DNA of 64,000 bases from Candidatus Heimdallarchaeum aukensis (lineage in GTDB: Archaea > Asgardarchaeota > Heimdallarchaeia > Heimdallarchaeales > Heimdallarchaeaceae). How positions within the stretch are numbered: position 1 is the stretch's first letter; the number at the start of each line of letters is the position of its first letter. The DNA is taken from contig CP084166.1 in the NCBI GenBank assembly GCA_021513695.1, positions 320,001 through 384,000 of the forward strand. The letters are read 5' to 3'. Positions 1 through 64,000 of this stretch are shown here, piece after piece. Below the pieces are notes generated by a model. That model was not told where the DNA came from and ran no database searches. It saw only the letters and a program-made list of their open reading frames with translations. The position numbers were made by a program, and so were the translations under genes.

Positions 1-88
1 AGGTTTCAGAAAAATAGGATTTGTTTCAATCTTAACTCTGGCTTTTAGTCTTGCTTTTGTAATTATTCAACTTAACTATGTAAGTAAA

Positions 89-808
89 ATGTCACATGGT
101 ATAAGTCTTTATTTAGTATATCTAGTAGGGAATATTCTTTCTTTATTGTTTTTAGCTCTAATTTATTTTGCTTTTCTATACTTAAGTGGAAAGATAAATA
201 AAATAGAGAAAAGTAAAGAAAATACTATATTTAGCACAGTAACGATAATTGCAGTAGTGTTAATATTCTTCGATATTGGATTATTTTTAGGTCAATTTTT
301 ACTTAGCTTTTCCAATATGCAATTTTCTAATATATTATCCATTATTTATGTTATTTTTTACATTATTTTGTTACTAAGTTCTTTTTTTGTATATATCTTC
401 TTTCCTCTTTCAATAAATAAAATGAATAGTAAAATGGAAATTGGAGTAATTACCTGGCCAATTGTTATATATGCAATTGTTAATTCAATTGGAGTAATGA
501 TAAGAATAATAGCACAAGTTTTCATTGTTTTACAAATTACTCCTATGGCTGTATTTACAAGTATTCTCTATTCTATCTTTCAATTTATAAATCTGGCTGT
601 TGAATTAATGTTTATTATAAGCATGTTTTTTGTAGCTAACAATGCTCAAATTTCTTCATTACATCAAGTACCACAATATGTTCCTTCTGCATATTCAGGG
701 CCTGTAGATAAATCTAAACAACCAACATTTTGTCCTTTTTGTGGAGCACAAAATTCTCCTGATTCAAAGTTTTGTATAAACTGTGGAAAGAAGATAGATT
801 CGAATTAG
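89..808 (+). CDS. polytopic membrane protein with C-terminal zinc-ribbon (CPFCG...CINCG)
   Basis: Several hydrophobic helices followed by a soluble tail containing two CxxC pairs (FCPFCGAQNSPDSKFCINCGKK) typical of a zinc ribbon; no family recognised. Confidence 0.4.
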   Translation: MSHGISLYLVYLVGNILSLLFLALIYFAFLYLSGKINKIEKSKENTIFSTVTIIAVVLIFFDIGLFLGQFLLSFSNMQFSNILSIIYVIFYIILLLSSFFVYIFFPLSINKMNSKMEIGVITWPIVIYAIVNSIGVMIRIIAQVFIVLQITPMAVFTSILYSIFQFINLAVELMFIISMFFVANNAQISSLHQVPQYVPSAYSGPVDKSKQPTFCPFCGAQNSPDSKFCINCGKKIDSN

Positions 809-943
809 TTTATCCTTAATTTCTCTTTTCTTAAATGAGGAGTAACAAACAAAAGTAAAGAATGTTTCGTCTTATTTCCTTCTTTACTGCTTTTTCTCTG
901 CATTATTTATTTCTAGTTTATATATGAATTTCATTATTATTTA

Positions 944-1609
944 TTGGGATTACTTGGGGTTGGAACTTTGCTAGGGCCACAATATTTAGAATTTATAAAT
1001 TTATATGTAAAAATAATATTACTCTCAATAATTGTTAGAGGGATAATTTTTCTCTTACCGGAAAAAGGGTACTACTTTTTTAAAGTGGTTGGAATGATTT
1101 TTCGTTATCCAATCAAAAGACTATTCTATTTTCTTTATGGCGTAGAAGTTTATCATATTGACTGGGAAAAAGTAGAGATTGAAACAAATAAGGTAAAAGA
1201 TTTTGATTGTTTATTCACAACAAATATTGTTGTACCATTTATTTTTCTGAGTACACTTTCCAGTTTCTTGTTATCATATGGTAGTGGATTATTTGAACAA
1301 GGATATTATTGGTTAGGTGGTATACTTTACTCTATTGGAATTATTATGGTTAGTTTTAGCATTCCTGACACAAACGAGGTAAAAATAGTTTTTGATTCTA
1401 ATTTTCAATCAAGTGTAAAATTTTTATTTAAAATAAGTGCTATTGCTGCTGCCTTATTATTAATAAACAAATTTTATCCCAGCATACCTTTTTGGATCTC
1501 GTTGCTTATTTTATGTTTTATTATCGTTGTTCCCTTATACCATTATCATGGAAATAAAAATAAAGAAAAAGAAAGAAAAATTGTAATCACTACTGATCCT
1601 TTCTTTTAG
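944..1609 (+). CDS. hypothetical integral membrane protein (TTG start as given in ORF track)
   Basis: Hydrophobic helices throughout, ends KNKEKERK; first in-frame start is TTG, so start uncertain. Confidence 0.3.
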   Translation: MGLLGVGTLLGPQYLEFINLYVKIILLSIIVRGIIFLLPEKGYYFFKVVGMIFRYPIKRLFYFLYGVEVYHIDWEKVEIETNKVKDFDCLFTTNIVVPFIFLSTLSSFLLSYGSGLFEQGYYWLGGILYSIGIIMVSFSIPDTNEVKIVFDSNFQSSVKFLFKISAIAAALLLINKFYPSIPFWISLLILCFIIVVPLYHYHGNKNKEKERKIVITTDPFF

Positions 1610-1612
1610 TTC

Positions 1613-3235
1613 CTAAACTTTTTTTACTTTTTTAATAATTAAGAAAGTTATACTAGAAACTATTATTAACCCTCCAAGAATAATTCCTAAATATAATCCC
1701 CAGTTTGTATTTTCATTTTCATTTTCTGTTTCAGTTTGTGAGACTTCGTAGTTAGGTTCAATACCCAACTCTTTTATTTCTTCTACACTTAAGAATGTTA
1801 AAGTTATTTCGTTATTTCTTGATGAAATTTCAGAAGAACTATTTTCAACTTTTATTGTCCAATCATATGTTTTTAGTTCTGTTGGGGTAAAGTTTAAGGT
1901 GAACGTTTTAGTTTTTCCTACATCTAATTTATCTATAGTTTCATTTGTTTTTTCACCAAAAGGATTAGTAAACTCAATTGTAATAGTATCGTTTAAGTTA
2001 TCTGTTCCTATGTTGCTAATTGAAACATCAAAATAAACTGTTTCATTAACTAAAACTTGTTTGAATGTTTGAATGTTATCAATTCGGAGATCTACACCAT
2101 CTATTTTGTTAATAGTAATACTATCCATAATAGAATAATCTGTTCTGACAGCCCGAAAGTCAATTTGATTGGGAGTTGCTTGGATGATTGTTGCGTGATT
2201 TACAGCTTCAGAGTAAATAGATTCTGGAATAATATATTCGTCAATAACTTTGTAGGTTGGTGCTCCTGCTCCTCCTGTAATCACATAAGTTATATTATTT
2301 TTTTCCAGTCTTTCGTAAAAATGTTCATGTCCCATAAAAACTAGATCAACATTATATTTTTCGAAGATAGGTACAAAAGTTTCATTAACATCTTGATAAT
2401 CTCCACTATGGTATCTGCTTCCAGAAGAAAAAGGTGGACGGTGCATCAAAATTACCTTCCATTTACCTTCTTCTACTTGTGAAAGATCATTTTCTAACCA
2501 TGCTGCTTGTTCGTCAAAAGTACCACCATAATATGGCGCACCAGTATGAAGAGCAGAGAAATGTATTGGTCCATAATCAAAAGAGTAGTATTCTTCTTTT
2601 CCAGGTAATTCAAACATTTTGTAATAATTAGAATGATTCTTTTCATGATTGCCAAGAATTGGCATAAATGGGCTTATTGAAATGAGTGGGTAAAAATCTG
2701 CAAACCAATTATACCATTGGTTCTTCTCTTTTCCACTATCTACTAAATCTCCTGTAAAGACGCTAAAATCAGGTTGCATATAATATACTGTTTCTATTAC
2801 TTTTCTCCTATCATCACGTAAAGAACGAGAGTCCCCCCAAGCTACAAATCTAGCGTATTTACCATTATTTCCTGTTTTGAAAGTAAAATCTTTTGTCCAT
2901 TTATAGTCTTCTATACCATTATAAATTCTATAATGGTAGATTGTATCAGGTTCAAGGTCTGTTAACTCAACATGATGGTATATCCCTTCTGTTCCATTAA
3001 CAGTGTTTCCGTATTCAGTGGTTTTTCCATACTCAACAATAGAAGGACCTATATCATTTGTTCTCCAACTAACAACAATTGTAGTAGAGGTGTTGCTTTT
3101 CCAAGAAAGATGAATGTTTCGAGCAAAAGTATCAGGAATGCTATTGGCTGACGAAAGTGAGAGTAAAGGAAGGGTAATTGTAGAACTTAAAAAAACGATT
3201 AAAGTTAGTAAAATAATCTTTTTTCGTATTTTCAT
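1613..3235 (-). CDS. secreted purple-acid-phosphatase-like metallophosphoesterase with C-terminal membrane anchor
   Basis: Signal peptide; calcineurin-like phosphoesterase motif series GDSRS / GDLVD / GNHE / MHRPP / GHEH characteristic of purple acid phosphatases; FN3-like N-terminal region; C-terminal TM helix + KKVKKV tail. ORF track start 3244 (MCYMKIR) or 3235 (MKIRKK). Confidence 0.7.
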   Translation of the reverse strand: MKIRKKIILLTLIVFLSSTITLPLLSLSSANSIPDTFARNIHLSWKSNTSTTIVVSWRTNDIGPSIVEYGKTTEYGNTVNGTEGIYHHVELTDLEPDTIYHYRIYNGIEDYKWTKDFTFKTGNNGKYARFVAWGDSRSLRDDRRKVIETVYYMQPDFSVFTGDLVDSGKEKNQWYNWFADFYPLISISPFMPILGNHEKNHSNYYKMFELPGKEEYYSFDYGPIHFSALHTGAPYYGGTFDEQAAWLENDLSQVEEGKWKVILMHRPPFSSGSRYHSGDYQDVNETFVPIFEKYNVDLVFMGHEHFYERLEKNNITYVITGGAGAPTYKVIDEYIIPESIYSEAVNHATIIQATPNQIDFRAVRTDYSIMDSITINKIDGVDLRIDNIQTFKQVLVNETVYFDVSISNIGTDNLNDTITIEFTNPFGEKTNETIDKLDVGKTKTFTLNFTPTELKTYDWTIKVENSSSEISSRNNEITLTFLSVEEIKELGIEPNYEVSQTETENENENTNWGLYLGIILGGLIIVSSITFLIIKKVKKV

Positions 3236-3281
3236 ATAACACAAAAATTAAAAAAAATATATTAAGTTTTTTAAAAAACAA

Positions 3282-3467
3282 TTATTGTTCAGCTTCTCTC
3301 TTTTTAGCCTCTTTGATCAATTTAGCCGCAGCTAGTTTTCTTCTTAATCTAATATCTTTGATTGTGGTATTAATCTTTCTTAAACCTATGAATATTAGCA
3401 AGAATAAGAAGCCAAAAATTGTCATTGTTATAAGCATTGATATTATTGGATTTAACATGATTGCCAT
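3282..3467 (-). CDS. small single-pass membrane protein with basic C-terminal tail
   Basis: 61 aa, one TM helix then Lys/Arg-rich tail; no homology recognised, could be spurious. Confidence 0.2.
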   Translation of the reverse strand: MAIMLNPIISMLITMTIFGFLFLLIFIGLRKINTTIKDIRLRRKLAAAKLIKEAKKREAEQ

Positions 3468-3597
3468 TATTTCACACCAATTTCAAAAAAGAAGAAGCAT
3501 TTTAAAATATTTCGTTGTATCTCGACTTAATGCTCGTATCTAATAAAAAGAGAATTAATTACATTTAACATCCAAATACTCTATTTCTAGTATTGCA

Positions 3598-4998
3598 TTA
3601 TGTTTGCTTTTGTTTCCTTTTTCTTTTAAAAATTAAGAAAATTAATGTCAAAATTGTAACATCAAAAAATACAACAACTCTAGAAGTGTTTGTCAAAATG
3701 AATTCTGTATTTTCTTGATATATCACCTCATTTAGAATAAAAATATCTTTTGAGTTAGCTTTTCCATCGATTTTATATTTTCGTCCTATTGAATTTGAAG
3801 GATTCCAATAGTTGCCTATTTTTTGATACTCATCATACCATTTGTTATTAGTTCCATCATCATAAGCTTGTGAACTACCTTCTAAATTGTTGTTTATAAA
3901 ATCATTCAAGTAAATAAGAAATTCTGAACTACCTTCGTTTAGAAAAATAGCATAGTTATTATTAGAAATGAAGCTGTTTTTAGTTATTACAATATTATAT
4001 GAATTGTTGGACATGATTCCGATATTATTATCCTTTATTATATTCTCTACAATTCTAAATTCTTCAGAGTTAATAAGCTCAACACCAAATTTGCTTATTT
4101 TTAAAATTGAATTTCTAGTTAAATTTACTTCTGTAGAATCTTTATTGTACAACCCAATTTGTCCTTTTTTAATATTGTTTTTATTAACTTGAACGTTGTA
4201 TGTTTTTAATAGAAATAGTGCAAAATTCTCGTTATTTAGAAAAAAGTTCTCTTCAATAATAATTTCAGAAGATTTGTCCGCAAAAATACCATAACTACTT
4301 AATGAACAGTTATTTTTTTCAAATTGTAAAAATGAGCTCGATGAAACAAAAATTCCTTGTAAATTATTTGTGATCTCATTAGAAAAGATCTCTATCGAAT
4401 GACTCGAAGAAATGACTAAACCAAAGTCTGAGTTACTTTTAAGAACATTATCCTCGACGGATATGCTTTTACAATCGTACAAATATATTCCAGTTCCTCC
4501 TTCATAGAAACCAGAGAAACTTGAAAATACTTTATTATTTTTTATAAGACAATTTTCTCCTCCAAATACCTTTATTCCTAAAAGACAATAGTAGATGTAA
4601 TTATTCTCAATTTGAATACCGTTTGATTTCTCTATGTCAATAGCTATATCACCACATTCTTGTATGGAGTTGTTTAGGATTTTTCCTGTGTTGTTGGCTA
4701 TATTCTCGATAAATATCGCTTTTTTACCACTTGTCAAGAAATTATTTTGTATAATAAAGTACTTAGTTGTGTTTTTTATGTGTATAAGATCAGAAAAATA
4801 ACTAATAGATAAATTTTCAATTAAGTATGGATTGTTCTTACTTCCATTTCCTTTGAAATTGTATTTAGAAAAATCTTCATCACATAGTATTTCTATTTTA
4901 GTTCTTATCACTTCTTGTGACGCTTGTGCTTTAGGTGTGTATCTTAAGTTAGCAATGGTTATTATAATAAAAAAGAAAATTACTACTCTTTTTCTCAT
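3598..4998 (-). CDS. surface protein with right-handed parallel beta-helix repeats, C-terminal TM anchor
   Basis: Signal peptide (IFFFIIITIANL...AQAS), repeated Asn/Ile-rich ~22-aa units (NNxI.., SNEITNN, VEDNVL) typical of pectate-lyase/NosD-like beta-helix, C-terminal TM + FKRKRKQKQT. Confidence 0.55.
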   Translation of the reverse strand: MRKRVVIFFFIIITIANLRYTPKAQASQEVIRTKIEILCDEDFSKYNFKGNGSKNNPYLIENLSISYFSDLIHIKNTTKYFIIQNNFLTSGKKAIFIENIANNTGKILNNSIQECGDIAIDIEKSNGIQIENNYIYYCLLGIKVFGGENCLIKNNKVFSSFSGFYEGGTGIYLYDCKSISVEDNVLKSNSDFGLVISSSHSIEIFSNEITNNLQGIFVSSSSFLQFEKNNCSLSSYGIFADKSSEIIIEENFFLNNENFALFLLKTYNVQVNKNNIKKGQIGLYNKDSTEVNLTRNSILKISKFGVELINSEEFRIVENIIKDNNIGIMSNNSYNIVITKNSFISNNNYAIFLNEGSSEFLIYLNDFINNNLEGSSQAYDDGTNNKWYDEYQKIGNYWNPSNSIGRKYKIDGKANSKDIFILNEVIYQENTEFILTNTSRVVVFFDVTILTLIFLIFKRKRKQKQT

Positions 4999-5164
4999 CT
5001 GTTTTTCTTATTAACTTTATAATTAACATCTATATTTCCCTTTTTATTCTCGATTTGCTATGTGCATATATGCCACACAACAAGTTCTTTAAAAAATAAG
5101 CAGATAGGCACTTAAGGAAGCTATTTCTAGATGTATATATGGGTAGCAAAGGAGAGTCTAAAAC

Positions 5165-6199
5165 TTGAGATATGTAAAATTAAAAAAAGAAAAAATTAGA
5201 GAGTTCTTGCTTGCTCTACAAGACTATGGGGAACTTTATGCACCAATTAAGGTTTCGGAGAAATATTTTGATTTTAGAAGGATTACAAATGAGCAAGTAG
5301 ACGAAGTAGTTTTAGATTACAATCGTACTCTTCGTCCTCCGAGGAGATTTTTCTTTCCTGAAAAAGAAGTATTGTTTACCTTTAACAGCAAAAAAGTAGA
5401 AATGTACGAGAATAAAGAAGCTTTTACTTCTGAACCTGTGGTCTTATTTGGAGTACATGCATGTGATATTGTTGGTTTACGGATAATGGATTCAAGATTT
5501 ATAGATGATCAGCCAGATCCTTATTATCGAGCTAGAAGAGAGAAAGGAATAATTATTGGTATTAGTTGTTTACCTGATGAATACTGTTTTTGTAATGTTC
5601 GAAGAGCTGAGTTTGTAGATAGCGGTTTTGATTTGTTTTTAAGTGAAGTAGAAGATGGTTATGTCATTCGTGTAGGTAGTGTAAAAGGGCATAAGATAAT
5701 TGATGCAACAGAGCATCTTTATGTTAAAGTAACAAAGAAAGATAGTGATGACTTAACTGCTTTTGATGTCAAAAAAAGTAAAATGTTTACAGTTTCTGGA
5801 AATTGGGACTCTTTACGATATACTCTCGAACTAAATGATGAACATCCAGTTATTTGGATGAGAGAAAGTGAAAAGTGTTTGGGGTGTGGAAACTGTACCA
5901 TTACTTGTCCTACTTGTAGATGTTATGATGTAAAAGATTATCCCAACTTAGACGGAGAAACAGGTGTTAGAGTAAGAATATGGGATTCATGCCAATTCAG
6001 AGAACATGGATTAGTTGCAGGAGGACATAATTTTCGACCAACAAAAGAAAGTAGGTTCAAGAACAGATACATGTGCAAAAATGCTTATTGTAAAGAAGTT
6101 ACAACAGCATATTGTGTCGGTTGTGGAAGATGTACGTATTTCTGTCCTGCTGGTATAAATTACAAGCAGAATTTAATTGAAATTAGAGGTGGAATTTAA
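5165..6199 (+). CDS. hydB: sulfhydrogenase (group 3b NiFe hydrogenase) beta subunit, 4Fe-4S protein
   Basis: TTG start giving MRYVKLKKEKIREFLLALQDYGELYAPI, N-terminus close to Pyrococcus-type HydB/AsrA; two ferredoxin-like Cys clusters CLGCGNCTITCPTCRC and CVGCGRCTYFCP. Confidence 0.8.
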   Translation: MRYVKLKKEKIREFLLALQDYGELYAPIKVSEKYFDFRRITNEQVDEVVLDYNRTLRPPRRFFFPEKEVLFTFNSKKVEMYENKEAFTSEPVVLFGVHACDIVGLRIMDSRFIDDQPDPYYRARREKGIIIGISCLPDEYCFCNVRRAEFVDSGFDLFLSEVEDGYVIRVGSVKGHKIIDATEHLYVKVTKKDSDDLTAFDVKKSKMFTVSGNWDSLRYTLELNDEHPVIWMRESEKCLGCGNCTITCPTCRCYDVKDYPNLDGETGVRVRIWDSCQFREHGLVAGGHNFRPTKESRFKNRYMCKNAYCKEVTTAYCVGCGRCTYFCPAGINYKQNLIEIRGGI

Positions 6200-7086
6200 T
6201 GACTGAAGAATCACATAGAAGATACATTCCTGATGGTCAAGATAACTTGTACGATACACATAAATGTAGAGTACTTCGTGTTTATAAGCAAACTGAAATG
6301 GATAAAGTGTTTTTATTCAGGTTCGTAGATCAAGAAGTCGGTAAAAATTGGAAGTTTAAACCAGGGCAATTTGTAGAATTATCTCTACCTGGAATAGGTG
6401 AAGTGCCAATTTCAATATGTTCTTCTGCAATGCGTATTGGATTCTTTCAATTATGTATTAGAAAAGCAGGAAGGGTTACAACGAAGATACATGAGTTGAA
6501 ACCTGGAGATATCGTGGGAATAAGAGGACCTTATGGAAATGGTTTTCCAATGGAGAAATTTTTTGGAAGAAATCTCTTGCTTGTTGCAGCAGGATTAGGA
6601 ATGGCCCCCTTACGTTCTGTTTTCCTATATGCAATAGATAATAGATGGAGATTCGGAGATATAACTATTATTAACTCTGCTAAATATGAAAGAGAACTCT
6701 TATTTGCAAGAGAGTTAGAAGCTATGAGAGATATAGCAGAAGCAGAAAATATACAAATTATTCAGACAGTAACAAGAGAAGACAGTCCTAATAGATTGAA
6801 GGGTAGAGCTTCAGAGCATTTAGATAAAGTAATGATAGATCCAAAGAATAGTACAGTAGCGTTATGTGGTCCTCCAAGAATGTATAAGAGTATGTTTGAA
6901 AAATTAGTTGAAATGAATTATGATCCACGGAGAATATTTGTAACTCTAGAAAGAAGAATGAAGTGTGGAATAGGAAAGTGTGGGCACTGTAATCTCGGAA
7001 ACTCCACTTCTTGGAAATACGCTTGTATTGATGGTCCTGTTTTTGACTACTACGATATCATCAGCACCCCAGGAATGTTAGAATAG
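6199..7086 (+). CDS. hydG: sulfhydrogenase gamma subunit, FAD/NAD(P)-binding oxidoreductase with 2Fe-2S site
   Basis: Ferredoxin-reductase-like fold motifs (RGPYGNGF, LVAAGLGMAP) and C-terminal CGIGKCGHC cluster as in PyrK/HydG/AsrB; start overlaps hydB stop (TAATG). Confidence 0.8.
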   Translation: MTEESHRRYIPDGQDNLYDTHKCRVLRVYKQTEMDKVFLFRFVDQEVGKNWKFKPGQFVELSLPGIGEVPISICSSAMRIGFFQLCIRKAGRVTTKIHELKPGDIVGIRGPYGNGFPMEKFFGRNLLLVAAGLGMAPLRSVFLYAIDNRWRFGDITIINSAKYERELLFARELEAMRDIAEAENIQIIQTVTREDSPNRLKGRASEHLDKVMIDPKNSTVALCGPPRMYKSMFEKLVEMNYDPRRIFVTLERRMKCGIGKCGHCNLGNSTSWKYACIDGPVFDYYDIISTPGMLE

Positions 7087-7097
7087 GAGGAAAAAAA

Positions 7098-7952
7098 ATG
7101 TCGATGAAAACAACAATAATCCCTGAAGATCAGAAGATAGAAATAAAAGAGGAAACTAAAAGAAAACCTACAATTGGAGTTTATGCTTTGACTTCTTGTT
7201 ATGGTTGTCAATTAAAAATAGCTACTGTTTCAAAGATTCTTGAGATTGCTGAAAGTGTAGACATAGAAAGCTTTTACATGTTATCTTCTGATAGCAGTAT
7301 ACATAAGAAAGTCGATATCGCTTTTGTTGAAGGTTCTGTTTCAACAAAGAAAGATTTAGAAGAATTACTCGAGATAAGAAAAAATAGTAAAACTCTAGTG
7401 GGTGTAGGAGCTTGTGCTTTACAGGGCGGTGTCCAAAGCTGGAGTAATGGTATTAAGAGCTATGATGAGCTTTTTGAAAATGTATATGGAAAAAACAAGA
7501 TTGAGATATCAGAAGCTATAGAAGCAAAACCGATAGAAGAATATGTTGAAGTTGATTTTAGATTACCTGGTTGTCCTCCTGAAGAAGAAGAAATAATTTA
7601 TTTCATCTCTACTTTCCTATTTGGTTCATGGCCAGAAGAAAAAGACTATCCTGTATGTCAAGAGTGCAGATTCGCAGGAAATATTTGTTTGCTTATTGAA
7701 AAGAATGAGCCTTGTTTAGGTTCAATAACAACTGCAGGATGCAATGCACGTTGTATCTCATATAATGTTCCTTGTATTGGATGTCGAGGACCTGTACCTA
7801 ACGATGTAGCATGGTTTGATTCTCTAGCAAAAGTCTTTGTAGAGAAAGGATTTACAGAAGAGTATATCAGAGAAAGAATGAAGATCTTCGGTTCTCACCA
7901 TCCTAAATTAGAAGAGTTGTTAGCTAAAGTTTTTGGAGGAGAAAAAAAATGA
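7098..7952 (+). CDS. hydD: [NiFe] hydrogenase small (delta) subunit
   Basis: Nuo20kDa/NiFe small-subunit-like N-terminal Cys ligands (ALTSCYGCQ), C-terminal Cys-rich region (CQECRF, CLGSITTAGCNARC, CIGCRGP); Shine-Dalgarno AGGAGG upstream. Confidence 0.8.
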   Translation: MSMKTTIIPEDQKIEIKEETKRKPTIGVYALTSCYGCQLKIATVSKILEIAESVDIESFYMLSSDSSIHKKVDIAFVEGSVSTKKDLEELLEIRKNSKTLVGVGACALQGGVQSWSNGIKSYDELFENVYGKNKIEISEAIEAKPIEEYVEVDFRLPGCPPEEEEIIYFISTFLFGSWPEEKDYPVCQECRFAGNICLLIEKNEPCLGSITTAGCNARCISYNVPCIGCRGPVPNDVAWFDSLAKVFVEKGFTEEYIRERMKIFGSHHPKLEELLAKVFGGEKK

Positions 7953-9259
7953 CAACAATAAAATTTACACAACCTATAACCGTTGATCATATTGCGAGGA
8001 TTGAAGGAAAGGCAGGAATAGAAGTACAAATTAATGATAAAAAAGAAGTAGAAGTTAAAGTAAATATCTTTGAAGGTCCTCGTCTTTTTGAAAGTATAGT
8101 AATAGGAAAGAGTGTAGAGGAGGCAACAGCGGTATTTCCGAGAGTATGCTCTTTTTGTGCTGCTGCACATAAAATAACAGGATTGCTAGCTGCTGAAGAT
8201 GCTATTGGTTTACAAGTTTCAGAGCAAACAAGCAAAATAAGAGAACTAATGTATATTGGTGATATGATTGAAAGTCATGCTTTACATCTATTTTTACTAG
8301 CTTTACCTGACTTCCTAGGTTATCCAGATGGAATAAGCATGGGCAAAGAACACCCTTCTGTAATTAAAGCAGCTCTTCAACTGAAAGATTTAGGTGCTAT
8401 TATTCAAACAATTACAGGTTCTAGATATATTCATCAAGAGAATGCTTTAATGGGTGGTTTTGGAAAAATACCTACAAAGGCTAAACTAAACGAAATTATT
8501 AAACTCTTACATGATTCTAAAGATGTTTCTACTGTTGCACTTGAGCAATTTGCAAAGTATGAATTGTGGGAAGAAGTAAGTTCAGAGAGACTACATCTAG
8601 CTTTAGAACCAAAAAACGATGTTTATGGAATAATAGGAGAGAAAATAAAAGCAAGTGATGGAACAAGTTTTAATGCCAATGAATACATGAAAAATATAGA
8701 AGAAAGAGTTGTTCCACATTCATTCGCAAAGCATTCAAGTTATAAAGGAAAGAGGTTCACAACAGGAGCTCTATCAAGAATAACTTTGTTCAATTCTTTG
8801 TTAAATGACAAAAGCAAAGAGTTATACAGCAACTATAACAATTTCATTGATGCTAATAATCCACTATCTAACAATATAGCCCAAGCAATTGAATTAAGTT
8901 ATTTCATAGACCGCGCAGAAGAGTTAACTTTAGACATATTAGAGAATTATAAGGATGAGCAGCGTATAAAGCCTACTTTTAAAGAGGGTATAGGTTATGC
9001 CGTAACAGAAGCTCCTAGAGGGTTGCTAGCTTACATGATTAGTGTAAATGACGAGGGTAAAGTAACAAAAGCAGATATCATTACTCCTACTGCAATGTTC
9101 CTAGCACAAAAAGAAGTAGACTTGAAAAAAATGACAGAATCCATGATTGAGAAAGGAGTTGAAGATCCTTCAGAAATAAGTAAGAAATTAGAAACAATAG
9201 TCAGGTCTTATGATCCTTGTGTGTCCTGTAGTGTTCATGTTACTAAATTAAGAAAATAA
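7949..9259 (+). CDS. hydA: [NiFe] hydrogenase large (alpha) subunit, group 3b
   Basis: N-terminal L1 motif RVCSFCAAAH and C-terminal DPCVSCSVH Ni-Fe ligating motif; ATGA overlap with hydD. Confidence 0.85.
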   Translation: MTTIKFTQPITVDHIARIEGKAGIEVQINDKKEVEVKVNIFEGPRLFESIVIGKSVEEATAVFPRVCSFCAAAHKITGLLAAEDAIGLQVSEQTSKIRELMYIGDMIESHALHLFLLALPDFLGYPDGISMGKEHPSVIKAALQLKDLGAIIQTITGSRYIHQENALMGGFGKIPTKAKLNEIIKLLHDSKDVSTVALEQFAKYELWEEVSSERLHLALEPKNDVYGIIGEKIKASDGTSFNANEYMKNIEERVVPHSFAKHSSYKGKRFTTGALSRITLFNSLLNDKSKELYSNYNNFIDANNPLSNNIAQAIELSYFIDRAEELTLDILENYKDEQRIKPTFKEGIGYAVTEAPRGLLAYMISVNDEGKVTKADIITPTAMFLAQKEVDLKKMTESMIEKGVEDPSEISKKLETIVRSYDPCVSCSVHVTKLRK

Positions 9260-9720
9260 TGATTTATATGAACAAAACACTTATTCTTTCCCTTGGTAGT
9301 AGAGTAATGTCAGATGACGCTATTGGACATGTCATTGTTCAAAACCTTCAACAAAAGAAAGTTAAAGCTGATATTATTCAATTAGATACTGATATTTTCA
9401 AATTAAACTTATTTTTTGATAATCATAAAAGAATAATAATCATCGACGCTATTCAAAGCAGTGATTCACCAGGGACAGTTCATGTAATTCCTTTTCATGA
9501 TTTTGAAAAGGAGATCGAAGGAAAAATTAGAGGAAGTCATTTTTTGGACATGAAAGAAGGTTTAGAACTTCTGCGTATAGCTAACTCCAAAATTGCTGAA
9601 GCTGAAATATTTTTAGTAGGTATAGTTATTAAAAAAATTGAACTAGGAACGGATTTAACTCCAGTTTTATTAAAAAAAATTGATGAAGTTTGTAATATTA
9701 TATCTGATCTTATAATATAG
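9259..9720 (+). CDS. hydrogenase maturation endopeptidase (HycI/HoxW family)
   Basis: ~150 aa, N-terminal LGSRVMSDDAIGHVIV matching GxGNxxxxDDGxG protease motif; 1-nt overlap with hydA stop. Confidence 0.6.
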   Translation: MIYMNKTLILSLGSRVMSDDAIGHVIVQNLQQKKVKADIIQLDTDIFKLNLFFDNHKRIIIIDAIQSSDSPGTVHVIPFHDFEKEIEGKIRGSHFLDMKEGLELLRIANSKIAEAEIFLVGIVIKKIELGTDLTPVLLKKIDEVCNIISDLII

Positions 9721-9750
9721 TTCATTAAAGTTTTTTTTGAATTCATATCT
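9721..9750 (+). terminator. oligo-T tract after hydrogenase operon
   Basis: T8 run at 9731-9738 immediately after stop of last operon gene; archaeal intrinsic terminators are oligo-T. Confidence 0.3.
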
Positions 9751-9803
9751 TCATATCTTAATTTTTTAATATATACTTCTGAAATTTAACAAGAGGGCAT
9801 GAT

Positions 9804-11621
9804 ATGAGCTTTTCAAAGAAAGAATTATTAAAATATGGTTTGACTTTTACATTAATTATAGTCACTGTTGTTCTTACAATGGTTTTTACTAAAGGAACAG
9901 TTCAGACTGGTGAACATGTAGCTACACTTGAATGTTATTACGACAATGGTAAAGAACAGTTTAATTATACATACACATTTAGTTTTGAGCTAATTAAAGG
10001 TTCAAGTTATCCTTCAGTTACTGAAGTATTACCTCTTGGAGACATCTATAAACTTTGGATTCAATATGTTCCCAAAATTCATGTTGGTTATGATGAACAG
10101 ATGTTCATAAAAGTCTCAATTACTGATTTGGTAGATGATAATGTTAAACCAGTTCCTGTAATTGGTAATTTTTCCTTGGAGATAAGGAGTCTTTCAGGAA
10201 AGGGACTAGATTTAGTTCTTCCCGCTTCTGGTATAGAGGAAGATTATAGAGGACAAAAGTGGATAGACTTTAAATTACGATTACCTTATGAAACAAATGT
10301 AGTTTTGTCTCTATTGTTTGTAGTGGGTATTCTATGGGTTACTGAAACCATTCCTTTAGTTGCTACAAGTTTTCTTATCCCTGTTATAGGAGTAATGGCT
10401 CTTAATTTAAGTGCAAAGGGTTTGCTTGCTCCATTTGCAGAACCTGTTATATTCCTATTTCTCGGTGGTTTTGTAATTTCTAAAGCAATGAATAGAACAG
10501 GGTTAGATAAATGGATTAGTCTCAATATTGTAAGAATTAGTCCTAACAAACCTAAAATACTTATGTTATTAATGATGACATTTAGTGCAATTTTGTCAAT
10601 GTTTATGTCTAATACTGCTACGGCTGCAACGATGATTCCAATAGCAACAGCAGTTTCTGATAAATTAAAAACAGGGAAAAAAGAAGAAGATGTTCATATT
10701 GAAAGATACGGAAAAGCTCTAATTTTAGGAATTGCGTATAGTGCTTCACTGGGAGGAATAGGATCTGCAATTGGTACTCCAGCTAACCCTATTGCTATTG
10801 CTCTATTAAGAGACTATGCAGGAGTAGAAATAAGCTTCATTAAATGGTTTGTATTTGGACTTCCTATTGTTTTCGTAATGTTGCCTATAATGTGGTTATA
10901 CATCTGGGCTGTTTACAAGCCTCAAGTTCCTTCAGGAAGAATAGAAAACGCAAAAGTGGCAGTAAAGAAAGAAATAGATAACATGGGTCCATTAAACAAA
11001 AAACAAATTTACGTATTATTTGTATTCTTAACAGCATTAACTCTATGGTTCTTGGAAAGACCTTTAAAGAAAATTATGCCTACTTTTTCAAGTAGTATAG
11101 TTGCTATTATTGCTGCAATTATGATTTTTGTTCCTAATGTTTTGCAAGATAAAGATATCAATGATTTAAATTGGAATGCTTTACTTATCTTTGGTGGAGG
11201 GCTAGTGCTGGGAGTTATTATGACTGAATCTGGAACAGGAGACATGATAGCTTTTTCAATTGCTAATTTTCAGATTACAAGTAAGTTACTATTCTTATTC
11301 ATAATTACAATACTAAGTGTAGCACTAACGTTTGTAGCTTCAAATACTGGAGCAGCAGCAATTATTGTTCCGCTGGTTATACCACTAGGATTAATATTTG
11401 ATATTGATCCAGTTTTGTTGGCTGTAATCGCCGCAATTGGTTCAAGTATTGATTTTATGCTTCCTCAAGGAACTCCACCAACAATGATTGCTTATAGTAC
11501 AGGAAAATATACAGTAAAGGAAATGGTGAAAATAGGATTTCTAATTGTATTACTTGGTACTGTACTTCTTGCCTTTGTGTTCCCATTCTTCTGGAGATTT
11601 ATTGGAGTAGTCTATTTCTAA
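9804..11621 (+). CDS. ion-transporter-superfamily anion permease (DASS/CitT/ArsB-NhaD-like) with N-terminal ~170-aa extracytoplasmic domain
   Basis: N-terminal TM anchor + soluble domain, then ~12 TM helices with duplicated hairpin regions (MSNTATAATMIPIA and ASNTGAAAIIVPL) typical of DASS/IT-superfamily permeases. Confidence 0.55.
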   Translation: MSFSKKELLKYGLTFTLIIVTVVLTMVFTKGTVQTGEHVATLECYYDNGKEQFNYTYTFSFELIKGSSYPSVTEVLPLGDIYKLWIQYVPKIHVGYDEQMFIKVSITDLVDDNVKPVPVIGNFSLEIRSLSGKGLDLVLPASGIEEDYRGQKWIDFKLRLPYETNVVLSLLFVVGILWVTETIPLVATSFLIPVIGVMALNLSAKGLLAPFAEPVIFLFLGGFVISKAMNRTGLDKWISLNIVRISPNKPKILMLLMMTFSAILSMFMSNTATAATMIPIATAVSDKLKTGKKEEDVHIERYGKALILGIAYSASLGGIGSAIGTPANPIAIALLRDYAGVEISFIKWFVFGLPIVFVMLPIMWLYIWAVYKPQVPSGRIENAKVAVKKEIDNMGPLNKKQIYVLFVFLTALTLWFLERPLKKIMPTFSSSIVAIIAAIMIFVPNVLQDKDINDLNWNALLIFGGGLVLGVIMTESGTGDMIAFSIANFQITSKLLFLFIITILSVALTFVASNTGAAAIIVPLVIPLGLIFDIDPVLLAVIAAIGSSIDFMLPQGTPPTMIAYSTGKYTVKEMVKIGFLIVLLGTVLLAFVFPFFWRFIGVVYF

Positions 11622-11642
11622 ATTATTCTTCTTTTTATTTTT

Positions 11643-12506
11643 TTATTCTTCAAAAATTCTTTTTCTAATTTCTCTTGCTGTTGGAGTGTTAGCAATTCCT
11701 CCTAAACCTGTTTCTTTCAGTTCGTAAGCCATTTTCTTGCCCACATTACTCATTGCAGCAACTACTTCATCAACAGGAATGATGGAAGATACCCCGCTTA
11801 AAGCTAACTCAGAAGCTAGAAAAGCATTCATTACTCCAATAGTATTTCTCTTAATGCAAGGAGAAATTACTAAACCAGCTACAGGGTCACATACTAAGCC
11901 CATTAAATTGATCAAGCACAAAGATATTGCTTCAAAAATCTGACTTAATGATCCTCCAGCTAAATAAGTAATTGCTGCAGCGCTCATTGCTGAAGCTACA
12001 CCCACTTCAGCTTGACAACCTCCTTCACTCCCAGAAAGAGTAGCTTTATTGCCAATAATTGCTCCAACAACTCCTCCTACAATCAGAGCTTTAAGTGATT
12101 TTTCTTTACTTGTTTTTAATTTTTCTTCAGCTTTGAACAAAACAGCAGGAAAAACCCCAGAAGAACCAGCTGTAGGACAAGCAACAATTACTCCCATACC
12201 GCTATTATATTCTGCAATACTCATAGTCCAATAAACAGCTTCTTTCATATCTTCATCTAAAAAGAAAGGTGCAGAAGTTAATTTGTCACTTTGACCGATC
12301 GCTTCTTCGATAGGTAGAATAGTTTTCTCAGATAGAGCATTTTCAAGAGATTTTTTCATGGTTTCATAGATTTTGTTAGTTCTTTCAAGAATCTCTTCTT
12401 TTGTTTTGCCAGTTGTATGTATTTCTTCAAGAATAATAAATTCAGCAATGTCATCAATTTTGCTTTTTATAAATTCATCATAAAAATGAATAAATGATTC
12501 AAACAT
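11643..12506 (-). CDS. sdaAA: L-serine dehydratase, iron-sulfur-dependent, alpha chain
   Basis: Serine dehydratase alpha-type sequence (GGCQAEVGVASAMSAAAITYLAGGS, SPCIKRNTIGV); overlaps beta chain gene by 8 nt. Confidence 0.75.
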   Translation of the reverse strand: MFESFIHFYDEFIKSKIDDIAEFIILEEIHTTGKTKEEILERTNKIYETMKKSLENALSEKTILPIEEAIGQSDKLTSAPFFLDEDMKEAVYWTMSIAEYNSGMGVIVACPTAGSSGVFPAVLFKAEEKLKTSKEKSLKALIVGGVVGAIIGNKATLSGSEGGCQAEVGVASAMSAAAITYLAGGSLSQIFEAISLCLINLMGLVCDPVAGLVISPCIKRNTIGVMNAFLASELALSGVSSIIPVDEVVAAMSNVGKKMAYELKETGLGGIANTPTAREIRKRIFEE

Positions 12507-13173
12507 TTAGAACCCTCACTAATTTTACGTTTTCTAATTGCTCTATCTCAGAAGAAAGTTCTTCAGAAATTATTGAGTTTACTTCAATCCAAGTTAGTGC
12601 TTCTCTTTTTCTTGTATTCTTGGTCAATTTCATAGAATCTATATTTATTTTATGTTTTGCAATCACAGAGGTTATTTTAGATATTATTCCAGGTAAATCT
12701 TTATGAACAATTATTAAAGTAGGCAAATCTGCGTTGAAACCTGCTTCATAACCATCAATTTCTTTAATTATAATATTTCCACCACCAATTGAGCTTCCTA
12801 TTAATTCGATTTTTTTGTTCTCTTTTTTTATTCGAAGTAATACAGAATTTGGATGAAAGTCTCCACCTAAATCACTTCTTATTATTCTAAATTTCATTCC
12901 ATTTTCTTCTGCGAAAAAGAAAGCCTTTCTTATTCTCTCATCATCAGGCTTGAAACCTAAAAGTCCTGCTACTATTGCTTTATCTGTTCCATGTCCTTTG
13001 TAAGTTTCTGAAAAAGATCCATGTAAAATAATTTCTGCTTGTGTTGGAGTATCACCTAATAATTGGTAGGTAACATAAGCTATTCTACAAGCTCCTGCTG
13101 TATGGCTAGAACTTGGCCCTACCATTATATGACCTATAACGTCAAATATTGAATCGTATTTCACATATTCCAA
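12499..13173 (-). CDS. sdaAB: L-serine dehydratase beta chain with C-terminal ACT-like domain
   Basis: Hallmark N-terminal motif VGPSSSHTAGACRIA of SdaAB; ~220 aa. Confidence 0.75.
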   Translation of the reverse strand: MEYVKYDSIFDVIGHIMVGPSSSHTAGACRIAYVTYQLLGDTPTQAEIILHGSFSETYKGHGTDKAIVAGLLGFKPDDERIRKAFFFAEENGMKFRIIRSDLGGDFHPNSVLLRIKKENKKIELIGSSIGGGNIIIKEIDGYEAGFNADLPTLIIVHKDLPGIISKITSVIAKHKINIDSMKLTKNTRKREALTWIEVNSIISEELSSEIEQLENVKLVRVLNV

Positions 13174-13188
13174 AAAAAGAATTTAATC

Positions 13189-14565
13189 TTAAACTTTCTC
13201 TTTATATTGTGGAAAAACTATACGAAAGACTACTTTTCCATTGTTATTTGAAGAGACCTCTATTGATGCATTATATCTTTCTAATATTTTTCTTACTAAA
13301 TATAACCCTAGGCCTGAGCCTCTATGTTCTCCAGCTGAGAATCCCTTATCAAAAATGTACTCTTTTATTGATTGATCAATTTTTGAACCATTGTTCTGGA
13401 TTTCTAGAATAGCCTCTTCATTATCTTTCTTTATATTAAATTCTATTTTATTTGCTTTACCATGTTTGATTGCATTAGAAATAATATTTGATAACGCAAA
13501 AATCAGCAATTTATCACAATTTACTTCCGCATCACCATTAATAGTAAATTCTATTGGTTCTGCTAGATAAATAATAATTATCTTTTCAATAACTTCTTTT
13601 AAACTAACAATTTCAAAGTTTAATGCTGATGATAATGTTTCATGAAGAATGTTTATTCTATGAATTAACTGAAAACCTCTATTTACAGCTCTTAGAGCTC
13701 TGTGAAGCAAATTTTTATCTTCTGTTTCTAAATAAACATCAATCATCCCTTCTATCACTAATAAGTCATTTTGTAAATCATGTCTTAAAACACTTAGTAA
13801 AGTTTCTAATACTTCACTGTATTTGTTAGCTTCAGCTATGGCTCTCTCTTGAGCTGAAACATTTATACCAGTTGCAATAATATATTCTACTTCTTTCTTA
13901 TTGCAGATAATAGAATAAGACCACGAAATCTCAACAACTTCATTTGATTTTGTTTGTAGTTCACTTACAAAACTAAATGGGTTACTTTTGCATTCAAGTT
14001 GTTTGAAGAAAATATCTTTTATTCTTTCTTTTTCAGTTTTAATGAAAAAATCCCAAAAATATTTTCCTTCAATTTCTTGAACTGAAAAGCCTATTAGTTT
14101 TTCAAGCTCGTTATTGAATTTTATGATTTTGCCTTTATTATCAATAACTACAAGTAAATTTCTTGAAATTTTTGCTATTGAATTGAAAATATCAAACTCT
14201 TTTTTTTCTACTAAAATATCTCCAGCAGTTTTTGATTTGATTGCATGTATAAGTAAATAGTTCTCGTTCATAGATTGACTGTAAAATAGTTTAAATGGAA
14301 TTTGGTTACCATGTTTATTAATTAATCTTCCATCTTCCATGAAAAAAATATCTTTTTTATTTTTTTCAAATATTAAATTACACACTTCATTTGGCATAAT
14401 TTTGGTAATTTTTTCATTAATTATCTCTTCTCGATGAAATTCTAGTTCCTTTGCAAGTGAGTTATGTATGAAAACAATTTCTTTGCTTTCAGTATTAATA
14501 ACTATAGAAAATACTTGTGAATCTTCTAGAAATTCAACTAATTTTAAATCGTCTAATTTCATCAA
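13189..14565 (-). CDS. PAS-domain sensor histidine kinase
   Basis: Two PAS-like regions, HisKA H-box (LSVLRHDLQNDL), HATPase_c N/G boxes (NAIKHG, GSGLGLYLVRKI); no response regulator adjacent. Confidence 0.75.
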   Translation of the reverse strand: MMKLDDLKLVEFLEDSQVFSIVINTESKEIVFIHNSLAKELEFHREEIINEKITKIMPNEVCNLIFEKNKKDIFFMEDGRLINKHGNQIPFKLFYSQSMNENYLLIHAIKSKTAGDILVEKKEFDIFNSIAKISRNLLVVIDNKGKIIKFNNELEKLIGFSVQEIEGKYFWDFFIKTEKERIKDIFFKQLECKSNPFSFVSELQTKSNEVVEISWSYSIICNKKEVEYIIATGINVSAQERAIAEANKYSEVLETLLSVLRHDLQNDLLVIEGMIDVYLETEDKNLLHRALRAVNRGFQLIHRINILHETLSSALNFEIVSLKEVIEKIIIIYLAEPIEFTINGDAEVNCDKLLIFALSNIISNAIKHGKANKIEFNIKKDNEEAILEIQNNGSKIDQSIKEYIFDKGFSAGEHRGSGLGLYLVRKILERYNASIEVSSNNNGKVVFRIVFPQYKEKV

Positions 14566-14606
14566 AAGAAATAAAGAAAAGAACTATATATTCTTTTTTT
14601 TATGTC

Positions 14607-17063
14607 TTAAAACTCATCGCCGAAAAATAGTTCGTCTTTTTCTTCTTTTGGGAGTTTACTTGGCCACCAATTCCATTTTTGTGCAAGAGACATTATTGCA
14701 GGAACAAGAATAGTCCTAATAACAAAAGTGTCAACTATGACAGCAAAGCATAACATAAAGCCAAATTGATTTAGAACCATCTCTTTACTCAGCATTAAAC
14801 CTGAAAAAGCTATAGCCATTATAATTCCTGCAGCAGAAATTATTGGACCTGTTCTATATACCCCTTTATGTATAGAAGCTGTTTCTGTATATCCTTTTTT
14901 TCTATATTCACTTATTCTACTCAACAAGAAGATGTCATAATCTAGACCCAACCCTACTAGAATTGAAAAAGCCATTATAGGAGTGATCCAATACATAGCA
15001 TCTACTGTTTTAAGGGGTTCAAAAAGCCAATCTACAATATTCAATTCAAAAATTAAAACAGCAAATCCATATATCCAGCTTAAAGTTAAAGCAATAGTAA
15101 ACAACAGTCTCAAAGGAACAAAAACTGATCCAAACATTAGTGCAATAAGTACATAAACAATAATTATTGTAACTATTATCATTATCGGGAATAATTCATA
15201 CACCTTATCTATAGAGTCAACTATTGTACAGATTCCTCCTGCAAGATAAAACTTGTAGTCTGAAGAAGTTAAATTTGCACTGAATTCATCTAGGAATATT
15301 CTTACTTGTTTTACAAAATCTTCTGAAGCAAAGGGGTCAAAAGGTGTGTTTATTTGAATTACTGCTGAAGAATTAGAAGGGTTAACATATCTTTGAAAAG
15401 CGATTCTGTACAATTGAGCTTCGTTGGAATAGTAAAGAGAGGAATTAGAATCAAGAAATTGCAAAGCATAAATATAAGGAATAGGAAGGCCATTAGGTTG
15501 AGTGAAAATAGATAGAATATTTTCGTATGGAATATTCAAAGAGGTGTTTATGCTTTCAATTAATTGTTGTGCTACATTGAAGAAAGTTTGATTAAATACT
15601 GCATTATCCTCAGGACCTTGAATAATAATATAATAAGGAAAAATCACTCCAGGATCAAATTCTTCTATAAGCATGTTATAGGTCTGTACAGATGGCATGT
15701 TTCTTGGAAAAACTTGGTTTGTATCAACTGTATGTTTAAGTTTAACCACTTGGATACTTATTGGAATGGCTGCAATCAAAACAACCAAAATAATAATTAC
15801 AGAATATTTAGTTGAAAATTTAGAGATTCTATACCAGATAGATTTTAGTTGGTTTTCCAACTCAATGCTTTCTTTGTCTTTAACAGAGATGTCTTTTTCT
15901 TTTTTTCTTCTTTCAGCTATTTTCCTAGCAAAGAAAAAGTCACTGAAGAATTTCTGGAAAATCAAAAGTAATGAAGGAGTAATAGTTAAGTTTACGATAA
16001 TAGTTATAAGAACGGCAATTGAAGCACCGATTCCTATTGATTGAAGTAAATCCATTGGGAAAAATATTAGTCCCATGAAACATATAGCAAGAGTTAATCC
16101 TGAAACAATGATTGTATGTCCCGCATGTTCACTCATCAAGGCTACAGCAGTAGAAACATTTTTACCCTTTAATATTTCTTCTCTATATCTTGTTAAAAGA
16201 AAAAGGCTATAGTCGATAGACATTGCAATAACACAAGACATTATTACGCTAGGTGCAAATGAAATAACGTTTATTGAGTTGGAAATAGGTAACATGATTA
16301 AGAATGAAGTAAAAGTGCTTAAAATCATTGTAAATATGGGTATTATCATTAACCTGAAACTTCGTAAAACTAAAGCTAAAACAATAAGAGCTATAGGAAG
16401 AACAACTGCATCCATTCTTGCTAAATCATGTTTTGTTCCATTTTCAATATCTAAAATTAAAATATCAGAGCCTGTTAGACCGATATAATATTTTTCTTTA
16501 TCAATGTCTAGTTTCTCAATTTCATTTTCAAGAAAATTTTGTAAAGCTTGAATTTGATTTTTGGAAGCATTAAGATACTCAATAACGGTGATAAGAGAGT
16601 AACCATCTTTAGAAACAAGTTCATTAGCCAGATCTGTAAATCCTAAATTTACAAGAGTAAAGTAATCCTGCGTAGATTCGATTATTTCGTTATATTCAAA
16701 ATTTTCTAATGAAGAAATTATACTTTTTACTGTCTCATTAACTTCTTGATTTATAACTGATTGCTGCTCTTTGTTTTTGATTAAAATTATTATATTTGAT
16801 TCACTTTCTCTATCAGGAAATTCTGAAATAAATATTTCTTCGGCTATAGCTGATGGAGAACCCGCAGGAGAGTCAAAAACTAGTTTTGTATTAGACAAGA
16901 ATCTAGGCCCTAACCATACTCCAAACGCAAGAATTACCAACCAGAGTATTAAAACTACATGTTTATATTTTTGTAAGAACTTGTGATACAGTTGAACAAA
17001 TTTCATATTGAAAGATATTTCGTGCAAATTATTTATTATTTTCGTAATATTTTTTTTATACAT
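14607..17063 (-). CDS. MMPL/RND-superfamily membrane transporter
   Basis: 818 aa, two 6-TM bundles each following a large extracytoplasmic domain, typical MMPL/SSD topology. Confidence 0.65.
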   Translation of the reverse strand: MYKKNITKIINNLHEISFNMKFVQLYHKFLQKYKHVVLILWLVILAFGVWLGPRFLSNTKLVFDSPAGSPSAIAEEIFISEFPDRESESNIIILIKNKEQQSVINQEVNETVKSIISSLENFEYNEIIESTQDYFTLVNLGFTDLANELVSKDGYSLITVIEYLNASKNQIQALQNFLENEIEKLDIDKEKYYIGLTGSDILILDIENGTKHDLARMDAVVLPIALIVLALVLRSFRLMIIPIFTMILSTFTSFLIMLPISNSINVISFAPSVIMSCVIAMSIDYSLFLLTRYREEILKGKNVSTAVALMSEHAGHTIIVSGLTLAICFMGLIFFPMDLLQSIGIGASIAVLITIIVNLTITPSLLLIFQKFFSDFFFARKIAERRKKEKDISVKDKESIELENQLKSIWYRISKFSTKYSVIIILVVLIAAIPISIQVVKLKHTVDTNQVFPRNMPSVQTYNMLIEEFDPGVIFPYYIIIQGPEDNAVFNQTFFNVAQQLIESINTSLNIPYENILSIFTQPNGLPIPYIYALQFLDSNSSLYYSNEAQLYRIAFQRYVNPSNSSAVIQINTPFDPFASEDFVKQVRIFLDEFSANLTSSDYKFYLAGGICTIVDSIDKVYELFPIMIIVTIIIVYVLIALMFGSVFVPLRLLFTIALTLSWIYGFAVLIFELNIVDWLFEPLKTVDAMYWITPIMAFSILVGLGLDYDIFLLSRISEYRKKGYTETASIHKGVYRTGPIISAAGIIMAIAFSGLMLSKEMVLNQFGFMLCFAVIVDTFVIRTILVPAIMSLAQKWNWWPSKLPKEEKDELFFGDEF

Positions 17064-17180
17064 ATTTTATGCGCTCAGATGAACTTCTTAGTGGCAAAAT
17101 CGTTTAACCATCTAATTTTACTGTTTAAATTTTTTTTGAAACAGAAAAAGATTAAAAAAGGAAGAAAGAAACACTAAATT

Positions 17181-19190
17181 ATGAATAGTGAATTAATACA
17201 GATTGAAGATTATTATAAAATTAAGAAGATCAACAAAGTTCTTTTTTCATCTGATAAAAAGATTATTTTTGAAGAACAAAAGGTTTTGAAGAAAAAAAAT
17301 GACTATTCTACTACTTTTTATCTTATTGATGAAAATAATAAAGCTAGACAATTCTCTTTAGGAATGGATAAAGATTATTCTATGAAATTTAACTCCTCAA
17401 AGAATGAAATGGCTTTTCTTTCTATTAGAGGAGAAAAAAAGGCAAAACCTCAAATATTTCTTATTCGTATGGATGGAGGAGAAGCTATAAAACTAACTTC
17501 TGTTCCTAATGGTGTTCAATTTTTCAACTGGTCACTTGATGACAAAAAAATTGTTTTTCTTCATAGAATTAATAAACAAGAGGAAGAAGAGGAAAACAAG
17601 AAAAAAGAAAATAAAAAAGAAAAAGATAAAGACGAAATAGAAGAGAAAGTTATCAATTTAATAAAAGAGGAGAAAGAGAAAAAGAAAGTTGATCCACGTA
17701 TAGTAAAGAAAATTGTTTATAGAAAAGGAACAAATTATTTAGATGATAGATATTCTCATATTTACATTTTTGATATAGAAACAAAGAAAATAGAGCGTGT
17801 GACTTCTGGTGATTTTGATTACTTTTCTCCTGTATTAGGAGACAAAATCATTTATGCAGTAAAACATAAAGTACAAAATAATCTTAATGATTCTACAACT
17901 TTTTCTATTGTGAAAATAGATTTAGAAAGTAGAAAAGAAATTGAAATAAAAGAAGTTTATGGATGGTCTGTAAATTTAGCTCTTACAAAAGATTTGAATT
18001 GGTTAGTCTACAATTGTTCTCTTGAAAAAGAAGGTATTTCTAGACAAAATATGGATTTAAAGGCTTTTAATTTGGAGACTATGGAAGAAACATGGATAAC
18101 AGAACAAATTGATAACCATGCTTTTAATTTTAAAATCAAAGGAAATTATGTTTACTTTGTTTCTGATTCTTGGGAAATTCATGAACTTTGGAGATATGAT
18201 CTGGAAAATAAGAAATTAGAAAAAATTCTAACAGATAATTTTATGATTTATGATTATGATGTAGAACTTGAAAACAACCAAGTAGTAATAAATGCATCTA
18301 AAGAAGATGAGATTTCTTCACTGATAATTTACGATTTAAGCAAAAAGAACCAAAAAACGATTTATAAATCAAATGAGGATTGGTTAAAAGACAAAAAACT
18401 CGCTAAACATGAAGAGATTAGGTATAAAGGATACAATAATAAAGAGATTCAAGGATGGATAGTCAAACCTCCAAATTTCGATGAAAACAAGAAATATCCA
18501 GTTATTTTAGAGATACATGGAGGACCTTCAGCTACATGGTCTCCACATGAAAGAACTATGTGGCACGAATTTCAATCTTTTGCTTCAATGGGTTATGTAA
18601 TATTTTATTGCAACCCTAGAGGAAGTAGTGGTCGAGGACTAGAATACAGAAATGTAAAAGGAAATTGGGGAGAAGAACCTTCAACTGACATCCTACGTGG
18701 ATTTAATTTAGTTTTAGAAAAAACATATGTAGATAAAGATAATGCATTCATTACAGGAGGAAGTTATGGAGGTTACATGACAGCTTGGATTATAGGTCAT
18801 GATAACAGGTTTCAAGCTGCAGTTCCCCAAAGAGGAGTATATAATTTAGTAAGTTTCTGGAGTACTACAGATATCACCCAGTTTACAAAAGAGCAAATGG
18901 GTTATTATCCTTGGGAAAACATGGAACTGCTTTGGAAGCAATCTCCTATAGCATATGTTGAAGATATAAAGACACCAACAAGAATAATACATTCAGAGAA
19001 CGATTTTAGAGTACCAATCTCGCAAGGAGAAGAACTTTTTGCTTCTTTACTCAAATTAGGTGTAGAAACAGAATTGATCCGTTATCCAAAAGAGGGACAC
19101 GAACTTTCTCGTTCAGGGATGCCAAAACACATTGAAGATAGATTGAATAAAATAATTGAATGGTTTGAAAAACACAAGAACAAAAAATAA
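17181..19190 (+). CDS. S9 family serine peptidase (prolyl oligopeptidase/acylaminoacyl peptidase-like)
   Basis: N-terminal beta-propeller-like region, C-terminal alpha/beta hydrolase with GGSYGG nucleophile elbow, downstream Asp and His (HSENDFRVP...GHEL). Confidence 0.8.
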   Translation: MNSELIQIEDYYKIKKINKVLFSSDKKIIFEEQKVLKKKNDYSTTFYLIDENNKARQFSLGMDKDYSMKFNSSKNEMAFLSIRGEKKAKPQIFLIRMDGGEAIKLTSVPNGVQFFNWSLDDKKIVFLHRINKQEEEEENKKKENKKEKDKDEIEEKVINLIKEEKEKKKVDPRIVKKIVYRKGTNYLDDRYSHIYIFDIETKKIERVTSGDFDYFSPVLGDKIIYAVKHKVQNNLNDSTTFSIVKIDLESRKEIEIKEVYGWSVNLALTKDLNWLVYNCSLEKEGISRQNMDLKAFNLETMEETWITEQIDNHAFNFKIKGNYVYFVSDSWEIHELWRYDLENKKLEKILTDNFMIYDYDVELENNQVVINASKEDEISSLIIYDLSKKNQKTIYKSNEDWLKDKKLAKHEEIRYKGYNNKEIQGWIVKPPNFDENKKYPVILEIHGGPSATWSPHERTMWHEFQSFASMGYVIFYCNPRGSSGRGLEYRNVKGNWGEEPSTDILRGFNLVLEKTYVDKDNAFITGGSYGGYMTAWIIGHDNRFQAAVPQRGVYNLVSFWSTTDITQFTKEQMGYYPWENMELLWKQSPIAYVEDIKTPTRIIHSENDFRVPISQGEELFASLLKLGVETELIRYPKEGHELSRSGMPKHIEDRLNKIIEWFEKHKNKK

Positions 19191-19228
19191 TCCTCTTTTT
19201 TTTGTAAAAAAAATAAAATGGAAAAAGG
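19191..19228. terminator. bidirectional oligo-T/oligo-A terminator between convergent genes
   Basis: T8 (19196-19203) then A8 (19207-19214) between + gene ending 19190 and - gene ending 19229. Confidence 0.35.
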
Positions 19229-22200
19229 TTAGTTTCTTTTTCTCTTTCTTAAAACTACAATTGGAATAAGTAATGTCAGTGCTGAAATGTACAACAAGTC
19301 TATAGATCCAACTCTTCTTGTTTTGTCTTGTCCACCAGTGTATATGTCTGCACCTGCACTTGATCCTGTTGAGGTAGAAGCTCCGTAATCTTCCCAATTA
19401 CTTGATTCAGCTTCTTGTGAAGAACCATCTAAAGCTTGGAAAACTTGAAGTGATTCCATTCCTCCTTCCTTATCTCCTTCAAGCTCGTTTTCAAATCTGC
19501 TATCATAAATTATTTCAGCTGCAGGGATGTAACAACCGTCAGATGTTAAGAATAACCAGTGCATTGTTAATGTAACTGAGTCTCCAGGATAAAGTGTTAT
19601 TCCTTCGACTCTAATGTAACCCATTCCAAAGTAAGTTCCGTTAGAAATACTGCCTTTTGTTGTCGTCTTGGATAACAATGAAAGTTCTGTTAGGTTATAG
19701 AATTGTGTGATAGTTATATGCGTTTCAGCATCTCCTACGTTCGTAATTGTAAGAGTTACTTCAATTTCCCAAGGTGCATTTTCAGGAATGATAATTTCTA
19801 CGCTTGTTTCAATATCAAGTACTGGTTGTGGGAAAGCAGGTCTACGTTCATTGGTTCGTGGTATCAATAAAGCCCAATCCATGTTGGATAAAACCCATTC
19901 ATGAGTTTGAGCAGCACCTTCAAATTCTGCTGTAATATTGGGTTCCCAGAAATTATAAACTGGAAGAGCTTCTTGTCCATAATCACTGTCAAATTCTACA
20001 ACAGCATAAACAGGATGAATACCCAAGAATGAGTTAGCATCTACTTGTACCTCAAAGTTATATTGAGTACCATTTTCAATTGTACCTATTTCTTCATAAT
20101 AGAACAAGTCAGGATCTTCAATTTGCCAATCATTACCCATTCTACCATGGAATAGATAAAGTTTGACATTTTCAGCGTTAATATCTCCCGTGTTTCTAAT
20201 ATAACCTGTAATAGTTACTGGGTCTCCAACTTTGTAACTTGTTTGGTTTAATTCTACATGTGCGTTAATGACAGCTTCATCGTCAGCAAGCTGGAAGTTT
20301 ATACCGTTACTGAAACCAAAGTACTCAAATCCTTCAGGGTCTTGATATCTAAATCTGGCTCCAACAGATAACCAAACATCAGCTTCTTCGTCATAGTAGC
20401 TAATCGGACGACCATAAGCTAGCTGTCCTGCATCATCAGCGAAACCAAGTATCATTTGCATCATTTCTAAATAGTTATGCTTTCGAGTAATCAGTTTTAC
20501 ACCATCAGAACCCTCTAGTTCTTCTCCTCTCATAACACCAAATTCCATACTTTGAGAGGTAACATTTTCTAGAGCCCAACTCAAATGAACAGTTTCATTT
20601 GGCGCAAGGCTGGGTATAACTGCTTCAAGGAAGTATTCTGTATGTTCTTGTCCCACAGGTCCTACAGTTCTTTCAATATATTCAAAGTCTTGTAAATTAG
20701 GATCAAAAAGTGTTTGCTCCTCATAGAGTGTTGCTTGTATTGCTACTACTGAATAAGCAATACCTGTCCATAAAGCTTCTCCATAATCGTTTATTAAGCT
20801 ATCAAGATCTTCTGCGATAATATAATCTGTTAGGTCAATTTGACTTAAGTAGTAGGCAACTAGAAACGTTAAGATTGTGTTTAAACCAGTTTCAGATTTT
20901 AGAGTTGCATTTACAGTTATTGAACCAGTTCCAGGAATTCCAAATGGAGTTGTATCAAATTCTTTGTAATCAAAATTAACTATTTGCTCTGTTGCGCTTT
21001 CGTTCCAGAAAGATAATTGACCATCAGTAATATTTCTGTACCATCCATCGAAAACTAAGACAGTTACATTGACATAAAAGTCTTCTAATCCTTCTAAAGA
21101 ACCACCAAAATCAATTAGTAAAGTAGCATTAGTTTTGCTGTAAAATTCTTCATCAATTGTAACATCATCTCTTAATTTGTAGATGGTTGGACTATTAACT
21201 ATCATATCAATAAAGTCAGGACCTAAAGGATAGCTTATAGTTATATTTTCTGCAGTTTCAGTTCCTGTGTTAGTTACTTCATAATTCATCTGAAGAATTC
21301 CGTCTTCATTCAATAATTCTTGATCATAATCCATGTTAACGCTTACTCTTGGTGAAGAAGCTAATTCTGCTTGGTTCATAGTATAAACTACTTCAAAATT
21401 ACCTGTCATATCTCTCAATTTCCATGGTACTTGCATTATCCAGTCCATTTTTCCTGAAATTTGTGGTGCAACATTGTTAGGTGTTGGTGTGATAGATGAA
21501 GCGTTTATCAAATATGGGAATCTGAATTTAAGAATACTATATTTAGTTACTCCTAGTTTATCATACACCTCTAAATCTGCTCCAAACAAATTATTTGTAG
21601 AAAGTGTATATTCTCCGTTTTCTTCAACTATGGCGCCAGGATCAACATAATAGATTCCTCTAAAGTAAGTAGCTGAACGAAAATCTTCGCCAATAAAGAC
21701 TGCCTTAACAGGAGATCCAGAAACATCAGTTGTTTCAATAGCTGAAGCATAACCGCTAGTTATGTCTCCTTTGATCTCATCTGTCAGAAGTTCTATTTGT
21801 TCATCTGTTGAACCACTTGAAAAGACATATAAATAGTCTCCCTTTTCTGTTGAAGATGCTCCAGCCCAATGTAATTCTAAATTGTAATGCTCATCAAATA
21901 GTTGAGCTATCCTTAAAGATTGATTAAGACTTCCATCTGTTCCTAAAGAACCATCAATTTCAAGCAAAAGAGTAGCATTATCAGGAGCTCTGAAAGGTCT
22001 TCTCAGTAGATAATCAGCGTATTCTGTTTGATCGCTAAGAATGAAAGCCCAACTGAGGACATCCTCAAATTCGCTAGATGATACTTTTAGAGGGTTAGTT
22101 CCTCCTAAAAGACTGAGTTTGACTAGTGCAGAGCTTTCAATTCCTGCTATTATTTTCATTTCTTCAATGAATAGCTCTCTGTCCATTCCTGTACTTCCAA

Positions 22201-22300
22201 ATCCAGAAGAAGAATAAACAAGAGCTTGTGTTGTTGAACTACTAACAACAAGTAACATAATTGGTAAAACTACCAAAAATAATGTCGCTTTTTTTTTCAT
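19229..22300 (-). CDS. large surface glycoprotein with CARDB-like repeats (S-layer/adhesin candidate), C-terminal TM anchor
   Basis: Signal peptide, many N-x-S/T sequons, three segments resembling CARDB domains (YEVTNTGTETAENITIS; ITGYIRNTGDINAENVKLYLF; TLTITNVGDAETHITI), C-terminal TM + LRKRKRN. Confidence 0.5.
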   Translation of the reverse strand: MKKKATLFLVVLPIMLLVVSSSTTQALVYSSSGFGSTGMDRELFIEEMKIIAGIESSALVKLSLLGGTNPLKVSSSEFEDVLSWAFILSDQTEYADYLLRRPFRAPDNATLLLEIDGSLGTDGSLNQSLRIAQLFDEHYNLELHWAGASSTEKGDYLYVFSSGSTDEQIELLTDEIKGDITSGYASAIETTDVSGSPVKAVFIGEDFRSATYFRGIYYVDPGAIVEENGEYTLSTNNLFGADLEVYDKLGVTKYSILKFRFPYLINASSITPTPNNVAPQISGKMDWIMQVPWKLRDMTGNFEVVYTMNQAELASSPRVSVNMDYDQELLNEDGILQMNYEVTNTGTETAENITISYPLGPDFIDMIVNSPTIYKLRDDVTIDEEFYSKTNATLLIDFGGSLEGLEDFYVNVTVLVFDGWYRNITDGQLSFWNESATEQIVNFDYKEFDTTPFGIPGTGSITVNATLKSETGLNTILTFLVAYYLSQIDLTDYIIAEDLDSLINDYGEALWTGIAYSVVAIQATLYEEQTLFDPNLQDFEYIERTVGPVGQEHTEYFLEAVIPSLAPNETVHLSWALENVTSQSMEFGVMRGEELEGSDGVKLITRKHNYLEMMQMILGFADDAGQLAYGRPISYYDEEADVWLSVGARFRYQDPEGFEYFGFSNGINFQLADDEAVINAHVELNQTSYKVGDPVTITGYIRNTGDINAENVKLYLFHGRMGNDWQIEDPDLFYYEEIGTIENGTQYNFEVQVDANSFLGIHPVYAVVEFDSDYGQEALPVYNFWEPNITAEFEGAAQTHEWVLSNMDWALLIPRTNERRPAFPQPVLDIETSVEIIIPENAPWEIEVTLTITNVGDAETHITITQFYNLTELSLLSKTTTKGSISNGTYFGMGYIRVEGITLYPGDSVTLTMHWLFLTSDGCYIPAAEIIYDSRFENELEGDKEGGMESLQVFQALDGSSQEAESSNWEDYGASTSTGSSAGADIYTGGQDKTRRVGSIDLLYISALTLLIPIVVLRKRKRN

Positions 22301-22568
22301 TTTTTATATATCCTCCAAAAATGTCTAAGAACCTTTATTATAATTTATTTTAAGACTTCTTTTAGTCTTAACTAGAAATTTTATTATTCGAGAAAATTCG
22401 AACTATAATTAAAAAACGTGAAAGAGCATTTTTTTGAAGGTTTTTTGCCTTACTCAAATAGATTACAAAAACTATCTTTTTGCATTCTCTAACTACATTC
22501 TAGAAATTTTCACTTTTGTGAAGATAAATTTTATAAAAGAGTAATATAGGCATTTATTTCACTTTACG

Positions 22569-23801
22569 GTGAATAGTATGAATAAAAAAATAGTTGTTTT
22601 TAAAATAATGTTATTAATTATACTATCAACTACTTTGGCTTCTATAAATTCTAACGCTGCACAGATTGATGATATACAAGCAGAAGTAGAGTTGAGTTCG
22701 ATGCAAGAAACAAACAATAACCAAAAAGAAATAACATTAGCTGATGATGGAACAAACAACCTTAACTATAACGGATTAGTGCCTGGAGATATTATCTTAC
22801 TCGGAACAGAAGGAACATTCTTTGATTATCTAATACCCGGAGAATTTAGTCATACTGAAATATTCTGCGGTTTTGTACAACCTGGGGAATATATTTGGGA
22901 TAGAGATAATCACGAATGGATGGCACCAGGAACTCCTTATGTTATTCATTCTACTAAAAGTGACAATGCTGGAAATGGAATAGGCTATTCTACATGGTCG
23001 GTAGGTGTAAACGAACATGCTGAAAATGCTGTAGCTATTAGAGTTAAAGGATTAACTGATAGTCAAAGACAACAAGCTGTTAACTGGATGAAAAGTTTTG
23101 CAGGCGATGGAACAAATCCTGAAGCTTATCCCTATGACTGGGGATGGACTTCAAAACAAATTTATGGTACAAATAGCATATCTGGAGTAAATGGATGGTA
23201 TTGTTCAGAACTTGCCTGGGCAGCATACAAAGACCTTTTTGGAATCGATCTTGATCCAGATGGTGATTCATGGAGTTGGACAACAGCCTATGGAGTAAGT
23301 CCAAGTGATTTATTCGAAGACAGCGACACTGAAGTAGTTATAACAGATGATTGGTCTGCAGAAGATTGCTATTATGTGAAAATCAATTTAGTGGGTATTT
23401 ATTATGAAGATGATTACGATCCATGGCCAAAAGGTGCAGGAGAAGAATATGTGAAATGGTTTGTCGGAGATGGATGGGGTGGAAGTGGATATGTGGTTAA
23501 TAATTTCTACGGAACAGTAAAAAGAGATGGAAGTGGATATATTTACTGGAAGGTAAATCTCGCTAATGTCCTTATTCCAAAAACTCATCCATTAAAAATA
23601 CGTGTAGAAGCTTGGGAAGAAGATAGTTGGCCTGATTCAGATGATCAATACCCTGTTTTCAATTGGTGGACTGACTATATGTTAGATTTTGTTAATACCG
23701 GTTGGTGGTGGTGGAACTACGTCGATTTAGGTGATGCTCGTTATTGTATAGAATTTAGTATAAGTACATCTCCAATTGGTACAAGTCCTAATGGTGTTTA
23801 G
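22569..23801 (+). CDS. secreted permuted papain-fold amidase/peptidase (YiiX/C92-like) with Trp/Asp-rich C-terminal domain
   Basis: Signal peptide; order GDIILLG ... FSHTEIF ... WYCSELAWAAY matches the His-before-Cys permuted papain arrangement of YiiX/YaeF family; C-terminal half rich in W/D/G incl. WWWW. Confidence 0.45.
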   Translation: MNSMNKKIVVFKIMLLIILSTTLASINSNAAQIDDIQAEVELSSMQETNNNQKEITLADDGTNNLNYNGLVPGDIILLGTEGTFFDYLIPGEFSHTEIFCGFVQPGEYIWDRDNHEWMAPGTPYVIHSTKSDNAGNGIGYSTWSVGVNEHAENAVAIRVKGLTDSQRQQAVNWMKSFAGDGTNPEAYPYDWGWTSKQIYGTNSISGVNGWYCSELAWAAYKDLFGIDLDPDGDSWSWTTAYGVSPSDLFEDSDTEVVITDDWSAEDCYYVKINLVGIYYEDDYDPWPKGAGEEYVKWFVGDGWGGSGYVVNNFYGTVKRDGSGYIYWKVNLANVLIPKTHPLKIRVEAWEEDSWPDSDDQYPVFNWWTDYMLDFVNTGWWWWNYVDLGDARYCIEFSISTSPIGTSPNGV

Positions 23802-23880
23802 AAAACAATTTTCTAAAATTTCTTTTTTCCTTTTATTCTTTTTTTTGATAAAATTTAATAAATAGCATAATACTGCAAAA

Positions 23881-25368
23881 TTGATGTTTCCAAAAGAAAA
23901 AATAGAAGATGAACAAGAAAACAACTTTGATAAAACAGATGCAGAAAAATTAGAATTTATCAGTTCTCAAGAAAATAAAGAACTTGTTTCTGATTCTGCA
24001 AAACTTAAAGTAAAACGAATAATCTCAATAGACGCTTTACGAGGAGGAGCAGTTGTAGGAATGATTTTTGTTCATTCTCTAATGCGTATCTACGATTATA
24101 CTTGGATTTCTAAGAATCCAGAAGTAATAAGCTCTTTACCTTTATGGTTGATTGTAATAATTGCAATTATGGGCTATTTAGGAATGTGGATTTCATTCTT
24201 TATCTTTTTATCCAGTATAGTTAATTCTTACAATATGACAATAAAAACCACTAAAGACAAAAAACCTTGGAAACAGCTAAAAAATCAGCTTTTTGCAGGT
24301 TTTACAATCCTATGCGTTTCTTATTTAAGAGAAGCATTAATAGGTTATTATGGTATTTTTGGACGTATTATTAGATACGGAAAAGTAACTAGTTTTTCCA
24401 TTCTGTTTGATGCTCTCTACATAATGAAACCTTTGAGTGCTATTGGGTGGTCAGTTATTATTGGAAGTTTAATTCATGCTTTTTTATTAATGAATAAAGG
24501 ATATGAAAAGAAATATCGTAATTTAATTATTTATTTATTATTGTTTATTATTGCTGTCTCTATTACCCCATTTGTTTATGATTGGGGTGTTAAAGTAGCA
24601 TCTAGTGGAAAGATAAATTTTAGCTATATTTTGGCTAGTTTTATCAGTGGAACTGTTGGAGGAGATACAGATCCCTTGTTACCCTATTTAGGAACAGTTT
24701 TTGTAGGTAACTCAATTGGAATGTTTCTTGCACAAAAAGAACCTCCCAAAAGACTTCCTTTAATTGGAAGTTTTTTTGCACTTTTCTTAGTTATTGTTTC
24801 TATAATCATGATAATACTCGGTGTCGCAGTTAATTTTCCAAACACAATATTTAGAAAACCTCCTGAAGTTCCCATATATTTGTTTCTACTTTCAGGTCAA
24901 ATAGGATTAACTATGTTTTTGTTGCGTTTCGTAGAATATGAGGGTAAAATGGTAAAGTTCGGGAATAATTGGTTAATAAAAAAACTGAGACTATGGTCAA
25001 TGGTTTCATTAACACTCTTTGTGCTGGATGTTTATGATTTTGTACCAAGAGCATTTCTCTCTTTGATTTTAATACCTTTCAAAATAGATTTGCTACGTGA
25101 TCACATATTCAGGGGTATAACTGGTTTTTATTATACTATTTCAATTGCTGTGTTTAATGTATTATGGTTTGATTTTACTTTAAAGCTTTGGTCAAGGTAT
25201 AATTTTGTTGGAAGCTTTGAATGGATGATAATTAAATTACAAAAAATTATTCTTAAAAAGAGAACGACAAAACTTGATGTTACATTTATCTTTTCTAATA
25301 AAGAATGGTATGGAAAGGAAACTGTAGAAAGACAACAATCAACCAACTTTGTATCACAAATAGAATAA
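23881..25368 (+). CDS. polytopic membrane protein, DUF1624/HGSNAT-like acyltransferase family
   Basis: Motif RIISIDALRGGAVVGMIFVHS at first TM resembles the conserved start of heparan-alpha-glucosaminide N-acetyltransferase/DUF1624 proteins; ~11 TM helices. Confidence 0.4.
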   Translation: MMFPKEKIEDEQENNFDKTDAEKLEFISSQENKELVSDSAKLKVKRIISIDALRGGAVVGMIFVHSLMRIYDYTWISKNPEVISSLPLWLIVIIAIMGYLGMWISFFIFLSSIVNSYNMTIKTTKDKKPWKQLKNQLFAGFTILCVSYLREALIGYYGIFGRIIRYGKVTSFSILFDALYIMKPLSAIGWSVIIGSLIHAFLLMNKGYEKKYRNLIIYLLLFIIAVSITPFVYDWGVKVASSGKINFSYILASFISGTVGGDTDPLLPYLGTVFVGNSIGMFLAQKEPPKRLPLIGSFFALFLVIVSIIMIILGVAVNFPNTIFRKPPEVPIYLFLLSGQIGLTMFLLRFVEYEGKMVKFGNNWLIKKLRLWSMVSLTLFVLDVYDFVPRAFLSLILIPFKIDLLRDHIFRGITGFYYTISIAVFNVLWFDFTLKLWSRYNFVGSFEWMIIKLQKIILKKRTTKLDVTFIFSNKEWYGKETVERQQSTNFVSQIE

Positions 25369-25537
25369 TGTATTAATTAATTAGAATCGAATTGTTAATA
25401 CTCTAATTCTTACAATGGTTAGAACTCTTTTGATTTCAAATAGATCTAAAAAGTAATATCTATCTTTTGCTTGAAAATCAGATATTGAGATATCTTAAAT
25501 CATAAATAATTCATTTATAGGTAAAAGAATTTAGATA

Positions 25538-25960
25538 TTAAAAAATTATATTCAGAAGTTCAATGAATAGATCTTTTGAAAACTCTTGATTTACTACTGG
25601 AAAAGCAAAAACCCATTTTCCAGATTTTTCTAAACGAATTATCCTTGACTCAGATAAAATTTTTAGGTGATGTGAAACAGTAGATTGAGAAAGTTCTAGA
25701 AGAAACTCTATTTCACAAGAGCATCTAACTCCTGACATAATTAATTGAAGTATTGCTAGCCTAGTTTTGCTCCCTAAAGCTTTGAATACTTTTTCATATT
25801 CTAATACACTTCTTTCATTTATAAAATTACAAATCATGTCTTTTAGTTCTTTCAGTTTTTTTAGTCTATCTTCTTCTGTCTCAGGTATAATGCCAATTTC
25901 GGTTAGTTCACTTAATTTATTCTTAAGTTCTGTATCTGTTTTTTTATTGTAATTTTTCAT
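25538..25960 (-). CDS. arsR: ArsR/SmtB family metalloregulator
   Basis: Winged-helix core LGSKTRLAILQLIMSGVRCSCEIEFLLELSQSTVSHHLKILSESRIIRLEKSGKWVFA with metal-site Cys pair (CSC) at the position of the ArsR CVC motif; divergent from acr3. Confidence 0.75.
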   Translation of the reverse strand: MKNYNKKTDTELKNKLSELTEIGIIPETEEDRLKKLKELKDMICNFINERSVLEYEKVFKALGSKTRLAILQLIMSGVRCSCEIEFLLELSQSTVSHHLKILSESRIIRLEKSGKWVFAFPVVNQEFSKDLFIELLNIIF

Positions 25961-26142
25961 GATTTTAACCTTTGATTGCTATAATTGAAAATTGTACTTT
26001 TTAAATAAATATCTTTTCTATTTCAACCTTTTTCTGTTTTTTCATTTTTTAATTTGCTTTAAGCTTATTTTATCTCTTTTTAGCTTGATTATAACTAAGT
26101 ATGCTGCGATATATTTAAATACATCTATTTGAACAACCGCGT
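25961..26142. promoter_or_regulatory. divergent arsR/acr3 promoter region
   Basis: AT-rich 182-nt spacer with TATA-like TTTAAATA about 20-25 nt upstream of acr3 ATG and TTTAAATAAAT in arsR direction; expected ArsR operator location. Confidence 0.35.
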
Positions 26143-27174
26143 ATGAGTAGAAAAAATTTAGGACTATTAGATAAATATTTACCTATTTGGATAGGTTTAA
26201 CTATGGTTTTTGGAGTAATGTTAGGAAAATTTGCTCCTAAAGTAGCAGAAATAATAGACAGTGTTAAAATAGATACAGTATCTGTACCCATTGCTATAGG
26301 GCTTTTATGGATGATGTATCCTGTTTTAGCAAAAGTCAATTATGAAAAAATCCCCCAAGTGACAAGAGATTGGAAAGTATTTACTTATTCGATAATTCTT
26401 AACTGGGCAGTGGGACCATTTCTAATGTATGGGCTAGCAAAATTATTTTTGTCTAATTATCCAGAATATCAAATAGGTCTAATTATTGTTGGAATAGCTC
26501 GATGCATTGCAATGGTTCTTATCTGGAATTTACTTGCAGAAGGAGATAACGAAAAAGCAGCTATACTAGTTGCCCTAAATTCAGTTATGCAGATTTTCTT
26601 ATATTCCGTTTATGCTTATTTTCTAATTGGAACGCATATAAACATAACAATGTGGGATATTGCTAAAAATGTTCTAATTTATTTAGGTATTCCACTTTTA
26701 GCAGGTTTCTTAACTAGATTTATTCTCATTCGAGTAAAAGATCAAGAGTGGTATGACAATAAATTTATGCCTAAATTGTCTCCAACAGCAATGATTGGGC
26801 TACTCTTTACAATTGTCGTTATGTTTGCTATGCAAGGAGAGACTATAGTAGATAATCCTTTAGACATTCTAATTATAGCTGTTCCTTTAACTTTATACTT
26901 TCTAATAATGTTCTTGGCTAGCATTTTTTCTTCCAAACTCCTAGGCTTTAAATATAAAGACAGTGTCACAATCTCTTTTACAGCAGCAAGTAACAATTTC
27001 GAATTAGCTATTGCTGTTGCAGTAGGGTTATTTACTATTACATCAAAACAAGCTTTAGCAACAACTGTTGGACCTTTAATTGAAGTTCCTGTGTTATTAT
27101 CTCTTGTTTATTTTGCTAAATGGTCTAAGAGTTGGTTGTTCAAAGAAAAAGATGTATTAAATAAAAGTAAATGA
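26143..27174 (+). CDS. acr3: arsenite efflux transporter, ACR3 family
   Basis: N-terminus LDKYLPIWIGLTMVFGVMLGKFAP and conserved GIARCIAMVLIWN (essential Cys) typical of ACR3/ArsB(Acr3) permeases; 10 TM. Confidence 0.85.
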   Translation: MSRKNLGLLDKYLPIWIGLTMVFGVMLGKFAPKVAEIIDSVKIDTVSVPIAIGLLWMMYPVLAKVNYEKIPQVTRDWKVFTYSIILNWAVGPFLMYGLAKLFLSNYPEYQIGLIIVGIARCIAMVLIWNLLAEGDNEKAAILVALNSVMQIFLYSVYAYFLIGTHINITMWDIAKNVLIYLGIPLLAGFLTRFILIRVKDQEWYDNKFMPKLSPTAMIGLLFTIVVMFAMQGETIVDNPLDILIIAVPLTLYFLIMFLASIFSSKLLGFKYKDSVTISFTAASNNFELAIAVAVGLFTITSKQALATTVGPLIEVPVLLSLVYFAKWSKSWLFKEKDVLNKSK

Positions 27175-27246
27175 AATTGTTAATTTTACTTTTTTGTCTT
27201 TTTTTAAAAGCAAACCTATTTATAGGATTTTATTTCAAAAATATTT

Positions 27247-27687
27247 ATGTCTGAGAAACTTATTATTGAATTAGAAGAACTGCTTATTCCGTATGCTCTT
27301 GAAAGATTTAGTTTTCAGAATAATCCCGCTGCTCAAATGATTGCATCAAATCCTCTTTTTAAATCAATGATTAAGAAGACTCTAACTCAAGCTGAGAACT
27401 ATATATCTGAATTTGTTAGTTGGCTCTGCAAAGCATTTGTAAGAGTTATTGTGAGTACAGATAGTTCAATTAAATTATCTGACATTGCTTCAGTTATTTT
27501 AGCTGAATCTTATTTAATGATGGATCTTCCTCCGTATGGGTATGTCAGTTCATCAAAAGATGGAGACAAATCTGATGCAAAAGTAATGGTTGAAATAGAG
27601 GTGCATAGATGGTTTGTCTTTCTTGAAAACGAAGGTAAATTACCTGGAAGATACAATCGATTTACAGGTATTTACTCTACTAATTAA
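27247..27687 (+). CDS. hypothetical protein
   Basis: 146 aa soluble protein, no recognisable motif; sits inside arsenic islet. Confidence 0.3.
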   Translation: MSEKLIIELEELLIPYALERFSFQNNPAAQMIASNPLFKSMIKKTLTQAENYISEFVSWLCKAFVRVIVSTDSSIKLSDIASVILAESYLMMDLPPYGYVSSSKDGDKSDAKVMVEIEVHRWFVFLENEGKLPGRYNRFTGIYSTN

Positions 27688-27693
27688 CCATTT

Positions 27694-28278
27694 TTATTTT
27701 GTTGCTTCAAAAATAAATGTTGATTTGTTAGGTCTTTTTATATTTATGTCTTCAAAAGGATGATTTTTAACCATTTCTTCAAGTTCGAAAGGAGTAAGGA
27801 ATTTACTCTTGAACATTAAAATTTTTTCAAAAAGAATAAGAAAGAAGTTCCAAAAGTAAGATCTATCATAATCACGAATAATTAGTTTACCTTGTTTACC
27901 TAAAACATAATAGCAATCATCTATTGTTTCTTTTTGTTCTCTTATGTGGTGTATAGTGTCATTTAGAAAGATTTTATTTACACTATTGTTTTTTAAAGGA
28001 ATTTTGTTTGATAATCCTTGAATTAAAAAGAGAGATTTTGAAGATTTTTTAGCTTGTTTTAGCATTTCAATTGATCTTTCAAGTATGATACACTGGTTTA
28101 CTTCCTTTTCTAAAATTTTAGAAGCTCTTCCTGTTCCACCACCAATATCAAGCAAAATATCATTTTGATTTAAGTCTAAATATTCTTTTAAAGAATGGTA
28201 GTCAAAATCACCAATTAATTTATCGTAATAACTTGCGATTCTTGAAAACAAATCTTTTTTCTTTTTTTTCTTTGACAT
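27694..28278 (-). CDS. class I SAM-dependent methyltransferase (Methyltransf_11-like)
   Basis: Motif I LLDIGGGTGRAS, post-I acidic residue, motif II/III spacing typical of small UbiE-like MTases; N-terminal K7 run; lacks ArsM Cys triad. Confidence 0.65.
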   Translation of the reverse strand: MSKKKKKKDLFSRIASYYDKLIGDFDYHSLKEYLDLNQNDILLDIGGGTGRASKILEKEVNQCIILERSIEMLKQAKKSSKSLFLIQGLSNKIPLKNNSVNKIFLNDTIHHIREQKETIDDCYYVLGKQGKLIIRDYDRSYFWNFFLILFEKILMFKSKFLTPFELEEMVKNHPFEDINIKRPNKSTFIFEATK

Positions 28279-28353
28279 ATTCTCTATTTACAATCTAATC
28301 AAGATATTTTAATTTATTTTGTTTTACTAATTTTCAAAAAATAAAAATAGAAA

Positions 28354-29103
28354 TTAACTGAAAAAGTCGTCATCATCTCTTTCTTGAATATCTCCAGGTC
28401 TAATAACTGGTTCAACTTTATATACAACTTTTCCTTTCCAATAGTATTCTCCTGTTTTATAGATTGGGTTTTTCCTTATATAAGCTAAAGTGCTTCTTGG
28501 TATTCCAAACTTGTTTGAAATCGTACTCATAGTAGCATTATCCTCGAACATTTGAAAGATCTCAATTAACTTTGGTCTCATCTCTTCATCAACTATAAGT
28601 TTTCCATTTTCAATTTTATAGCCTAATGGAGGTCTAGACATTATCTTTTGTTCTCCAATTCTTCGTTTAATACCATATTTCCTTTTTTCTCTATACTTTT
28701 TCAGTTCTTCTTCTCCTAAAATATCATAAATTCTAGTAACGAGTTGTTCTTGAGACTCTTCAGTTGCTCTAATTTCTACTCCCATGCTTCTTAGAATAAC
28801 AGTAGCGTAACCCAACATGTCTACTTGCCTTGAAATTCTATCTCTTGTTTGAACCCAAACTTCTCTTATTGGATCACCAGCATTATTCTTATTGTAAGTT
28901 CTAATGAATTCTAGCATCTTCTTGAAACCTGGTCTCTCTTCTACGTGACTATCACCACTCACTTCTTCATCAATAAAAGTTTCAATAACATGTCTATATC
29001 CAACTGACTTAATTTTTTGTCTAATTACTTCTTCTTGTGTACCTAATCCTGATTCTTGGTCTGCTGTACTCACTCTTAGATAACAAACAACATTAACATG
29101 CAT
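28354..29103 (-). CDS. serine recombinase (resolvase/invertase catalytic domain + partial large-serine-recombinase domain)
   Basis: N-terminal YLRVSTADQ with catalytic Ser, resolvase fold through ~aa 140, then SRPPLGYKIENGKLIVDEEMRP resembling start of the 'recombinase' domain; only 249 aa. Confidence 0.7.
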   Translation of the reverse strand: MHVNVVCYLRVSTADQESGLGTQEEVIRQKIKSVGYRHVIETFIDEEVSGDSHVEERPGFKKMLEFIRTYNKNNAGDPIREVWVQTRDRISRQVDMLGYATVILRSMGVEIRATEESQEQLVTRIYDILGEEELKKYREKRKYGIKRRIGEQKIMSRPPLGYKIENGKLIVDEEMRPKLIEIFQMFEDNATMSTISNKFGIPRSTLAYIRKNPIYKTGEYYWKGKVVYKVEPVIRPGDIQERDDDDFFS

Positions 29104-29212
29104 GGTTATAAGAAGGTAGGTACATATTAAAAAGCTTATGTAATACTCAAGTTTTATGGTTATTGTCGGAATTTTAGATATTTGTAGAAATGATGACCTT
29201 TAAAAACAAGCA

Positions 29213-30070
29213 ATGAGAGAAACACAAAAAGGAGAATTGATGTTAATGAGAGAAGAAGAACAAATTTGGGAAAAATTAACTAATTTTTTTGCTGACAAAT
29301 CTGTAGTTATTGCTTTTTCTGGTGGATTAGATAGCACAGTGTTGCTAGAAGCTGCACTTGAGAAAGCAAAGAAAGTTTTAGCAGTTTTTATCAAAACAGA
29401 TCTTATACAAAACGAAGATGAAGAAGTGGTAAAAGAATATACAAAAAAACGAAATGTAGAATTAAGGATATTTAGGATAAATCTGTTGGATAATAAAGAT
29501 GTTATTAAGAATGATGCAATAAGATGTTATTACTGTAAAAAAACATTATTCTCCAAAGTAAAAGAAGAGATGAGTAAGGAAAATTTTGATATTGTTGCAG
29601 AAGGAACAAACTTCACTGACCTCTCTGATTATCGCCCTGGATTGAAAGCAATAAAAGAATTAGAGATTTCTAGTCCATTCATTGAATTTGGTGTCAGTAA
29701 GGAGCAAATAAAAAAGATTGCAGAATATTACTCATTTCCAATTTTGAAAAAAGGAGCTACAACATGTTTGGCCACAAGAATCGCTTACAATATTGAAATA
29801 ACAAAAGAAAGACTAGAAAGAATAGAAGAAGCTGAAATATTTATTAACAACCTTGTAGAAGTAAGTTCTCTTCGTGTGAGAGACCATGGAGATCTTGCAA
29901 GAATAGAGGTTAATCCTTCTGCTATTGTAAAGTTAGTGGAACCAGAAATAAGAAAAAAAATCATAGAAACTTTTAACAAAAAAGGTTTCAAATACATTAC
30001 ACTAGACTTGGAAGGATATGTTCAAGGGAGTATGAACAGAGAGATTCAACAAGATACAAAGAATGAGTGA
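29213..30070 (+). CDS. larE: ATP-dependent sacrificial sulfur transferase LarE (PP-loop ATP pyrophosphatase)
   Basis: PP-loop VIAFSGGLDSTVL, conserved Cys in CYYCKKTLF region, size ~285 aa, directly followed by larC and larB. Confidence 0.7.
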   Translation: MRETQKGELMLMREEEQIWEKLTNFFADKSVVIAFSGGLDSTVLLEAALEKAKKVLAVFIKTDLIQNEDEEVVKEYTKKRNVELRIFRINLLDNKDVIKNDAIRCYYCKKTLFSKVKEEMSKENFDIVAEGTNFTDLSDYRPGLKAIKELEISSPFIEFGVSKEQIKKIAEYYSFPILKKGATTCLATRIAYNIEITKERLERIEEAEIFINNLVEVSSLRVRDHGDLARIEVNPSAIVKLVEPEIRKKIIETFNKKGFKYITLDLEGYVQGSMNREIQQDTKNE

Positions 30071-31292
30071 TAAAATGGAAGTTATTATTATTGATCCAAG
30101 ATTAGCAGGAGCATCAGGAGATATGCTCCTTTCTGCTATTGTTGATCTTGTGGGTAAAAAGCATCTTTTAGAGTTTATAGAACAACTAAATGAATACTTT
30201 AAAACAGGAGTTAGTATTAATATAAATAGAATAAAAAAGAAAGGCTTAAACTCTGTTTACCTTGAGATGGCAATTAATAGAGATATACCTTTTAATCATG
30301 TTGTAGACCTAAAAAGAGAACTAAACGGTTTTCTGGAGTATTTACCCATATCTTCAGAAGCAAAATCTAAAATAAAAGAAACTTTTCAACTAATTTTTGA
30401 AGCTGAGTCTATTGTACATAATAAACCATTAGAAACTTTACATCTTCATGAAACAGCAAGTATTGACACATTTTTAGATATAGTGGGGTTCTACTATCTA
30501 CTGGAAAAAAACAATTTGTTAAATGTACCTTTTCTAAGTCTCCCCATAAATACTGGTTCTGGTTTTATAGAAATCTCGCATGGAAAAGTTTCTGTACCTG
30601 CTCCTGCTGTAAGCGAAATAGCTAGGGCAAAAAGTCTATTAATTTTTTCCGATGAAACTAAAGGAGAGTTGTTAACTCCAACAGGAATAGCTATTATTGC
30701 TTCTGTTATTACTAAACAAATAGAAACACTTCCTCCAATGGTCATTAAAAAGATAGCTAGGGGAGCAGGAACAAAGAATCTAAAAAATAAAGCAAATGTT
30801 GTAACGCTATTTTTCTCTGATATCCCAGAAGACGAAAGTAAACATTATCTGTCTGTTCTAGAAACTCATGTGGATGATGTTTCAGGTGAAATACTAGGTT
30901 CAATTGTTTCTTTATTACTAGAAAAAGGAGCTCTAGATGTTTCATATTATCCTTTAGTTATGAAGAAAAATCGCCCTGCTTGGAATTTGAGAATTATTTG
31001 TGAAAAAGATAAATCTTCAGAACTTGCACATTTTGTAATGCTCGAATTGGGAACTTTAGGAGTAAGGGAGACAATAGTTACAAGATATGAGTTAGAAAGA
31101 CAAATTACTATAAAAAAAGTTGAAATCAATGGGAAAATCTTTGAATGTAGATTCAAGGAAAGGAAGGTACAAGGAGAAATAGTAGGAGCTAAACCAGAAT
31201 ATGAAGACATGAAGAGAATATCCAACGAAACTGGAATTCCTCTTATTGATTTGGAAAAGCAATTACAACGACAATATTCAATAGGTGAGTAA
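30063..31292 (+). CDS. larC: nickel-pincer cofactor nickel insertase LarC (DUF111)
   Basis: N-terminal IIIDPRLAGASGDMLLSAIVDLVG matches LarC/DUF111 signature; ~409 aa; overlaps larE end. Confidence 0.75.
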   Translation: MSDKMEVIIIDPRLAGASGDMLLSAIVDLVGKKHLLEFIEQLNEYFKTGVSININRIKKKGLNSVYLEMAINRDIPFNHVVDLKRELNGFLEYLPISSEAKSKIKETFQLIFEAESIVHNKPLETLHLHETASIDTFLDIVGFYYLLEKNNLLNVPFLSLPINTGSGFIEISHGKVSVPAPAVSEIARAKSLLIFSDETKGELLTPTGIAIIASVITKQIETLPPMVIKKIARGAGTKNLKNKANVVTLFFSDIPEDESKHYLSVLETHVDDVSGEILGSIVSLLLEKGALDVSYYPLVMKKNRPAWNLRIICEKDKSSELAHFVMLELGTLGVRETIVTRYELERQITIKKVEINGKIFECRFKERKVQGEIVGAKPEYEDMKRISNETGIPLIDLEKQLQRQYSIGE

Positions 31293-32078
31293 ATGAAAAG
31301 AAGAGAGATACTTGAGAAGATATACAAAAATGAGATTACAGTGGAAGAAGCTGAAGATTTGCTTTCAAAAAACAATATTGAAGTTGTAGATGAATTTCTA
31401 AGATTTGATATTTTCAGAGAGCAAAGAACAAGCATACCTGAAATTGTTTATGCAGAAACAAAAAGTCCTGAAAATGTAGCTGAAATTGTAAAAAAAATTG
31501 CTTTAAAAAAAGAAATTTTGTTAGTCTCTCGAACTACAGAAAAACATGTTAAAAAATTAAAAGAGATAGAAGATTCGCTAAAAGATTTCAATTTTGAATA
31601 TGGCCCAGAAGAAAGATTTTGTTTAGTAAAAAAGAAAGGATATAAAGTAAAAAAAGAAAATGGAAAAGTAGGTATTATCACTGCAGGAACGTCTGACATT
31701 CCAGTAGCAACAGAAGCAAAAGTTGTTGCTGAAATGATGGGTTGTGAAACTATTTTGATAAATGATGTTGGAGTAGCTGGATTACATAGACTATTTGAAC
31801 CACTGAATTCTATTCTAAAGGAAAAAGTAGATGTTTTAATCGTTGCAGCAGGAATGGAAGGGGCTTTGCCGACAGTTATTGCAGGATTAGTAGATATCCC
31901 AGTAATTGGATTGCCAATCTCCACAGGTTATGGATTTGGAGGAAAAGGCCAAACAGCTTTAATGAGTATGCTACAAACTTGTGCACTAGGGTTGGCAGTA
32001 GTGAATATTGATGCTGGAGTAAGTGCTGGAGCTTTTGCTGCAAAGATTGCAAAAAGAGCAAGTAGGAAAAAAACTTAA
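31293..32078 (+). CDS. larB: nickel-pincer cofactor biosynthesis carboxylase/hydrolase LarB (PurE-like)
   Basis: PurE-like C-terminal half GIITAGTSDIPVATEAKVV ... LIVAAGMEGALPTVIAGLVDIPVIGLP plus LarB-type N-terminal domain. Confidence 0.75.
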   Translation: MKRREILEKIYKNEITVEEAEDLLSKNNIEVVDEFLRFDIFREQRTSIPEIVYAETKSPENVAEIVKKIALKKEILLVSRTTEKHVKKLKEIEDSLKDFNFEYGPEERFCLVKKKGYKVKKENGKVGIITAGTSDIPVATEAKVVAEMMGCETILINDVGVAGLHRLFEPLNSILKEKVDVLIVAAGMEGALPTVIAGLVDIPVIGLPISTGYGFGGKGQTALMSMLQTCALGLAVVNIDAGVSAGAFAAKIAKRASRKKT

Positions 32079-32160
32079 TGTTACAATAATTGTCTGTGAT
32101 TAGTAGATCCTCTTTATTTTATTCAGATAAACTTAAATCCAATTTATTTTCTTTTTCATT

Positions 32161-33717
32161 ATGCCTTCATTGCGGACAGTAGAAGACAAGAACAATAAAA
32201 ATCAACTAGACAAATCACGTTATTTTGATGTTATTATAACTGTAATTACAGCAATGCTAATTTTAGTCTTATCTTGTTATGTAAAAAACTTAATCAGTGA
32301 AAAAATCAAATTTCTTAGTAAGACTTTTTACTATACTTATACAAATCAACAAGGAGATACTGTTACTTGGTATTTTGAAAGTTATGGTGATGCAAGTTAT
32401 TATTATGAACCCTTCTTGCAAGCATTTCGCTTTGAAGGCTGGAATCCTTATAAAAGGTATGTAGGTTCAAAATTGGATTATTATATGTATGGACCAATTT
32501 TTATCTATAGTAAGTACATAACCTCACTAATAATTGGATTGTTAAAACCTGATTTATCACAAATAGAACTAATTGAAGCTTCAATAAAGTGGTCAGCTAT
32601 TATAATTGATTCTCTTTCTGTAATGATGATCTATATCGTAATAATAAATCTGAAATTCTTAAGAAAAAAACTTATAGTTAAACATGTTGTAGGTATTTCA
32701 GCTTCTATTGTATTAATGCTAGCTCCTATAAATCTATACTATTCAGATACTTTATACCTAAACGGACCTCTAATGACTTTTTTTGCTTTAATAGGGATGC
32801 TTTACTTTTTGAAAGAGAAATATACTCTCTCGGGCATTTTTCTTTCTTTTTCTTTCTTAAGTAAACAACTTTCTTTGTTTCTTGTTATTCAATTTTTCAT
32901 ATTAATCTGGAAAAGTAAAGACCTAAAAACAGCTTTTACAAAATTTCTGAACCCATTTATGTTAACAAGCTTTCTTTTAAGTATTCCATGGTTATTTATC
33001 ACACCAATACTTTATATTGGGAGAATATTTGCAGCAGGACATCCACAGTTCTATCTAAATGAAGAATATAGTGTAGCTCAAACTTTAGCTAATTCTATAA
33101 CAAGTTTAGGATGTGAACTGTGCGCTCAAATATATTGGTACCTAAATTTTGTAATGTTACCCTTCCTTATTTTTTATGGAGGATGTCTAGTATTTGCCCA
33201 TTTTAATGCTCAAGAAATTATGAAAAATGAAGAAAATATTATTTTATATACAACTTGGTCTGTTCTCATACTACATACATTTATTTCTAGGGGGATTTAC
33301 AAGTATTATAATATCTATATTAATGTATTTTTAGTTCTTTCAATCATTGTTGTCTCTTATAGAATAATAAAATACATATTTAAGAGGGAAAAAGAATTCA
33401 GTGTAAAAGAAAAAATTATTCTTTCGTTTATTATATTTTTATGTTATATTCTTCTCACGAGCCTTTTTTGGGGAGAAAATTTACTAATTATGAAAACTCA
33501 AAGAGAAAGACATCCACTAATATTGTTATTAGTGACAATACTATTCTCTTTTAATTTCTCATTAAAAAATTATAGAAATCTCCTTATTAAGAAAAATTAC
33601 AAAGTTTTAGTTATAGATGTAAAAAGCTTCTTTATTTACATTTATTCATCAACAAAGATTAAAATCTCAAAAATGGGAAAAATAATTGATAAGATATTAA
33701 AAAAAGAAAGTGATTAA
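32161..33717 (+). CDS. polytopic membrane protein, possible GT-C-type glycosyltransferase
   Basis: ~12+ TM helices with aromatic-rich first extracytoplasmic loop (YYYEPFLQAFRFEGWNPYKRY); assignment speculative. Confidence 0.3.
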   Translation: MPSLRTVEDKNNKNQLDKSRYFDVIITVITAMLILVLSCYVKNLISEKIKFLSKTFYYTYTNQQGDTVTWYFESYGDASYYYEPFLQAFRFEGWNPYKRYVGSKLDYYMYGPIFIYSKYITSLIIGLLKPDLSQIELIEASIKWSAIIIDSLSVMMIYIVIINLKFLRKKLIVKHVVGISASIVLMLAPINLYYSDTLYLNGPLMTFFALIGMLYFLKEKYTLSGIFLSFSFLSKQLSLFLVIQFFILIWKSKDLKTAFTKFLNPFMLTSFLLSIPWLFITPILYIGRIFAAGHPQFYLNEEYSVAQTLANSITSLGCELCAQIYWYLNFVMLPFLIFYGGCLVFAHFNAQEIMKNEENIILYTTWSVLILHTFISRGIYKYYNIYINVFLVLSIIVVSYRIIKYIFKREKEFSVKEKIILSFIIFLCYILLTSLFWGENLLIMKTQRERHPLILLLVTILFSFNFSLKNYRNLLIKKNYKVLVIDVKSFFIYIYSSTKIKISKMGKIIDKILKKESD

Positions 33718-33768
33718 TTTGCTATAATATTCTTCTTCAATCTTATAAAGGTCAAAAGGCTTTAATAC

Positions 33769-33969
33769 TTATTTTACTTTCTTCCTTTGTCTTATTTTTC
33801 TTATAATTACTACTATTAGTAGAATTAAGTTTAAAACAAAAGCAATAGGAAAAGTGATAATAAATAAGAATACAGCACCACAACTCTCATTAGATGGACC
33901 AAACGAATCTTTCAAGATACTGTAAATCGCAGTGAGAGAAAAAAAAGCATCAATGCTTAGAAAAACCAC
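33769..33969 (-). CDS. small membrane protein (2 TM, basic tail)
   Basis: 66 aa, hydrophobic, ends IIRKIRQRKKVK; could be spurious. Confidence 0.2.
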   Translation of the reverse strand: MVFLSIDAFFSLTAIYSILKDSFGPSNESCGAVFLFIITFPIAFVLNLILLIVVIIRKIRQRKKVK

Positions 33970-34213
33970 TTTATTATTGTATAATAAATCGAATTTCCAC
34001 TACTTTCATTCTCATTAGTCATAATAATTAAAAAACTGGAGTTAGTTATATTTTTTTTCTAGCTAATTGCGTTTAGATTATTTTGAAAATGGTTTTTACA
34101 TCACATTTCTCTTTTTTTTCTGTCTTTCTTTTCTCATTTTTTCATTACCTAATCGGAAAAAAATAAATAGCTTTAATAGTAAATATTTTTGATTCTTTAT
34201 GAAATAGGGGGTA

Positions 34214-37200
34214 ATGATGAAAAAAAATGTCAAAGGATTTCACCAAAATAATTTTAGAAAAAAATATATGTTTCAAAGGATAAAGAGAATTCTTATTTTC
34301 AATATTTTCTTATTAATTCTATTATCACAATACTTATTTGTTTATTCTAGTTCAACTAGTTCACAGTCTAATAATTTTCAAGAACAAGAAATTCAAATTG
34401 AAAGAAGAATTATTAATAATAAAAATAATTTACAAGGACAAAAAAATTTTGAGTATATAATTAACGATGTAGAAGAAAAAATAGAAAGATTAACTCAGTC
34501 TTTAAATTCAAAGACAGAAAGAGTAATAACGAAGGCCAATCAGAAATTGGATAATCAAAAATTGTTCAATCCCTCCTTATCAATATTTGAACCTGAACCT
34601 TCTACTTTTCTATCCTACACTTCTCACTCTCCAATTGCAATAAATGGAAATGATGATTTTATTGCTCAAGCAATCTCTGAAGGGTGGGTAGGTAGCGGAA
34701 CAGAAAGTGATCCTTATATTATATCAGGATTGAATATTACGCCATCTGACACAGAGAAAGGAATTTCAGTTTATAACACAACTCTATTCTTTAATATTGA
34801 AAATTGTGTAATTACAGGAGGAACAGAAGGTATACATTTTAACCTTGTCTCGAATGCAAAAATAATTAATATATCAATTACAAATTCATTAGAAAATAGT
34901 ATTGGTCTTTATACTTCTTCAAAAATACTAATTGACAGTTGTTCAGTTTCTGGATCTAATGTAGGAATGAATATACAGTCATCGGAAGAGATAGAAATAA
35001 ATTCATGTAAAATATTTGATACTAATGACAATGGTGTTCAAATAGCTGAAAATTCAAGATACATAACTGGAATAGATAATGTTTTTCGAAATGTTCTTTT
35101 TGGATTTCATGTAATGCATAGGTGTTATAATATTACAATAACTGGAAACCAATTTTATGAAATGATATTTGATAATGCTGTTCTTTCTGATTGGGAAAGT
35201 TCATGGAATTTCACTATCTCAGAAAACATATTTTACAACAATTCTCTAATATCTATTTTTGATTATTCATACAATAACATAATCTTAAATAACACTTTCT
35301 ATGGAGGTTCATTATTTATTAGAGGAGATAATAATAAAGTATTCAATAATTTATTTATCGCCAACGGAGAAGTTTTTGGTCAAATAACCATTTGCGATGG
35401 AAGTTATAATGAAATTGAAGAAAACATAATGGAAGCAAATATTATTATCGCTAACTTAACAAATAGCGTTATTGAAAACAATATTATTAGCTCATTAGAA
35501 GCTTTTCGACATGGATTAAATATTGAAAGTTCAAGTTACATAACTGTAAAAAACAATACGATATATAACATTACCAAAGGAACTGGAATATGCATTTCAG
35601 AAAGCTTCAAAATAGAAATGATTGAAAACTCAATTGGTTTTTTAGGAACAGAAATTGATCAAAGAGAAGGTATCAACCTATATTTATCTTCTAATCTTTC
35701 GATTATTTATAATGAAATCTTTAATGCTACAAGAATGGGTATAGCTAGTTACAAAACTAATTCTACTACTATAGAAAGCAACTTTTTCTACAATATAAGT
35801 TTGTATGGTTTACACTTTCCTGCACCGAATTATAACATTATTATTCAAAACAACACTTTTGAAACTATGCTGGATCGGGCTATTGATATAGGAGGAACAA
35901 ATAGCATTATTCAAGATAATACAATAAGACATTGTTATTCTTCAGGAATATCGTTACCCTCTCTTTCATTTAGTAAGATAATAAACAATAATATTATAGA
36001 TATTGGAGGAAGTGCAATTTCCAGCTATTGGGGATGTCTGAATCTTGAAATCGCTAATAATTTTATTTCAAACTCGTCATATGGTCTTGGTTTATCAGAT
36101 TCTTTAGATCTAATAATTCAAAAAAATACAATAACAAATATTTTGGATGTATCCATTCATATTTCTTTCACTGGTGATTATCCAATAGATTCTTTCCATT
36201 CTGCCACAAATCAAATAATAATAAACAATAATGAACTTTCTTATTCTCGAGTGGGAATTTGTATAGGTGGCCGAAATATTGATTCTAACATTCTTAATTT
36301 ATTCATCTTTGGGAATACAATTAGTAATCATGCTGATAATGGAATACAATTGCACGAGTTTAGTGGATTATTTAACATATATGACAATTTTATTGACAAT
36401 TGTGGTTGGGCAGGAATTGAACTTTGGGGAGATGAAAATGGTATAGTAGAAAACAATTCCATTTACTATTGTGACAATACTGCAAGAGATACAAGAGCTA
36501 TACAATTAGATTTTTCTTACAATGTACAAATAACTGAAAATCACATTGAAAGTAATAATATAGGCATTTATATCTATGGAAGTAGAAATTCTTCGATTAC
36601 ACTGAATTCATTCATTTCCAATGCTAACGATGGAATAATAATAGATGAAAATAAAGATAGTATAACTGAAATAGTAGTTATGCATAATAACTTTATTAAT
36701 AACAATATTGGCGGAAAACAAGCTTCAGATTTCGGTTCAAATAATGTTTTCATCTTAAATTATTGGTCTGATCACACTAACACAGATGCTAATGGAGATG
36801 GAATAGCTGATGAACCTTATTATCTCGGAGGAAATACTGGAAATGCTGATAACTTTCCTTTAGTGGACTTGGTAACTGAACAATCACCTACACATGTTAT
36901 GACGATTCCTTCAATTATTTATCCAGTTTCAGGAATAACATTGTCAGGTGTAGAAGAAATAAAATGGAAAAAAGCTTATGATTCAATGGAACATGAAGTT
37001 TTTTATGATCTTTATTATTCAAAAGATGATGGAAATAGCTGGATAATGATTGCCAATACTATAAAAGGAAACTCATATAACTGGGATACAACTAGTGTCC
37101 CTGATGGCGATAACTATAAACTTAAGGTTGTAGCAGATGATAATCATGGATTAACTTCTGTAGCTATATCTAAAACTTTTAGAATCTTAAACACTCAAAA

Positions 37201-37321
37201 TTCAGATTCAACAGATACAAAACAAACAGTTGAAGTTTCAAGCTGGTCTATATTTATTTCTTTGTCAAGCTTTCTGTTTGTTATCTACACTTTACGAAAA
37301 AGATTATTCTTCAAAAGATAA
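34214..37321 (+). CDS. giant surface protein with right-handed parallel beta-helix repeats and C-terminal TM anchor
   Basis: SD GGGGGT upstream; N-terminal TM/signal; >25 Asn/Ile-rich repeats (ISxNxIxNN, IENN, ITxN) as in NosD/pectate-lyase fold; Ig/FN3-like region near C-terminus; TM + LRKRLFFKR. Confidence 0.55.
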   Translation: MMKKNVKGFHQNNFRKKYMFQRIKRILIFNIFLLILLSQYLFVYSSSTSSQSNNFQEQEIQIERRIINNKNNLQGQKNFEYIINDVEEKIERLTQSLNSKTERVITKANQKLDNQKLFNPSLSIFEPEPSTFLSYTSHSPIAINGNDDFIAQAISEGWVGSGTESDPYIISGLNITPSDTEKGISVYNTTLFFNIENCVITGGTEGIHFNLVSNAKIINISITNSLENSIGLYTSSKILIDSCSVSGSNVGMNIQSSEEIEINSCKIFDTNDNGVQIAENSRYITGIDNVFRNVLFGFHVMHRCYNITITGNQFYEMIFDNAVLSDWESSWNFTISENIFYNNSLISIFDYSYNNIILNNTFYGGSLFIRGDNNKVFNNLFIANGEVFGQITICDGSYNEIEENIMEANIIIANLTNSVIENNIISSLEAFRHGLNIESSSYITVKNNTIYNITKGTGICISESFKIEMIENSIGFLGTEIDQREGINLYLSSNLSIIYNEIFNATRMGIASYKTNSTTIESNFFYNISLYGLHFPAPNYNIIIQNNTFETMLDRAIDIGGTNSIIQDNTIRHCYSSGISLPSLSFSKIINNNIIDIGGSAISSYWGCLNLEIANNFISNSSYGLGLSDSLDLIIQKNTITNILDVSIHISFTGDYPIDSFHSATNQIIINNNELSYSRVGICIGGRNIDSNILNLFIFGNTISNHADNGIQLHEFSGLFNIYDNFIDNCGWAGIELWGDENGIVENNSIYYCDNTARDTRAIQLDFSYNVQITENHIESNNIGIYIYGSRNSSITLNSFISNANDGIIIDENKDSITEIVVMHNNFINNNIGGKQASDFGSNNVFILNYWSDHTNTDANGDGIADEPYYLGGNTGNADNFPLVDLVTEQSPTHVMTIPSIIYPVSGITLSGVEEIKWKKAYDSMEHEVFYDLYYSKDDGNSWIMIANTIKGNSYNWDTTSVPDGDNYKLKVVADDNHGLTSVAISKTFRILNTQNSDSTDTKQTVEVSSWSIFISLSSFLFVIYTLRKRLFFKR

Positions 37322-37443
37322 TTTTTAATCTTTATCCTTTTCTTTTTTTATATTCTGGCGAGAAAGGAGCACCTAGCACAATACTCAAAATTATTTTTTC
37401 TATACAAATCTGAATATTTTTTAAGTGTATTATTTTTCTTGAA

Positions 37444-38199
37444 ATGTTTATGTCGAAACTTATTCTAGAAACTGTCAATTTAACTCTTAAAATTGAAGAT
37501 AAGATAATATTTCAAAACATTAATTTAAAGATTGAAAAAGGTACAATTCACGCTTTGATTGGAGTAAATGGCTGTGGTAAGTCTTCTATTGCTAGTGTTC
37601 TTATGGGGTTGAAAAAGCCATCAAGTGGAGAAATACTTCTTGAGGGAGAAAGTATAGTTGATCTTTCAATAACTGAACGAGCGCAAAAAGGGTTAACACT
37701 AGCTTGGCAAGAACCAGTAAGGTTTGAAGGTCTTTCAGTTAAAGATTACTTATCCATTTCAAGAAAGACGAAGAATGAAAAATCTATTAAAGATGCTCTT
37801 GAATCTGTTGGGCTTATATCAGAGAAATACCTTGAACGGTTCGTTGATGATACTTTGTCTGGAGGAGAAAGAAAGAGAGTAGAACTTGCATCTATATTAC
37901 TTATGAAACCGAAAGTTGCTATTCTAGATGAAATTGATAGTGGAGTAGATTTCATTGGTATAGACAAAGTACTTGACACAATTAGAAAAATAGCTCAAAA
38001 TGGAAGCGTGCTTTTAATTACTCATCAAGATGAGTTTTTGAAAATAGCTGATAAGGCTACTTTGATTTGTAATGGAAATATCCTTAGAACAGGTGAACCT
38101 CAAGAAATTAGTAAATTTTACAGATATGAATGTACATATTGTGTAGATGAGAATAATCCTGATTTAGCTTTGGAGGAACTCTTAAATGTCAATAGATAG
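37444..38199 (+). CDS. sufC: Fe-S cluster assembly ATPase SufC
   Basis: Walker A GVNGCGKSS, ABC signature LSGGERKR, Walker B ILDEIDSG, H-loop ITHQ; ~250 aa, SufC-like. Confidence 0.8.
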   Translation: MFMSKLILETVNLTLKIEDKIIFQNINLKIEKGTIHALIGVNGCGKSSIASVLMGLKKPSSGEILLEGESIVDLSITERAQKGLTLAWQEPVRFEGLSVKDYLSISRKTKNEKSIKDALESVGLISEKYLERFVDDTLSGGERKRVELASILLMKPKVAILDEIDSGVDFIGIDKVLDTIRKIAQNGSVLLITHQDEFLKIADKATLICNGNILRTGEPQEISKFYRYECTYCVDENNPDLALEELLNVNR

Positions 38200-39136
38200 A
38201 AAGAATGAATACGAAGCACTCCTTAAGCTATTAGAAAAAGGAGGAGGGAATGCTGAAGAAATCAAAAATAACATTGGAGCAAATATGATTCTTAATAAAG
38301 ATGAAGTTATTTCTGTCAATGAAACAGAGGGAATCAAGCTAAAAGCTACTAAAATACCTGATGGGGTTAAAGCTTCTATAATTATAAAAGAAGGATATAA
38401 AGAAACAAAACCTGTTCATCTTTGTTTTGGTATGTTACCTAAAGAAGGAAAACAAATAATTAAATCTGAAATTATAGCTGGAAAGAATTCTAAAGTTAAA
38501 ATTTTAAGTCATTGTATTTTTCCAAACGCTGTACATATTCAACACATCATGGAAGGAAAAATAATTTTGGAAGAGGGAGCAGAGTTAATTTATGAAGAAG
38601 AACATTATCATTCTGAAGAAGGATTAATAGAAGTTGTTCCTGTTCAAGAAGTTGTCGTAGAAAAAAATGCAAAATATTTCAATAATTTTAAAATGAAAAA
38701 CGGAAGAGCAGGGAAGATAAATATAGACTATCTAGTTACTCTGAAAGAAAAGGCAATTGCAGAACTTACAACAAAAATAGGCGCAAAATTCGATGATGAA
38801 ATAAAAATGAAAGAAAAAATAATATTAGAAGGAAAAGAATCTAGAGGATTAATACTTTCTCGAATTGTATTAAGAGATAATTCTACAAGTGAGTTTGTAG
38901 GTATAACTGTAGGAAAAGGTGCATATTCAAAAGCTCATGTTGATTGTAGTGAAATAGTAATGGATAATGCAAAAGCTTCTGCAATACCTGAAATACAAGC
39001 TTTTGATTCTACTGCCAAGCTAACACATGAGGCTGCAATTGGAAGAATTGATCAAAAACAATTATGCACTTTAATGGCAAAAGGATTAAGTGAGAAACAA
39101 GCAATAGAATATCTAGTAAATGGTTTACTAAATTAG
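38186..39136 (+). CDS. sufB: Fe-S cluster assembly scaffold SufB/SufD-family protein (short archaeal form)
   Basis: Follows sufC with overlap; 316 aa beta-helix-type SufBD sequence (repetitive E/K-rich strands). Confidence 0.6.
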   Translation: MSIDRKNEYEALLKLLEKGGGNAEEIKNNIGANMILNKDEVISVNETEGIKLKATKIPDGVKASIIIKEGYKETKPVHLCFGMLPKEGKQIIKSEIIAGKNSKVKILSHCIFPNAVHIQHIMEGKIILEEGAELIYEEEHYHSEEGLIEVVPVQEVVVEKNAKYFNNFKMKNGRAGKINIDYLVTLKEKAIAELTTKIGAKFDDEIKMKEKIILEGKESRGLILSRIVLRDNSTSEFVGITVGKGAYSKAHVDCSEIVMDNAKASAIPEIQAFDSTAKLTHEAAIGRIDQKQLCTLMAKGLSEKQAIEYLVNGLLN

Positions 39137-39270
39137 TAACTTATTATTTTAGATTTTTGAATATAATAAACTTAAAAACCATGATTCATAATTTAGCATA
39201 TCTTAAATGTTAATATTAAGTAACTCAAGATAAATTTTTAACTTCCATGGGTTCTTAATTTTGTAAAAAA

Positions 39271-41034
39271 ATGAAATGGCAATTTGACAATGATAACCTT
39301 TTGACTAAGTGGAGTAAAAATATCAATCCAAAGTTTCCTTTACCAGAGTATCCTCGTCCTAATTTCCAAAGAGAAAAATGGATAAACCTTAATGGATTAT
39401 GGGATTACGCTATAACAAAAAGAAATGACATCAGTACTTTCATAGATAAAGGTGAAATTCTTGTTCCTTTTCCAATAGAATCTGCTTTATCAGGAGTAAA
39501 ACGCACTTTAAATCCTTATGAAAATTTAATTTATGTAAGAGATTTTGAGATACCTTCCTCTTGGACTAATGGTAGAATAATTTTGCACTTTGGAGCTGTT
39601 GATTGGCAAGCAAGAGTATTTGTTAATTCGAATTATATTGGCGAGAATAAAGGTGGCTATATTCCTTTTAGTTTTGATGTAACAAAATTTGTTTGTATGA
39701 ATGATACTAACACTCTAGAGGTACATGTTTTTGATCCTACAAATAAGGGGAGACAAGAAAGAGGAAAACAAGTGTTAAAACCGTGGGCTGTATTCTATAC
39801 TGCTGTTTCAGGTATTTGGCAAACAGTATGGTTAGAATATGTGCCTGAAGTATATATAAAAAGCATGACTATAACCCCTAAAGTTGATTCTAATTCAGTA
39901 CTTATTACTAATTTCTGTACTAGTGCTAAGGTAACAGATTTTGAAATTCGTTATTCTATATTTTTCAAAGGAAAAAAAATTGAAGAAAGAACTAGCAAAA
40001 TTAATTCATCAGAAACTATTAAATTACCAAACATTCATCTGTGGTCTCCTAAGGAGCCAAATTTATATGATTTAGAAGTAGAATTAGTTAAGCGAAATGA
40101 AACTCTTGATAAAGTTAAGAGTTACTTTGGTGTAAGAAAAATCGAATATAAGAAAGATGAAAATGGACATTTAAGATTCTATCTTAATAATGAAAAAATA
40201 TTCATGTTCGGAGTTTTAGACCAAGGTTATTGGCCTGATGGTTTATATACAGCCCCAACAGATGAAGCTCTTTTATTTGACATTAAGAAAGCTAAAGAAC
40301 TAGGCTTTAATACTATAAGAAAGCACATCAAAGTTGAACCTCTCCGATGGTATTATCATTGTGATAGAGAAGGGATGTTAGTTTGGCAAGATTTTCCTAA
40401 TGGAGGTAGTTTATGGGCTGGGTTTCTAAGTATGTTTACTGGTAAAAAAATTAATTTTAAGTTTGGAAGGAAAAAAGAATCAATTAAATCTCAATTCTAT
40501 AAAGAATTAACTAATATTGTAAGAACTCTTTATAACTTTCCATCAATTGTCGTTTGGGTTCCATTTAATGAAGGTTGGGGGCAATTTGAAACACGAAAAG
40601 TGACAGATTATGTACGAACTTTAGATTTTACAAGATTAATAGATAGTGCTAGTGGATGGGTAGATAAAGGGAGTGGAGATATAGCAGATATTCACAAATA
40701 TTTAGGCCCTGGTATTCCAAAAAGAGACAAAAAAAGAGTATTAACTCTTGGTGAATTCGGAGGTCTAGGACTCGTTGTTGAAAATCATGTGTGGAAGAAT
40801 GTTAAACCATGGGCATATAAAATTATGAAAAATAAAGACGATTTGTTAAAAAAATATGAAGAAATTATTAATAAAACGTTAGAATTGACAAAAAAGGGTT
40901 TAAGTGCAGCAATTTATACCCAAATCACTGATGTAGAAAAAGAAGTTAATGGTTTACTTACTTATGACAGGTTACAAAAAGTTGAGACAGAAAAAATGAG
41001 AAAAATTAATGAAAAACTTTCCAATTTTTATTGA
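39271..41034 (+). CDS. glycoside hydrolase family 2 enzyme
   Basis: GH2 sugar-binding domain pattern (WNGLWDYAI ... HFGAVDWQARVFVNSNYIGENKGGYIPFSFDVT), TIM-barrel region with GFNTIRKH and catalytic-acid-like NEGWGQ. Confidence 0.65.
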   Translation: MKWQFDNDNLLTKWSKNINPKFPLPEYPRPNFQREKWINLNGLWDYAITKRNDISTFIDKGEILVPFPIESALSGVKRTLNPYENLIYVRDFEIPSSWTNGRIILHFGAVDWQARVFVNSNYIGENKGGYIPFSFDVTKFVCMNDTNTLEVHVFDPTNKGRQERGKQVLKPWAVFYTAVSGIWQTVWLEYVPEVYIKSMTITPKVDSNSVLITNFCTSAKVTDFEIRYSIFFKGKKIEERTSKINSSETIKLPNIHLWSPKEPNLYDLEVELVKRNETLDKVKSYFGVRKIEYKKDENGHLRFYLNNEKIFMFGVLDQGYWPDGLYTAPTDEALLFDIKKAKELGFNTIRKHIKVEPLRWYYHCDREGMLVWQDFPNGGSLWAGFLSMFTGKKINFKFGRKKESIKSQFYKELTNIVRTLYNFPSIVVWVPFNEGWGQFETRKVTDYVRTLDFTRLIDSASGWVDKGSGDIADIHKYLGPGIPKRDKKRVLTLGEFGGLGLVVENHVWKNVKPWAYKIMKNKDDLLKKYEEIINKTLELTKKGLSAAIYTQITDVEKEVNGLLTYDRLQKVETEKMRKINEKLSNFY

Positions 41035-41035
41035 T

Positions 41036-42316
41036 TCATTTGTTTTCTTCTTTTTTTTCATTTGCAAATAGTAAAGGAATAATGGCAGTTAAAACAAGTA
41101 TTCCTGCAACGATAAACATTAGTGGAGGAGGAATATAGCCTATTTGACCAAATTCATCAATAAAGGTTTTACCCGAAGTTTTTGCTATAGCACTTCCTAT
41201 AAAAGGTCCTATTCCCATTGCTGCAAGTACAGTGAATACAATATAATAGCCAGAAAATTGTCCTCTCTTATCTTCAGGATAGAGATCTCTTATCCAAGTT
41301 ACTGAAGAAATGTCCCACATTGCCATAGCAAACATCATTCCGACACCAGAAAGTCCCAGAAAAATTAACTTTTCTGATAATCCAAAGAAAATCAATGAAA
41401 TCGATTCTATAAAAACAGAAATTATTGCTATCTTCTTTCTTCCTATTTTGTCTACAATAAAACCGACAGGAATAGAAATGAGTATAGCAATTAAAATTGC
41501 TACAAATATTAAGAGAGACGATTCTTCTAAACCTAGTTCAAGATGTTTTTGCATGTAAATAATCAAGAATGGGAAAAAGACATTAAAAGCAATTCCCCAT
41601 AACATTGCAGCGCTTAAGGTGAGGAAAACATCTCTATTATTTCTTAATTCAGATATACTAAAAGTAGTTTTAATTGTTTCCCAATATTTTTTCTCTGGTT
41701 TTTTTATCTCTACTTCTGGTGCAATAATTGCTCCTATTATTCCTAATACACCCACAGAAGCTCCAATTATGTAAAAGAAATCATAATAACCTAAAGATTC
41801 TATAATAAAGCCTGAAGCCCCATAGACCACCAATGTAGCAAATAAAACAGTGAATTCCATTACTGCACTTATTCTTCCTCGATTTTTTAGTGTGGTTACA
41901 TCAGTAGCATAAGCTTTTAGTGCAGCATCATTTGACATGCTTCCAAAAAAAGTCATTATACAATCAAAAACAATTGCTAAACTAGCAGCTAAAATTACTG
42001 GACGAACAAGTCCTGCAAGAGGAAATATGGCAGTAGTTAAAGCCCAAAAGGGTAAACCAATAAGAAAGAAAATTTTTCTTTTACCAATTTTATCAGAAAG
42101 AGCCCCAAAAAAAATAGATGTAAAAGTTGCAGTAAGAGCACTAGCAGCAACCATTATTGAAATATATAATGGATCAGGAATGATAACATTATACAAAAAT
42201 ACATTGAAATATTGATTTTCAACTCCCCAAGCCAGTTCACCAGCGAAACTAAGTAAAGTTATAGCTATAGTTGTTTTAGCAGAAATTTTCATATCAGAAA
42301 AAAAATAAAACAACAA
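41036..42316 (-). CDS. major facilitator superfamily transporter
   Basis: 12 TM helices, MFS-type loop motifs (GALSDKIGKRK, DKIGRKK) in both halves. Confidence 0.7.
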   Translation of the reverse strand: MLFYFFSDMKISAKTTIAITLLSFAGELAWGVENQYFNVFLYNVIIPDPLYISIMVAASALTATFTSIFFGALSDKIGKRKIFFLIGLPFWALTTAIFPLAGLVRPVILAASLAIVFDCIMTFFGSMSNDAALKAYATDVTTLKNRGRISAVMEFTVLFATLVVYGASGFIIESLGYYDFFYIIGASVGVLGIIGAIIAPEVEIKKPEKKYWETIKTTFSISELRNNRDVFLTLSAAMLWGIAFNVFFPFLIIYMQKHLELGLEESSLLIFVAILIAILISIPVGFIVDKIGRKKIAIISVFIESISLIFFGLSEKLIFLGLSGVGMMFAMAMWDISSVTWIRDLYPEDKRGQFSGYYIVFTVLAAMGIGPFIGSAIAKTSGKTFIDEFGQIGYIPPPLMFIVAGILVLTAIIPLLFANEKKEENK

Positions 42317-42342
42317 TTAAATTTTGTCACAAAAAAAGAGAT

Positions 42343-44343
42343 TTAGATTTTTTCATTTATCCAAATTTGCATCTCTGTTTTTCCTCTGTTTTCCCACAAA
42401 AAGTAAGGTGTCGCAATTATTTTTTCTCCAGATTGGTTTCTTGTTTCAATTATTTTTATATTACCAAAGTTTGGAAATAGAAAATCTTTAACTTCTATCT
42501 GTGAAGTATCTATTGTTTCAAAAGGAATCTTGGAATTAGGATTGTCGATTTTTTCAAAACAATAAACTAATGGACCATAACTCAAAGCTATTTTTCTTCT
42601 ATTTTCTTTTATTTTCTTATGTGAATAAAGTTTGGTTACATTCATTTGAAATTCTAAGTCTATTTCTGTTTTGTTAGAAAAGTTATCTTCAAGGGTAACA
42701 TATTCTGAAAGAAGAGGGTTGTATCCTGAAGCGGTAGTAATAGTTTCACTATTAGTTTGGTGATTAAATTCTTTGTTTTGACCATTAATACTAATCTTCA
42801 TTTTTTTTGTCCAAGAAGGAAAGCGAAAATGTAATTTAGAAAGTTTATAATTTGATTTTTTAAAATTGATAAACAACTTTACCTTTCCTTCCCAAGGAAA
42901 ATAAGAAACAAGAGAAAGATTGATTTCTTGGCCAATTTTTGAGCTGTTACTTATGTATTGATGTATCCATAATTCTGATTCTTTCATAGAGTAAATATAA
43001 TCTCCAACTTTAGCAATTGTTCTTGAATAGTTGGAAGGGCAACAAGCAGTTCGATACCAGTTTTGTCTTTCATAATTGCCATTTGAAATCATTGGATTGT
43101 AATAAAAATACTTTGTTCCATCGATTGAGGATGAAACTAAAATTGCATTGTATAATTGCCATTCAATCAAATCAGAATAACATGCTTTTCCAGTTAATTT
43201 TAACAACTCATTAGACCAGAAAACACTTCCAATGGCAGCACAAGTTTCACAATAGGCATATTTTTGAGGAAGTTCATAGGCTTTACCAAAACCTTCAAGC
43301 ATAGGTAGAGAACCTATTCCTCCTGTTGCATACATATATTTTGTAACCATTTCTTTCCAGATTCTCTCAAGTTGTTGTAGGTAAATTTTATTTTCTAATT
43401 CTTGTTGTAGTAGAGCAGCAGCTGTCATAAAATAAGTAAATCGCACACTATGACCTACAGGATGTTTCATTTTAAAAAAAGGTTTGTTATGTTGCATATA
43501 TTTACCTGTGAGAGCACTATAATAAAATCTAAATTTAAGAAAAGGAATATCATCAATTTTTAAGTCACTCATAACTTTTTTTTCATATTCCTTATTATGA
43601 GTTAATTTTTCTATCTGCTTGTTAACTTCTTTTGTTCGCTCTTCTACAGATAAAAATTCCTTTATCATTTGAATAAAGAATAGTTTTTTTCTTCCTCTGT
43701 TTTCAATAAATTTTTTAGCTAAATTTAGGTATCTCCTATCATTATTAACTCTAAATAACTTTATTAAAGCAATTTCAATTTCTTGATGCCCAGGAACTTC
43801 TATTTTTTTTGAATTAAAAAATTGGATATAGATCGCTTCAGCTAGTTTTTCAGCAATCTGGAGAAAAGTTTTTTCTCTTGTAGTTTGATAATGTTCAACT
43901 GCAGCTTCAATTAAATGTCCTGCAGTATATAGTTCGTGTTCAATTAAGAGATTCTTCCACTTTGTTTCAGGAAAGAAGAATTGATTGTATGTAAAAATAT
44001 ACCCATCTTCATCTTGAGCTTCTTGAAGGAGTTTAATATATAGATCTATTAATTCTTTTAATTTCGTGTTTTTTCTTGCTGAAGAGATCCTAATTGCAGC
44101 TTCTGACCACTTATGGGCGTCTGAGTCCCAGTAAGAAAGACCTTTTCTGTATCCCTCTTTGTTCTTTGCAATAATTCTGAAATTGTCAATACAACCACTT
44201 TTTTCTAACATTTTCCATTGGTGAAAAATAGCTTTTTCTGCATTGACATCCTGTTTATTTTTCCAAAAACCGTTGTTAATTTTAATTTGTGAATATGGAA
44301 TAGATATGAAAAAAATGTTAGGAGAATTAGTATTTTCGCTCAT
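42343..44343 (-). CDS. glycoside hydrolase family 127 (beta-L-arabinofuranosidase-like, DUF1680)
   Basis: Zinc-site pattern of GH127: E-x-C (YCETCAAIG) and downstream Cys-Cys (RTACCPSNY). ORF track start 44403 overlaps mtd; internal ATG (MSENTNS) at 44343 removes overlap. Confidence 0.6.
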   Translation of the reverse strand: MSENTNSPNIFFISIPYSQIKINNGFWKNKQDVNAEKAIFHQWKMLEKSGCIDNFRIIAKNKEGYRKGLSYWDSDAHKWSEAAIRISSARKNTKLKELIDLYIKLLQEAQDEDGYIFTYNQFFFPETKWKNLLIEHELYTAGHLIEAAVEHYQTTREKTFLQIAEKLAEAIYIQFFNSKKIEVPGHQEIEIALIKLFRVNNDRRYLNLAKKFIENRGRKKLFFIQMIKEFLSVEERTKEVNKQIEKLTHNKEYEKKVMSDLKIDDIPFLKFRFYYSALTGKYMQHNKPFFKMKHPVGHSVRFTYFMTAAALLQQELENKIYLQQLERIWKEMVTKYMYATGGIGSLPMLEGFGKAYELPQKYAYCETCAAIGSVFWSNELLKLTGKACYSDLIEWQLYNAILVSSSIDGTKYFYYNPMISNGNYERQNWYRTACCPSNYSRTIAKVGDYIYSMKESELWIHQYISNSSKIGQEINLSLVSYFPWEGKVKLFINFKKSNYKLSKLHFRFPSWTKKMKISINGQNKEFNHQTNSETITTASGYNPLLSEYVTLEDNFSNKTEIDLEFQMNVTKLYSHKKIKENRRKIALSYGPLVYCFEKIDNPNSKIPFETIDTSQIEVKDFLFPNFGNIKIIETRNQSGEKIIATPYFLWENRGKTEMQIWINEKI

Positions 44344-44356
44344 TTTCTCCCCGATG

Positions 44357-45193
44357 TTATTTTGCTTCTTCAAAGAAGTTTTCTTTGTAAAGTCTTTTTC
44401 CATCTGCTTTATTATGTGGTTGCCTTACAAGCATATTTGTACTTTTTTCTAGTTCTCTTATCTCATCAGCAAGTAAACCAGCTTGTCTAACAATTTCATG
44501 TGCTGCTGCAAGGTATATTAATGATTTAGATTTATCTTTCTCTACATACAAACCTTTGATATCAAGTTTAGCTACTTTTGTTAACATTTCTAGAGCAGCG
44601 ACTGCTTTAGCTTTGGAGTAGTCGTTTTTGAAAGGATATGATTGAACAACTGTCATGCTTGATAGATTTCTTTTGGGTAACATCAGTTCTTTTCCTTCTT
44701 TTATTTGTTCAATTACATTATCTATTTCTTTGGTTATTAGTTCAAAAACACCAGCTGCACTAAGAACATTGATTACATAACCATTGAAAATTCCCATTTC
44801 TGTAGGATCTAGAAAATCTTTTTTTGCACCAATCATTGGATCAAAAGGAGCGATTAAATAACCTACACCTTCATTTCTCCATGATTCTCTTAGTTCTTTA
44901 TCAGCTTCGTCAGAGACAACAATGAGTGGATATTTTCCTTTTAATTCATTAACAAGCTTTTTGGGACCATCCAAATTAGCATTGGGAGAAACAACGACAA
45001 TTAAATCAGATTCTACATATTCTAGAAGTGAAAGGATTCGTTCTGCATCAGATGGAGAAAGCTTTGTAGAAGAGGATAAGACAGTTCCTTGAATGTCATC
45101 CCTACTTGCTCGTTCATCTAACATAATATCAACTAAAGTTGTTAGAGTAATATTTCCTATTTTTAAGAATGTGACCTTTACCATTTTTATCAC
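44357..45193 (-). CDS. mtd: F420-dependent methylenetetrahydromethanopterin dehydrogenase
   Basis: Full-length (~278 aa) collinear similarity to Mtd: LVDIMLDERASRDD, NEGVGYLIAPFDPMIGAKKDFLDPTEMGIFNGYVINVLSAAGVF, AKAVAALEML, LADEIRELEKSTNMLVRQPHNKADGK. Confidence 0.8.
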   Translation of the reverse strand: MIKMVKVTFLKIGNITLTTLVDIMLDERASRDDIQGTVLSSSTKLSPSDAERILSLLEYVESDLIVVVSPNANLDGPKKLVNELKGKYPLIVVSDEADKELRESWRNEGVGYLIAPFDPMIGAKKDFLDPTEMGIFNGYVINVLSAAGVFELITKEIDNVIEQIKEGKELMLPKRNLSSMTVVQSYPFKNDYSKAKAVAALEMLTKVAKLDIKGLYVEKDKSKSLIYLAAAHEIVRQAGLLADEIRELEKSTNMLVRQPHNKADGKRLYKENFFEEAK

Positions 45194-45290
45194 AAAGTGT
45201 CCTAAGCATTCTTATTAAAAAATCATTTTGTCAAATTTAAATAAATGAATAATTTTATAATGGTTAATATTTTTCAATCAATGTAGAAAG

Positions 45291-46040
45291 ATGAGAGATA
45301 AAGTACTAGTAGCAACTACTTCAGTCTTAATTATAGCATTTTCAATTTCATTGTTAAACATCTATGTCTTACCTGACATACGTTTTCAACTTAATGTTAA
45401 CAGAGAATACACTAATGACTCTCAATATGAAATTCTTCTAAATATGGAAAATATAGCTATTTCTTCTTCTTATTTTGAAGGTATAAACTTGAGCCACATA
45501 GTTTATGATATACCTGAACATTCTATTATGAATATTACTTACATGCTTGAACAAGTAAAAAAACATGAGTCTGCAGCTTATGATACTTTGAAGGATGTAT
45601 ATTTTGATACAAATGAAGTTATTCCTCAACCAAAACAAATCAAAATGTCATATAATGGTTCAATATCGTTTGTAACAAGTAATTCTACAAATTATATCAA
45701 AAAAATACTCTCTTTTTATAAAGAAGGAGGAAATAACGCAACTTATTTTGTTGTTCTAAACTCAAGTTCCTACATAACAAAATGTAATATTTCTGAAGTT
45801 GGATTAAGTCAGTTTGATATTTATGAATCAATTTTGCTACTAAACAATTTATTTGATGATGTGAATACAAAACCATTCTATGTTATTTATCAACATGTAT
45901 ATTATGAGGAAACAAGAGGTTTTCTACTTTCATATTCCACATCATTTACAAGAATGATTTTTCTGAATGTCTTTGGCGACTTACTTTATTTTATTACTAA
46001 CGAAGGATATTGGATAAAACCTCTAGATTTACTAATTTGA
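45291..46040 (+). CDS. hypothetical N-terminally anchored protein
   Basis: N-terminal TM helix, Asn/Tyr-rich extracytoplasmic domain with N-glycosylation sequons; no family recognised. Confidence 0.3.
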   Translation: MRDKVLVATTSVLIIAFSISLLNIYVLPDIRFQLNVNREYTNDSQYEILLNMENIAISSSYFEGINLSHIVYDIPEHSIMNITYMLEQVKKHESAAYDTLKDVYFDTNEVIPQPKQIKMSYNGSISFVTSNSTNYIKKILSFYKEGGNNATYFVVLNSSSYITKCNISEVGLSQFDIYESILLLNNLFDDVNTKPFYVIYQHVYYEETRGFLLSYSTSFTRMIFLNVFGDLLYFITNEGYWIKPLDLLI

Positions 46041-46098
46041 GTGTAAAATCAAGAATTTTTTGCAAAAAAAATATATACATTGATTACTAGTACATTTT

Positions 46099-46602
46099 AT
46101 GTCTCAAGAAATTAAACCAATGGGATTCAAAGTTCAACAAAAGATATTAGCTCTAGTTGCAACATATAATATCTATGATTTGGCAACAGATCAGCAAATA
46201 TTTCAAGCAAAAAGAAAAATGTTTTCATGGACACCAACAATTATAATAAAAGATATGGCAGAAAATGAAGTAGCAAAAATCGTTTCTAACTTCTTCTTCC
46301 AAAATAACTGGAAAATATACGCTCCAGACGGAGCATTGATAGGTGAAGTTAAGTTTCCTCTTATTCGTTTTTGTGGTATCAAATTTGATGTAATGCTGGC
46401 TGGAAACACATATACTGCTTCTGATATTTTTGGTTATTCATTCTCTGCTGTTGATGTTAATGGAAACTTAGGTTTTAAATTGGATAGAAAAGTATTTGCG
46501 ATAAGAGACACTTACAAAGTAGAAACCTATCCTCCTCTAGAACCTGTTTTTGCTTTAGCTGCTGCTTTAGCTATAGATTCAAAATACTTCCAAGGAAAAT
46601 AA
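46099..46602 (+). CDS. LURP-one-related (LOR/DUF567, Tubby C-terminal-like fold) protein
   Basis: 167 aa; pattern KILALVATYNIYDLATDQQIFQAKRKMFSWTPTIIIKD resembles LOR family beta-barrel proteins; tentative. Confidence 0.35.
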   Translation: MSQEIKPMGFKVQQKILALVATYNIYDLATDQQIFQAKRKMFSWTPTIIIKDMAENEVAKIVSNFFFQNNWKIYAPDGALIGEVKFPLIRFCGIKFDVMLAGNTYTASDIFGYSFSAVDVNGNLGFKLDRKVFAIRDTYKVETYPPLEPVFALAAALAIDSKYFQGK

Positions 46603-46634
46603 ACGTTTTTTTCTTTTTTTTCTCTTTTTTTGGT
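46603..46634 (+). terminator. oligo-T terminator (three T7-T8 runs)
   Basis: T-runs at 46606-46612, 46615-46622, 46627-46633 directly after stop codon. Confidence 0.35.
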
Positions 46635-46676
46635 ATATTCAATAAAAGTTAAAATATTAGATTTGAATCTCTTTTT

Positions 46677-47822
46677 GTGAGAGAAAAAATAGATGAGATT
46701 ATAGAGTTCTTAAAAAGTGAACTTGCAGAGGATTGCTCTTATTATTCTGGAAAAGTTTTTGGCAGTATGAGTAGTTATCCTGATGATGATGTAGTGAAAG
46801 TTTTCACTGAATTTATAGAAAAAAATGCTGGTGATGCAAATATCTTTGCTGGTACAGCTAAGATTGAAAACAAAGTAATTAACCTCTTAGGAACTTTTTT
46901 TAACAATCCTACAGCTGGTGGAAATTGTGTTAGTGGAGGAAGTGAAGCAAATGTAGTAGGGCTGTGGGCAGCAAGAAATTTTTTCAAAGAAAGGAAAAAC
47001 TTAGCTTTCCTCAATGGAGAATATGAAATAATTGCTCCTGAAACTAGACATACTTCAATTGCAAAAGCAGCTGATATATTGAATTTGAAATTAGTAGAAG
47101 TTCCTGTAAACAAAGATTTTGAAGTAGAAGCAAAAATTGTGGAAGAGAAAATATCTGAAAAAACTATTGCAATTGTGGGTATTGCAGGAAACACTGTTTA
47201 TGGAGCAATAGATAACATCGAAGATCTGTCTCTTATTGCATTAAATAATAATTGTTGGTTACATGTAGATGCAGCTTTTGGAGGGTTTGCAATACCTTTC
47301 TTAAAAAATCCACCAAGATTCGATTTTATTTTTGAAGGAGTAAAATCATTGGTAGCTGACCCTCATAAAAATTTAGGTAGCCCAATTCCAAATGGTTGTA
47401 TACTATTCAGAGACTTAGACCATTCAAAACATATTATTCATCACTTACCTTATTTTTCGGGGAAAAAAACTGAAAATCGAACAATTATAGGAACAAAATC
47501 AGGAGCTGCGATAATAGCTACTTATTATTTATTAAATTTTAAAGGGATTGATTGGTTAAAAAAACGAATGAAAAGTGCTTTTGAAAACAAAGATTACCTA
47601 AAACAAAGACTAGAAAAGTTAGGTTTTGAAATTTTTGGAAAAGCTCAACTGAACGTTCTTGCAGCTAAACCCCCTGATAGTATAAGAAAAAGAAGAAATG
47701 AGCTATTCAAAAAAGGTTGGAGAATAGGCAAATATGGAGATCTTTGGAGATTTGTTGTAATGCCTACTATAAGTAGAGAAAATATAAACGAATTAATATC
47801 TGTTTTAGAAGAAAATTGTTAG
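46677..47822 (+). CDS. mfnA: PLP-dependent L-tyrosine/L-aspartate decarboxylase MfnA
   Basis: GTG start; N-terminus collinear with archaeal MfnA (KVFGSMSS..., VSGGSEANVVGLWAARN), PLP-lysine motif DPHKNLGSPIPNGCILFRD. Confidence 0.75.
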   Translation: MREKIDEIIEFLKSELAEDCSYYSGKVFGSMSSYPDDDVVKVFTEFIEKNAGDANIFAGTAKIENKVINLLGTFFNNPTAGGNCVSGGSEANVVGLWAARNFFKERKNLAFLNGEYEIIAPETRHTSIAKAADILNLKLVEVPVNKDFEVEAKIVEEKISEKTIAIVGIAGNTVYGAIDNIEDLSLIALNNNCWLHVDAAFGGFAIPFLKNPPRFDFIFEGVKSLVADPHKNLGSPIPNGCILFRDLDHSKHIIHHLPYFSGKKTENRTIIGTKSGAAIIATYYLLNFKGIDWLKKRMKSAFENKDYLKQRLEKLGFEIFGKAQLNVLAAKPPDSIRKRRNELFKKGWRIGKYGDLWRFVVMPTISRENINELISVLEENC

Positions 47823-47891
47823 GCACTGAGATTAGGGTTTACAAATGTTATTCATTTGTAATAATTTTTTCCTCTTTCACATCATTTATAA

Positions 47892-49877
47892 ATGAAAAGT
47901 GACAAAGATATAATGGGGTGTTTCTGGATGAATAATAAGAAACTATCAGTATTATATATTATAACATTTTTAGTTGTTTCCATGGCTTTTGGAAACAATT
48001 ACGGAATAAATGTTCAATCTGAAACCAGTTTGAATTCTTATCAAGCACTTCAAGCAGGAGATACCCTGTTATATGAAGTTTATAACTGGTTTGAAGATGA
48101 ATACAATCATTTACTCTATTTAGAACAAGAAACTCCAGATGTTTTCTCAGATAAATCATATGACAATTTCTTCTTTGAACAGATTGAGCTTCACTCATTT
48201 GTAGTTACTGGAGCTGCTGATCCTACATACCTTACAGCAAATGAAACAATGTCATCATATCCAAAGACTAATTATAATTATCATGAATATTGGCACTACG
48301 ATTATAGTCAAAACAAATGGGTAAGTGATTGGGTAGATGAATATAGTTTTGAAGATCCTCCAAAGAGTGATGTATTTTTCGATATCAGTTTTGATGTATA
48401 TCAGGATACCTTGAACCTAGATTTAGGTTTTTGGTTTTATGAAGCAGTATATGTTGAAAATTACAATCAAACCTACATAATCAATGGTGTTCCATTTGAA
48501 ATAAATATTACTCACTACAGTGTTTATCATGAATATACTTCTTCTTGGGAAGACGGATTTTATGATCTTCCTCTGTATGTAGAGCAAAATAATACCAATC
48601 AAATTGATTATTACATTGACACTGATACAGGATTTTTGATCGAATATGAAGAGTTTAACACTTTTGAAGAAAAAAGATGGGTAGATGATTATAGCAGTGA
48701 ACTACAAACCCATGTAATATTAAATGATACATTGTACAATGAAAATTACTTTAATTGGAAATTGGTAGGAGCAAATTGTCAATATGCACCATTAGCAGAA
48801 GTAGATTTGCCTTATATAGTGAACTATTATGATGTTTCGTTTTTAACCATAGAAAATGATACAGACTATGTTGTATTACCTTTAGAGCTTTATACATCCT
48901 CCAATAATTTAACAGCAGAAATATCTCTTGTTAATTGGGACATGGATGGACCTAATGTTACATTGTATGACAGAGTAGAAAATCTAACAAATGGATATTG
49001 GGAATATTGGATACCAGTTACAGAGTTTGAATATGTTGGTCCATACTATTACTATGATGTTTTAGTAACTCTATATGATGGATACAATGTTTCACATAAT
49101 TCAACATGGCATATAGGACTACAAGACAATAGAGTAATCATACCTGATTGGCCATCTTGGTATGAAGGACCAGACTACATTGAAGTAGGAGAATGGGAGT
49201 TCTGGGATCAACCCTACGATGTTTATTCTGATACTTATTGGTTTGTTGATATTTACAGATATACAGATGACCCAATGTATCCAATGGAATTCATTGATCA
49301 CTGGGAAGGATATCAGAATGGAACATTTTGGCTACATCATCGTGAAGAACCTGAAGGAGAATATCAATATGAAATTGTATTCTGGGACCAAAGCGGTGCT
49401 TATATCAATATGACTGTTACAGTTAAAGTAGTTAGTGGTTCGACTTCTCCAGAAGATACCGATCCTCCTGTTATTACTGGTGAAGGGCCAGACATTTACA
49501 TCAAAGAAGGAGAAGATAAAACTCTAACTTATAAGATTACAGATGAAAACCCTGACCATGTTATGGTTAAGAGGAACGGTACTGTTATTATAGATGAAGA
49601 CATGACAAGTTCTCCATACTACATTGATATAGACCTCTCAACTTTAGGTGAAGGAACTTACATATTTAGTATTGATGCTTGGGATATTTATGACAATCAT
49701 AATATCTGGGACATTACTGTCTATGTTTCTTCCAGTTCTTCTGACACAAATGATACTTCACCCACAGATGATACTGGAACAAATACTTTCGATTTAGATG
49801 CTCCTAATGGATTAATTGTTGGTATAAGTCTATTTTCTGTTAGTGCTTTAGTAGTTTTACTAAAGAAAAAACGCTAA
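47892..49877 (+). CDS. acidic, Trp/Tyr/Asp/Glu-rich surface protein with C-terminal TM anchor
   Basis: Signal peptide, pI clearly acidic, repeated YD/WxD segments, C-terminal TM + LKKKR. Confidence 0.45.
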   Translation: MKSDKDIMGCFWMNNKKLSVLYIITFLVVSMAFGNNYGINVQSETSLNSYQALQAGDTLLYEVYNWFEDEYNHLLYLEQETPDVFSDKSYDNFFFEQIELHSFVVTGAADPTYLTANETMSSYPKTNYNYHEYWHYDYSQNKWVSDWVDEYSFEDPPKSDVFFDISFDVYQDTLNLDLGFWFYEAVYVENYNQTYIINGVPFEINITHYSVYHEYTSSWEDGFYDLPLYVEQNNTNQIDYYIDTDTGFLIEYEEFNTFEEKRWVDDYSSELQTHVILNDTLYNENYFNWKLVGANCQYAPLAEVDLPYIVNYYDVSFLTIENDTDYVVLPLELYTSSNNLTAEISLVNWDMDGPNVTLYDRVENLTNGYWEYWIPVTEFEYVGPYYYYDVLVTLYDGYNVSHNSTWHIGLQDNRVIIPDWPSWYEGPDYIEVGEWEFWDQPYDVYSDTYWFVDIYRYTDDPMYPMEFIDHWEGYQNGTFWLHHREEPEGEYQYEIVFWDQSGAYINMTVTVKVVSGSTSPEDTDPPVITGEGPDIYIKEGEDKTLTYKITDENPDHVMVKRNGTVIIDEDMTSSPYYIDIDLSTLGEGTYIFSIDAWDIYDNHNIWDITVYVSSSSSDTNDTSPTDDTGTNTFDLDAPNGLIVGISLFSVSALVVLLKKKR

Positions 49878-49889
49878 TTTATTCCTTTT

Positions 49890-50954
49890 TTATTTTTTTA
49901 TTACCTTTTTTAATTGATCAAGAGTTAAAACTCCTTCACTAGTGATATAACCCTTTATTAGCTCTGCTGGAGTGATGTCAAAAGCATAATTTAATACTGG
50001 AGATTTTTCATTAGAAATAAGAATTCTTTTCTCCATTGATGTTACAAACTTTACTTCTTCTTCGTCTCTTTCTTCAATAACTATATCACTAGCTTTTCTT
50101 CCTGATAAGTCAATTGTGGACCACGGTAAAGCTACAAAGAAATCTATTCCAAAATATTTTGCTGAAATAGCTAAAGATAATGTACCTATTTTATTAGCAA
50201 TTGTCCCATCTTGTAAACATCTATCAGCTCCAACGATTATCTTATCAATTTCTCCTTTTGACATAAGAAAAGCTGCAGAATTATCAGTAATAATTGAATG
50301 TTCAATTCCTGCTTCATAAAGTTCCCAAGCAGTTATTCTAGCTCCTTGAAGTCTTGGACGAGTTTCATCTACAATCACTCTTACTTTTTTATTTTTGGAA
50401 TGAGCAACATAAATAGGTGCTAGAGCAGTGCCATAATCCACTGTGGCAGGAGCTCCTGCATTACAATGAGTTAAGATTGTATCTCCATTCTTAATTATTT
50501 TTTCTCCTTGTATTCCAATATTTTTACATTCATCTATTACTTTTTCTCTTAAAGAATGAGCTTTGTTCAAAACATTTTCTACTGATAAATTTGTATTTAT
50601 TGCTTCTTCTAGAATTATTCGTGCAAAATTTTCTAAATCTACTGCTGTAGGACGGGAAGAAATTAAAGTGCTGTAACTTGCTTTAAGAAATTCTATCTGT
50701 TTTTCTTGTCGCTTGAATTTACTTAATGCTTGAATTGCAGCAAATACCATACCATAAGCAGCAGTAACACCTATTGCTGGAGCTCCTCTGACTACCATGT
50801 TTTTAATAGCTTCGCTAACATCTTTCACACTATGGTATTCATTGAATTTTACATCCCAAGGTAATAACCTTTGATCTAGTAAGACCAATGAATTATTTTG
50901 ACTATTCCAAAAAACACTTGTCACATTTTTCAACTTTCTACTCTTTATCTGCAT
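49890..50954 (-). CDS. mtnA: eIF-2B alpha/beta/delta-family isomerase (MtnA-like methylthioribose-1-phosphate isomerase / aIF-2BI)
   Basis: LVLLDQRLLPWDVKF...AIKNMVVRGAPAIGVTAAYGMV and THCNAGAPATVDYGTALAPIYVA match MtnA/aIF-2B-like family; ORF track start 50993 lies in A-rich spacer, MQIKS start at 50954 more plausible. Confidence 0.7.
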   Translation of the reverse strand: MQIKSRKLKNVTSVFWNSQNNSLVLLDQRLLPWDVKFNEYHSVKDVSEAIKNMVVRGAPAIGVTAAYGMVFAAIQALSKFKRQEKQIEFLKASYSTLISSRPTAVDLENFARIILEEAINTNLSVENVLNKAHSLREKVIDECKNIGIQGEKIIKNGDTILTHCNAGAPATVDYGTALAPIYVAHSKNKKVRVIVDETRPRLQGARITAWELYEAGIEHSIITDNSAAFLMSKGEIDKIIVGADRCLQDGTIANKIGTLSLAISAKYFGIDFFVALPWSTIDLSGRKASDIVIEERDEEEVKFVTSMEKRILISNEKSPVLNYAFDITPAELIKGYITSEGVLTLDQLKKVIKK

Positions 50955-51005
50955 ACTTAGAAAAAAGAAAGAAAGCAATAAAAATCTATGCAAAAAAAAT
51001 CGGAA

Positions 51006-51869
51006 TTATTTTTCTCTTTCTTTAATATATTCTCTTAAAGCTTGAACTACGGGTAAAGAGTGAGTGTTTTTATTGTTTCCTAAATTTTTATAGGTTGAAT
51101 TCTTTATTAATTTGGCTATTTCTTTAGTTATTTTCGCATCATGCATTTTATCTGCTTCTGCAGCTATTAATAGAACTTCACTTTTTACATTAGCATAAGT
51201 ATCCCACCATTTAGGAAGAGCTAAAGGTTTGCCAAATTTTTTCCATTTTCTACCTTGAGCTTCATTTAAGACTCTGATATACTTTGCTGCTTGCTCTGGT
51301 GATTCAGATTTTGCTCTTTTAATCCAAATTTTAAGAAGAGGTTTTAAAACATTAAAACTCCAGAAAGGGACAATTGGCACAATATATCTCGTTAAAGGAG
51401 GTAAATCAAATCTTGCAGGAGGAGCAATCAAGACAGAAAATAATGGGTTATATTTGTTATTAGCTAATCCATGTGCAATTACAGTAGCACCAAAACAAGA
51501 GCCAAAAAGGATAGTTTTGTTTTGATCAAGTTCTTTAAGATTAATGATCTCTTTTAGATCATCACTCATTCTATCCATTCCTGTCTGAGACTTCTTTGGA
51601 ATGATACTAGACCCTTTTTCTCTGCTTTCTATGTATAAAACATTAAAGTCTTTACTGAGTTCCATTAAAACTTCATCCCAACCTAAGACTACAGAACCCC
51701 ATCCAGCAAAAAGAACTATATTGTAAGTTTTTTCTGTTTCATTGTCAACTTTAGTAGATAGAACTCTTAATTGGGCTCCGTCTGACATTGTTAGGTATTC
51801 TTCTGTTGCGAATTTCTCATATTCTGCTTGTTGTAGCTCCAGAAAATTTTTCACACTTTCAGCTGCCAT
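51006..51869 (-). CDS. alpha/beta-hydrolase-like protein with Cys in nucleophile elbow (paralog A)
   Basis: VLFAGWGS oxyanion-like strand, elbow ILFGSCFGATVIAHG, conserved KPLLKIWIK and DKMH; paralogous to 62349..63278 and 63445..64000; 12 nt upstream of mtnA-like gene. Confidence 0.5.
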   Translation of the reverse strand: MAAESVKNFLELQQAEYEKFATEEYLTMSDGAQLRVLSTKVDNETEKTYNIVLFAGWGSVVLGWDEVLMELSKDFNVLYIESREKGSSIIPKKSQTGMDRMSDDLKEIINLKELDQNKTILFGSCFGATVIAHGLANNKYNPLFSVLIAPPARFDLPPLTRYIVPIVPFWSFNVLKPLLKIWIKRAKSESPEQAAKYIRVLNEAQGRKWKKFGKPLALPKWWDTYANVKSEVLLIAAEADKMHDAKITKEIAKLIKNSTYKNLGNNKNTHSLPVVQALREYIKEREK

Positions 51870-51955
51870 TGTTTTAAAAAAAAATAGCTTATTTAAAAAA
51901 GTAACTAAAATTCAAAAAAGAAATAAATAGGAAAAATGCAAGAAATAGTACTCGA

Positions 51956-52675
51956 TTAATTAGGAAGAAAAAGATTAGCAATCCAAATATAAATCAAAAC
52001 AAAAGAAATTGAAAACCAAATAATAATTCTAAACCAATTTTCTTTTCTAAATTCAACCTTTTTATAATGTGATCTTTTAGATAATCCAAAACCCTTGAAA
52101 TATAAAGCTTGAGCCAAAAATTCAGAACGATAAAGAACAGAGGCTATAAAAATAGCTAGAATTTTAGGTAACCATTTGAAAATTGTTCCCTTTGTTTCTC
52201 TTAATCTTATTGTTTCAAAAGTTTCTTCTGCGTCTTTAATTATTCGTGGAGAAAGAGTTAACACTAAAGAAGGAAGTAAAGCAATCTTAGAGGGAAAATG
52301 TAAATTTTCTAGTGCTCTTGTTAATTCTGAAGGATTAGTTTTGGAAAAAAAGAAAACAAAACTTAATCCCCCATTTAGAATTCTAGTTATTGTTAAAATA
52401 CTGAAATACAATCCTGAAAAAATATAGGTCATTCCTCCTAAAAGAATTAATAGAGGAAATATAGCAATAATAATATTAAAAGCGCCGATACTATTTCCAA
52501 AAATGATGTTTTCGAACACGATTATTGCCAACATTATTACTTGAACAGCAATATTTGAAGAGAAAACGAATGAAAACTGAATTATTAAAATAATTATGCT
52601 TAGTATAGGGTTGAATATAATACCTTCAGATTGAAAAATTATTCCGCTGTAAATTCTGTTTAATAAGTAAGACAT
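51956..52675 (-). CDS. ecfT: ECF transporter transmembrane (T) component EcfT/CbiQ
   Basis: ~240 aa, 5-6 TM, CbiQ-like, immediately downstream of fused ECF ATPase. Confidence 0.65.
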   Translation of the reverse strand: MSYLLNRIYSGIIFQSEGIIFNPILSIIILIIQFSFVFSSNIAVQVIMLAIIVFENIIFGNSIGAFNIIIAIFPLLILLGGMTYIFSGLYFSILTITRILNGGLSFVFFFSKTNPSELTRALENLHFPSKIALLPSLVLTLSPRIIKDAEETFETIRLRETKGTIFKWLPKILAIFIASVLYRSEFLAQALYFKGFGLSKRSHYKKVEFRKENWFRIIIWFSISFVLIYIWIANLFLPN

Positions 52676-54337
52676 CTAGTTTCCTCCTTGATCAAAAACC
52701 CCATTAAGAGCTAATTCTGAAATTTCTTCAACAGTAATGATATGGGGAAGTTCAGCTTTGAAACTTTCTTCTAATTCTAAAATAAACCTAACTAACTGAT
52801 TAGGAACGAGTTTTGTTTTTTTCTCTAATTCGTATAAAATTTTCTGTGGAGTTCCCTTTAGTGCGATTTTTCTCTCTTCAATTACAACTAATTTATCAAA
52901 AAAAGGTAGAATACGTTGATCGTTTGTAGCAATAATTACAATCTTTCCTTCTTTTTTAGCTCTTTCAATACAAGTGTATAATAGATTTCTCCCTTCTTCG
53001 TCTAATCCAATTGTAGGTTCATCCAGAAGGATGAATCGTTTGTCAGATAGAAAAGCTGTATATATTGCCAGTATTCTTCTTTCTCCTTCACTCATATGAT
53101 AAAGCTTTCTAGAGATTAAGTGCCAAAAACCGAATTTAGATAACTCTTCTTTAACAATATCCAAATCTACTTTTGTTTTCTTTATATCATCTAGAGGAGT
53201 AGGGCCCATTAAAAATAATTTAGCATTTTCAGGAACATAAGCTACATACTTACTTGTGTGTCTTAAACCCTTTATCTTGTTTCCAAATAGGAGTACTTTA
53301 CCTTTATTTGGTTTGAGAATACCAGAAATCAACCGAAGTAGAGTACTCTTCCCACTTCCATTTATTCCGAGCAACCCTATAATGTTTCCAGGATAGATTT
53401 CGAAATTTATATTTTCCAAAATAGGTCTCCTGTTATACCTAAACGAAACATCTTCAACGTTTAGAACGATTTCATGTTTATCTTTTTTTAATTCTTCTTT
53501 CTTCTCTTGAAATCTATTTTTTAGCTTTAGAATCTTCTCCACTAGTTCTTTTTTCCCTTCTTCTTTTTCTAAACTTTGTTCAACTTTAAGCTTTTCTGCA
53601 AGCAAATAAATTTCTGGTAAGTCAACTCCAGTTAGTTCAGATATTAATTCATGTGATTTTCCTGATTTAATAATTGTCCCATTCTCTATGAAATATATCT
53701 TATCTGCTAAAGAAAACAAATAATCTAATCTATGCTCAAAAACTATAACAAGATGGCCCTTTTCTGCTAGTTTCTTTAATGTTTCTGCAATTTTTATCTC
53801 TGAAGCGGGGTCTATTCTAGCCATTGGCTCATCCAATACTAGAATTTTGGGATAGCAAATTAAAGATAAACAGAGTTCAACTCTTTGAATTTCTCCAGAA
53901 CTAAGTTCAGTCATTATTCTATTTTTTAGATGATCAACTTCTGTGACTTTTACAGTTTCTGAAATTCTTTCGTGAATGATTTCACGCGGAAAAGATAGAT
54001 TTTCCAAAGGAAAAGCTATTTCTTCTTCTACAAGCATGTTAGTTATAAAATCTGAAGGATACTGTGGAATGTAGCCTACAGTTCTGATAAGTTCAAATCT
54101 TGTTAAATTTTCAGTTGGTACTCCATTAATTAGTATTTTTCCTTTAATTTCTGCAGGAATAAACTTAGGAATCAGACCCAAAATAGCTTGTGCAAGAGTG
54201 CTCTTTCCACTTCCACTTTTACCAGCGAAAACAACAAGCTGTCCCTTCTCTAAACTAAAACTAATATTTTTAAGATTCCACTTGCTACTTGTTTTATATT
54301 TAACTGAAAGATTTTCTAACTCTAGCACTCGCACCAA
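52676..54337 (-). CDS. ecfA: ECF transporter fused tandem ATPase (EcfA-EcfA')
   Basis: Two ABC modules: Walker A GKSGSGKST and GINGSGKST, signatures LSSGEIQRV and MSEGERRIL, Walker B ILVLDEP / ILLDEP. ORF track start 54457 overlaps S-component by 80 nt through a T-rich stretch; TTG/GTG start near 54337 (..VRVLELENLSVKY) more plausible. Confidence 0.75.
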   Translation of the reverse strand: MVRVLELENLSVKYKTSSKWNLKNISFSLEKGQLVVFAGKSGSGKSTLAQAILGLIPKFIPAEIKGKILINGVPTENLTRFELIRTVGYIPQYPSDFITNMLVEEEIAFPLENLSFPREIIHERISETVKVTEVDHLKNRIMTELSSGEIQRVELCLSLICYPKILVLDEPMARIDPASEIKIAETLKKLAEKGHLVIVFEHRLDYLFSLADKIYFIENGTIIKSGKSHELISELTGVDLPEIYLLAEKLKVEQSLEKEEGKKELVEKILKLKNRFQEKKEELKKDKHEIVLNVEDVSFRYNRRPILENINFEIYPGNIIGLLGINGSGKSTLLRLISGILKPNKGKVLLFGNKIKGLRHTSKYVAYVPENAKLFLMGPTPLDDIKKTKVDLDIVKEELSKFGFWHLISRKLYHMSEGERRILAIYTAFLSDKRFILLDEPTIGLDEEGRNLLYTCIERAKKEGKIVIIATNDQRILPFFDKLVVIEERKIALKGTPQKILYELEKKTKLVPNQLVRFILELEESFKAELPHIITVEEISELALNGVFDQGGN

Positions 54338-54377
54338 CCCAATAAATAAAGAAAGAAAAAAAAAGATTTGTATAGGG

Positions 54378-55145
54378 CTAGATTTCGTCTTCTTCATTTG
54401 AGAGGAAGCCAATTTTATGTAGGTAAGAAACAATTGGAATTGCAATTGCTGTTCCAAAAACTACTTGTCCAAAGTTAAATGGGATCTCTACTAAAGCAGC
54501 GCCTATACCAAAAAGTAACCACTCATAAAGGAAATAACCTACAACGATGATTAATCCACCAGAAACGCAAGAAATAATCATCTTTCCTTTCTCTCCCCAC
54601 AATAGGGTTGAAACCCAGATGAGGGTTATTAACAGTAAAGAAATAATTAATATTACATATCCAGGAAATGTAAAAGTTAATTCCAGTCCTCCAAGTCCAA
54701 GAAGAGAAAGACCTCCCTCGATATTATTGTTAAACAACAATGCGGATGCAGTTATCATAAGAGCTGAAATTATAGAAACAAATGTTATCTGAATCTTTTT
54801 TGAAAATTTGCGTAAGAGCATAAATAGTAACCCAACAGTAAAACCTTCAGCTGATTTTAAAACGAATGTTGCCGGAGCAAAGATAGCATATCCTAAAACT
54901 ATATCCGCAAGAGCAGCTCCTACTCCTCCAGCGATCATCCCTACTATGGGCCCACCTACTAATGCTGCTACGTAGATAAATGCTTCTCCTAAATTAAAAA
55001 AACCTTCAGAAGTTAATGCTAAATAGAAAATAGATGTTGCTAGAAATACTAATGTTGTAAAAGAAGCTGTTGTTGCTAACCCTCTTAAACTCGCTATTTC
55101 TGCAAAATCTTTTTTTATTGAATACCTCTCTATCATTTTTATCAC
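54378..55145 (-). CDS. ECF transporter substrate-specific (S) component
   Basis: 255 aa small multi-TM protein with Gly-rich helices (GGPIVGMIAGGVGAALADI) directly upstream of ecfAA'-ecfT; substrate unknown. Confidence 0.5.
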   Translation of the reverse strand: MIKMIERYSIKKDFAEIASLRGLATTASFTTLVFLATSIFYLALTSEGFFNLGEAFIYVAALVGGPIVGMIAGGVGAALADIVLGYAIFAPATFVLKSAEGFTVGLLFMLLRKFSKKIQITFVSIISALMITASALLFNNNIEGGLSLLGLGGLELTFTFPGYVILIISLLLITLIWVSTLLWGEKGKMIISCVSGGLIIVVGYFLYEWLLFGIGAALVEIPFNFGQVVFGTAIAIPIVSYLHKIGFLSNEEDEI

Positions 55146-55227
55146 TATTCAAGTTTCAACTTTAATATTCAAGATTCAACTTGTATACTCCTTTAAAAAA
55201 TTTGTGGTATATCGTTAATGAGAAAAA
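55146..55227. repeat. imperfect 16-nt direct repeat in ECF operon leader
   Basis: ATTCAAGTTTCAACTT (55147-55162) and ATTCAAGATTCAACTT (55167-55182), spaced 20 nt, between panB stop and ECF S-component start. Confidence 0.4.
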
Positions 55228-56031
55228 CTAATCATATCGTTGTTTTTCAGTAGGAAAAGAGCCACTTTTCACTTCTTCATGATATTTTTTTACAGCATTA
55301 GAAATTATTTCCTTGATGTCAACATATTGCTTAATAAACTTGGGTTTAACTTGAAAATTCAACCCTAAAATATCATCAATTACTAAAACTTGACCGTCAC
55401 AATATTCTCCTGCTCCAATTCCAATAGTAGGTATGGTTAAACTTTCAGTTATTTTCTTTGCAAGTTTCCATGGAATGGATTCCAAAACTATAGCAAAAAC
55501 TCCGGCTTCTTCTAGTAGTTGTGCATCTTCAAGAAGAATCTGTGCTTGTTTTTCTTCTCTTCCTTGAACTTTGAATCCACCAAAAATATTAACATACGTA
55601 GGAGTAAGTCCAATATGTCCTAACACAGGGATACCAATTCGAATAATTTTTTTAATATCTTCAATTCTTTCCCTTCCCCCTTCAAGTTTTACTGCTTCTG
55701 CATTTCCCTCTTTAACTAGTTTATGGGCATTTCTAGCTGTTTCAGAGGGATTAATACCATATGTTCCAAAAGGGAGATCTCCAATCAGTAAAGCTCTATT
55801 TACTGCTCTTGATACAGCTTGAGTGAGCATAATAGTATTTTCTAAAGTTACTTTCAAGGTGTTATTATGACCTAAAATTGTCATTCCTAGCGAATCTCCA
55901 ACAAGAATAGAATCAATTCCTGCATCATCAACAATTTTAGCTATTGGATATGTATAAGATGTAAGCATAGTTATCTTTTCTTTGTCTTCTTTCATTCTCT
56001 GAAAATCTTTTACTGTAACTTTATCTTGCAT
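55228..56031 (-). CDS. panB: 3-methyl-2-oxobutanoate hydroxymethyltransferase (ketopantoate hydroxymethyltransferase)
   Basis: KITMLTSYTYPIAKIVDDAGIDSILVGDSLGMTILGHNNTLKVTLENTIMLTQAVSRA collinear with PanB core; ~267 aa. Confidence 0.8.
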   Translation of the reverse strand: MQDKVTVKDFQRMKEDKEKITMLTSYTYPIAKIVDDAGIDSILVGDSLGMTILGHNNTLKVTLENTIMLTQAVSRAVNRALLIGDLPFGTYGINPSETARNAHKLVKEGNAEAVKLEGGRERIEDIKKIIRIGIPVLGHIGLTPTYVNIFGGFKVQGREEKQAQILLEDAQLLEEAGVFAIVLESIPWKLAKKITESLTIPTIGIGAGEYCDGQVLVIDDILGLNFQVKPKFIKQYVDIKEIISNAVKKYHEEVKSGSFPTEKQRYD

Positions 56032-56100
56032 TATTATCAGTCTACGATTTGAATTCTACTATAAATTTTTTCGCTGTATCGAGAAATTTATAGAAAAAAA

Positions 56101-56817
56101 CTATTGTCTCTCTTTACTAAGAAGTAGATAGTTTATTATCATTAGAAACAAAGCAAAAGCTTGATATCCAAGGATATAAGGTAAAATAATAAAATCCTCT
56201 GCAATGATTATTCCAGTAGTAAAAAGAGCCATTGCTAAAATCAAAAATAGAAAAAACCACAGAATGATATTTCTATTTTCTTTCTTTAAACCCATTGCTA
56301 TCCAAAGCATGAGAAAAGAAAGAATAAAGGGTTGGTAAAAACCATTAATTGGCGAAATGGCTAAACTAGGAGCAAAGATAGCAACTAAATAAAAAAGAGA
56401 ACTAAAGAAGAATAAAAGAATAAGAGAGAGTTTTCTTACAATTCTAGGATAGGTATTTAGTTTTTTTTTCCAATTGACTTTTCTTGAAAATTTGTGAATT
56501 ATCTTGTTACTATCCTTAAAAAAACTGTATTTTTCTATGTTATTCATTTTTAAATTATTAATTATAGACAAAATTAAAGGAAGAATAAAAAGAGTGTAAG
56601 GTACATAAATAAGATAAGGGAACCAGTAAATCGCTGGGTCTTTTATTTCTTGGTCAACAGTATCCAAGTGAGATAACACATAACCAGATTGAACAATTGT
56701 ACCAATGGTTATTAATATTAAACTCACAAACATAAAGTAAAGCAAGCTTATCCATATTTTATAACGTTGTTCAGTGAAGAGAACTTTTATTCCAGACCTT
56801 TTTCTTTCCAGATTCAT
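56101..56817 (-). CDS. hypothetical polytopic membrane protein
   Basis: ~7 TM helices, no family recognised; located between PPS and panB. Confidence 0.35.
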   Translation of the reverse strand: MNLERKRSGIKVLFTEQRYKIWISLLYFMFVSLILITIGTIVQSGYVLSHLDTVDQEIKDPAIYWFPYLIYVPYTLFILPLILSIINNLKMNNIEKYSFFKDSNKIIHKFSRKVNWKKKLNTYPRIVRKLSLILLFFFSSLFYLVAIFAPSLAISPINGFYQPFILSFLMLWIAMGLKKENRNIILWFFLFLILAMALFTTGIIIAEDFIILPYILGYQAFALFLMIINYLLLSKERQ

Positions 56818-56861
56818 TATTTTACTTTACTTTTTTAAATATATATAGTTTCTTAATTTTT

Positions 56862-57647
56862 TTACTTTGAATCTTTGAATTTTTTTAATTTCTCAGCATC
56901 GAAACTCTTTAATCTTTCACTTATAAAAGTAAGCGATGTGTGTAATGAATCAAAATTTTCAAAATTGCTGATTATTTCTTGAAGATTTAGAGAATCTTCT
57001 TTTTTCATCTCTTGAGCCATTTTTATCATTTCAGGAATTGCTCTAATCACATTATTTACAATAGTTATATTTGACCATAAAGAAGTGCGAGAAAGAGGAT
57101 TTAGATCAATACTTATTACAGTTTTACTTAACTTTCTTAGAGCCATGGTTCTATCTCCATCTTCCAATGGTACCATTACAACATCAGCAGAAAAGATACC
57201 TCTTTTATCTACAATTCTTCTTAAATGTGAAAGTTCTTTTATTTCTGTTTGATAATTAGGATCTAAACCGTATATTTTTTCTGCACCGTTTTCTCTTAAT
57301 ACTTTTTCTAACGCTTTCATCCTTTTTTCGCTGCGATAGAATAAATTAACCTCTAACTTTGAATTTGTTTCTTCTGCTAGTTTTATTATTTCTCTTGGAC
57401 ATAAAGCTGCGACATTTCCATTAACGCTAATAACAGGATTTTTCGCTAAAAGAAGGCTTGCGACTGCAGCTTTTTCCTGTTCTAAAGCAAAAGAAGGAGT
57501 TTTTTCTCCTATTAAGTAATCAAATGCTTCTCCTCTACCATGTGCAATTAATCCAGCTTCTGCGACAATGTTAGAGTGCATTCCATCAATAATTAATTCT
57601 CTGACTCTAAGTGATTCTGCTCTCGGATGATCTTCAGGAATCTTCAT
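56862..57647 (-). CDS. 4-phosphopantoate--beta-alanine ligase (archaeal phosphopantothenate synthetase, PPS)
   Basis: Near full-length collinearity with archaeal PPS (COG1701): AGLIAHGRGEAFDYLIGE, NPVISVNGNVAAL, VVMVPLEDGDRT, ISIDLNPLSRT. Confidence 0.85.
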   Translation of the reverse strand: MKIPEDHPRAESLRVRELIIDGMHSNIVAEAGLIAHGRGEAFDYLIGEKTPSFALEQEKAAVASLLLAKNPVISVNGNVAALCPREIIKLAEETNSKLEVNLFYRSEKRMKALEKVLRENGAEKIYGLDPNYQTEIKELSHLRRIVDKRGIFSADVVMVPLEDGDRTMALRKLSKTVISIDLNPLSRTSLWSNITIVNNVIRAIPEMIKMAQEMKKEDSLNLQEIISNFENFDSLHTSLTFISERLKSFDAEKLKKFKDSK

Positions 57648-57738
57648 TAAAATAAGGACTTTTTTTCATATTTATATTGATTTAGATAAAATAAGAAAAT
57701 AGAAAAAGAAAATAAAAAGAAAATAAAAAAAGGAGAAT

Positions 57739-59916
57739 TTAATTTTTTCTTCTTCTGAATAAGAAAGTTGTCATAAATACAGTACTCAAAACAATGAATG
57801 CTCCAAAACCAGGAGTATTAGTAGGTTGAGTGTCAGTTGGTTCTGTTGGTTCTGTTGGTTCTGTAGGCTCTGTAGGCTCTATGGGTTGAGGATTAGGTTC
57901 AAAGTATGTTTTGAATTCTGGATCGTGGTTTATTTCTTTTCCATCCCAAACAGGATAGTTGATTATAATCAAATCTTTTCTGTATAACCAGTTTAGAGTA
58001 GTTTCTTGCTTTTCTGAATCTGTCATTACTTGACCTATATCATCGCTTTCACTTTCAAATTCTCCTACTTCTGTTGAATTAGAAAATGTTTTCTGTCCTG
58101 TTAAATAAACCAAATTTAGCACTGTAGTATTTGTATTATGTGTTGAACCTTCTATCGAATATTCTAGTTTCGAACCACCTAAACTAATGTCAATAAGCGC
58201 TGTGTCATCACTGTATTCTATTGATACCTCTGTTGTGGTTGTTGGAACAGAAGAACCTATTCCTTCTTCATCAGTTTTAGCCGTTACATCTTCTACTGTT
58301 AGCATTTCACTTACTTGATAAGTCGCAAGTGACAGACCCTCCATGCTATTCTTAAGTGTGGAATCTGTTATTCCTCCAAAGACACTTGTTGTAGCTAAAC
58401 TTGCTTCTCCAGTATCTAAGTTAACTGTATAAGAATAATCATAACTTATATCCATTGGATCTGTTGTTACTGTAGTATCTGAAGTGTTATACCATAAAAC
58501 TGGATAATCATTATAATCAATACCCCAACTAAAAGTAACACTACCATCATCGTTTTCTACAGGATCAGTCCATCTAGGAGTATAGTTAATTTCAGCGTCT
58601 ATATCTCCTACTTCTTCCACCACATACTTTTCTCCAACTTCAGTATTGTTAATGTTGATATTGTTATATATTCCTGCACCAGGAGCATAAACAATACTAG
58701 TGTAATTGTTGGTAATGTTATAAGTTACAAAGTATTCATTCTTGTGAGCTTCTGGAAAACCGATATACTTAACCCAATCAATAGGATCATGCTTTACATT
58801 TCCACTATCGTCCAAATATACATCAAGTTGATTGTTGTAATTTCCATCATAGTAAGCTATCATTCTAGAAGGATTAAGTGTTCCCCATACAGCAAAATGG
58901 TCAATAGTTGCATTAGTTGATCTGCTAACAAAAGCTTGTACAACAGCTTGAGCTGTAGATCTACTTTGTAATCGCCCATAAGCTGTAAATTCAAAGCTTT
59001 GGTGACCTTGATCTGCAATTAGTTTAGGTAACATATTTCTTGGATAATAATTATAAGGTACATTTCCTCCATAGTCGTTAAATTCTGGGTCATCTGAAGT
59101 TATTGTAACATTGTGGAGATAAAATCTAAAGAACCCTATTTCCATCTTAAAGACTTCTGCATATTCAATACTAGATTTAATACAACCAAAGTAATTTAGA
59201 GCGATATTACTTCCATCCGTTATAATTACATTATAACCAGTCATTGTTGCATTATATTCAAAACCATAGGCCATATATCCACCTATTATATTTCTTGCAT
59301 AAAAAGTAGAGTTCACTGTTACTTGGAAAGTCTGTGTTGTTATCTGAATAAACATTGCTACAGGTATAATAGCTACTAAATGATAAAACTTGAATAGACC
59401 ATATTCGTCAACACTGTCGATAAATTCTATAAGAGTGCTGTTTACAAAGGATTGGCCAAGATACTCTTTTTCAGTTGATAGAAAAAGTACTTCATTTGGT
59501 AGATCTGAAGTTACATTTAGACTAACATTATAATGCGCACTTCTAGCCCAAATGCGTGGCATAAGATCGTTGTTAACGTAATCTACCATAGTTTCATTAT
59601 TTACTAAAACCTTAAACTCTGATTCACTTCCATTTCCCCAAACACGGAAGTCAACTATTAAATAAATAGCATCTACTAACTCATAACCAGTCACTAAATC
59701 TAAAGGACCAGTATACATCGTAGTTTCTTTATATTCTTCATCTACAAGCATATAATCAAAATAACTATAAGAGCCTGATTCACTGAAAGTTTTTACTTCG
59801 TGAGAATAGTAGATACCATTAATTTCATTAGTTTCTCCCACTGAAGGGGGAGTTAGCGAAACAACCGAGAAAATAACCAAAGATATAACTAAAAAAGTTA
59901 ATTTCTGTTTGTTCAT
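57739..59916 (-). CDS. secreted surface protein with Thr/Pro/Glu linker and PGF-CTERM-like C-terminal sorting signal
   Basis: Signal peptide; C-terminus PTEPTEPTEPTEPTDTQPTNTPGFGAFIVLSTVFMTTFLFRRRKN = Thr-rich linker, PGF tripeptide, TM helix, Arg-rich tail. Confidence 0.5.
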   Translation of the reverse strand: MNKQKLTFLVISLVIFSVVSLTPPSVGETNEINGIYYSHEVKTFSESGSYSYFDYMLVDEEYKETTMYTGPLDLVTGYELVDAIYLIVDFRVWGNGSESEFKVLVNNETMVDYVNNDLMPRIWARSAHYNVSLNVTSDLPNEVLFLSTEKEYLGQSFVNSTLIEFIDSVDEYGLFKFYHLVAIIPVAMFIQITTQTFQVTVNSTFYARNIIGGYMAYGFEYNATMTGYNVIITDGSNIALNYFGCIKSSIEYAEVFKMEIGFFRFYLHNVTITSDDPEFNDYGGNVPYNYYPRNMLPKLIADQGHQSFEFTAYGRLQSRSTAQAVVQAFVSRSTNATIDHFAVWGTLNPSRMIAYYDGNYNNQLDVYLDDSGNVKHDPIDWVKYIGFPEAHKNEYFVTYNITNNYTSIVYAPGAGIYNNININNTEVGEKYVVEEVGDIDAEINYTPRWTDPVENDDGSVTFSWGIDYNDYPVLWYNTSDTTVTTDPMDISYDYSYTVNLDTGEASLATTSVFGGITDSTLKNSMEGLSLATYQVSEMLTVEDVTAKTDEEGIGSSVPTTTTEVSIEYSDDTALIDISLGGSKLEYSIEGSTHNTNTTVLNLVYLTGQKTFSNSTEVGEFESESDDIGQVMTDSEKQETTLNWLYRKDLIIINYPVWDGKEINHDPEFKTYFEPNPQPIEPTEPTEPTEPTEPTDTQPTNTPGFGAFIVLSTVFMTTFLFRRRKN

Positions 59917-60100
59917 ATATTATTATTTGCATCAAAATATAAAAGTATATTTTTCGAATTTTCTCGAATAATTTAAAATCATTGTTTTTTCTTTTATAAC
60001 CAATCTAACAATTTCTAAATAGAATGTAGATATTTTGTTAAAAAAAATTAATAACTTTCTTGTACTATTTATATTTCTTAAAATTTATATAACATAATGT

Positions 60101-61696
60101 TTGTTCTTTCCCATGAGTAATGAAAAAGGCAGTAAAATTAATCATTTGGTCGGAATAATACTTTACATTGGCATATTTACTTATTTTATCACTTCCTTAG
60201 TTTCTCTTATATTGCATTTTTCTGATTTAAAAGTTCATGGTTTTATCTTAAATCTATTTGCCTTACTTTTTGAAACACTTGGTCCTTTATATGCTGTTTA
60301 TTTTATGATACAATTAATTGACGGTATTCTAAATGTTGGAGAAATTAGTTATAATATTGATAAGATGACAGAATTTCCTAAAGTAACAGTTATTGTACCT
60401 ATTCACAATGTGAATCCTGCTGTTTTAAGGGATACATTATTGGGTTTCAAAAACCAAGATTACCCCAATTTTGAACTGTGGGTTGGTGATGACAGTACAG
60501 ATGTTAAATTACGTGAAGAATGTGAAAAAATTACAAAGGAAACAGGTTTTATTTACTTTTATAGAGAAAATGATCGTTTCAAAGCACATATGGTTAATAT
60601 GATTTTGGAACAACCTCAAGTCAAAGAGTCAAAATATGTTGCCTTTTTCGATGTCGATCACATTCCTGAACCAAATATTTTGAAAAAATTTGTAGCTATA
60701 TTAGAAGAGCATCCTGAATTCGTTTTTGTTCAAGGTAAATTCGGCTTTAGGAATGCGAAGAACTATCTTCATGTGTGGGAAGCTATGTCTCTCACACAGA
60801 TGTTTGCTAGCCAGAATGCAAGAAGAAAAACTGGTAATGTTCTCTTCTGTGGGAGTACAGCTTGTTTTAGAAGGGATATACTCAAAGGTTTACCAGAAGG
60901 GACTTTAACAGAGGATTATGATTTAACTATTAGACTCGCTTCTGAAGGTTACAGAGGATATTGGCTAGATGAGATAAGTTCAATGAGTTTGGTACCGGAA
61001 AATATAGGACATCAAATGTCACAGCTTAATAGATGGATGACTGGGCAAGCTGGAGCATTATCAGACCATGTTGGTAAGTTATTTAGAAGCAAAATGACTT
61101 TCAAACAAGCAATTGACTTTGTAGTTTCTTCTACTGTTGTGCTTGTAGCTACTTCATTCTATTTTTTAGGTATCTTTTATGCTCTGATTTATGCATTTAA
61201 AATACCTATCTATCGTGCATTAGGACTAGATGCTTTTTCGCTAGTAATAATGCCTATATTGACCTTTATTATTTACATCTCCACTCTAACAGCGACAACA
61301 ATATATACTGCAAAATCTGGTACTTATCCTTTAAGATGGTGGCACGTACCCTTCTTTTTGGCTTTTGGAGGGATGACAGCTCCTTTCTTAGTTTTTCCAG
61401 TAATTAAAGGACTATTTAGAAAAAATAAAATAGTTCCAGGAAAAACAAAATGGAATAAACAAGTACCTCTGATTCCATTGTCTATCTTCTTTTCATTACT
61501 TGGAATGGTTTTTATAGGTCTAACAACATCTTCAGTTTTAGATTTCTTATCAATTACAAATTGGTACGGATATAATTATTTCTTTATTTTATTTGGAGTA
61601 ATAGGCATTACGCTCGTGTTTGCTTTTCCATTTATAGTGATTTCTAAAATGATGTTTAAATCACAACACTATGAAGAAGTAATGATATATCATTAA
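60101..61696 (+). CDS. processive family-2 glycosyltransferase (cellulose/chitin-synthase-like membrane synthase)
   Basis: N-terminal TMs, GT-A domain with VIVPIHN, DDSTD, DxD-like FDVDHIP, and QLNRW (QxxRW) processivity motif, followed by C-terminal TM bundle. Confidence 0.7.
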   Translation: MFFPMSNEKGSKINHLVGIILYIGIFTYFITSLVSLILHFSDLKVHGFILNLFALLFETLGPLYAVYFMIQLIDGILNVGEISYNIDKMTEFPKVTVIVPIHNVNPAVLRDTLLGFKNQDYPNFELWVGDDSTDVKLREECEKITKETGFIYFYRENDRFKAHMVNMILEQPQVKESKYVAFFDVDHIPEPNILKKFVAILEEHPEFVFVQGKFGFRNAKNYLHVWEAMSLTQMFASQNARRKTGNVLFCGSTACFRRDILKGLPEGTLTEDYDLTIRLASEGYRGYWLDEISSMSLVPENIGHQMSQLNRWMTGQAGALSDHVGKLFRSKMTFKQAIDFVVSSTVVLVATSFYFLGIFYALIYAFKIPIYRALGLDAFSLVIMPILTFIIYISTLTATTIYTAKSGTYPLRWWHVPFFLAFGGMTAPFLVFPVIKGLFRKNKIVPGKTKWNKQVPLIPLSIFFSLLGMVFIGLTTSSVLDFLSITNWYGYNYFFILFGVIGITLVFAFPFIVISKMMFKSQHYEEVMIYH

Positions 61697-61707
61697 TTAA
61701 AAAAAAA

Positions 61708-62277
61708 TTATCTTCTTCTTTTTCTTTTACTCTTTTTACTCTTTTTAATAGTTCTAAAAGCAATAATTAAAGACAGAATAGTAAAGATCAATCCAACAAT
61801 GGCATAAATAGGAAAGTTAGTGTCATAGTCACTTCCATATCGATCAATAAAGGTAAGATAAGAGACAAAACCCATAATGGTTGTACCTAAAATAAGTATG
61901 TCTGCAATGAATGCACCAATAGCTCCATGAATGAATAATAAAAGTAAAGCAGCTAGCAATAAATAAGGAATGATCAAAGTAAGTAATCCTTCTGTAGATA
62001 AATTGTTGTCGATATCTAAGAAACTTATTTCAACATCACTCACATAAAGAATGGCAAATAACTTTGTTCTATCAGTTAAAGCATCTCCTGCATATTCCCA
62101 TCTTCCATCTTCACTAAACCAGTTAAAGTTGTAAAAAGCTATTTCAAATTCATTATCATGAACAGATACTGCTCCTAGAGGAGTCATCATATATGTTGTA
62201 TCAAAACTATCAACATGATGAATACCAATAGGCATAATAAAAAGTATCAAAATAAAAACTACATTAAGAGCTTTCAT
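61708..62277 (-). CDS. small secreted protein with C-terminal TM anchor and poly-basic tail
   Basis: Signal peptide, ~100-aa ectodomain, TM helix, KKSKKSKRKRRR tail. Confidence 0.35.
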   Translation of the reverse strand: MKALNVVFILILFIMPIGIHHVDSFDTTYMMTPLGAVSVHDNEFEIAFYNFNWFSEDGRWEYAGDALTDRTKLFAILYVSDVEISFLDIDNNLSTEGLLTLIIPYLLLAALLLLFIHGAIGAFIADILILGTTIMGFVSYLTFIDRYGSDYDTNFPIYAIVGLIFTILSLIIAFRTIKKSKKSKRKRRR

Positions 62278-62348
62278 ACGGGAAGGAAAGTGACATCATT
62301 CTTATTTTTTTCTAGAAACGTGAAACTAAACAAAAAAAGATAATAAAA

Positions 62349-63278
62349 TTAGTGAGAAATAGATTGTTCTACCTCAATCATTCCTGCAAGCTCTTCGACA
62401 TTTTCGATTATTTTCTTTGCAAATTCTTTTGAACCTGGATTGTGATGCATAAAGTAATAATTGGGAACTTCTACATAGGTACCGTTTTTCATATTTTCAG
62501 CTATTTTAACTGCATCTCCTCCTTTATGCATCCTATCCTTCATTGTACCATATAGCCATGAGCGTACATCAACCCTAATGTAATCATCGTAACAATTGTG
62601 ATTTATTATTGGGAAGCTCTTTTTCCAGTTTGAACCTTTTCCATTATCAAAGAGTTCAAAATAGGTTTTTCTCTGAATACCTTTAGGGATAGTCATCTTT
62701 ATCCATAATTTAAGTAAGGGTTTTGCTATGAAATTGTAAGTAAAGTCTGCTGGAAAATAAGCAAGAGGGATAAGTTGTCTAGGTATTGGAAAGCGTATTG
62801 TTGGGCTCATAAAAATAGACCCTCTAGGTTTAACAAATCCTTCTGCAATAGCGTGGGCATTAACTGCTGCACCAAAACAAGGACCTAACAAAACAGTTTT
62901 TTCAAGATCTAAACCATAATAGTCTATAGCTTCTTTTACATCAAGAGCATGTCTATCCATCGTTCCAGTGTGTTTCTTGTTCATTTTAGAAAAACGTTTT
63001 TCTCTAGTTTCTAGAACATATAAATCAAAATATTTGTACAATTCATCCCACGTGTCATTCCAACTGTAAGGAGCTGTTGACCAACCTGGAACAAAAAACA
63101 AACTAAACTTGGATGGATGCTTACCTTTTTTTGTATAATAAGAATAAAGTTCTGCTCCATCACTCATTGTGATAAATTCTTTTTTAGCTTCATTGTAGAA
63201 GAGTGCTTTTTGTGTATAATTTTTTGAAAAACTACTGTATATGTTCTCCTCCTCTTCTTCATCAATGGTATCATTCAT
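62349..63278 (-). CDS. alpha/beta-hydrolase-like protein with Cys in nucleophile elbow (paralog B)
   Basis: FFVPGWST, VLLGPCFGAAVNAHA, KPLLKLWIK, DRMH, FMHHNPG; paralog of 51006..51869. Confidence 0.5.
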   Translation of the reverse strand: MNDTIDEEEEENIYSSFSKNYTQKALFYNEAKKEFITMSDGAELYSYYTKKGKHPSKFSLFFVPGWSTAPYSWNDTWDELYKYFDLYVLETREKRFSKMNKKHTGTMDRHALDVKEAIDYYGLDLEKTVLLGPCFGAAVNAHAIAEGFVKPRGSIFMSPTIRFPIPRQLIPLAYFPADFTYNFIAKPLLKLWIKMTIPKGIQRKTYFELFDNGKGSNWKKSFPIINHNCYDDYIRVDVRSWLYGTMKDRMHKGGDAVKIAENMKNGTYVEVPNYYFMHHNPGSKEFAKKIIENVEELAGMIEVEQSISH

Positions 63279-63444
63279 TTTAGTCTGTTTGTAAAAAAAA
63301 CAGTTGCTTAAAAATTTTATCGGTAGTACAAAAATAAAATTACAATATTTTATAAATGTGTTTAGAAATTCATAAAAAAAGAAAACTTAGTCTATGTCTG
63401 TTCTAATTTAGAAAAGAAAAAGTAGAAAACAAAAATAAACAAGA

Positions 63445-64000
63445 TTAATTAGCTGTAGAAATTATTTTTTCAATGAAATCTTTAATAATTTGAGCATATT
63501 CTTTAGCTCCAGGATTATAATGAGCAAAATAGTATGAAGGAGTATCAACATATTCACCTTTAGGAATCATTTCAGCAACTTGTTTAGCTATAACTGCTTC
63601 ATGCATTCTGTCTTCAGTAGCTCCTGTAATCAAAGCAGGACAGTCAACATGAGGATAGTCAACAAAGGAGTCGTGCCAAGCAACAGCTAAAAACTTTTTC
63701 CAACGCATTCCAGTAGCGTTTCTAATATTGTTGATGTAAATATCTCTCTGCTTTCCTTTAGGCATGGACAAACTCAACCAAATAACAAGTAAAGGTTTAC
63801 CGATAATACCCATAAAAAATGCAGGGAGAACATAAGCTAAAGGAAGCAAAGCTTTGGGAAGGAAAAATTTCTTAGGGGGACCATTTAGAATAACACCTAA
63901 AGGTTCTATCTTTTTAGTTGCTACAGCATGTGAAATAATAGAAGCTCCAATACATGGCCCCATAAGAAAAGTCTTTTTTTCATCAAGATTGAAATAATCC
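63445..64000 (-). CDS. alpha/beta-hydrolase-like Cys-elbow protein (paralog C), N-terminus beyond window end
   Basis: Reading frame open to window edge (..DYFNLDEKKTFLMGPCIGASIISHA); KPLLVIWLS, DRMH, FAHYNPG conserved with paralogs A/B. Confidence 0.45.
   Translation of the reverse strand, partial: DYFNLDEKKTFLMGPCIGASIISHAVATKKIEPLGVILNGPPKKFFLPKALLPLAYVLPAFFMGIIGKPLLVIWLSLSMPKGKQRDIYINNIRNATGMRWKKFLAVAWHDSFVDYPHVDCPALITGATEDRMHEAVIAKQVAEMIPKGEYVDTPSYYFAHYNPGAKEYAQIIKDFIEKIISTAN

Follow-up and report, generated by a model that had tools for sequence, protein, structure and literature searches.

A predicted larE-larC-larB operon for nickel-pincer nucleotide synthesis in Candidatus Heimdallarchaeum aukensis, with no larA nearby

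The founding system for the cofactor called nickel-pincer nucleotide (NPN) is the lar operon of Lactiplantibacillus plantarum, in which the genes run larA-larB-larC1/C2-larE. LarE enzymes come in two kinds: the sacrificial Lactiplantibacillus type, with a single cysteine at the Cys176 position and no CXXC, and a catalytic, [4Fe-4S]-dependent type, for which CXXC-C is the motif (PMC9283937). In Thermotoga maritima LarE, the cysteine is shifted by one residue relative to L. plantarum Cys176. A LarC of full length, that of Moorella thermoacetica, has been characterized as well, and its R71A mutant showed markedly reduced activity. The first-pass annotation of the DNA studied here took LarA and its homologs to be the known NPN users; that view is out of date, given the publication of an NPAD-dependent ornithine cyclodeaminase in 2025 and of NphT, an NPN-dependent enzyme with an AKR fold, in 2026.

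Our window, the whole stretch of DNA analyzed, spans 64 kb of the Ca. Heimdallarchaeum aukensis contig CP084166.1. Three plus-strand open reading frames lie in it at the coordinates first annotated: larE (29213-30070), predicted to encode an ATP-dependent PP-loop sulfur insertase of the CXXC-C ([4Fe-4S]) type; larC (30063-31292), for a putative CTP-dependent nickel insertase (cyclometallase) in which one frame joins LarC1 to LarC2; and larB (31293-32078), for a predicted NaAD C5-carboxylase/hydrolase (P2CMN synthase). As first described, the genes overlap or abut. larE and larC share 8 nt (ATGAGTGA), and the larC TAA is followed by the larB ATG with 0 nt between, so that the three genes form a single operon; the overlap and the zero-nucleotide junction indicate cotranslation. 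The real larE start is probably the ATG at 29240, which is preceded by AGGAG at 29230-29234; in two MAG annotations, the larE product has 276 amino acids. larC has an alternative start at 30075.

The region between larE and a divergently transcribed recombinase gene (29104-29239) contains a TATA-like box, TTTAAAAA, at 29199-29206, which we infer to be a putative promoter element. Also in this intergenic region, CTTTAAAAA is common to Ca. Heimdallarchaeum endolithica PR6 and similar in another of the Heimdallarchaeia loci compared (L008). Downstream of larB, a T-rich spacer with oligo-T runs (32079-32160, plus strand) is the probable end of the transcription unit, by analogy with archaeal oligo-T termination; no bacterial-type hairpin terminator was found after larB. 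Rfam and tRNA scans of the whole window gave no match, including none to a riboswitch such as NiCo.

LarE scored 256.9 bits against TIGR00268 (cut-off, 150), covering profile positions 14 to 259 of 259. Its PP-loop, SGGLDS at residues 36 to 41, aligned with SGGIDS of L. plantarum LarE, and R222 and R224 aligned with the L. plantarum arginines that bind the substrate phosphate, R212 and R214. The first-pass annotation had assigned this protein a sacrificial cysteine, and here the alignment says otherwise. The only cysteines are C105, C108, and C185, the first two forming CYYC at 105 to 108; the column of L. plantarum Cys176 holds Thr184, with the cysteine one residue later. All three cysteines aligned (RCYNCKK and DTCMATR) with those of the best PDB match, 8cnz (E = 1.1e-29), which we take to be a Methanococcus maripaludis protein. 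With its CXXC-C triad, this LarE is predicted to be of the catalytic [4Fe-4S] type, not of the sacrificial one.

LarB scored 252.2 bits against NF033503 (cut-off, 175) and matched L. plantarum LarB (PDB 7mj0) with an E value of 1.9e-40. Its TAGTSD and AGMEGAL motifs aligned with that structure, as did MLQTC(230)ALG with MLNSCASG, placing Cys230 in what is presumably the column of the L. plantarum active-site Cys221. LarC matched PF01969 at 330.5 bits over profile positions 2 to 372 of 375; its LarC1 part reached 144.2 bits against TIGR00299 (cut-off, 90) and its LarC2 part 116.7 bits against NF052512 (cut-off, 50). Aligned to PDB 12bi, LarC residues D20, E115, H119, H127, H129, E130, D135, D139, H173, and E202 correspond to functionally tested residues of the M. 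thermoacetica enzyme, with H119, H129, and H173 the equivalents of its essential H108, H118, and H160. Of the tested His-cluster and acidic-pocket positions, only R71 differs, being N78 here; Y180 is also changed, to Phe. All three proteins thus exceed curated equivalog cut-offs by wide margins, with functionally tested residues largely kept, and the original LarE, LarC, and LarB calls stand. By homology, the operon is the genuine and complete known biosynthetic set for the NPN cofactor, as had been claimed.

From the gene identities and conserved residues, and by analogy with characterized homologs, we infer a pathway leading from NaAD through P2CMN and P2TMN to NPN, together with the kind of enzyme that it would serve. 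LarB would carboxylate the pyridinium ring at C5 and cleave off AMP, yielding P2CMN. LarE would then adenylylate each carboxylate with ATP and convert it to a thiocarboxylate, giving P2TMN; the sulfide would be carried on a [4Fe-4S] cluster bound by C105, C108, and C185, so that LarE would turn over rather than be consumed. In the last step, the LarC2 domain would CMPylate the intermediate with CTP, and LarC1 would insert nickel at a His-rich, acidic pocket. The finished cofactor would then pass to an apo-enzyme whose gene lies in another part of the genome; most likely, this recipient is a LarA-superfamily 2-hydroxyacid racemase or epimerase, or several of them. Genes for a group-3 [NiFe]-hydrogenase and its HycI protease (5165-9720) and for SufC/SufB (37444-39136) lie in the same window; judging by these genes, the organism is a predicted nickel user and builder of Fe-S clusters.

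The absence of a nearby larA, part of the first description, holds over a wider stretch. All 51 window ORFs of at least 90 amino acids were scanned against Pfam, and none matched PF09861 or PF21113 (LarA), PF00248 (AKR), or PF02423 (OCD). A six-frame phmmer --max search of the window with the LarA sequences of L. plantarum (validated against PDB 5HUQ) and T. thermosaccharolyticum (transcribed from the 2YJG alignment) returned nothing below E = 1. A public contig of 115.9 kb, identical to the window at every probe inside the fetched stretches, added 9.06 kb of sequence to the left and 9.3 kb to the right. No LarA or AKR was found in these ~9-kb extensions, and the canonical larA immediately outside the window that the first-pass annotation had allowed for did not appear there. 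Any LarA would therefore have to be more than ~38 kb from the operon on the left or more than ~41 kb from it on the right. Among relatives of this LarC, a user encoded apart from the operon is usual: of 80 LarC loci in other species, none had a LarA within 10 kb.

A search of a 5.8-billion-protein collection with L. plantarum LarA was uninformative for Heimdallarchaeia, all organism-labeled sources among the best 120 of 8000 matches being lactic acid bacteria or Sporolactobacillus; a literature search for Heimdallarchaeia with lactate racemase found nothing relevant. LarA homologs have been reported in seven of eight Asgard genomes, at a mean of 2.8 per genome, and it is from this literature prior of eight genomes that the placement of a LarA elsewhere is drawn. 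An unlinked larA is thus the default expectation. That the NPN-dependent enzyme lacked an identity, another early claim, applies to the window alone. Of nickel transporters, none of the NikMN, NiCoT, or HupE type was found in the window, where the candidates were an ECF module, ACR3, MFS, MMPL, and Na/sulfate symporters; the ECF module (51956-55145) has a riboflavin-type S component and sits beside pantothenate genes. The gene after larB encodes a 518-amino-acid membrane protein with no family match, and when ten unannotated ORFs, this one included, were scanned against Pfam at E values up to 1, nothing informative came back.

On the other side of the operon, the divergent neighbor of larE (28354-29103, minus strand) encodes a 249-amino-acid protein of the serine recombinase family (PF00239, 65.9 bits), with the catalytic motifs YLRVSTADQ (Ser) and RDRISR (Arg). 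ArsR and ACR3 genes adjoin, in line with the arsenic islet first noticed here. From the recombinase and the arsenic genes, it had been suggested that the locus borders a variable region; the comparisons point the other way. Window positions 19229 to 41034 are collinear with Ca. Heimdallarchaeum endolithica PR6, and the recombinase gene is the best-conserved gene of that stretch (95.6% identity). It also adjoins larE in six other Heimdallarchaeia species representatives, at 73 to 75% identity, and lies 2.5 kb from it in a seventh; over L004, L006 to L008, L010, and L012, where it is next to larE, the identity is 73 to 96%. This conservation beside larE, together with the PR6 collinearity, means that the recombinase is not evidence of a recent island. 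Nothing typical of an integrated element was seen, neither flanking repeats nor a target tRNA nor patchy presence in close relatives, and viral homologs were not found. The order of the three lar genes, whose conservation the first-pass annotation had proposed to check, is kept in eight of nine other Heimdallarchaeia species at 46 to 67% identity, with three genes inserted between larE and larC in one of the compared loci (L005) and the larE side missing at a contig end in another (L011); such conservation implies purifying selection. A synteny breakpoint at the recombinase gene, with larECB present or absent, is seen only over deep evolutionary distances.

We weighed several other accounts of these genes. 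According to one, they would be generic paralogs that take no part in making NPN: a PurE, a PP-loop ATPase for tRNA thiolation or another purpose, and an unrelated DUF111 protein. LarE does have weak Pfam matches to the PP-loop, QueC, and PAPS-reductase families, and LarB matches AIRC. The generic models nonetheless fall short of their own cut-offs, purE scoring 42.1 bits against 149.6, TilS 30.6 against 93.6, and QueC 21 against 150, and GuaA failing likewise, whereas LarE and LarB pass their equivalog models. The closest solved structures are LarE, LarB, and LarC proper, and the three genes share an operon. We therefore give this reading virtually no chance, the homology evidence of equivalog scores and structure matches having already refuted it; the specific worry that LarE might be a generic tRNA-thiolation enzyme falls with it. 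A more serious alternative, still improbable in our judgment, is that the genome has no LarA homolog and that the cofactor serves an NphT-like AKR, an NPAD-type ornithine cyclodeaminase, or an unrecognized family. In hundreds of prokaryotes, larBCE occurs without LarA, and the two non-LarA user families date from 2025 and 2026. In L005, a relative from the Heimdallarchaeia, the gene for an AKR joined to a 2x[4Fe-4S] domain lies two genes downstream of larB, and this AKR has equivalents of NphT T142 and of its nickel ligand H144 (GFSFH versus GITGH), and a short-chain dehydrogenase (SDR) gene follows larB in L009, L011, L007 (as a fragment), and L005. Against this are the LarA homologs of most Asgard genomes surveyed and the lack of any AKR, OCD, or SDR in the window and its 9-kb extensions. 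Neither candidate fared well on inspection. The AKR-ferredoxin fusion has Gly at the position of the cofactor-tethering K200 and belongs to a very large family (at least 8000 candidates, with 60 to 65% identity across Asgard, Bathyarchaeia, and Zixibacteria), and H[LI]GFSFH occurs in 89 of 120 listed members, so that the His motif is not specific to lar-linked proteins and is not diagnostic; we rejected the fusion as an NphT-like user. The SDR was downgraded as an NPN user, since it keeps the canonical TGxxxGIG (here TGSSKGIG) and YxxxK motifs and is retained in an AB_125-like locus that lacks lar genes within ~7 kb.

The recurrent pairing of larE with the recombinase invites two further readings, both less probable than a non-LarA user. 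According to the first, the recombinase and larECB would be a mobile NPN module or an invertible-promoter cassette, mobilized or switched by the recombinase. The divergent pairing recurs in the window and the species named above while the outer flanks differ; in other Heimdallarchaeia, the recombinase sits in a related peptidase-rich neighborhood where the fetched stretch contains no lar genes; a 74%-identical copy lies among clustered small ORFs that look like a mobile element; and the protein in the window retains both catalytic motifs, Ser and Arg. We nevertheless regard mobilization or switching as very unlikely. We looked for inverted or direct repeats bracketing the promoter or operon, and for cassette or invertible-promoter borders around the recombinase and lar genes, and obtained only AT-rich matches expected by chance. 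No tRNA, composition anomaly, or recombinase relative in viral contigs was found, and the region is collinear with PR6. The recombinase is, moreover, more conserved than its supposed lar cargo (73 to 79% versus 46 to 67%), and its family of 48 clusters, in which all organism-labeled sources are Heimdallarchaeia, consists mostly of 249-amino-acid members; the higher conservation and near-uniform length fit a vertically inherited core gene. The second reading, somewhat less remote and still quite unlikely, is of a Heimdallarchaeia module in which a core recombinase-family gene is paired divergently with larECB, NPN serves an unrecognized non-LarA enzyme, and the recombinase-like protein acts as its regulator or as an agent of lar gain and loss. 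If true, it would mean a new Asgard family of nickel-pincer enzymes and a domesticated recombinase with a metabolic role. A literature search for Heimdallarchaeia with serine recombinase turned up nothing relevant.

We thus favor an operon that makes NPN for a LarA-type enzyme encoded at a distance. It adds a well-supported Asgard example, from Heimdallarchaeum, to the NPN pathway, in a lineage whose LarE appears to be of the catalytic Fe-S kind and whose LarC is fused. Cofactor operons with no linked user are common and already in the literature, and the description of this one answers no open question. Were the whole genome to lack LarA, the organism would offer a clean case in which to look for a new nickel-pincer enzyme among the archaea most closely related to eukaryotes.

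Set beside the L. plantarum operon, the archaeal one draws on the same three families of biosynthetic enzymes, with an identical predicted pathway, and it keeps the active-site Cys of LarB, the PP-loop and substrate-phosphate arginines of LarE, and the His cluster of LarC. It differs in having no adjacent larA or nickel transporter, in its gene order, in a LarC that is one uninterrupted ORF where L. plantarum joins LarC1 and LarC2 by a frameshift, and in a CXXC-C LarE without the sacrificial Cys176. With M. thermoacetica LarC (PDB 12bi-12bl), it shares the single-chain LarC1+LarC2 architecture and 10 of 11 tested acidic-pocket or essential His residues, whereas the archaeal protein has Asn for R71, Lys for H53, and Phe for both H70 and Y180; a phmmer E value of just 7e-36 marks a deeply diverged lineage. 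Compared with the [4Fe-4S]-dependent LarE enzymes (T. maritima LarE; PDB 8cnz, 8cp3, and 8cp4), the triad here likewise shows the one-residue shift and comprises the sole cysteines of the protein; identity is moderate, and the cluster is predicted from sequence. Finally, clustered larB, larC, and larE genes with no larA within ~20 ORFs are exactly what the 2026 discovery pipeline selected for. Unlike the loci from that pipeline, this operon is adjoined by no AKR, OCD, or other NAD(P)-type oxidoreductase gene; its immediate neighbors encode the recombinase-family protein and the 518-amino-acid membrane protein.

Three open reading frames lie exactly where the first-pass annotation had placed LarE, LarC and LarB, and each passes the curated NCBIfam equivalog cut-off for its family: larE (29213-30070, + strand, 285 aa; TIGR00268, 256.9 bits against 150), larC (30063-31292, +, 409 aa; LarC1, 144.2 against 90, and LarC2, 116.7 against 50) and larB (31293-32078, +, 261 aa; NF033503, 252.2 against 175). 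Pfam Ni_insertion matches LarC over its full length (profile positions 2-372 of 375, 330.5 bits). larE and larC overlap in the sequence ATGAGTGA, the TAA of larC runs directly into the ATG of larB with zero spacer, and an 82-nt T-rich spacer follows 3′ of larB. Upstream of larE, there is a TTTAAAAA box at 29199-29206; an AGGAG at 29230-29234, followed by an in-frame ATG at 29240, suggests that 29240 is the real LarE start. The LarE product is 276 aa in two MAG annotations. We consider larECB a genuine nickel-pincer nucleotide (NPN) biosynthesis operon of a Heimdallarchaeum-like archaeon, of the [4Fe-4S]-LarE and fused-LarC type, and, judged from its sequence, apparently functional. Generic paralog identities were also considered and rejected, their models scoring well short of cut-off (purE, 42 against 149.6; TilS, 30.6 against 93.6; QueC, 21 against 150).

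The closest public genome is that of Candidatus Heimdallarchaeum endolithica PR6 (LarC identity, 91%), with which window positions 19229-41034 are gene-for-gene collinear. An identical LarC is found in three recent MAGs, and a 115.9-kb assembly contig equals the window at every probe inside the fetched stretches. larC-larB recurs in eight further Heimdallarchaeia species, with the order larE-larC-larB in all but one of those in which the larE side is readable (identities of 46-47% for LarE, 51-58% for LarC and 60-68% for LarB). Since the nearest LarC outside Heimdall is only about 30-36% identical, we infer that the operon has long resided in the lineage and is no recent import.

That leaves the suggestion that a serine recombinase and an arsenic islet mark the border of a variable region. 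The genes themselves are present: the recombinase (28354-29103, −; 249 aa, with a Resolvase domain and the motifs YLRVSTADQ and RDRISR), divergent from larE, as well as ArsR (25538-25960) and ACR3 (26143-27174; TIGR00832, 409 bits), both syntenic in PR6. A recent island, however, is not what we see, given the PR6 collinearity and the conservation of the recombinase. Compared with PR6, the recombinase surpasses every other gene of the region in conservation (95.6% identity), and in six other species it is again the divergent neighbor of larE, at 73-75% identity, a level above that of the lar genes. It adjoins larE in the PR6 locus (L004) and in loci L006-L008, L010 and L012 of relatives; in another, L005, it lies 2.5 kb from larE (75% identity). 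The family comprises 48 clusters, members of the main group share 61-96% identity and, with few exceptions, are 249 aa long, and every source naming an organism is from Heimdallarchaeia. No flanking repeats or tRNAs were found around the recombinase/lar region, no homologs were found in viral contigs, and base composition is unremarkable. Five other contexts place the recombinase in a related, peptidase-rich neighborhood that encodes peptidases S58, S8 and S9, PlsY and an acetyltransferase; the stretches fetched there contain no lar genes. In one context (L087, 3367-13653; L088), a 74%-identical recombinase stands amid a run of small same-strand ORFs with a 708-aa MTBMA_p00010-like domain protein, an RHH protein and an SDH_protease/NfeD-like protein, a cluster that resembles an integrated Heimdallarchaeon plasmid or virus. 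The recombinase gene behaves like a vertically inherited one at a deep synteny breakpoint, unlike the integrase of a recent island. A recombinase so core-like and highly constrained is unusual. Of note, the window encodes an intact ACR3 of 343 aa, whereas in PR6 (L004, 6093-7130) it is two ORFs of 170 and 134 aa, possibly a pseudogene or a sequencing frameshift.

Elsewhere in the window, a four-subunit group-3-like [NiFe]-hydrogenase with a HycI maturation protease (5165-9720, +) is a second nickel-dependent system; it consists of a Fer4_22 protein, an FAD/NAD-binding subunit, a small subunit and a large subunit. The lar operon is followed, 5 kb downstream, by a minimal SufC-SufB(D) Fe-S assembly pair (37444-39136, +), which by its position could plausibly supply the LarE cluster. 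A 518-aa polytopic membrane protein (32161-33717, +), 82 nt after larB, has no Pfam or NCBIfam match; it is 83% identical in PR6, and a 35%-identical protein lies near larB on the opposite strand in L009 (3559-5202). Methylene-tetrahydromethanopterin dehydrogenase (Mtd; 44357-45193, −; 285 bits) fits the presence of an H4MPT-dependent C1 pathway in the archaeon. An ECF transporter (51956-57647, −; EcfT, a fused double ATPase and a riboflavin-type S component) stands next to genes for ketopantoate hydroxymethyltransferase and archaeal phosphopantothenate synthetase; it probably imports a vitamin or precursor rather than nickel. Very large predicted surface proteins (3598-4998, −; 19229-22300, −; 34214-37321, +) carry right-handed beta-helix/NosD or CARDB/DUF11 repeats, and beta-helix proteins also adjoin the recombinase in L086, L091 and L093. 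One protein in the flanks of L005, L006, L008 and L010 matches Pfam Actin (E = 1e-59) and is presumably an Asgard actin homolog.

Which enzyme uses the cofactor? The absence of larA from the window, as first reported, was borne out. Among all 51 window ORFs of at least 90 aa, Pfam found no LarA (PF09861/PF21113), aldo-keto reductase (AKR; PF00248) or ornithine cyclodeaminase (PF02423), and a rescan of ten unannotated ORFs at E up to 1 gave no match to user families. Six-frame phmmer --max searches with Lactiplantibacillus plantarum LarA (residue-for-residue identical to 5HUQ) and Thermoanaerobacterium LarA found none either (best E = 1.8). The public contig carries on for 9.06 kb past the left edge of the window and 9.3 kb past the right, and these extensions contained no LarA or AKR either; with window and extensions of the identical contig both empty, the LarA-free zone reaches ~38 kb left and ~41 kb right of the operon. 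LarA matched in 0 of 88 loci (80 LarC loci from other species and 8 further contigs), and the best 120 matches of a large-database LarA search included no archaeal source where an organism was named.

Orphan larBCE is a recognized phenomenon, the biosynthetic genes occurring without LarA in "hundreds of prokaryotes." The first-pass view that known NPN users are LarA homologs has since been overtaken: searching by that same criterion led in 2025-2026 to two others, an NPAD-dependent ornithine cyclodeaminase and the AKR-fold hydride transferase NphT (PDB 9YEB), with nickel ligand His144 and cofactor tether Lys200 (PMC13524815). By COG-based counting, 7 of 8 Asgard genomes encode LarA homologs, 20 genes altogether (PMC11770544, Table S1), so that the default expectation here is one or more unlinked LarA homologs. 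The operon indeed has no linked user; such missing linkage is real but common and is no proof of a LarA-free genome; unless LarA is truly absent from the whole genome, the operon is of low interest.

Relatives offer two candidate users, both weak leads, neither gene being in the window. A classical short-chain dehydrogenase with canonical NAD(P) motifs (TGSSKGIG and YxxxK) follows larB in L009 (2677-3549), L011 (1793-2584) and, as a fragment, L007 (12026-12415), and lies 2 kb downstream of larB in L005 (13937-14824); the window lacks it, and the same gene occurs in L084, an AB_125-like locus, where no lar gene lies closer than about 7 kb. L005 also has, two genes downstream of larB (12564-13718, −), an AKR with a 2x[4Fe-4S] domain fused at its C-terminus. 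Compared with NphT, it has equivalents of T142 and H144 (GFSFH versus GITGH), but K200 is Gly. GFSFH is common to most of this very large AKR-FeS family, from Asgard, Bathyarchaeia and bacteria, which might conceivably work with a non-covalent nickel-pincer cofactor.

The biosynthetic proteins themselves were aligned with solved structures and compared residue by residue. LarB matches PDB 7mj0 (E = 1.9e-40), retaining TAGTSD, AGMEGAL and the MLxxC cysteine. Against the full-length Moorella thermoacetica LarC structure (12bi), H108, H118 and H160, replacement of which nearly abolished activity, are all kept (H119, H129 and H173 here), as are D15, E104, H116, E119, D124, D128 and E187 (M. thermoacetica numbering); R71, however, is Asn, and H53, H70 and Y180 also differ. 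LarE carries its SGGLDS motif at residue 36, and C105, C108 and C185 are the only cysteines it contains; its RCYYCKK and TTCLATR align with RCYNCKK and DTCMATR of its closest solved relative, PDB 8cnz. It shares with L. plantarum LarE the substrate-phosphate arginines R212 and R214 (R222 and R224 here), but the CXXC columns read W-Y-Y-A in the Lactiplantibacillus enzyme, whose Cys176 faces Thr184. The "sacrificial Cys" first read into this protein is therefore wrong, a CXXC-C triad being found instead. In Thermotoga maritima LarE, with its one-residue Cys shift, CXXC-C binds a [4Fe-4S] cluster, making that LarE catalytic (PMC9283937); the Heimdallarchaeum protein has the same motif, its Cys likewise shifted one residue relative to L. 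plantarum Cys176.

Follow-up and report, generated by a model that had tools for sequence, protein, structure and literature searches.

The neighbourhood of mtd and a GH127 glycoside hydrolase gene in Candidatus Heimdallarchaeum is an ordinary one: it is a recent, genus-specific juxtaposition and forms no conserved functional unit. The genes concerned lie in a stretch of 64,000 nucleotides from the Ca. Heimdallarchaeum aukensis genome (hereafter the window), and all four are standard members of their families, already annotated in public Heimdallarchaeum genomes:

39271 to 41034, plus strand: GH2 family glycoside hydrolase (Glyco_hydro_2_N, Glyco_hydro_2 and Glyco_hydro_2_C domains)
41036 to 42292, minus strand: MFS transporter, 418 aa from a conserved ATG (PF07690, 142 bits)
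42343 to 44343, minus strand: GH127 family glycoside hydrolase, 666 aa (PF07944, PF20736 and PF20737)
44357 to 45184, minus strand: mtd, F420-dependent methylene-H4MPT dehydrogenase, 275 aa (profile and structure-sequence matches)

A preliminary description of this DNA had named the first gene of the set mtd, and profile and structure-sequence searches agree with that call. In a Pfam profile search the protein scores 285.2 bits with PF01993 (cutoff 25) over profile positions 1 to 272 of 274, and it aligns full length with the Methanopyrus kandleri Mtd structure, PDB 1QV9 (198 bits; residues 2 to 273 against 4 to 281). A near-identical protein (P0001) is named F420-dependent Mtd by NCBI, and the score with the NCBIfam equivalog NF002162 is 295.6 bits, for a cutoff of 297. 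Mtd proteins of Heimdallarchaeia form a clade with no more than 48% identity to any other Mtd; 46 columns are nonetheless invariant in a full-length alignment with five non-Asgard Mtds, drawn from methanogens, Archaeoglobi, Bathyarchaeota and Methanomethylicia. The gene starts at ATG 45184, not at GTG 45193, and its product is 96% identical to the counterpart in Ca. H. endolithica PR6 (CP084167.1), with a dN/dS of 0.03. We predict that it interconverts methylene- and methenyl-H4MPT in an F420-linked reaction, and mtd is best explained as a vertically inherited, strongly constrained H4MPT-pathway gene of the Heimdallarchaeaceae.

Across at least 26 Heimdallarchaeia genomes mtd lies at a conserved locus, and strong purifying selection maintains the gene. 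Outside the genus, more than 20 genomes have mtd (58 to 66% Mtd identity) beside the same upstream block, which is divergent from mtd and comprises a 661-aa protein, MtnA, a hydrolase, a LOR-domain protein and a 249-aa protein; MtnA scores 368.6 with TIGR00512, against a cutoff of 279. The parts of this block referred to here are:

45291 to 46602, plus strand: 249-aa protein with no family match, and LOR-domain protein (order and orientation kept in more than 20 Heimdallarchaeia loci)
49890 to 51869, minus strand: MtnA (methylthioribose-1-phosphate isomerase) and alpha/beta hydrolase (family-conserved block)

On the downstream side the anchor is an aspartyl-tRNA-synthetase-like gene, which lies 0.1 to 3.8 kb from mtd in 19 loci and is separated from it there by zero to three variable small genes. 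None of the more than 20 other Heimdallarchaeia loci has GH127 beside mtd, and no glycosidase lies near mtd in them. Among the approximately 30 Heimdallarchaeia mtd loci examined, GH127 adjoins mtd only in the window, the contigs of a JGI strain, PR6 and L004, a relative with 74% identity. It is in tandem with mtd in the first three, and the 13-nt spacing and Shine-Dalgarno-like motif are kept in two species; in L004, GH127 is on the opposite strand and convergent, with the sugar set lying between mtd and the synthetase gene. Elsewhere in the Heimdallarchaeaceae, GH127 homologues occur in a context of ParB_N, GH127 and short-chain dehydrogenase genes, unlinked to mtd; in GCA_029856355.1, for example, contig 22 carries mtd and contig 12 carries GH127.

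The window is collinear with PR6 from 55085 to 40974, although GH2 is deleted in PR6, leaving a remnant of about 180 nt. Because GH127 adjacency is confined to genus-level relatives, with GH127 inverted in L004 and GH2 lost from PR6, the set appears to have arrived recently in a variable 3′ flank of mtd. In comparisons of near-identical strains, dS values are about 0 to 0.02 from the 661-aa protein gene through mtd, rise to 0.09 to 0.34 across GH127, MFS, GH2 and SufBD, and return to 0.02 at SufC. Around the sugar set we found no tRNA and no Rfam family that would mark a mobile element, only short low-complexity repeats. We also considered allelic replacement of GH127, whose product is 75% identical to that of PR6 while its neighbours are 96% identical, and rejected it: dS is similar for the two genes (0.86 for GH127 and 0.65 for mtd), and the gap in identity arises from faster evolution of the GH127 protein (dN of 0.133 against 0.020).

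In these comparisons, order and orientation of mtd, GH127 and MFS are not kept in diverged relatives, so the apparent operon of the preliminary description is not a conserved one; co-regulation of mtd with carbohydrate use, which that description also raised, is not upheld for an adjacency limited to one genus-level clade, in which GH127 can be inverted and GH2 deleted.

The same description had recognised GH127 from an E-x-C and C-C motif, and a profile search finds all three domains of the family, with 272 bits for PF07944 (catalytic), 48 for PF20736 (middle) and 69 for PF20737 (C-terminal). Alignments reach 330 bits with 4QJY and 246 bits with HypBA1 (3WKW), and both motifs have counterparts in 4QJY (AYCETCAAIG with AYAETCASIA for E-x-C, and TACCPSN with CACCPPN for C-C), as has an upstream Glu (LEGF with GESF); by analogy with HypBA1, these residues would be the Cys nucleophile, the zinc ligands and the acid/base Glu. 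Among NCBIfam equivalogs the highest score, 346 bits for aceric acid hydrolase, is far below that model's cutoff of 950, and we therefore assign no substrate class (beta-L-arabinofuranoside or aceric acid). Heimdallarchaeia proteins rank at the top of the group to which GH127 belongs, interleaved with proteins of Spirochaetota and Chloroflexota at 42 to 50% identity. Relative to PR6, GH127 has a dN/dS of 0.16.

The start of GH127 is at ATG 44343, and not at the overlapping ATG 44403: codon 44403 is ACG in PR6, which keeps ATG 44343 together with the CGGGGA ahead of it, and in PR6 and the JGI strain alike the spacer and ATG 44343 are retained but ATG 44403 is not. This start leaves 13 nt between mtd and GH127 and no overlap, so that of the earlier statement that mtd runs into the start of GH127 the same-strand adjacency stands but the overlap does not. 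The gene that follows was correctly called an MFS transporter; it has weaker Sugar_tr and MFS_2 matches in addition to PF07690 (MFS_1), and it is 96% identical to its PR6 counterpart (dN/dS of 0.05). Its start is most likely the conserved ATG 42292, which puts it 50 nt after the GH127 stop rather than the 26 nt given before. The GH2 gene does converge on it from the other side, as had been described, with a single base separating the two stop codons; it has the expected GH2 domains and falls below all NCBIfam equivalog cutoffs.

How far mtd and GH127 may be transcribed together depends on the signals between and around them. A scan for sigma-70 promoters and hairpin terminators returned fewer sites than shuffled sequence, and its model does not apply to archaea; we judged the signals instead from oligo-T runs and a comparative alignment of intergenic regions. 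The candidate elements are:

45211 to 45218, minus strand: TATA-like element TTAATAAG, putative mtd promoter, about 30 nt ahead of the mtd start codon
44344 to 44356, minus strand: 13-nt spacer between mtd and GH127, with Shine-Dalgarno-like GGGGAG at 44347 to 44352
44309 to 44315, minus strand: T7 run, possible leaky oligo-T terminator, in GH127 codons 10 to 12, 41 nt past the mtd stop
42331 to 42337, minus strand: T7 run, likely archaeal oligo-T terminator, 5 nt past the GH127 stop
42314 to 42330, minus strand: GTGACAAAATTTAATTG, conserved, putative promoter for MFS alone, about 25 to 35 nt before ATG 42292

In the comparative alignment, TTAATAAAGGG or ATATAAAGGG stands at an equal distance from mtd in a majority of about 20 upstream regions from Heimdallarchaeia, and the TATA-like motif is followed by TGATTAC immediately before the ATG; the element would thus be a promoter of mtd common across the family. 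As regards an independent promoter or terminator between mtd and GH127, which the preliminary description would have counted against its operon, the signals are mixed: the spacer itself has no T run, but the T7 run beyond it is conserved as T8 in PR6; with runs of seven or more at 0.93 per kb per strand, one would fall within 48 nt by chance in about 4% of cases. Runs of at least six within 21 nt of a stop are found for about 45% of window genes, where background density would predict about 4%. The 50-nt gap between GH127 and MFS holds a T7, the conserved promoter-like element and a T8, and the window, the JGI strain and PR6 share GTGACAAAATTTAATTG without a difference, against a protein identity of only 75% for the adjacent GH127.

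Read-through from mtd into GH127 is plausible in this genome, although it is not a conserved feature. The window has 13 junctions at which genes on one strand are separated by no more than 15 nt, and ten of these connect components of a single system, which favours co-transcription across the 13-nt gap; from the same-strand placement and the GGGGAG motif some transcripts from the mtd promoter probably continue into GH127.

Apart from mtd, none of fwd, ftr, mch, mer and cdh is present among 53 of the 55 open reading frames of at least 110 aa in the window (the other two are antisense and lie inside larger genes), and we found no fae, hps or phi in the window. Likewise, no other H4MPT gene lies within 10 kb of mtd in the approximately 30 Heimdallarchaeia loci. 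Three genes do have some relation to C1 metabolism or stand beside one that has:

46677 to 47822, plus strand: MfnA-type PLP-dependent decarboxylase (tyrosine decarboxylase, methanofuran-biosynthesis family; TIGR03812 equivalog, 350.8 against 299.4)
55228 to 56031, minus strand: PanB, which uses a methylene-C1 carrier, about 10 kb from mtd
56862 to 57647: phosphopantothenate synthetase

The MfnA equivalog is 1.5 kb from mtd, a position found only in the window, the JGI strain (L002) and PR6. Since the phosphopantothenate synthetase is adjacent, the MfnA-type enzyme and PanB probably serve CoA synthesis here. The preliminary statement that the 64 kb hold no further gene of H4MPT metabolism, methanogenesis or the Wood-Ljungdahl pathway therefore holds for fwd, ftr, mch, mer and cdh but has to make room for the MfnA equivalog and PanB.

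We also looked for Mch beyond the window. A search with the M. kandleri sequence, verified against PDB 1QLM, gave matches to class-I methanogens throughout the 120 listed. A profile search of 50%-identity representatives gave 1806 matches; none of the 20 most AT-rich of 150 listed representatives is named as Mch of Heimdallarchaeaceae, which is not evidence of absence. Those looked up belong to Odinarchaeia, Lokiarchaeota, Hodarchaeales, Bathyarchaeia, Thermoprotei and Thermoplasmata, with one labelled Halanaerobiales, and none of four Mch contigs looked up matched the mtd-bearing Heimdall assemblies. A Hodarchaeales Mch, the one Asgard Mch available for comparison, is 23 to 34% identical to the other Mch sequences, too low for shared peptide words with a Heimdallarchaeum protein to be expected. 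No mch was found in the neighbourhood of a gammaproteobacterial Mtd (L037).

The predicted lifestyle of Ca. Heimdallarchaeum is that of an H2-releasing anaerobic organotroph (PMC8813620), in line with the preliminary remark that the host is no classical methanogen. In the Heimdallarchaeaceae the Wood-Ljungdahl pathway has been reported as absent or progressively lost (PMC10307638, PMC12222021, bioRxiv 10.1101/385732): it is reportedly absent in AB_125-type Heimdallarchaeia (bioRxiv 10.1101/385732), and a progressive loss toward Heimdallarchaeaceae has been described, in which the published figure shows partial and not total loss (PMC12222021). Accounts of the timing disagree: the H4MPT branch was lost either ahead of the Heimdallarchaeia ancestor or only step by step inside the group (PMC10307638 against PMC12222021). 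Retention of mtd bears on this dispute: a gene kept in a conserved locus under strong purifying selection argues that at least part of the H4MPT/F420-dependent C1 module persists in Heimdallarchaeaceae.

We think it likely that the juxtaposition of mtd and the sugar genes is a by-product of recent rearrangement, with no selected metabolic coupling, in organisms whose H4MPT genes are probably scattered. On this proposal, mtd, which occupies a family-wide conserved locus, would have its own TATA-type promoter and a 3′ flank that behaves as a variable slot. A sugar-utilisation set of GH127, MFS and GH2 would have arrived in that flank on the branch that gave rise to the genus Heimdallarchaeum. 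In this genome GH127 would thereby have been placed on the mtd strand, 13 nt behind that gene and preceded by the ribosome-binding-like GGGGAG, while MFS apparently has its own promoter behind an oligo-T terminator. Scattered C1 genes, one of two possibilities raised in the preliminary description, would fit the absence of H4MPT genes near mtd best of the two.

That mtd is an orphan, the rest of the methyl branch being gone and the Mtd homologue acting on a different substrate or with a different cofactor, we regard as unlikely. It would suit the reported absence or progressive loss of the Wood-Ljungdahl pathway, the divergence of the Heimdall clade from every other Mtd, an NF002162 score 1.4 bits under the cutoff, and the lack of a Heimdallarchaeaceae Mch among the 20 representatives looked up; those look-ups, however, covered 20 of 150 and do not speak to absence, and the published loss is partial. 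A dN/dS of 0.03, the columns shared invariantly with bona fide Mtds and the full-length alignment to a solved enzyme also argue against repurposing.

Sugar metabolism and H4MPT could in principle be linked, by formaldehyde from a reverse ribulose-monophosphate (RuMP) route. Under adaptive co-expression, mtd would be deliberately co-transcribed with the sugar genes, and formaldehyde released by sugar catabolism, or by pentose formation through reverse RuMP, would be bound to H4MPT and oxidised by Mtd to yield reduced F420. The tight gap and Shine-Dalgarno-like motif kept in two species would be expected of a selected operon too and count against the by-product reading. Co-expression would also suit the tendency of short same-strand gaps in the window to be operon junctions, and RuMP components have been reported in Asgard genomes (bioRxiv 10.1101/385732; PMC10307638). 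We nevertheless consider such co-expression quite improbable: the arrangement does not extend beyond one genus-level clade, which also has the L004 inversion and the PR6 deletion, more than 20 relatives retain mtd with no nearby glycosidase, mtd retains its family-wide promoter motif, no fae, hps or phi was found in the window, and mtd and GH127 differ strongly in constraint. More doubtful still is that the genus evolved the mtd-GH127 bicistron as an adaptive innovation, coupling an H4MPT/F420 formaldehyde- or C1-oxidation module, kept despite loss of the Wood-Ljungdahl pathway, to GH127/GH2 sugar use; were it true, reverse-RuMP formaldehyde would be oxidised whenever sugars released by these enzymes are consumed. 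An assembly or binning artefact joining a methanogen-like to a heterotroph contig, suggested by nothing but the unexpected pairing of functions, is refuted, since the junction is seen again in three JGI contigs of independent origin and in the circular PR6 genome; GC is uniform (about 29 to 31%) across a region whose Mtd clade is specific to Heimdallarchaeia and whose flanks are conserved.

Compared with known systems, the Heimdallarchaeum Mtd resembles that of M. kandleri (1QV9, 3IQE) in full-length homology, its single PF01993 domain and the family-invariant residues; unlike it, the protein belongs to a non-methanogenic Asgard heterotroph, no C1 genes were found next to its gene, and its activity and cofactor use are predicted. 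In the Asgard H4MPT Wood-Ljungdahl methyl branch of Loki-, Thor- and Hodarchaeales, mtd is one of five steps and Mch homologues exist (in Lokiarchaeota, Odinarchaeia and Hodarchaeales), whereas the branch is reported absent or incomplete in Heimdallarchaeaceae and mtd stands alone here within 64 kb. GH127 shares its three domains, Glu, E-x-C and C-C motifs with the beta-L-arabinofuranosidases of Geobacillus (4QJY) and Bifidobacterium longum (HypBA1), and differs from the aceric acid hydrolase model by the shortfall in score given above. Sugar-utilisation sets elsewhere do not include mtd, and the Heimdallarchaeum set is unlike them in that no regulator or binding protein was identified in it and its orientation and content differ among close relatives; it nevertheless resembles the small glycosidase-plus-transporter sets of bacteria and archaea, with GH127, an MFS permease and GH2 co-located in three lineages (the window with the JGI strain, PR6 in part, and L004).

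The four genes of the neighborhood are real, with corrected coordinates, as follows.

44357-45184, minus strand: mtd (PF01993 profile, alignment with 1QV9)
42343-44343, minus strand: three-domain GH127 glycosidase, the next gene after mtd (profile search and motif alignment)
41036-42292, minus strand: MFS permease, following GH127 and most likely starting at the conserved ATG 42292
39271-41034, plus strand: GH2 glycosidase, convergent on the MFS gene, with the two stop codons on opposite strands one base apart (41034-41036)

The preliminary description's assignment of mtd was borne out by a Pfam profile search, in which Mtd matches PF01993 at 285 bits with near-complete profile coverage, and by alignment along its full length with the Methanopyrus kandleri enzyme (1QV9; 198 bits). 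With the NCBIfam equivalog model, Mtd reaches 295.6 bits, 1.4 bits below the cutoff of 297, and it keeps 46 invariant columns in an alignment with Mtds of Methanosarcinales, Methanocaldococcus, Archaeoglobi, Bathyarchaeota, and Methanomethylicia. The GH127 call also held: the protein has three domains, and AYCETC and TACCPSN correspond in alignment to the catalytic zinc/cysteine motifs of GH127 enzymes with solved structures. Profile searches confirmed the MFS gene and the convergent GH2 gene. The nearest downstream T-runs of the GH2/MFS pair, T8 (16 nt) and T6 (39 nt), each lie inside the other gene's 3′ end.

Mapping the window proteins onto 38 mtd-containing loci showed conservation of one mtd flank across more than 20 Heimdallarchaeia genomes whose Mtd is 58-66% identical. 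This block (window 45185-51869; loci L006-L036) is transcribed divergently from mtd and codes for a large surface-type protein, MtnA, an alpha/beta hydrolase, a LOR-domain protein, and a 249-aa protein without a family match, in that order; no functional link between it and mtd is evident. Common to these genomes are a TATA-like element (TTAATAAAGGG or ATATAAAGGG) that precedes the mtd start codon by ~30 nt and TGATTAC directly ahead of that codon; in the window the TATA-like element reads TTAATAAG and is equally far from the ATG. The downstream flank of 19 loci has an aspartyl-tRNA-synthetase-like gene 0.1-3.8 kb from mtd, with zero to three variable small genes (e.g., methyltransferase, LOR-like proteins) in between, and none of the >20 genomes has a glycosidase beside mtd. 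Against the sister species Ca. Heimdallarchaeum endolithica PR6, the dN/dS of mtd (0.03) is the lowest among nine genes compared. We conclude that mtd has long occupied this conserved locus and is under constraint. In one MAG labeled Candidatus Thorarchaeota (L015; JBHLQZ010000072.1), mtd is of the Heimdallarchaeia type (63% identity) and the entire Heimdall synteny block accompanies it; this MAG is probably mislabeled or mis-binned. Strong F420-type Mtd homologues (PF01993, 351 bits; 38-39% identical to window Mtd) are also present in two Gammaproteobacteria MAGs (L037, 9983-10849; L038, 5548-6351), in L037 adjoining an AMP-binding enzyme; the usual bacterial enzymes are the NAD(P)-dependent MtdA or MtdB.

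The glycosidase set has a much narrower distribution. The closest proteins carry the name Candidatus Heimdallarchaeaceae, and among the 38 loci GH127 adjoins mtd only in the window, in JGI contigs of a near-identical strain, in PR6, and in one further relative (L004, GCA_054001415.1; Mtd 74% identical). A scan of species-representative genomes found the PR6 mtd (circular chromosome, CP084167.1) at 96% amino acid identity, and the two genomes are collinear from window 55085 to 40974; the PR6 GH2 gene is deleted, leaving a ~180-nt remnant of its 5′ part (14208-14384 of the PR6 locus versus window 39340-39521, 72% identical). The L004 GH127 is inverted and converges on mtd, with an additional zinc-ribbon gene coming next; there, mtd and the synthetase gene enclose the complete set of GH127, MFS, and GH2. 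In other Heimdallarchaeaceae the homologues of GH127 (45-50% identity) occupy a different conserved setting (ParB_N, GH127, short-chain dehydrogenase), and one Heimdallarchaeaceae assembly has mtd and GH127 on separate contigs. The set is thus a recent tenant of the variable mtd 3′ flank, and the two do not form a conserved functional unit.

Divergence also differs across the junction. Over window 36000-45200, dS against the JGI strain (L001-L003) is ~0-0.02 from a 661-aa protein through mtd, 0.09-0.34 over GH127, MFS, GH2, and SufBD, and back at 0.02 for SufC; the step suggests that the sugar set lies within a strain-variable segment, which is probably recombining. Against PR6, dN/dS is 0.05 for MFS and 0.16 for GH127; as mtd and GH127 have similar dS, the higher GH127 value simply reflects faster protein evolution. 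A serine recombinase (resolvase) gene (28354-29103, minus strand) lies ~13 kb from the sugar set, with no repeats or tRNA linking the two.

The preliminary description had mtd ending within or at the start region of GH127 in an apparent operon, with MFS 26 nt further on. The ATG 44403 that would give a 47-nt overlap is ACG in PR6, and ATG 44343 and the preceding CGGGGA are conserved, which separates the genes by 13 nt; the spacer carries a Shine-Dalgarno-like GGGGAG and no T-run. The MFS start lies 50 nt past the GH127 stop; the sequence in between has a T7 run 5 nt beyond that stop, the block GTGACAAAATTTAATTG, which three genomes share without a difference, and T8. T-runs of at least 6 occur within 21 nt of the stop in ~45% of window genes, versus ~4% expected from background density, and in none of the obvious-operon genes (hydrogenase, LarECB, SufCD), from which oligo-T termination seems to be active here. 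GH127 is followed by a typical putative oligo-T terminator, and a separate promoter for MFS is probable. Of the 13 same-strand junctions of ≤15 nt in the window, 10 connect components of a single system, which makes read-through of mtd transcripts into GH127 plausible; a T7 run (T8 in PR6) lies 41 nt past the mtd stop, within the first GH127 codons. A sugar-linked C1 operon is not supported, given the adjacency in few relatives, the inverted GH127 of L004, and the deleted GH2 of PR6, and we consider it very unlikely that mtd is co-expressed with the sugar genes in Heimdallarchaeum to oxidize sugar-derived formaldehyde. An assembly artifact is ruled out, as the same junctions recur in JGI contigs from three related samples (mtd 99.6% identical).

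The alternative of scattered H4MPT C1 genes agrees with the data: none of the loci examined has a further H4MPT-pathway gene less than 10 kb from mtd. Profile searches found no fwd, ftr, mch, mer, or cdh in the 64-kb window, as described previously, with the nuance of two further genes.

46677-47822, plus strand: MfnA-type tyrosine/aspartate decarboxylase, 1.5 kb from mtd, between the LOR gene and the 661-aa protein (NCBIfam equivalog TIGR03812 passed, 350.8 versus 299.4)
55228-56031: PanB, ~10 kb from mtd, adjoining phosphopantothenate synthetase (56862-57647)

MfnA-type enzymes have a known dual role, and PanB uses a methylene-C1 carrier. Given that dual role, these three genes look like coenzyme A rather than methanofuran biosynthesis, with the decarboxylase, found at this position only in the genus Heimdallarchaeum, probably supplying beta-alanine. 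Mch was found in Lokiarchaeota, Odinarchaeia, and Hodarchaeales; in the small number of representatives checked, no Mch could be assigned to Heimdallarchaeaceae. The Hodarchaeales Mch (P0468) is unusually divergent, 23-34% identical to other archaeal Mch and without several conserved motifs (e.g., ISGPGR in place of GSGPAR). Wood-Ljungdahl pathway loss has been placed before the Heimdallarchaeia ancestor (PMC10307638); another study reports the complete pathway from some Hodarchaeales, with progressive loss in the direction of Heimdallarchaeaceae and Kariarchaeaceae (PMC12222021), and an earlier one reports its absence from AB_125-type genomes (bioRxiv 10.1101/385732). Partial pathway loss would accommodate an mtd that is kept under constraint. 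Public genomes already carry annotations for these components, which makes the mtd-sugar neighborhood of low interest overall.

A tight LarE/LarC/LarB-like cluster (29213-32078, plus strand; PP-loop ATPase, nickel-insertion protein, AIR-carboxylase-like protein) is followed by a 518-aa ORF without a Pfam match, and no LarA-type gene was recognized. The prediction of a heterotroph and not a classical methanogen agrees with the published description of Heimdallarchaeum (PMC8813620), in which an anaerobic organotroph releases its electrons as H2 by means of one membrane-bound sulfhydrogenase and two cytosolic ones.

5165-9720, plus strand: cytosolic NiFe sulfhydrogenase, four subunits, with a HycI-type maturation protease (best NCBIfam match HydA, 503 bits, below the equivalog cutoff)

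Among known systems, the window Mtd is an end-to-end homologue of M. kandleri Mtd, and this sulfhydrogenase, which matches the SHY complexes described for Ca. Heimdallarchaeum, is one of them.

Follow-up and report, generated by a model that had tools for sequence, protein, structure and literature searches.

Dienelactone hydrolase (PF01738) is the textbook example of an alpha/beta hydrolase with a Cys-His-Asp triad. Few Cys-His-Asp alpha/beta hydrolases are known; those listed in a recent classification are dienelactone hydrolase, PHA synthase and one group of PHA depolymerases (PMC11878206). To this short list would now be added an Asgard-expanded subfamily with both Ser-type and Cys-type paralogs. 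Their presence in the same genomes offers a natural experiment on a nucleophile swap in an otherwise unchanged scaffold. The basic picture stays as it was: the proteins are hydrolases of ordinary fold, which already carry the annotation 'alpha/beta fold hydrolase'. Literature searches on the family, on Heimdall esterases and on an mtnA-linked hydrolase returned nothing relevant.

The window, that is, the whole stretch of DNA analysed here, comprises 64,000 nucleotides from Candidatus Heimdallarchaeum aukensis. The first-pass annotation had described three paralogous alpha/beta-hydrolase-like proteins in it, here called p1, p2 and p3. These genes and two of their neighbours are:

49890..50954, minus strand: mtnA (S-methyl-5-thioribose-1-phosphate isomerase), 51 nt downstream of p1
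51006..51869, minus strand: p1, 287 aa, Cys-type alpha/beta hydrolase of the mtnA-adjacent orthogroup
61708..62277, minus strand: predicted membrane protein of 189 aa, directly downstream of p2
62349..63278, minus strand: p2, 309 aa, Cys-type paralog
63445..>64000, minus strand: p3, Cys-type paralog arranged in tandem with p2, of which the C-terminal 184 aa are visible (N-terminus outside the window)

The three open reading frames are where the annotation had placed them, and all pairs align by pairwise BLASTP: p1 and p2 with 34% identity over 265 aa (E=9e-45), p2 and p3 with 41% over 179 aa (E=2e-52), and p1 and p3 with 35% (E=4e-28). Such similarity is far above chance level; tblastn found no fourth copy within the window. 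Against the orthologs of Ca. Heimdallarchaeum endolithica, dN/dS is as low as 0.066 for p1, 0.081 for p2 and 0.067 for p3, which indicates real genes under functional constraint and purifying selection. The counterpart of p2 in that species (P0121) is 93% identical, and the ortholog of p3, 90% identical, is a full-length protein of 286 aa (L007, 8970..9830) that reads EKREM where ESREK is expected. Signal peptides had been reported as absent, and indeed neither a TM segment nor a hydrophobic N-terminus was found (maximum Kyte-Doolittle 19-residue means of 1.49 and 1.15). Since no N-terminal hydrophobic segment is seen, the three proteins are probably soluble and cytoplasmic.

That the proteins have the alpha/beta-hydrolase fold is borne out by the Pfam score of p1, by AlphaFold models and by structural similarity to solved members. 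p1 passes the gathering threshold of Abhydrolase_1 (31.2 bits vs 25.8), p2 stays below that of Abhydrolase_6 (18.1 bits vs 26.3), and the partial p3 has no Pfam match; the superfamily membership of p2 and p3 follows from their BLASTP homology to p1 and, for p2, also from its AlphaFold model (AF2 pLDDT 82.8). A central, mostly parallel beta-sheet with flanking helices is present, together with similarity to solved alpha/beta hydrolases. Among the Foldseek matches, PhaZ of B. thuringiensis, a PHB depolymerase (8ynw, E=1.6e-15), ranks first; solved relatives share only 13-20% identity, and scores are similar across dozens of esterases. No family member with a solved structure was found in the PDB (best profile match 47 bits). 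The NCBIfam equivalog models were uninformative, with every match far under its cutoff: none of the PcaD, MenH, BchO, RutD or EstV family models came near, the PcaD model TIGR02427 (cutoff 255.85 bits) giving 36.1 bits for p1 and 14.1 for p2.

Two labels carried by homologs were set aside. The DUF7948 label (PF25778) of some was treated as spurious, being a borderline match of 27 bits over 42 residues. Several others are labelled 'pimeloyl-ACP methyl ester carboxylesterase' (BioH-type) by JGI, a generic automatic annotation; BioH falls with them into one broad COG-level group, that of the small capped alpha/beta hydrolases. No BioH model occurs among the NCBIfam matches, and the neighbourhoods inspected showed no biotin genes.

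Nearest among known enzymes are capped Abhydrolase_1/6 esterases, lactonases and haloperoxidases, represented by 3om8 (a PA hydrolase), 4uhc, 1va4 (the P. fluorescens aryl esterase), the 3-oxoadipate enol-lactonase PcaD (2xua) and 8ynw. They share only 13-20% identity with p1-p3 and have Ser in place of the Cys, whereas the family has an E-[ST]-R-E-K motif with an invariant Glu-Lys and, in D-x-x-H, an extra invariant His at the third residue behind the acid. p1, p2 and p3 belong to an uncharacterised Abhydrolase_1/6-type subfamily, defined in the present analysis, whose hallmarks are E-[ST]-R-E-K following strand 4 and D-x-x-H following strand 7. Its motifs lie at the following positions:

51693..51707, minus strand: A-G-W-G-S of p1, residues 55-59, in the loop after strand 3 (50-54 in the model)
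51615..51629, minus strand: E-S-R-E-K of p1, residues 81-85, the signature after strand 4
51489..51503, minus strand: G-S-C-F-G elbow of p1, G123-G127, with the Cys125 codon TGT at 51495..51497
51141..51152, minus strand: D-K-M-H of p1, residues 240-243, after strand 7 (232-236 in the model)
51057..51068, minus strand: N-T-H-S of p1, residues 268-271, in the loop from strand 8 (258-262) to the C-terminal helix (272-286)
62871..62885, minus strand: GPCFG of p2, residues 132-136; p2 also has ETREK at 90-94, DRMH at 248-251 and His278, as read in its sequence
63946..63960, minus strand: GPCIG of p3, as read in its sequence, like the next two
63601..63612, minus strand: DRMH of p3
63517..63528, minus strand: FAHY of p3

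All motifs quoted in the first-pass annotation were recovered (AGWGS/PGWST, GSCFG/GPCFG/GPCIG, KPLL, D-[KR]-M-H and the late His). AGWGS resembles the canonical H-G-x oxyanion-hole motif, aligning with the HG region of Abhydrolase_1 and of PDB esterases; in 152 rows (150 representatives plus p1 and p2, both with Gly at position 56), G56 is kept in 149 and W57 in 94. ESREK, a charged version of the canonical D-x-R-G-x-G loop, aligns with DARGHG of 3om8. Its conservation is high both among 123 sequences (E81 in 120; R83, E84 and K85 in 121 each) and among the 152 rows (143, 148, 144 and 148, respectively), and together with D240, H243 and D104 these four residues are almost invariant in both alignments. 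The Cys does sit at the nucleophile elbow, as had been claimed: in the AlphaFold models strand 119-124 of p1 leads through Cys125 into helix 126-136, Cys134 of p2 lies where strand 128-133 meets helix 134-145, and in the PDB phmmer alignment GSCFG of p1 matches GLSLG of 3om8 with Cys on the Ser position.

The Asp of D-x-M-H and the late His likewise occupy the canonical acid and base positions by model topology and alignment. Asp240 of p1 aligns with the acid loop GQFDAIS of the Thermogutta esterase 4uhc, and the order of nucleophile, acid (D240 after strand 7) and His270 (after strand 8) is canonical in the model, in agreement with the general alpha/beta-hydrolase rule (PMC11878206). Judging from topology and alignment, Asp240 would be the triad acid and His270 the base. 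D240 and H243 are each present in 118 of 119 ungapped close homologs, and in 144 and 146 of 147 representatives, respectively; His270 is kept in 117 of the 119 close homologs and in 112 of 144 representatives, with Arg in 19; a clade that lacks it includes P0226, MBN1330343.1. Given that His270 is less conserved among representatives than the family-specific His243, the latter may have a catalytic role outside the canonical picture.

We consider it probable that p1-p3 are soluble, capped alpha/beta hydrolases which use a Cys-His-Asp triad for covalent catalysis and whose Cys derives from Ser. The nucleophile would be the Cys at the elbow between strand 5 and the following helix (C125 in p1, C134 in p2), with the predicted triad completed by H270/H278, the His behind strand 8, and D240/D248, the Asp behind strand 7. 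The predicted oxyanion hole would consist of the backbone NH groups of W57, after strand 3, and F126, after the nucleophile, and the pocket would lie under a helical cap some 70 residues long (roughly 150-226). Catalysis would proceed through a covalent thioester acyl-enzyme, resolved by water or possibly by an acceptor, on a putative substrate that could be a small ester, thioester, lactone or amide.

The wider family qualifies the picture of a Cys-nucleophile family: Cys is what p1-p3 have, but most relatives carry Ser. At the elbow column, 123 close homologs have Ser in 77 and Cys in 46 cases, and 151 representatives of 50%-identity clusters have Ser in 133 and Cys in 18; no other residue occurs there in either alignment, and the Ser/Cys alternation is restricted to this catalytic position. 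As read from these alignments, Cys is a clade-specific replacement of Ser and not a family-wide state, fixed in the mtnA-adjacent orthogroup of p1, in the group of p2 and p3 and in a few further clades. Residue differences between Cys and Ser forms elsewhere (e.g., P151, R153, F154) follow phylogeny and are not separable from kinship. Cys is best explained as the derived and Ser as the ancestral state, because all 24 bacterial and other relatives have Ser with a TCN codon and form the outgroup in NJ trees; basal Heimdall members also have Ser (TCN codons). The proposed lineage expansion is real, but a family of three copies falls far short of it. The family counts 173 clusters at E<1e-30, with members about 30% identical in Syntrophaceae, Leptospira/Spirochaetota, Calditrichota and others, and at least several paralogs per Heimdallarchaeota MAG, taxonomic range and paralog numbers being lower bounds drawn from the best 80 of 197 genome loci. 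For instance, MAG GCA_030603365.1 encodes a Cys-type protein (P0029) beside a Ser-type one (P0105), and HM4_B41 carries the Cys-type L043 alongside the Ser-type L027 and L051.

Other readings of the Cys have to be weighed against this proposal. The annotation had called the proteins dienelactone-hydrolase-like, and that they are members or relatives of this family, acting on dienelactones by its Cys-His-Asp mechanism, is scarcely credible. Dienelactone hydrolase is among the few known Cys-type alpha/beta hydrolases (PMC11878206), it shares with p1-p3 the Cys at the elbow and what would be the character of a soluble, cytoplasmic small-molecule hydrolase, and p1 has a weak Pfam match to it over residues 89-132. 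At the family level the identity is contradicted: the match stays under the Pfam cutoff (PF01738, 12 bits vs 21, E=0.16), dienelactone hydrolase is absent among the listed structural neighbours, and p1-p3 differ from it in their large helical cap, their flanking motifs and their mostly Ser-type relatives. No strong match to a well-characterised Ser-hydrolase family with a non-catalytic Cys was found either. A non-catalytic or sensor protein, comparable to RsbQ, KAI2/D14 or pseudoenzymes, in which the Cys would serve redox sensing or ligand trapping, is very improbable, as nucleophile, Asp and His are kept in p1-p3 and in nearly all close relatives, purifying selection on p1-p3 is strong, and similarity to RsbQ/KAI2 is no better than to ordinary esterases.

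Somewhat less remote, yet still improbable, is an acyltransferase or synthase in which a Cys thioester is passed to a non-water acceptor, as in PHA synthase or Cys-type thioesterase domains. PHA synthase and Cys-type PHA depolymerase are among the Cys-Asp-His enzymes of this fold (PMC11878206); PhaC and the intracellular depolymerase of this type share with p1-p3 this triad and a thioester acyl-enzyme chemistry, both of which would be expected of p1-p3. The top structural match is PhaZ, and a weak NCBIfam match points to intracellular scl-PHA depolymerase (20.7 bits). These similarities are generic, however, with 13-20% identity, esterase-like scores and values far under the NCBIfam cutoffs, and no specific sequence relationship to PhaC or PHA depolymerase was detected by Pfam, NCBIfam or PDB profile search. 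p1-p3 are also much smaller than PhaC, no PHA genes were seen in the neighbourhoods inspected, and Ser-type paralogs would be unusual for a synthase family.

Both TCN and AGT codons are used by the Heimdall Ser forms, and the AGT-Ser clade groups with the TGY (Cys) forms. A change from TCN through TGY to AGY takes one nucleotide change at each step, and a route through a Cys intermediate has been proposed for the 'two serines' problem. It is possible, if somewhat doubtful, that the family switched its codon set in this way, from Ser (TCN) through Cys (TGY) to Ser (AGY), with the Cys enzymes as the surviving middle state; all three codon states would then be extant as functional paralogs in Heimdallarchaeota genomes, and the mtnA-linked Cys orthogroup that includes p1 would be the nearest relative of the AGT-Ser clade. 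In bootstrapped NJ trees the mtnA-linked Cys group and AGT13 are together monophyletic in only 22 of 200 replicates, and a purely Cys group is sister to the AGT clade in 164 of 271; placements of this clade within the Cys clades and as their sister are not separated, so that the codon path is no more than suggestive. If true, the pattern, which touches a classic question of molecular evolution, would show the Cys-intermediate route in living genomes, with an active site that tolerates, or exploits, either nucleophile.

The neighbourhood of p1 offers a concrete functional lead for methylthioadenosine/5'-deoxyadenosine salvage, which is poorly understood in Heimdallarchaeia. The neighbour is MtnA by its equivalog score (TIGR00512, 368.6 bits vs a cutoff of 279; Pfam IF-2B, 252.6 bits). 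All 27 family members located directly upstream of mtnA have Cys, lie on the same strand and are spaced 25-55 nt from it, whereas mtnA was found beside no Ser-type paralog; the 27 loci come from many Heimdallarchaeota MAGs, and the orthologs have retained Cys at 45-91% identity. One may therefore ask whether p1 acts with MtnA in an extra salvage step, e.g., hydrolysis of a thioester, lactone or ester near the methylthioribose branch, the change from Ser to Cys being an adaptation to the substrate. This would be compatible with the hydrolase mechanism preferred above, adding a physiological role to it, and any such link would be drawn from adjacency. It gains from the fact that the p1-mtnA pair was kept when the upstream LOR-MTD block switched sides in the Heimdallarchaeum lineage. 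We nevertheless regard it as unlikely: these loci share a syntenic, heterogeneous block made up of MTD, a 249-aa gene, LOR, the hydrolase, mtnA and the gene of a 660-aa secreted protein, so that the adjacency may be inherited synteny, and in Ca. Harpocratesius (L053) the Cys-type gene and an IF-2B gene lie about 3.5 kb apart on opposite strands. Moreover, possible terminator and promoter signals, a T8 run and a TATA-like box, lie in the 51-nt spacer between p1 and mtnA, which may therefore be transcribed from promoters of their own. No methionine-salvage route with an alpha/beta hydrolase turned up in a literature search; to our knowledge, no described route uses one. LOR and the 249-aa gene received no NCBIfam assignment.

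Elsewhere the neighbourhoods point in different ways, and any substrate class would be a guess. Against mtnA beside p1 stand genes for MFS, MarR and a small membrane protein around p2/p3, and DegV and NTP_transf_3 near Ser paralogs; prfC and queF in Syntrophaceae and an isopropylmalate/tartrate dehydrogenase at Leptospira-like loci are uninformative. The 189-aa membrane protein downstream of p2 has no Pfam or NCBIfam match, and it is 31% identical (E=2e-18) to a protein of another Heimdall MAG (L009, 7353..7907) whose gene adjoins a p2-type gene (P0124).

The three open reading frames that the first-pass annotation had described as alpha/beta-hydrolase-like proteins with Cys at the nucleophile elbow (the turn between strand 5 and the next helix) are all present:

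51006..51869, minus strand: p1, 287 aa; Cys125 codon TGT at 51495..51497, extra His of the D-x-x-H motif (His243) at 51141..51143, late His (His270) at 51060..51062
62349..63278, minus strand: p2, 309 aa; Cys134 codon TGT at 62877..62879
63445..>64000, minus strand: p3, 184 aa visible, the rest beyond the window end; Cys codon TGT at 63952..63954

Every motif named in that annotation was found in the sequences, and by pairwise comparison the proteins are clear paralogs (p1-p2 34% identity, E=9e-45; p2-p3 41%, E=2e-52; p1-p3 35%, E=4e-28), which bears out the three-member paralogy; no fourth copy was detected within the window, which is AT-rich (G+C ~30%). The proteins are 91% (p1), 93% (p2) and 90% (p3) identical to those of a close relative, Candidatus Heimdallarchaeum endolithica (closed genome CP084167.1), and since dN/dS against these orthologs is 0.066, 0.081 and 0.067, respectively, all three are functional, strongly constrained genes.

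An AlphaFold2 model of p1, built with 51 homologs as input, reached pLDDT 90.5 and pTM 0.90, and a structure model of p2 reached pLDDT 82.8. Both models place the Cys precisely at the strand-turn-helix junction (strand 119-124, Cys125, helix 126-136 in p1; strand 128-133, Cys134, helix 134-145 in p2), and a phmmer alignment with PDB 3om8 sets p1 GSCFG on GLSLG, in agreement with the proposed replacement of Ser by Cys. Asp240 of the D-K-M-H motif, after strand 232-236, and His270, between strand 258-262 and the C-terminal helix, are predicted by the p1 model to occupy the canonical acid and base positions (rule summarised in PMC11878206), as had been suggested; residues ~150-226 form a helical cap in the model. 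The likeness to dienelactone hydrolases did not survive: that Pfam model gave p1 12 bits, below its cutoff of 21, whereas Abhydrolase_1 scored 31.2, above its threshold of 25.8, and we do not count p1-p3 as dienelactone hydrolases. NCBIfam matches (PcaD, MenH, BchO, RutD and similar) were all weak and far sub-threshold. The PcaD, BioH and PHA-synthase families were rejected as well. The three proteins belong to, and work like, alpha/beta hydrolases of the Abhydrolase_1/6 type; nothing in their fold or likely chemistry is unconventional, and the three-paralog Cys-elbow finding is real.

Word-indexed searches returned 120 homologs of p1, all those with a source name being from Heimdallarchaeota/Heimdallarchaeaceae MAGs, and only 8 of p2. 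Searching 1.84 billion cluster representatives with a profile recovered 173 clusters below E=1e-30 and 365 below 1e-10, and a genome scan located 197 family loci in GTDB species genomes. Among the best 80 of these 197, almost all of the top ~60 bear a Heimdallarchaeota label, frequently with several loci in one MAG, while a few have another Asgard label (Thorarchaeota, Promethearchaeati, Ca. Harpocratesius) or just that of an uncultured archaeon; lower-ranked loci, ~30% identical, come from Syntrophaceae/Smithella, Spirochaetota/Leptospira, Calditrichota, Dehalococcoidia, Deferribacteres and a Thalassarchaeum. The lineage expansion suggested earlier stands for Heimdallarchaeota MAGs, and the family extends well beyond three copies. 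In an alignment of 150 representatives with p1 and p2 (152 rows), the signature E-[ST]-R-E-K after strand 4, which aligns with the canonical D-x-R-G-x-G loop as its charged variant, is kept in 143-148 rows; it is accompanied by D104 in the next helix, by D-x-x-H following strand 7 (D in 144/147, H in 146/147) and by the late His (112/144). The family profile found no PDB member (top match the generic esterase 4uhc, 47 bits), a literature search on the family found nothing, and public annotations read 'alpha/beta fold hydrolase', 'hypothetical protein' or a generic 'pimeloyl-ACP methyl ester carboxylesterase'; we therefore consider this an uncharacterised subfamily.

At the elbow, both alignments contain Ser or Cys and no third residue, while the flanking small positions vary between G, A, S and T, as expected for a catalytic nucleophile; this conservation is shown, like the fold and the position of the Cys. 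Cys is not the family state, as Ser is in the majority among p1-p3 and 120 homologs (77 Ser, 46 Cys) and among the 150 representatives with p1 and p2 (133 Ser, 18 Cys). Rather, Cys follows clade membership. Having called ORFs in 92 fetched loci and clustered the neighbouring genes, we found Cys in 27/27 loci in which a member lies directly upstream, on the same strand and at 25-55 nt, of an IF-2B-family gene, which encodes MtnA, S-methyl-5-thioribose-1-phosphate isomerase (TIGR00512, 368.6 bits, cutoff 279). Ser occupies the elbow in 13 members adjoining a divergent NTP_transf_3 gene, in 8 adjoining DegV and in every bacterial member. The p2 group has GPC[FI]G in 6 sequences and C-A-S-S-S with Ser in 2 divergent members. 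The window holds one mtnA-linked gene (p1) and a tandem GPC[FI]G pair (p2, p3), all Cys-type. Both types also occur as paralogs within one MAG (e.g., GCA_030603365.1, HM4_B41).

A Cys codon (TGY) is a single-step intermediate between the TCN and AGY serine codons, and Brenner reportedly proposed such a route between the serine codon sets in 1988. The nucleophile codons read in the 92 loci are TCN in 24/24 bacterial and other relatives, and TCN (25), AGT (17) or TGT/TGC (36) in Heimdall members. Bootstrap NJ trees recovered a 13-member AGT-Ser clade as monophyletic in 271/300 cases; in these 271 the sister group was Cys (TGY) only in 164, TCN-Ser only in 68 and a mixture in 39. In a BLOSUM62 NJ tree the clade falls within the mtnA-linked Cys group, beside p1, and every AGT member has p1 or the p1 ortholog of H. 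endolithica as its nearest non-AGT relative (48-52% identity). The clade shares a mean identity of 0.44 with the Cys group, as against 0.41 with TCN paralogs. Cys and AGT sequences formed a strict joint clade in just 22/200 replicates, and grouping of the AGT clade with Cys clades has only moderate support. PMC6872785 describes TCN and AGY as disjoint sets, two substitutions apart. A path by single steps from Ser(TCN) through Cys(TGY) to Ser(AGY) is possible at this catalytic residue. The finding is slightly richer than the first reading, since Ser-type and Cys-type paralogs share a genome, Cys is strictly linked to mtnA and the codons show this pattern. To the few Cys-type alpha/beta hydrolases that PMC11878206 names, these proteins add one more lineage, though Cys is here a clade-specific swap in a mainly Ser family.

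We propose covalent catalysis via a Cys-His-Asp triad (C125/H270/D240 in p1), in which W57 (in G-W after strand 3) and F126 would contribute their backbone amides to the oxyanion hole and the substrate, a small soluble ester, thioester, lactone or amide, would react under the helical cap via a thioester acyl-enzyme; this chemistry is taken by analogy from established superfamily knowledge. His243 is more conserved across the wider family than His270, and the Heimdall G-[ST]-C-W-G clade and some Ser members align Arg at His270 while keeping D-x-x-H (e.g., MBN1330343.1, Heimdallarchaeota).

A functional tie between p1 and MtnA was weighed from gene context. In most other Heimdall MAGs the gene order is MTD, a 249-aa gene, LOR, hydrolase(Cys), mtnA and a 660-aa secreted protein; the Heimdallarchaeum lineage has the MTD-LOR block on the opposite side and still keeps hydrolase and mtnA adjacent, which, with the invariant Cys upstream of mtnA, favours a tie. 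Against it, the whole heterogeneous block is syntenic, not just the pair; in Ca. Harpocratesius the Cys-type hydrolase and IF-2B genes lie ~3.5 kb apart on opposite strands; and the 51-nt p1-mtnA spacer carries a T8 run and, ~25 nt ahead of the mtnA ATG, a TATA-like TTTTTATT, which leaves co-transcription uncertain, as the two genes may be transcribed separately. For these reasons the adjacency is suggestive but not decisive, and we regard the tie as unlikely. Less probable still are an acyltransferase role, a sensor or pseudoenzyme role, and a place in the dienelactone hydrolase family, leaving the Cys-His-Asp hydrolase as our preferred reading.

On its other side p1 adjoins an ECF transporter module, and further genes lie around the paralogs:

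47892..49877, plus strand: large N/Y/D/E-rich secreted protein, no domain match
49890..50954, minus strand: mtnA
51956..52675, minus strand: EcfT
52676..54457, minus strand: fused EcfA-A'
54378..55145, minus strand: ECF S component
55228..56031, minus strand: panB
between panB and the ligase, minus strand: 238-aa membrane protein
56862..57647, minus strand: archaeal phosphopantothenate synthetase (4-phosphopantoate--beta-alanine ligase)
57739..59916, minus strand: large N/Y/D/E-rich secreted protein, no domain match
61708..62277, minus strand: 189-aa multi-pass membrane protein next to p2, without family assignment

The minus-strand genes at 51956..57647 form a coenzyme-A-related cluster, with panB and the ligase upstream of the ECF module. 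The S component gave no confident substrate match; its place beside these genes suggests that the transporter (51956..55145) takes up pantothenate or a precursor. The 57739..59916 protein ends in (TEP)n...NTPGFGAFIVLSTVFMTTFLFRRRKN and scores 19 bits, sub-threshold (24), against the NCBIfam 'Heimdall-CTERM' sorting-signal domain. The 189-aa protein is conserved beside p2-type hydrolases, being 31% identical (E=2e-18) to a counterpart at 7353..7907 of fetched locus L009; its equivalent in Ca. H. endolithica (L007, 17350..17919) is separated from the p2 ortholog by the insertion of a 1610-aa ORF and an rve-type transposase. In two genomes, genes of the p2/p3 type have an MFS (ATG22-like) transporter and a MarR/DUF7343 regulator nearby.

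Ser-type paralogs repeatedly adjoin DegV (a fatty-acid-binding family), present in 12 of the fetched loci, with 8 Ser-type members classed as adjacent, or a divergently transcribed NTP_transf_3 gene, present in 17, with 13 members classed as adjacent (Heimdall loci L005, L011, L024, L027 and L045-L057 for either gene); a phytoene-desaturase-like amine oxidase at times lies immediately 3'. These neighbours hint at lipid or isoprenoid-related substrates for the DegV- and NTP_transf_3-adjacent paralogs. Two Heimdallarchaeota MAG loci (L088, 4097..6767; L092, 4045..6715) each cluster three divergent members, two in tandem and one divergent, with degenerate elbows (T-S-S-M-[LIV], T-T-S-A-G), Leu at the His270 position in one copy and an AGT Ser codon in the tandem pair.

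Follow-up and report, generated by a model that had tools for sequence, protein, structure and literature searches.

Among the protein-sorting systems close to the one considered here is that of archaeosortase A (ArtA) and its PGF-CTERM substrates in Haloferax and methanogens, in which N-glycosylated surface proteins carry a Thr-rich linker beside the anchor, the tripeptide Pro-Gly-Phe, a transmembrane helix and a basic tail. ArtA-dependent maturation consists of proteolytic cleavage and lipid anchoring and requires PssA and PssD (PMC7157517). For Asgard archaea, experimentally almost nothing is known about how the cell surface is built and anchored, and the lineage archaeosortase is so far just a database model: NCBIfam NF045528, the 'heimdallarchaeosortase', an equivalog of 199 positions with a cutoff of 130 bits, which constitutes a separate, shorter family than ArtA and whose accession neighbours that of the Heimdall-CTERM signal model, NF045529. 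According to the curators, models of sorting enzymes and signals are built together whenever possible (10.1101/2023.06.07.544157); on the strength of this stated practice, the names and the neighbouring accessions, we take NF045528 to be the probable partner of NF045529. In the literature that we searched, there was no paper or experiment on Heimdall-CTERM or heimdallarchaeosortase, no mention of Loki-CTERM and no report of archaeosortases in Asgard archaea, and no exosortase or archaeosortase entry appears in the supplementary files of the paper on the Heimdallarchaeum genome.

The window, that is, the whole 64-kb stretch of Heimdallarchaeaceae DNA analyzed here, was read together with 14 kb of flanking sequence (~78 kb in all). 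It had been initially annotated as encoding a 725-aa surface protein that ends in a linker, PGF, a transmembrane helix and a basic tail, and translation of the open reading frame at 57739..59916 (minus strand) bears this out, the C-terminus being ...PIEPTEPTEPTEPTEPTDTQPTNT-PGF-GAFIVLSTVFMTTFLF-RRRKN. The gene and its parts are as follows.

57739..59916, minus strand: whole gene of the secreted, C-terminally anchored surface protein, 725 aa (ORF list, translation)
59836..59916, minus strand: Sec-type signal peptide, residues 1-27, MNKQK / LTFLVISLVIFSVVSL / TPPSVG (sequence, hydropathy, predicted structure)
57901..59835, minus strand: all-beta ectodomain, residues 28-672, with 16 N-X-S/T sequons
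57814..57900, minus strand: Thr/Pro/Glu-rich disordered linker, residues 673-701 (Tandem Repeats Finder, pLDDT, composition)
57805..57813, minus strand: signature tripeptide Pro702-Gly703-Phe704 (model scores, homologue conservation)
57757..57804, minus strand: C-terminal transmembrane helix GAFIVLSTVFMTTFLF, residues 705-720 (hydropathy, predicted structures)
57739..57756, minus strand: basic cytoplasmic tail RRRKN, residues 721-725 (57742-57756), and TAA stop codon

The signal peptide has its hydropathy peak from residues 3-9 onward and forms a helix over residues 3-19 in the predicted structure; it contains no Cys and hence no lipobox, and cleavage would be expected after residue 27. The ectodomain matches no Pfam family; one of its domains, ~220 residues long, has a galactose-mutarotase-like beta-supersandwich fold. 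A model computed from a five-sequence alignment was poor (pLDDT 51), and the better one, compared with the PDB using Foldseek, retrieved beta-barrel matches without meaning (TM-score <0.11). The product is a Sec-exported all-beta surface protein and is probably N-glycosylated. The linker region is predicted to be disordered (pLDDT <50 over residues 679-709) and is repetitive: Tandem Repeats Finder reports a 9-nt period at 57836-57880 with 4.2-4.3 copies and 93% matches. The 9-nt period noted earlier thus stands, although the in-frame repeats at 57835-57879 make up five EPT units rather than four (GAGCCTACA twice, GAACCAACA twice and GAACCAACT once). Ser, Thr and Pro together account for a mean of 51% of the 30 residues that precede PGF in the homologues, and the Thr/Pro/Glu-rich linker is a candidate O-glycosylated stalk. 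In both predicted structures, the C-terminal helix spans residues 705-724, the hydropathy window lies at residue 702, and alignment of five orthologues shows R721 to be invariant. Logan contig SRR15988954_191 encodes an identical 725-aa product. Its closest relatives carry the name Candidatus Heimdallarchaeaceae archaeon, with Kariarchaeaceae and Hodarchaeota as sources of more distant family members.

Comparison with curated sorting-signal models placed the tail closest to Heimdall-CTERM. NF045529 was the top C-terminal model: tails of 43 and 45 residues, scored in isolation, exceed its cutoff of 24 bits with 25.6 and 25.4 (E=1.1e-5 for the tail alone), and the match covers all 26 model positions and ends at the last residue of the protein. 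Shared with this signal class are also the tripartite layout after a Ser/Thr/Pro-rich linker, the Heimdallarchaeia lineage and the presence on an exported protein with a signal peptide. In silico, the model proved sensitive to each residue of PGF and to the basic tail: the tail score of 25.6 bits fell to 20.6 with P>A (-5.0 bits), 21.0 with G>A (-4.6 bits), 14.2 with F>A (-11.4 bits) and 12.7 with RRRK>SSSS (-12.9 bits), and the PGF>AAA replacement abolished the match. What sets the protein apart from catalogued members is that, scored whole, it reaches 19.0 bits (E=0.0014), below the cutoff of 24, and that its orthologues, including one with 93% identity, are deposited in GenBank as 'hypothetical protein'. 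We class the tail as a new, sub-threshold member of a signal class already curated by NCBI, on a protein family lacking a Pfam model; that the tail passes while the whole protein fails illustrates how, in AT-rich genomes, real instances fall below a curated cutoff. Loki-CTERM (NF033507) was the second-best sorting-signal model, but the tail (18.1 bits; 7.2 for the whole protein) stays below its cutoff of 19.9 and the host belongs to Heimdallarchaeaceae rather than being a Lokiarchaeon.

On balance, we consider it probable, without being assured, that the last 26 residues of this Sec-exported surface protein constitute the tripartite PGF-type sorting signal that Heimdallarchaeia use, Heimdall-CTERM, processed by an archaeosortase-family enzyme. 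By analogy with ArtA and PGF-CTERM, the signal peptide would drive export, after which the protein would be retained in the membrane by its C-terminal helix and Arg/Lys tail, PGF facing outward. An enzyme of the archaeosortase family that is itself embedded in the membrane, namely the heimdallarchaeosortase of NF045528, might then cleave at or near PGF and transfer the new C-terminus to a lipid, so that the mature protein, standing on its Thr/Pro stalk, would be lipid-anchored instead of helix-anchored. For this particular protein, cleavage, lipidation and glycosylation are predictions.

The initial annotation read the same arrangement as that of a PGF-CTERM substrate of ArtA, as described in haloarchaea and methanogens. 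Part of this holds, in that an archaeosortase-type PGF tripartite signal does sit on a secreted protein, with a tripeptide and overall layout identical to those of PGF-CTERM. The tail also yields weak matches, when scored alone, to the ArtA-dependent S-layer models NF041431 (17.5 bits) and TIGR04216 (12.5 bits); in these models and NF041335, which have cutoffs of 400-1100 bits, the last ~40 residues alone align, at 9-18 bits. A strict ArtA substrate is nevertheless very unlikely. The TIGR04126-type scan that had been proposed as a check gave the tail only 13.1 bits, short of the 24.5 required, with no match listed for the whole protein, and at E<=0.01, TIGR04126 matches none of 58 family tails, as opposed to 26 of 58 for Heimdall-CTERM. 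The low score is due to the AT-rich composition of the helix, which is Phe/Thr/Ile-rich and not Ala/Leu/Val-rich as in PGF-CTERM; placing Ala in the T/F/M-rich half of the helix raises TIGR04126 from 13.1 to 22.4 bits, a result that counts for the ArtA reading. Moreover, the haloarchaeal and methanogen frame does not fit a host from another phylum, a Heimdallarchaeaceae archaeon whose lineage has its own NCBIfam signal and enzyme models. Since NF045528 exists for this lineage, one would expect the enzyme to be a relative within the archaeosortase family, of the same superfamily (TIGR04178 signature), and not ArtA itself.

In searches for the enzyme, three artificial sequences, one exosortase A-like and two archaeosortase A-like, scored 395, 338 and 285 bits on curated models and served as probes only. 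Ten further artificial probes resembling small archaeosortases all matched the TIGR04178 signature and none exceeded 25 bits on NF045528, for which the best artificial probe, a Methanosarcina-type ArtA-like sequence, gave 30.6 bits. A protein database search with the probe profile returned 120 proteins, all real archaeosortase A from Methanosarcinales and their relatives and none from Asgard archaea. On NF045528, real ArtA proteins cross-match through the catalytic core at just 19.6-26.8 bits, against the cutoff of 130, a further point against an ArtA system in this lineage. ArtA profiles that score all 120 real proteins at 116 bits or more found no ArtA-like frame in the ~78 kb, the profile of the 120 giving nothing above 7 bits, and no archaeosortase-family ORF emerged in the window and its flanks from lists of Pfam matches, from local profiles or from scanning with NCBIfam. 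Nor was there one within ~10 kb of the gene in four orthologous neighborhoods. On the preferred reading, a heimdallarchaeosortase would be encoded elsewhere in the genome of the host.

Conservation within the protein family provides a separate line of evidence. A profile search of a protein library of 50%-identity representatives found 80 family proteins, of which the 64 with a C-terminal helix and basic tail, mostly cluster representatives at 50% identity and with named members from Heimdallarchaeaceae, Kariarchaeaceae and Hodarchaeota, were counted as anchored homologues. PGF occupies the same place in 28 of these 64, with PGY in 3 and xGF in 9. The local pattern is [AVLTI]-P-G-F-[EGT], the first K/R following 13-20 residues on; a consensus built from 31 full-length members has PGF-x16-RxRK at its end, and PGF is the majority consensus in both the 31-sequence set and the set of 58 tails. 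Of these tails, 17 match Loki-CTERM at E<=0.01, which evidently makes Loki-CTERM another PGF-like signal of Asgard archaea. Two further searches added little: a metagenome scan with a 12-member family alignment yielded one 2.9-kb fragment, and a protein database search with the 31-member profile recovered only four already-known proteins, Thr/Ser-rich words having swamped the candidate list.

These data bear directly on the possibility that PGF is a meaningless chance tripeptide, for which the earlier annotation would have taken a lack of other PGF-CTERM proteins, together with that of an archaeosortase homologue in the genome, as grounds. Indeed, no second PGF tail exists in the ~78 kb, where it occurs in one of seven C-terminally anchored proteins, and PGF is missing in three mid-distance orthologues. 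At the level of the family, though, the tripeptide is widespread, P702 is invariant in 12 of 12 aligned homologues, and the tail match to NF045529 is far from random expectation by its E-value; we regard chance as refuted by this conservation and give it hardly any credence.

More serious is the reading in which the C-terminus is a plain type-I membrane anchor, an uncleaved stop-transfer helix with a basic tail, and PGF a structural helix-capping or interface motif. In line with this, all six other surface proteins previously reported to have a C-terminal helix and basic tail without PGF are present in the window, each with a signal peptide.

1613-3244, minus strand: signal-peptide protein with C-terminal helix and basic tail, no PGF
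3598-4998, minus strand: signal-peptide protein with C-terminal helix and basic tail, no PGF
19229-22300, minus strand: signal-peptide protein with C-terminal helix and basic tail, no PGF
34214-37321, plus strand: signal-peptide protein with C-terminal helix and basic tail, no PGF
47892-49877, plus strand: signal-peptide protein with C-terminal helix and basic tail, no PGF
61708-62277, minus strand: small protein with four hydrophobic segments, signal peptide and C-terminal helix/basic tail, no PGF

Beside them, the 725-aa protein was correctly recognized as having the only PGF-type tail, although its best model is Heimdall-CTERM and not that of an ArtA substrate. A plain anchor is also what one might expect from the three next orthologues (46-54% identity), which have lost G-F and retained Pro along with the helix and basic tail (motif region TPFAV, IPISL and APWSL) and are not matched by NF045529; PGF is therefore dispensable in that orthologue group. 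The sub-cutoff score of the whole protein and the lack of a sortase gene in the ~78 kb read point the same way. Yet helix capping does not explain why P-G-F recurs exactly in 28 of the 64 homologues at below 50% identity, nor the fixed distance to the basic cluster, nor why a curated lineage-wide C-terminal model should reward exactly these residues, nor that the lineage has an archaeosortase model of its own. We thus hold a plain anchor to be a credible but rather unlikely explanation and retain the Heimdall-CTERM sorting signal as the preferred one, for which the natural loss of G-F in the orthologues offers a ready comparison on the need for the motif in processing.

As a single instance of a catalogued signal type, the tail leaves current understanding unchanged; with this gene, however, the lineage enzyme gains a tangible and conserved candidate substrate. 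Beyond this, the putative S-layer proteins KTGHC1_P6247 and KTGSC1_P0196 of cultured Hodarchaeales are N-glycosylated, reportedly conserved across many Asgard lineages and described as pore-forming homotetramers (10.1101/2025.02.26.640444). The family studied here likewise abounds in conserved sequons and has a Hodarchaeota member. One could speculate that this Pfam-less, all-beta, sequon-rich family of ~700-800 residues (Heimdallarchaeaceae, Kariarchaeaceae, Hodarchaeales), ancestrally ending in PGF, is a major S-layer-type envelope glycoprotein of Heimdallarchaeia, lipid-anchored by heimdallarchaeosortase and possibly of the same family as the Hodarchaeales proteins, but we consider this a long shot.

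The surroundings of the gene are variable, with no synteny among the orthologue neighborhoods beyond the closest pairs. A functional link to the adjacent GT2 glycosyltransferase was considered and rejected, because this neighbor is retained in the 93% orthologue alone. Two elements flank the coding sequence.

57648..57738, minus strand: intergenic oligo-T tracts directly past the stop codon on the coding strand (sequence; Tandem Repeats Finder rows at 57701-57732)
59937..59943, minus strand: TATA-like TTTATAT, 21-27 nt 5' of the ATG (sequence)

Judging from their sequence and position, the oligo-T run is likely an archaeal transcription terminator and TTTATAT a possible promoter for a leaderless or short-leader transcript.

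The C-terminus of the 725-aa surface protein (ORF 57739-59916, minus strand) is a real and functional-looking feature, and its tail is best explained as a Heimdall-CTERM signal of the PGF type. At its N-terminus the protein has a typical Sec signal peptide with no lipobox, and the product ends exactly as the initial annotation described, with a linker, the PGF tripeptide, a helix and a basic tail:

57814-57900 (-): Thr/Pro/Glu linker, residues 673-701
57805-57813 (-): Pro702-Gly703-Phe704
directly after PGF (-): hydrophobic stretch of 16 residues, GAFIVLSTVFMTTFLF
C-terminal end of the ORF (-): RRRKN, then a TAA stop

In the linker, Tandem Repeats Finder detects a period of 9 nt at 57836-57880. 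Rather than the four tandem 9-nt units first proposed, the in-frame reading gives five EPT units (57835-57879), perfect at the protein level. The 93% identical orthologue has the diverged PTEQTEPTETTVPT at the same place, so the array would have undergone slippage or homogenisation recently.

Scored over its whole length against NCBIfam, the protein has as its best and only meaningful match Heimdall-CTERM (NF045529; 19.0 bits, E=0.0014; residues 700-725, model positions 1-26 of 26), slightly below the annotation cutoff of 24. The last 43 residues taken alone score 25.6 bits on this model, as compared with 18.1 bits on Loki-CTERM (NF033507, cutoff 19.9) and 13.1 bits on PGF-CTERM (TIGR04126, cutoff 24.5). 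Hence, the earlier proposal of a PGF-CTERM-like substrate of archaeosortase A was right as to the kind of signal and wrong as to membership; with none of the 58 family tails matching PGF-CTERM at E<=0.01, we reject that assignment. Using the Heimdall-CTERM model as an oracle, we scored tails mutated in silico:

unmutated tail: 25.6 bits
P>A: 20.6 bits
G>A: 21.0 bits
F>A: 14.2 bits
PGF>AAA: no match
RRRK>SSSS: 12.7 bits

These losses indicate that the model itself describes a signal of P-G-F, helix and basic tail. Placing alanines in the Thr/Phe/Met-rich half of the helix raised the PGF-CTERM score from 13.1 to 22.4 bits; thus, the haloarchaeal/methanogen model fails mostly on the composition that the helix has in an AT-rich genome (G+C of the window, 30.6%).

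The protein has only four close relatives; the two with names belong to Candidatus Heimdallarchaeaceae archaea, where their annotation is "hypothetical protein". The identical protein is encoded by a Logan contig of 115.9 kb (SRR15988954) and by another contig of >1 Mb. In the three orthologues with 46-54% identity, Pro, helix and basic tail are retained, the motif regions read TPFAV, IPISL and APWSL, and the Heimdall-CTERM model does not match the tails. Taken alone, this loss of G-F counts against function, and since close orthologues do without G-F, cleavage and lipidation of the tail are the main point of doubt. A family profile searched against 1.84 billion cluster representatives found 80 members, 30 of them at E<=1e-30 and most 700-800 residues long; the named ones belong to Kariarchaeaceae and Hodarchaeota, all as "hypothetical protein". 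Of the homologues, 64 end in a helix and a basic tail, and in these the helix starts with PGF in 28, PGY in 3 and xGF in 9. The local pattern is [AVLTI]-P-G-F-[EGT], with 13-20 residues until the first Lys/Arg, and Ser/Thr/Pro make up 51% on average of the 30 residues upstream. The consensus is PGF whether it is built from 31 full-length members or from 58 tails, P702 is invariant across 12 aligned sequences, and Heimdall-CTERM matches 26 of the 58 tails at E<=0.01 (best E 7.7e-9). The survey thus makes PGF the majority state across a Heimdallarchaeia-wide family and probably the ancestral one, which has degenerated in one sub-branch adjoining the window protein. A fragment encoded on a 2.9-kb LAZR01 metagenome contig (LAZR01015767.1, 1-240) shares 40% identity with residues 599-681. 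It hints at a spread of the family, or of its C-terminal domain, beyond named Heimdallarchaeia, in agreement with Loki-CTERM matching 17 of the 58 tails (E<=0.01).

Presumably, the tail is processed by heimdallarchaeosortase, for which NCBIfam holds an equivalog model, NF045528 (199 positions, cutoff 130 bits). We found it via weak cross-hits of artificial archaeosortase-like sequences, which served only as probes and were checked against NCBIfam (archaeosortase A, 338 and 285 bits; exosortase A, 395 bits). Real archaeosortase A proteins confirm the cross-hits: with scores of 235-311 bits on TIGR04125, those from Methanococcoides burtonii, Methanosarcina siciliae and Methanothrix reach 19.6-26.8 bits on the NF045528 catalytic core. 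The NF045528 accession adjoins that of Heimdall-CTERM and, given that the curators build sorting-enzyme and signal models jointly whenever possible (10.1101/2023.06.07.544157), we infer that the two form a cognate pair. The system is already catalogued by NCBI, and neither model is mentioned in the searched literature. Other lineage-specific archaeosortase models are scarcely covered there: pacearchaeosortase (NF033505) has no mention, and the term archaeosortase H (NF041736) occurs a single time in each of four papers.

The genes called in the window, in 5.9 kb on its right and in 8.4 kb on its left include no PF09721 protein, and when ten of the window's uncharacterised or membrane proteins were scanned with NCBIfam, none belonged to the archaeosortase family. 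With local profiles, no ORF of the window, of its flanks or of the neighbourhoods of the four orthologues exceeded 11 bits, while the control probe profile gave at least 116 bits for 120 of 120 real archaeosortase A proteins. The search covered ~78 kb of this genome, a few percent if its size is assumed to be a few megabases, and ~64 kb of related genomes. In ArtA-type systems, a single enzyme serves many unlinked substrates, so its absence nearby is expected.

The window also encodes the six other surface proteins of the initial annotation, which end in a helix and a basic tail but lack PGF; each has a signal peptide:

1613-3244 (-)
3598-4998 (-)
19229-22300 (-)
34214-37321 (+)
47892-49877 (+)
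61708-62277 (-)

In each, a hydrophobic helix precedes a Lys/Arg tail, and no sorting motif could be recognised. Two are NosD/beta-helix proteins, another is a metallophosphatase carrying a CARDB domain, and a fourth is CARDB-like and 1023 aa long. Apparently, plain C-terminal helices serve most surface proteins of this organism, and a subset receives the PGF tail.

The 725-aa protein matches no Pfam family and has no sequence relative in the PDB. In a usable AlphaFold2 model from a 31-sequence alignment (pLDDT 81, pTM 0.62), the ectodomain (residues 30-672) is all-beta, the linker (679-704) is disordered and the terminal segment (705-724) is helical. The protein carries 16 N-X-S/T sequons versus 9.4 +/- 2.7 in shuffles, at least 8 of them invariant among five orthologues; the density is 2.2 per 100 residues, and 1.6-2.3 in five of the six non-PGF proteins, versus 0-1.0 in the window's cytoplasmic proteins. 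Fold and sequons of the ectodomain are consistent with a glycosylated surface protein.

Reading the sequence, we infer oligo-T tracts just beyond the TAA and, 21-27 nt upstream of the ATG, a TATA-like element. A divergent gene encodes a membrane-embedded, processive GT2 glycosyltransferase (60101-61696, +; 93.7 bits on the cellulose synthase catalytic-domain model, also PgaC/NodC-like); this arrangement is kept in the 93% orthologue only, the remaining orthologues having other gene contexts. Downstream (51956-57647, -) lie archaeal coenzyme A genes, 4-phosphopantoate-beta-alanine ligase (PF02006) and ketopantoate hydroxymethyltransferase, with a 238-aa membrane protein without family or Cys between them, followed by an ECF transporter module (S component, duplicated ATPase, CbiQ). 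Elsewhere, a five-gene cytoplasmic [NiFe]-hydrogenase cluster (5165-9720, +) comprises ferredoxin-like, FAD/NAD-binding, small (Oxidored_q6) and large (NiFeSe_Hases) subunits and the HycI maturation protease. At 28354-32078, a serine recombinase (Resolvase) gene adjoins three genes with Pfam domains matching the nickel-pincer cofactor pathway: ATP_bind_3 (LarE-like), Ni_insertion (LarC-like) and AIRC (LarB-like). In a sugar-use block (39271-45193), a GH2 glycosidase is accompanied by an MFS transporter and by a GH127 beta-L-arabinofuranosidase-like enzyme; after the block comes an MTD-domain protein (methylene-tetrahydromethanopterin dehydrogenase, PF01993), an unexpected neighbour for glycosidases.
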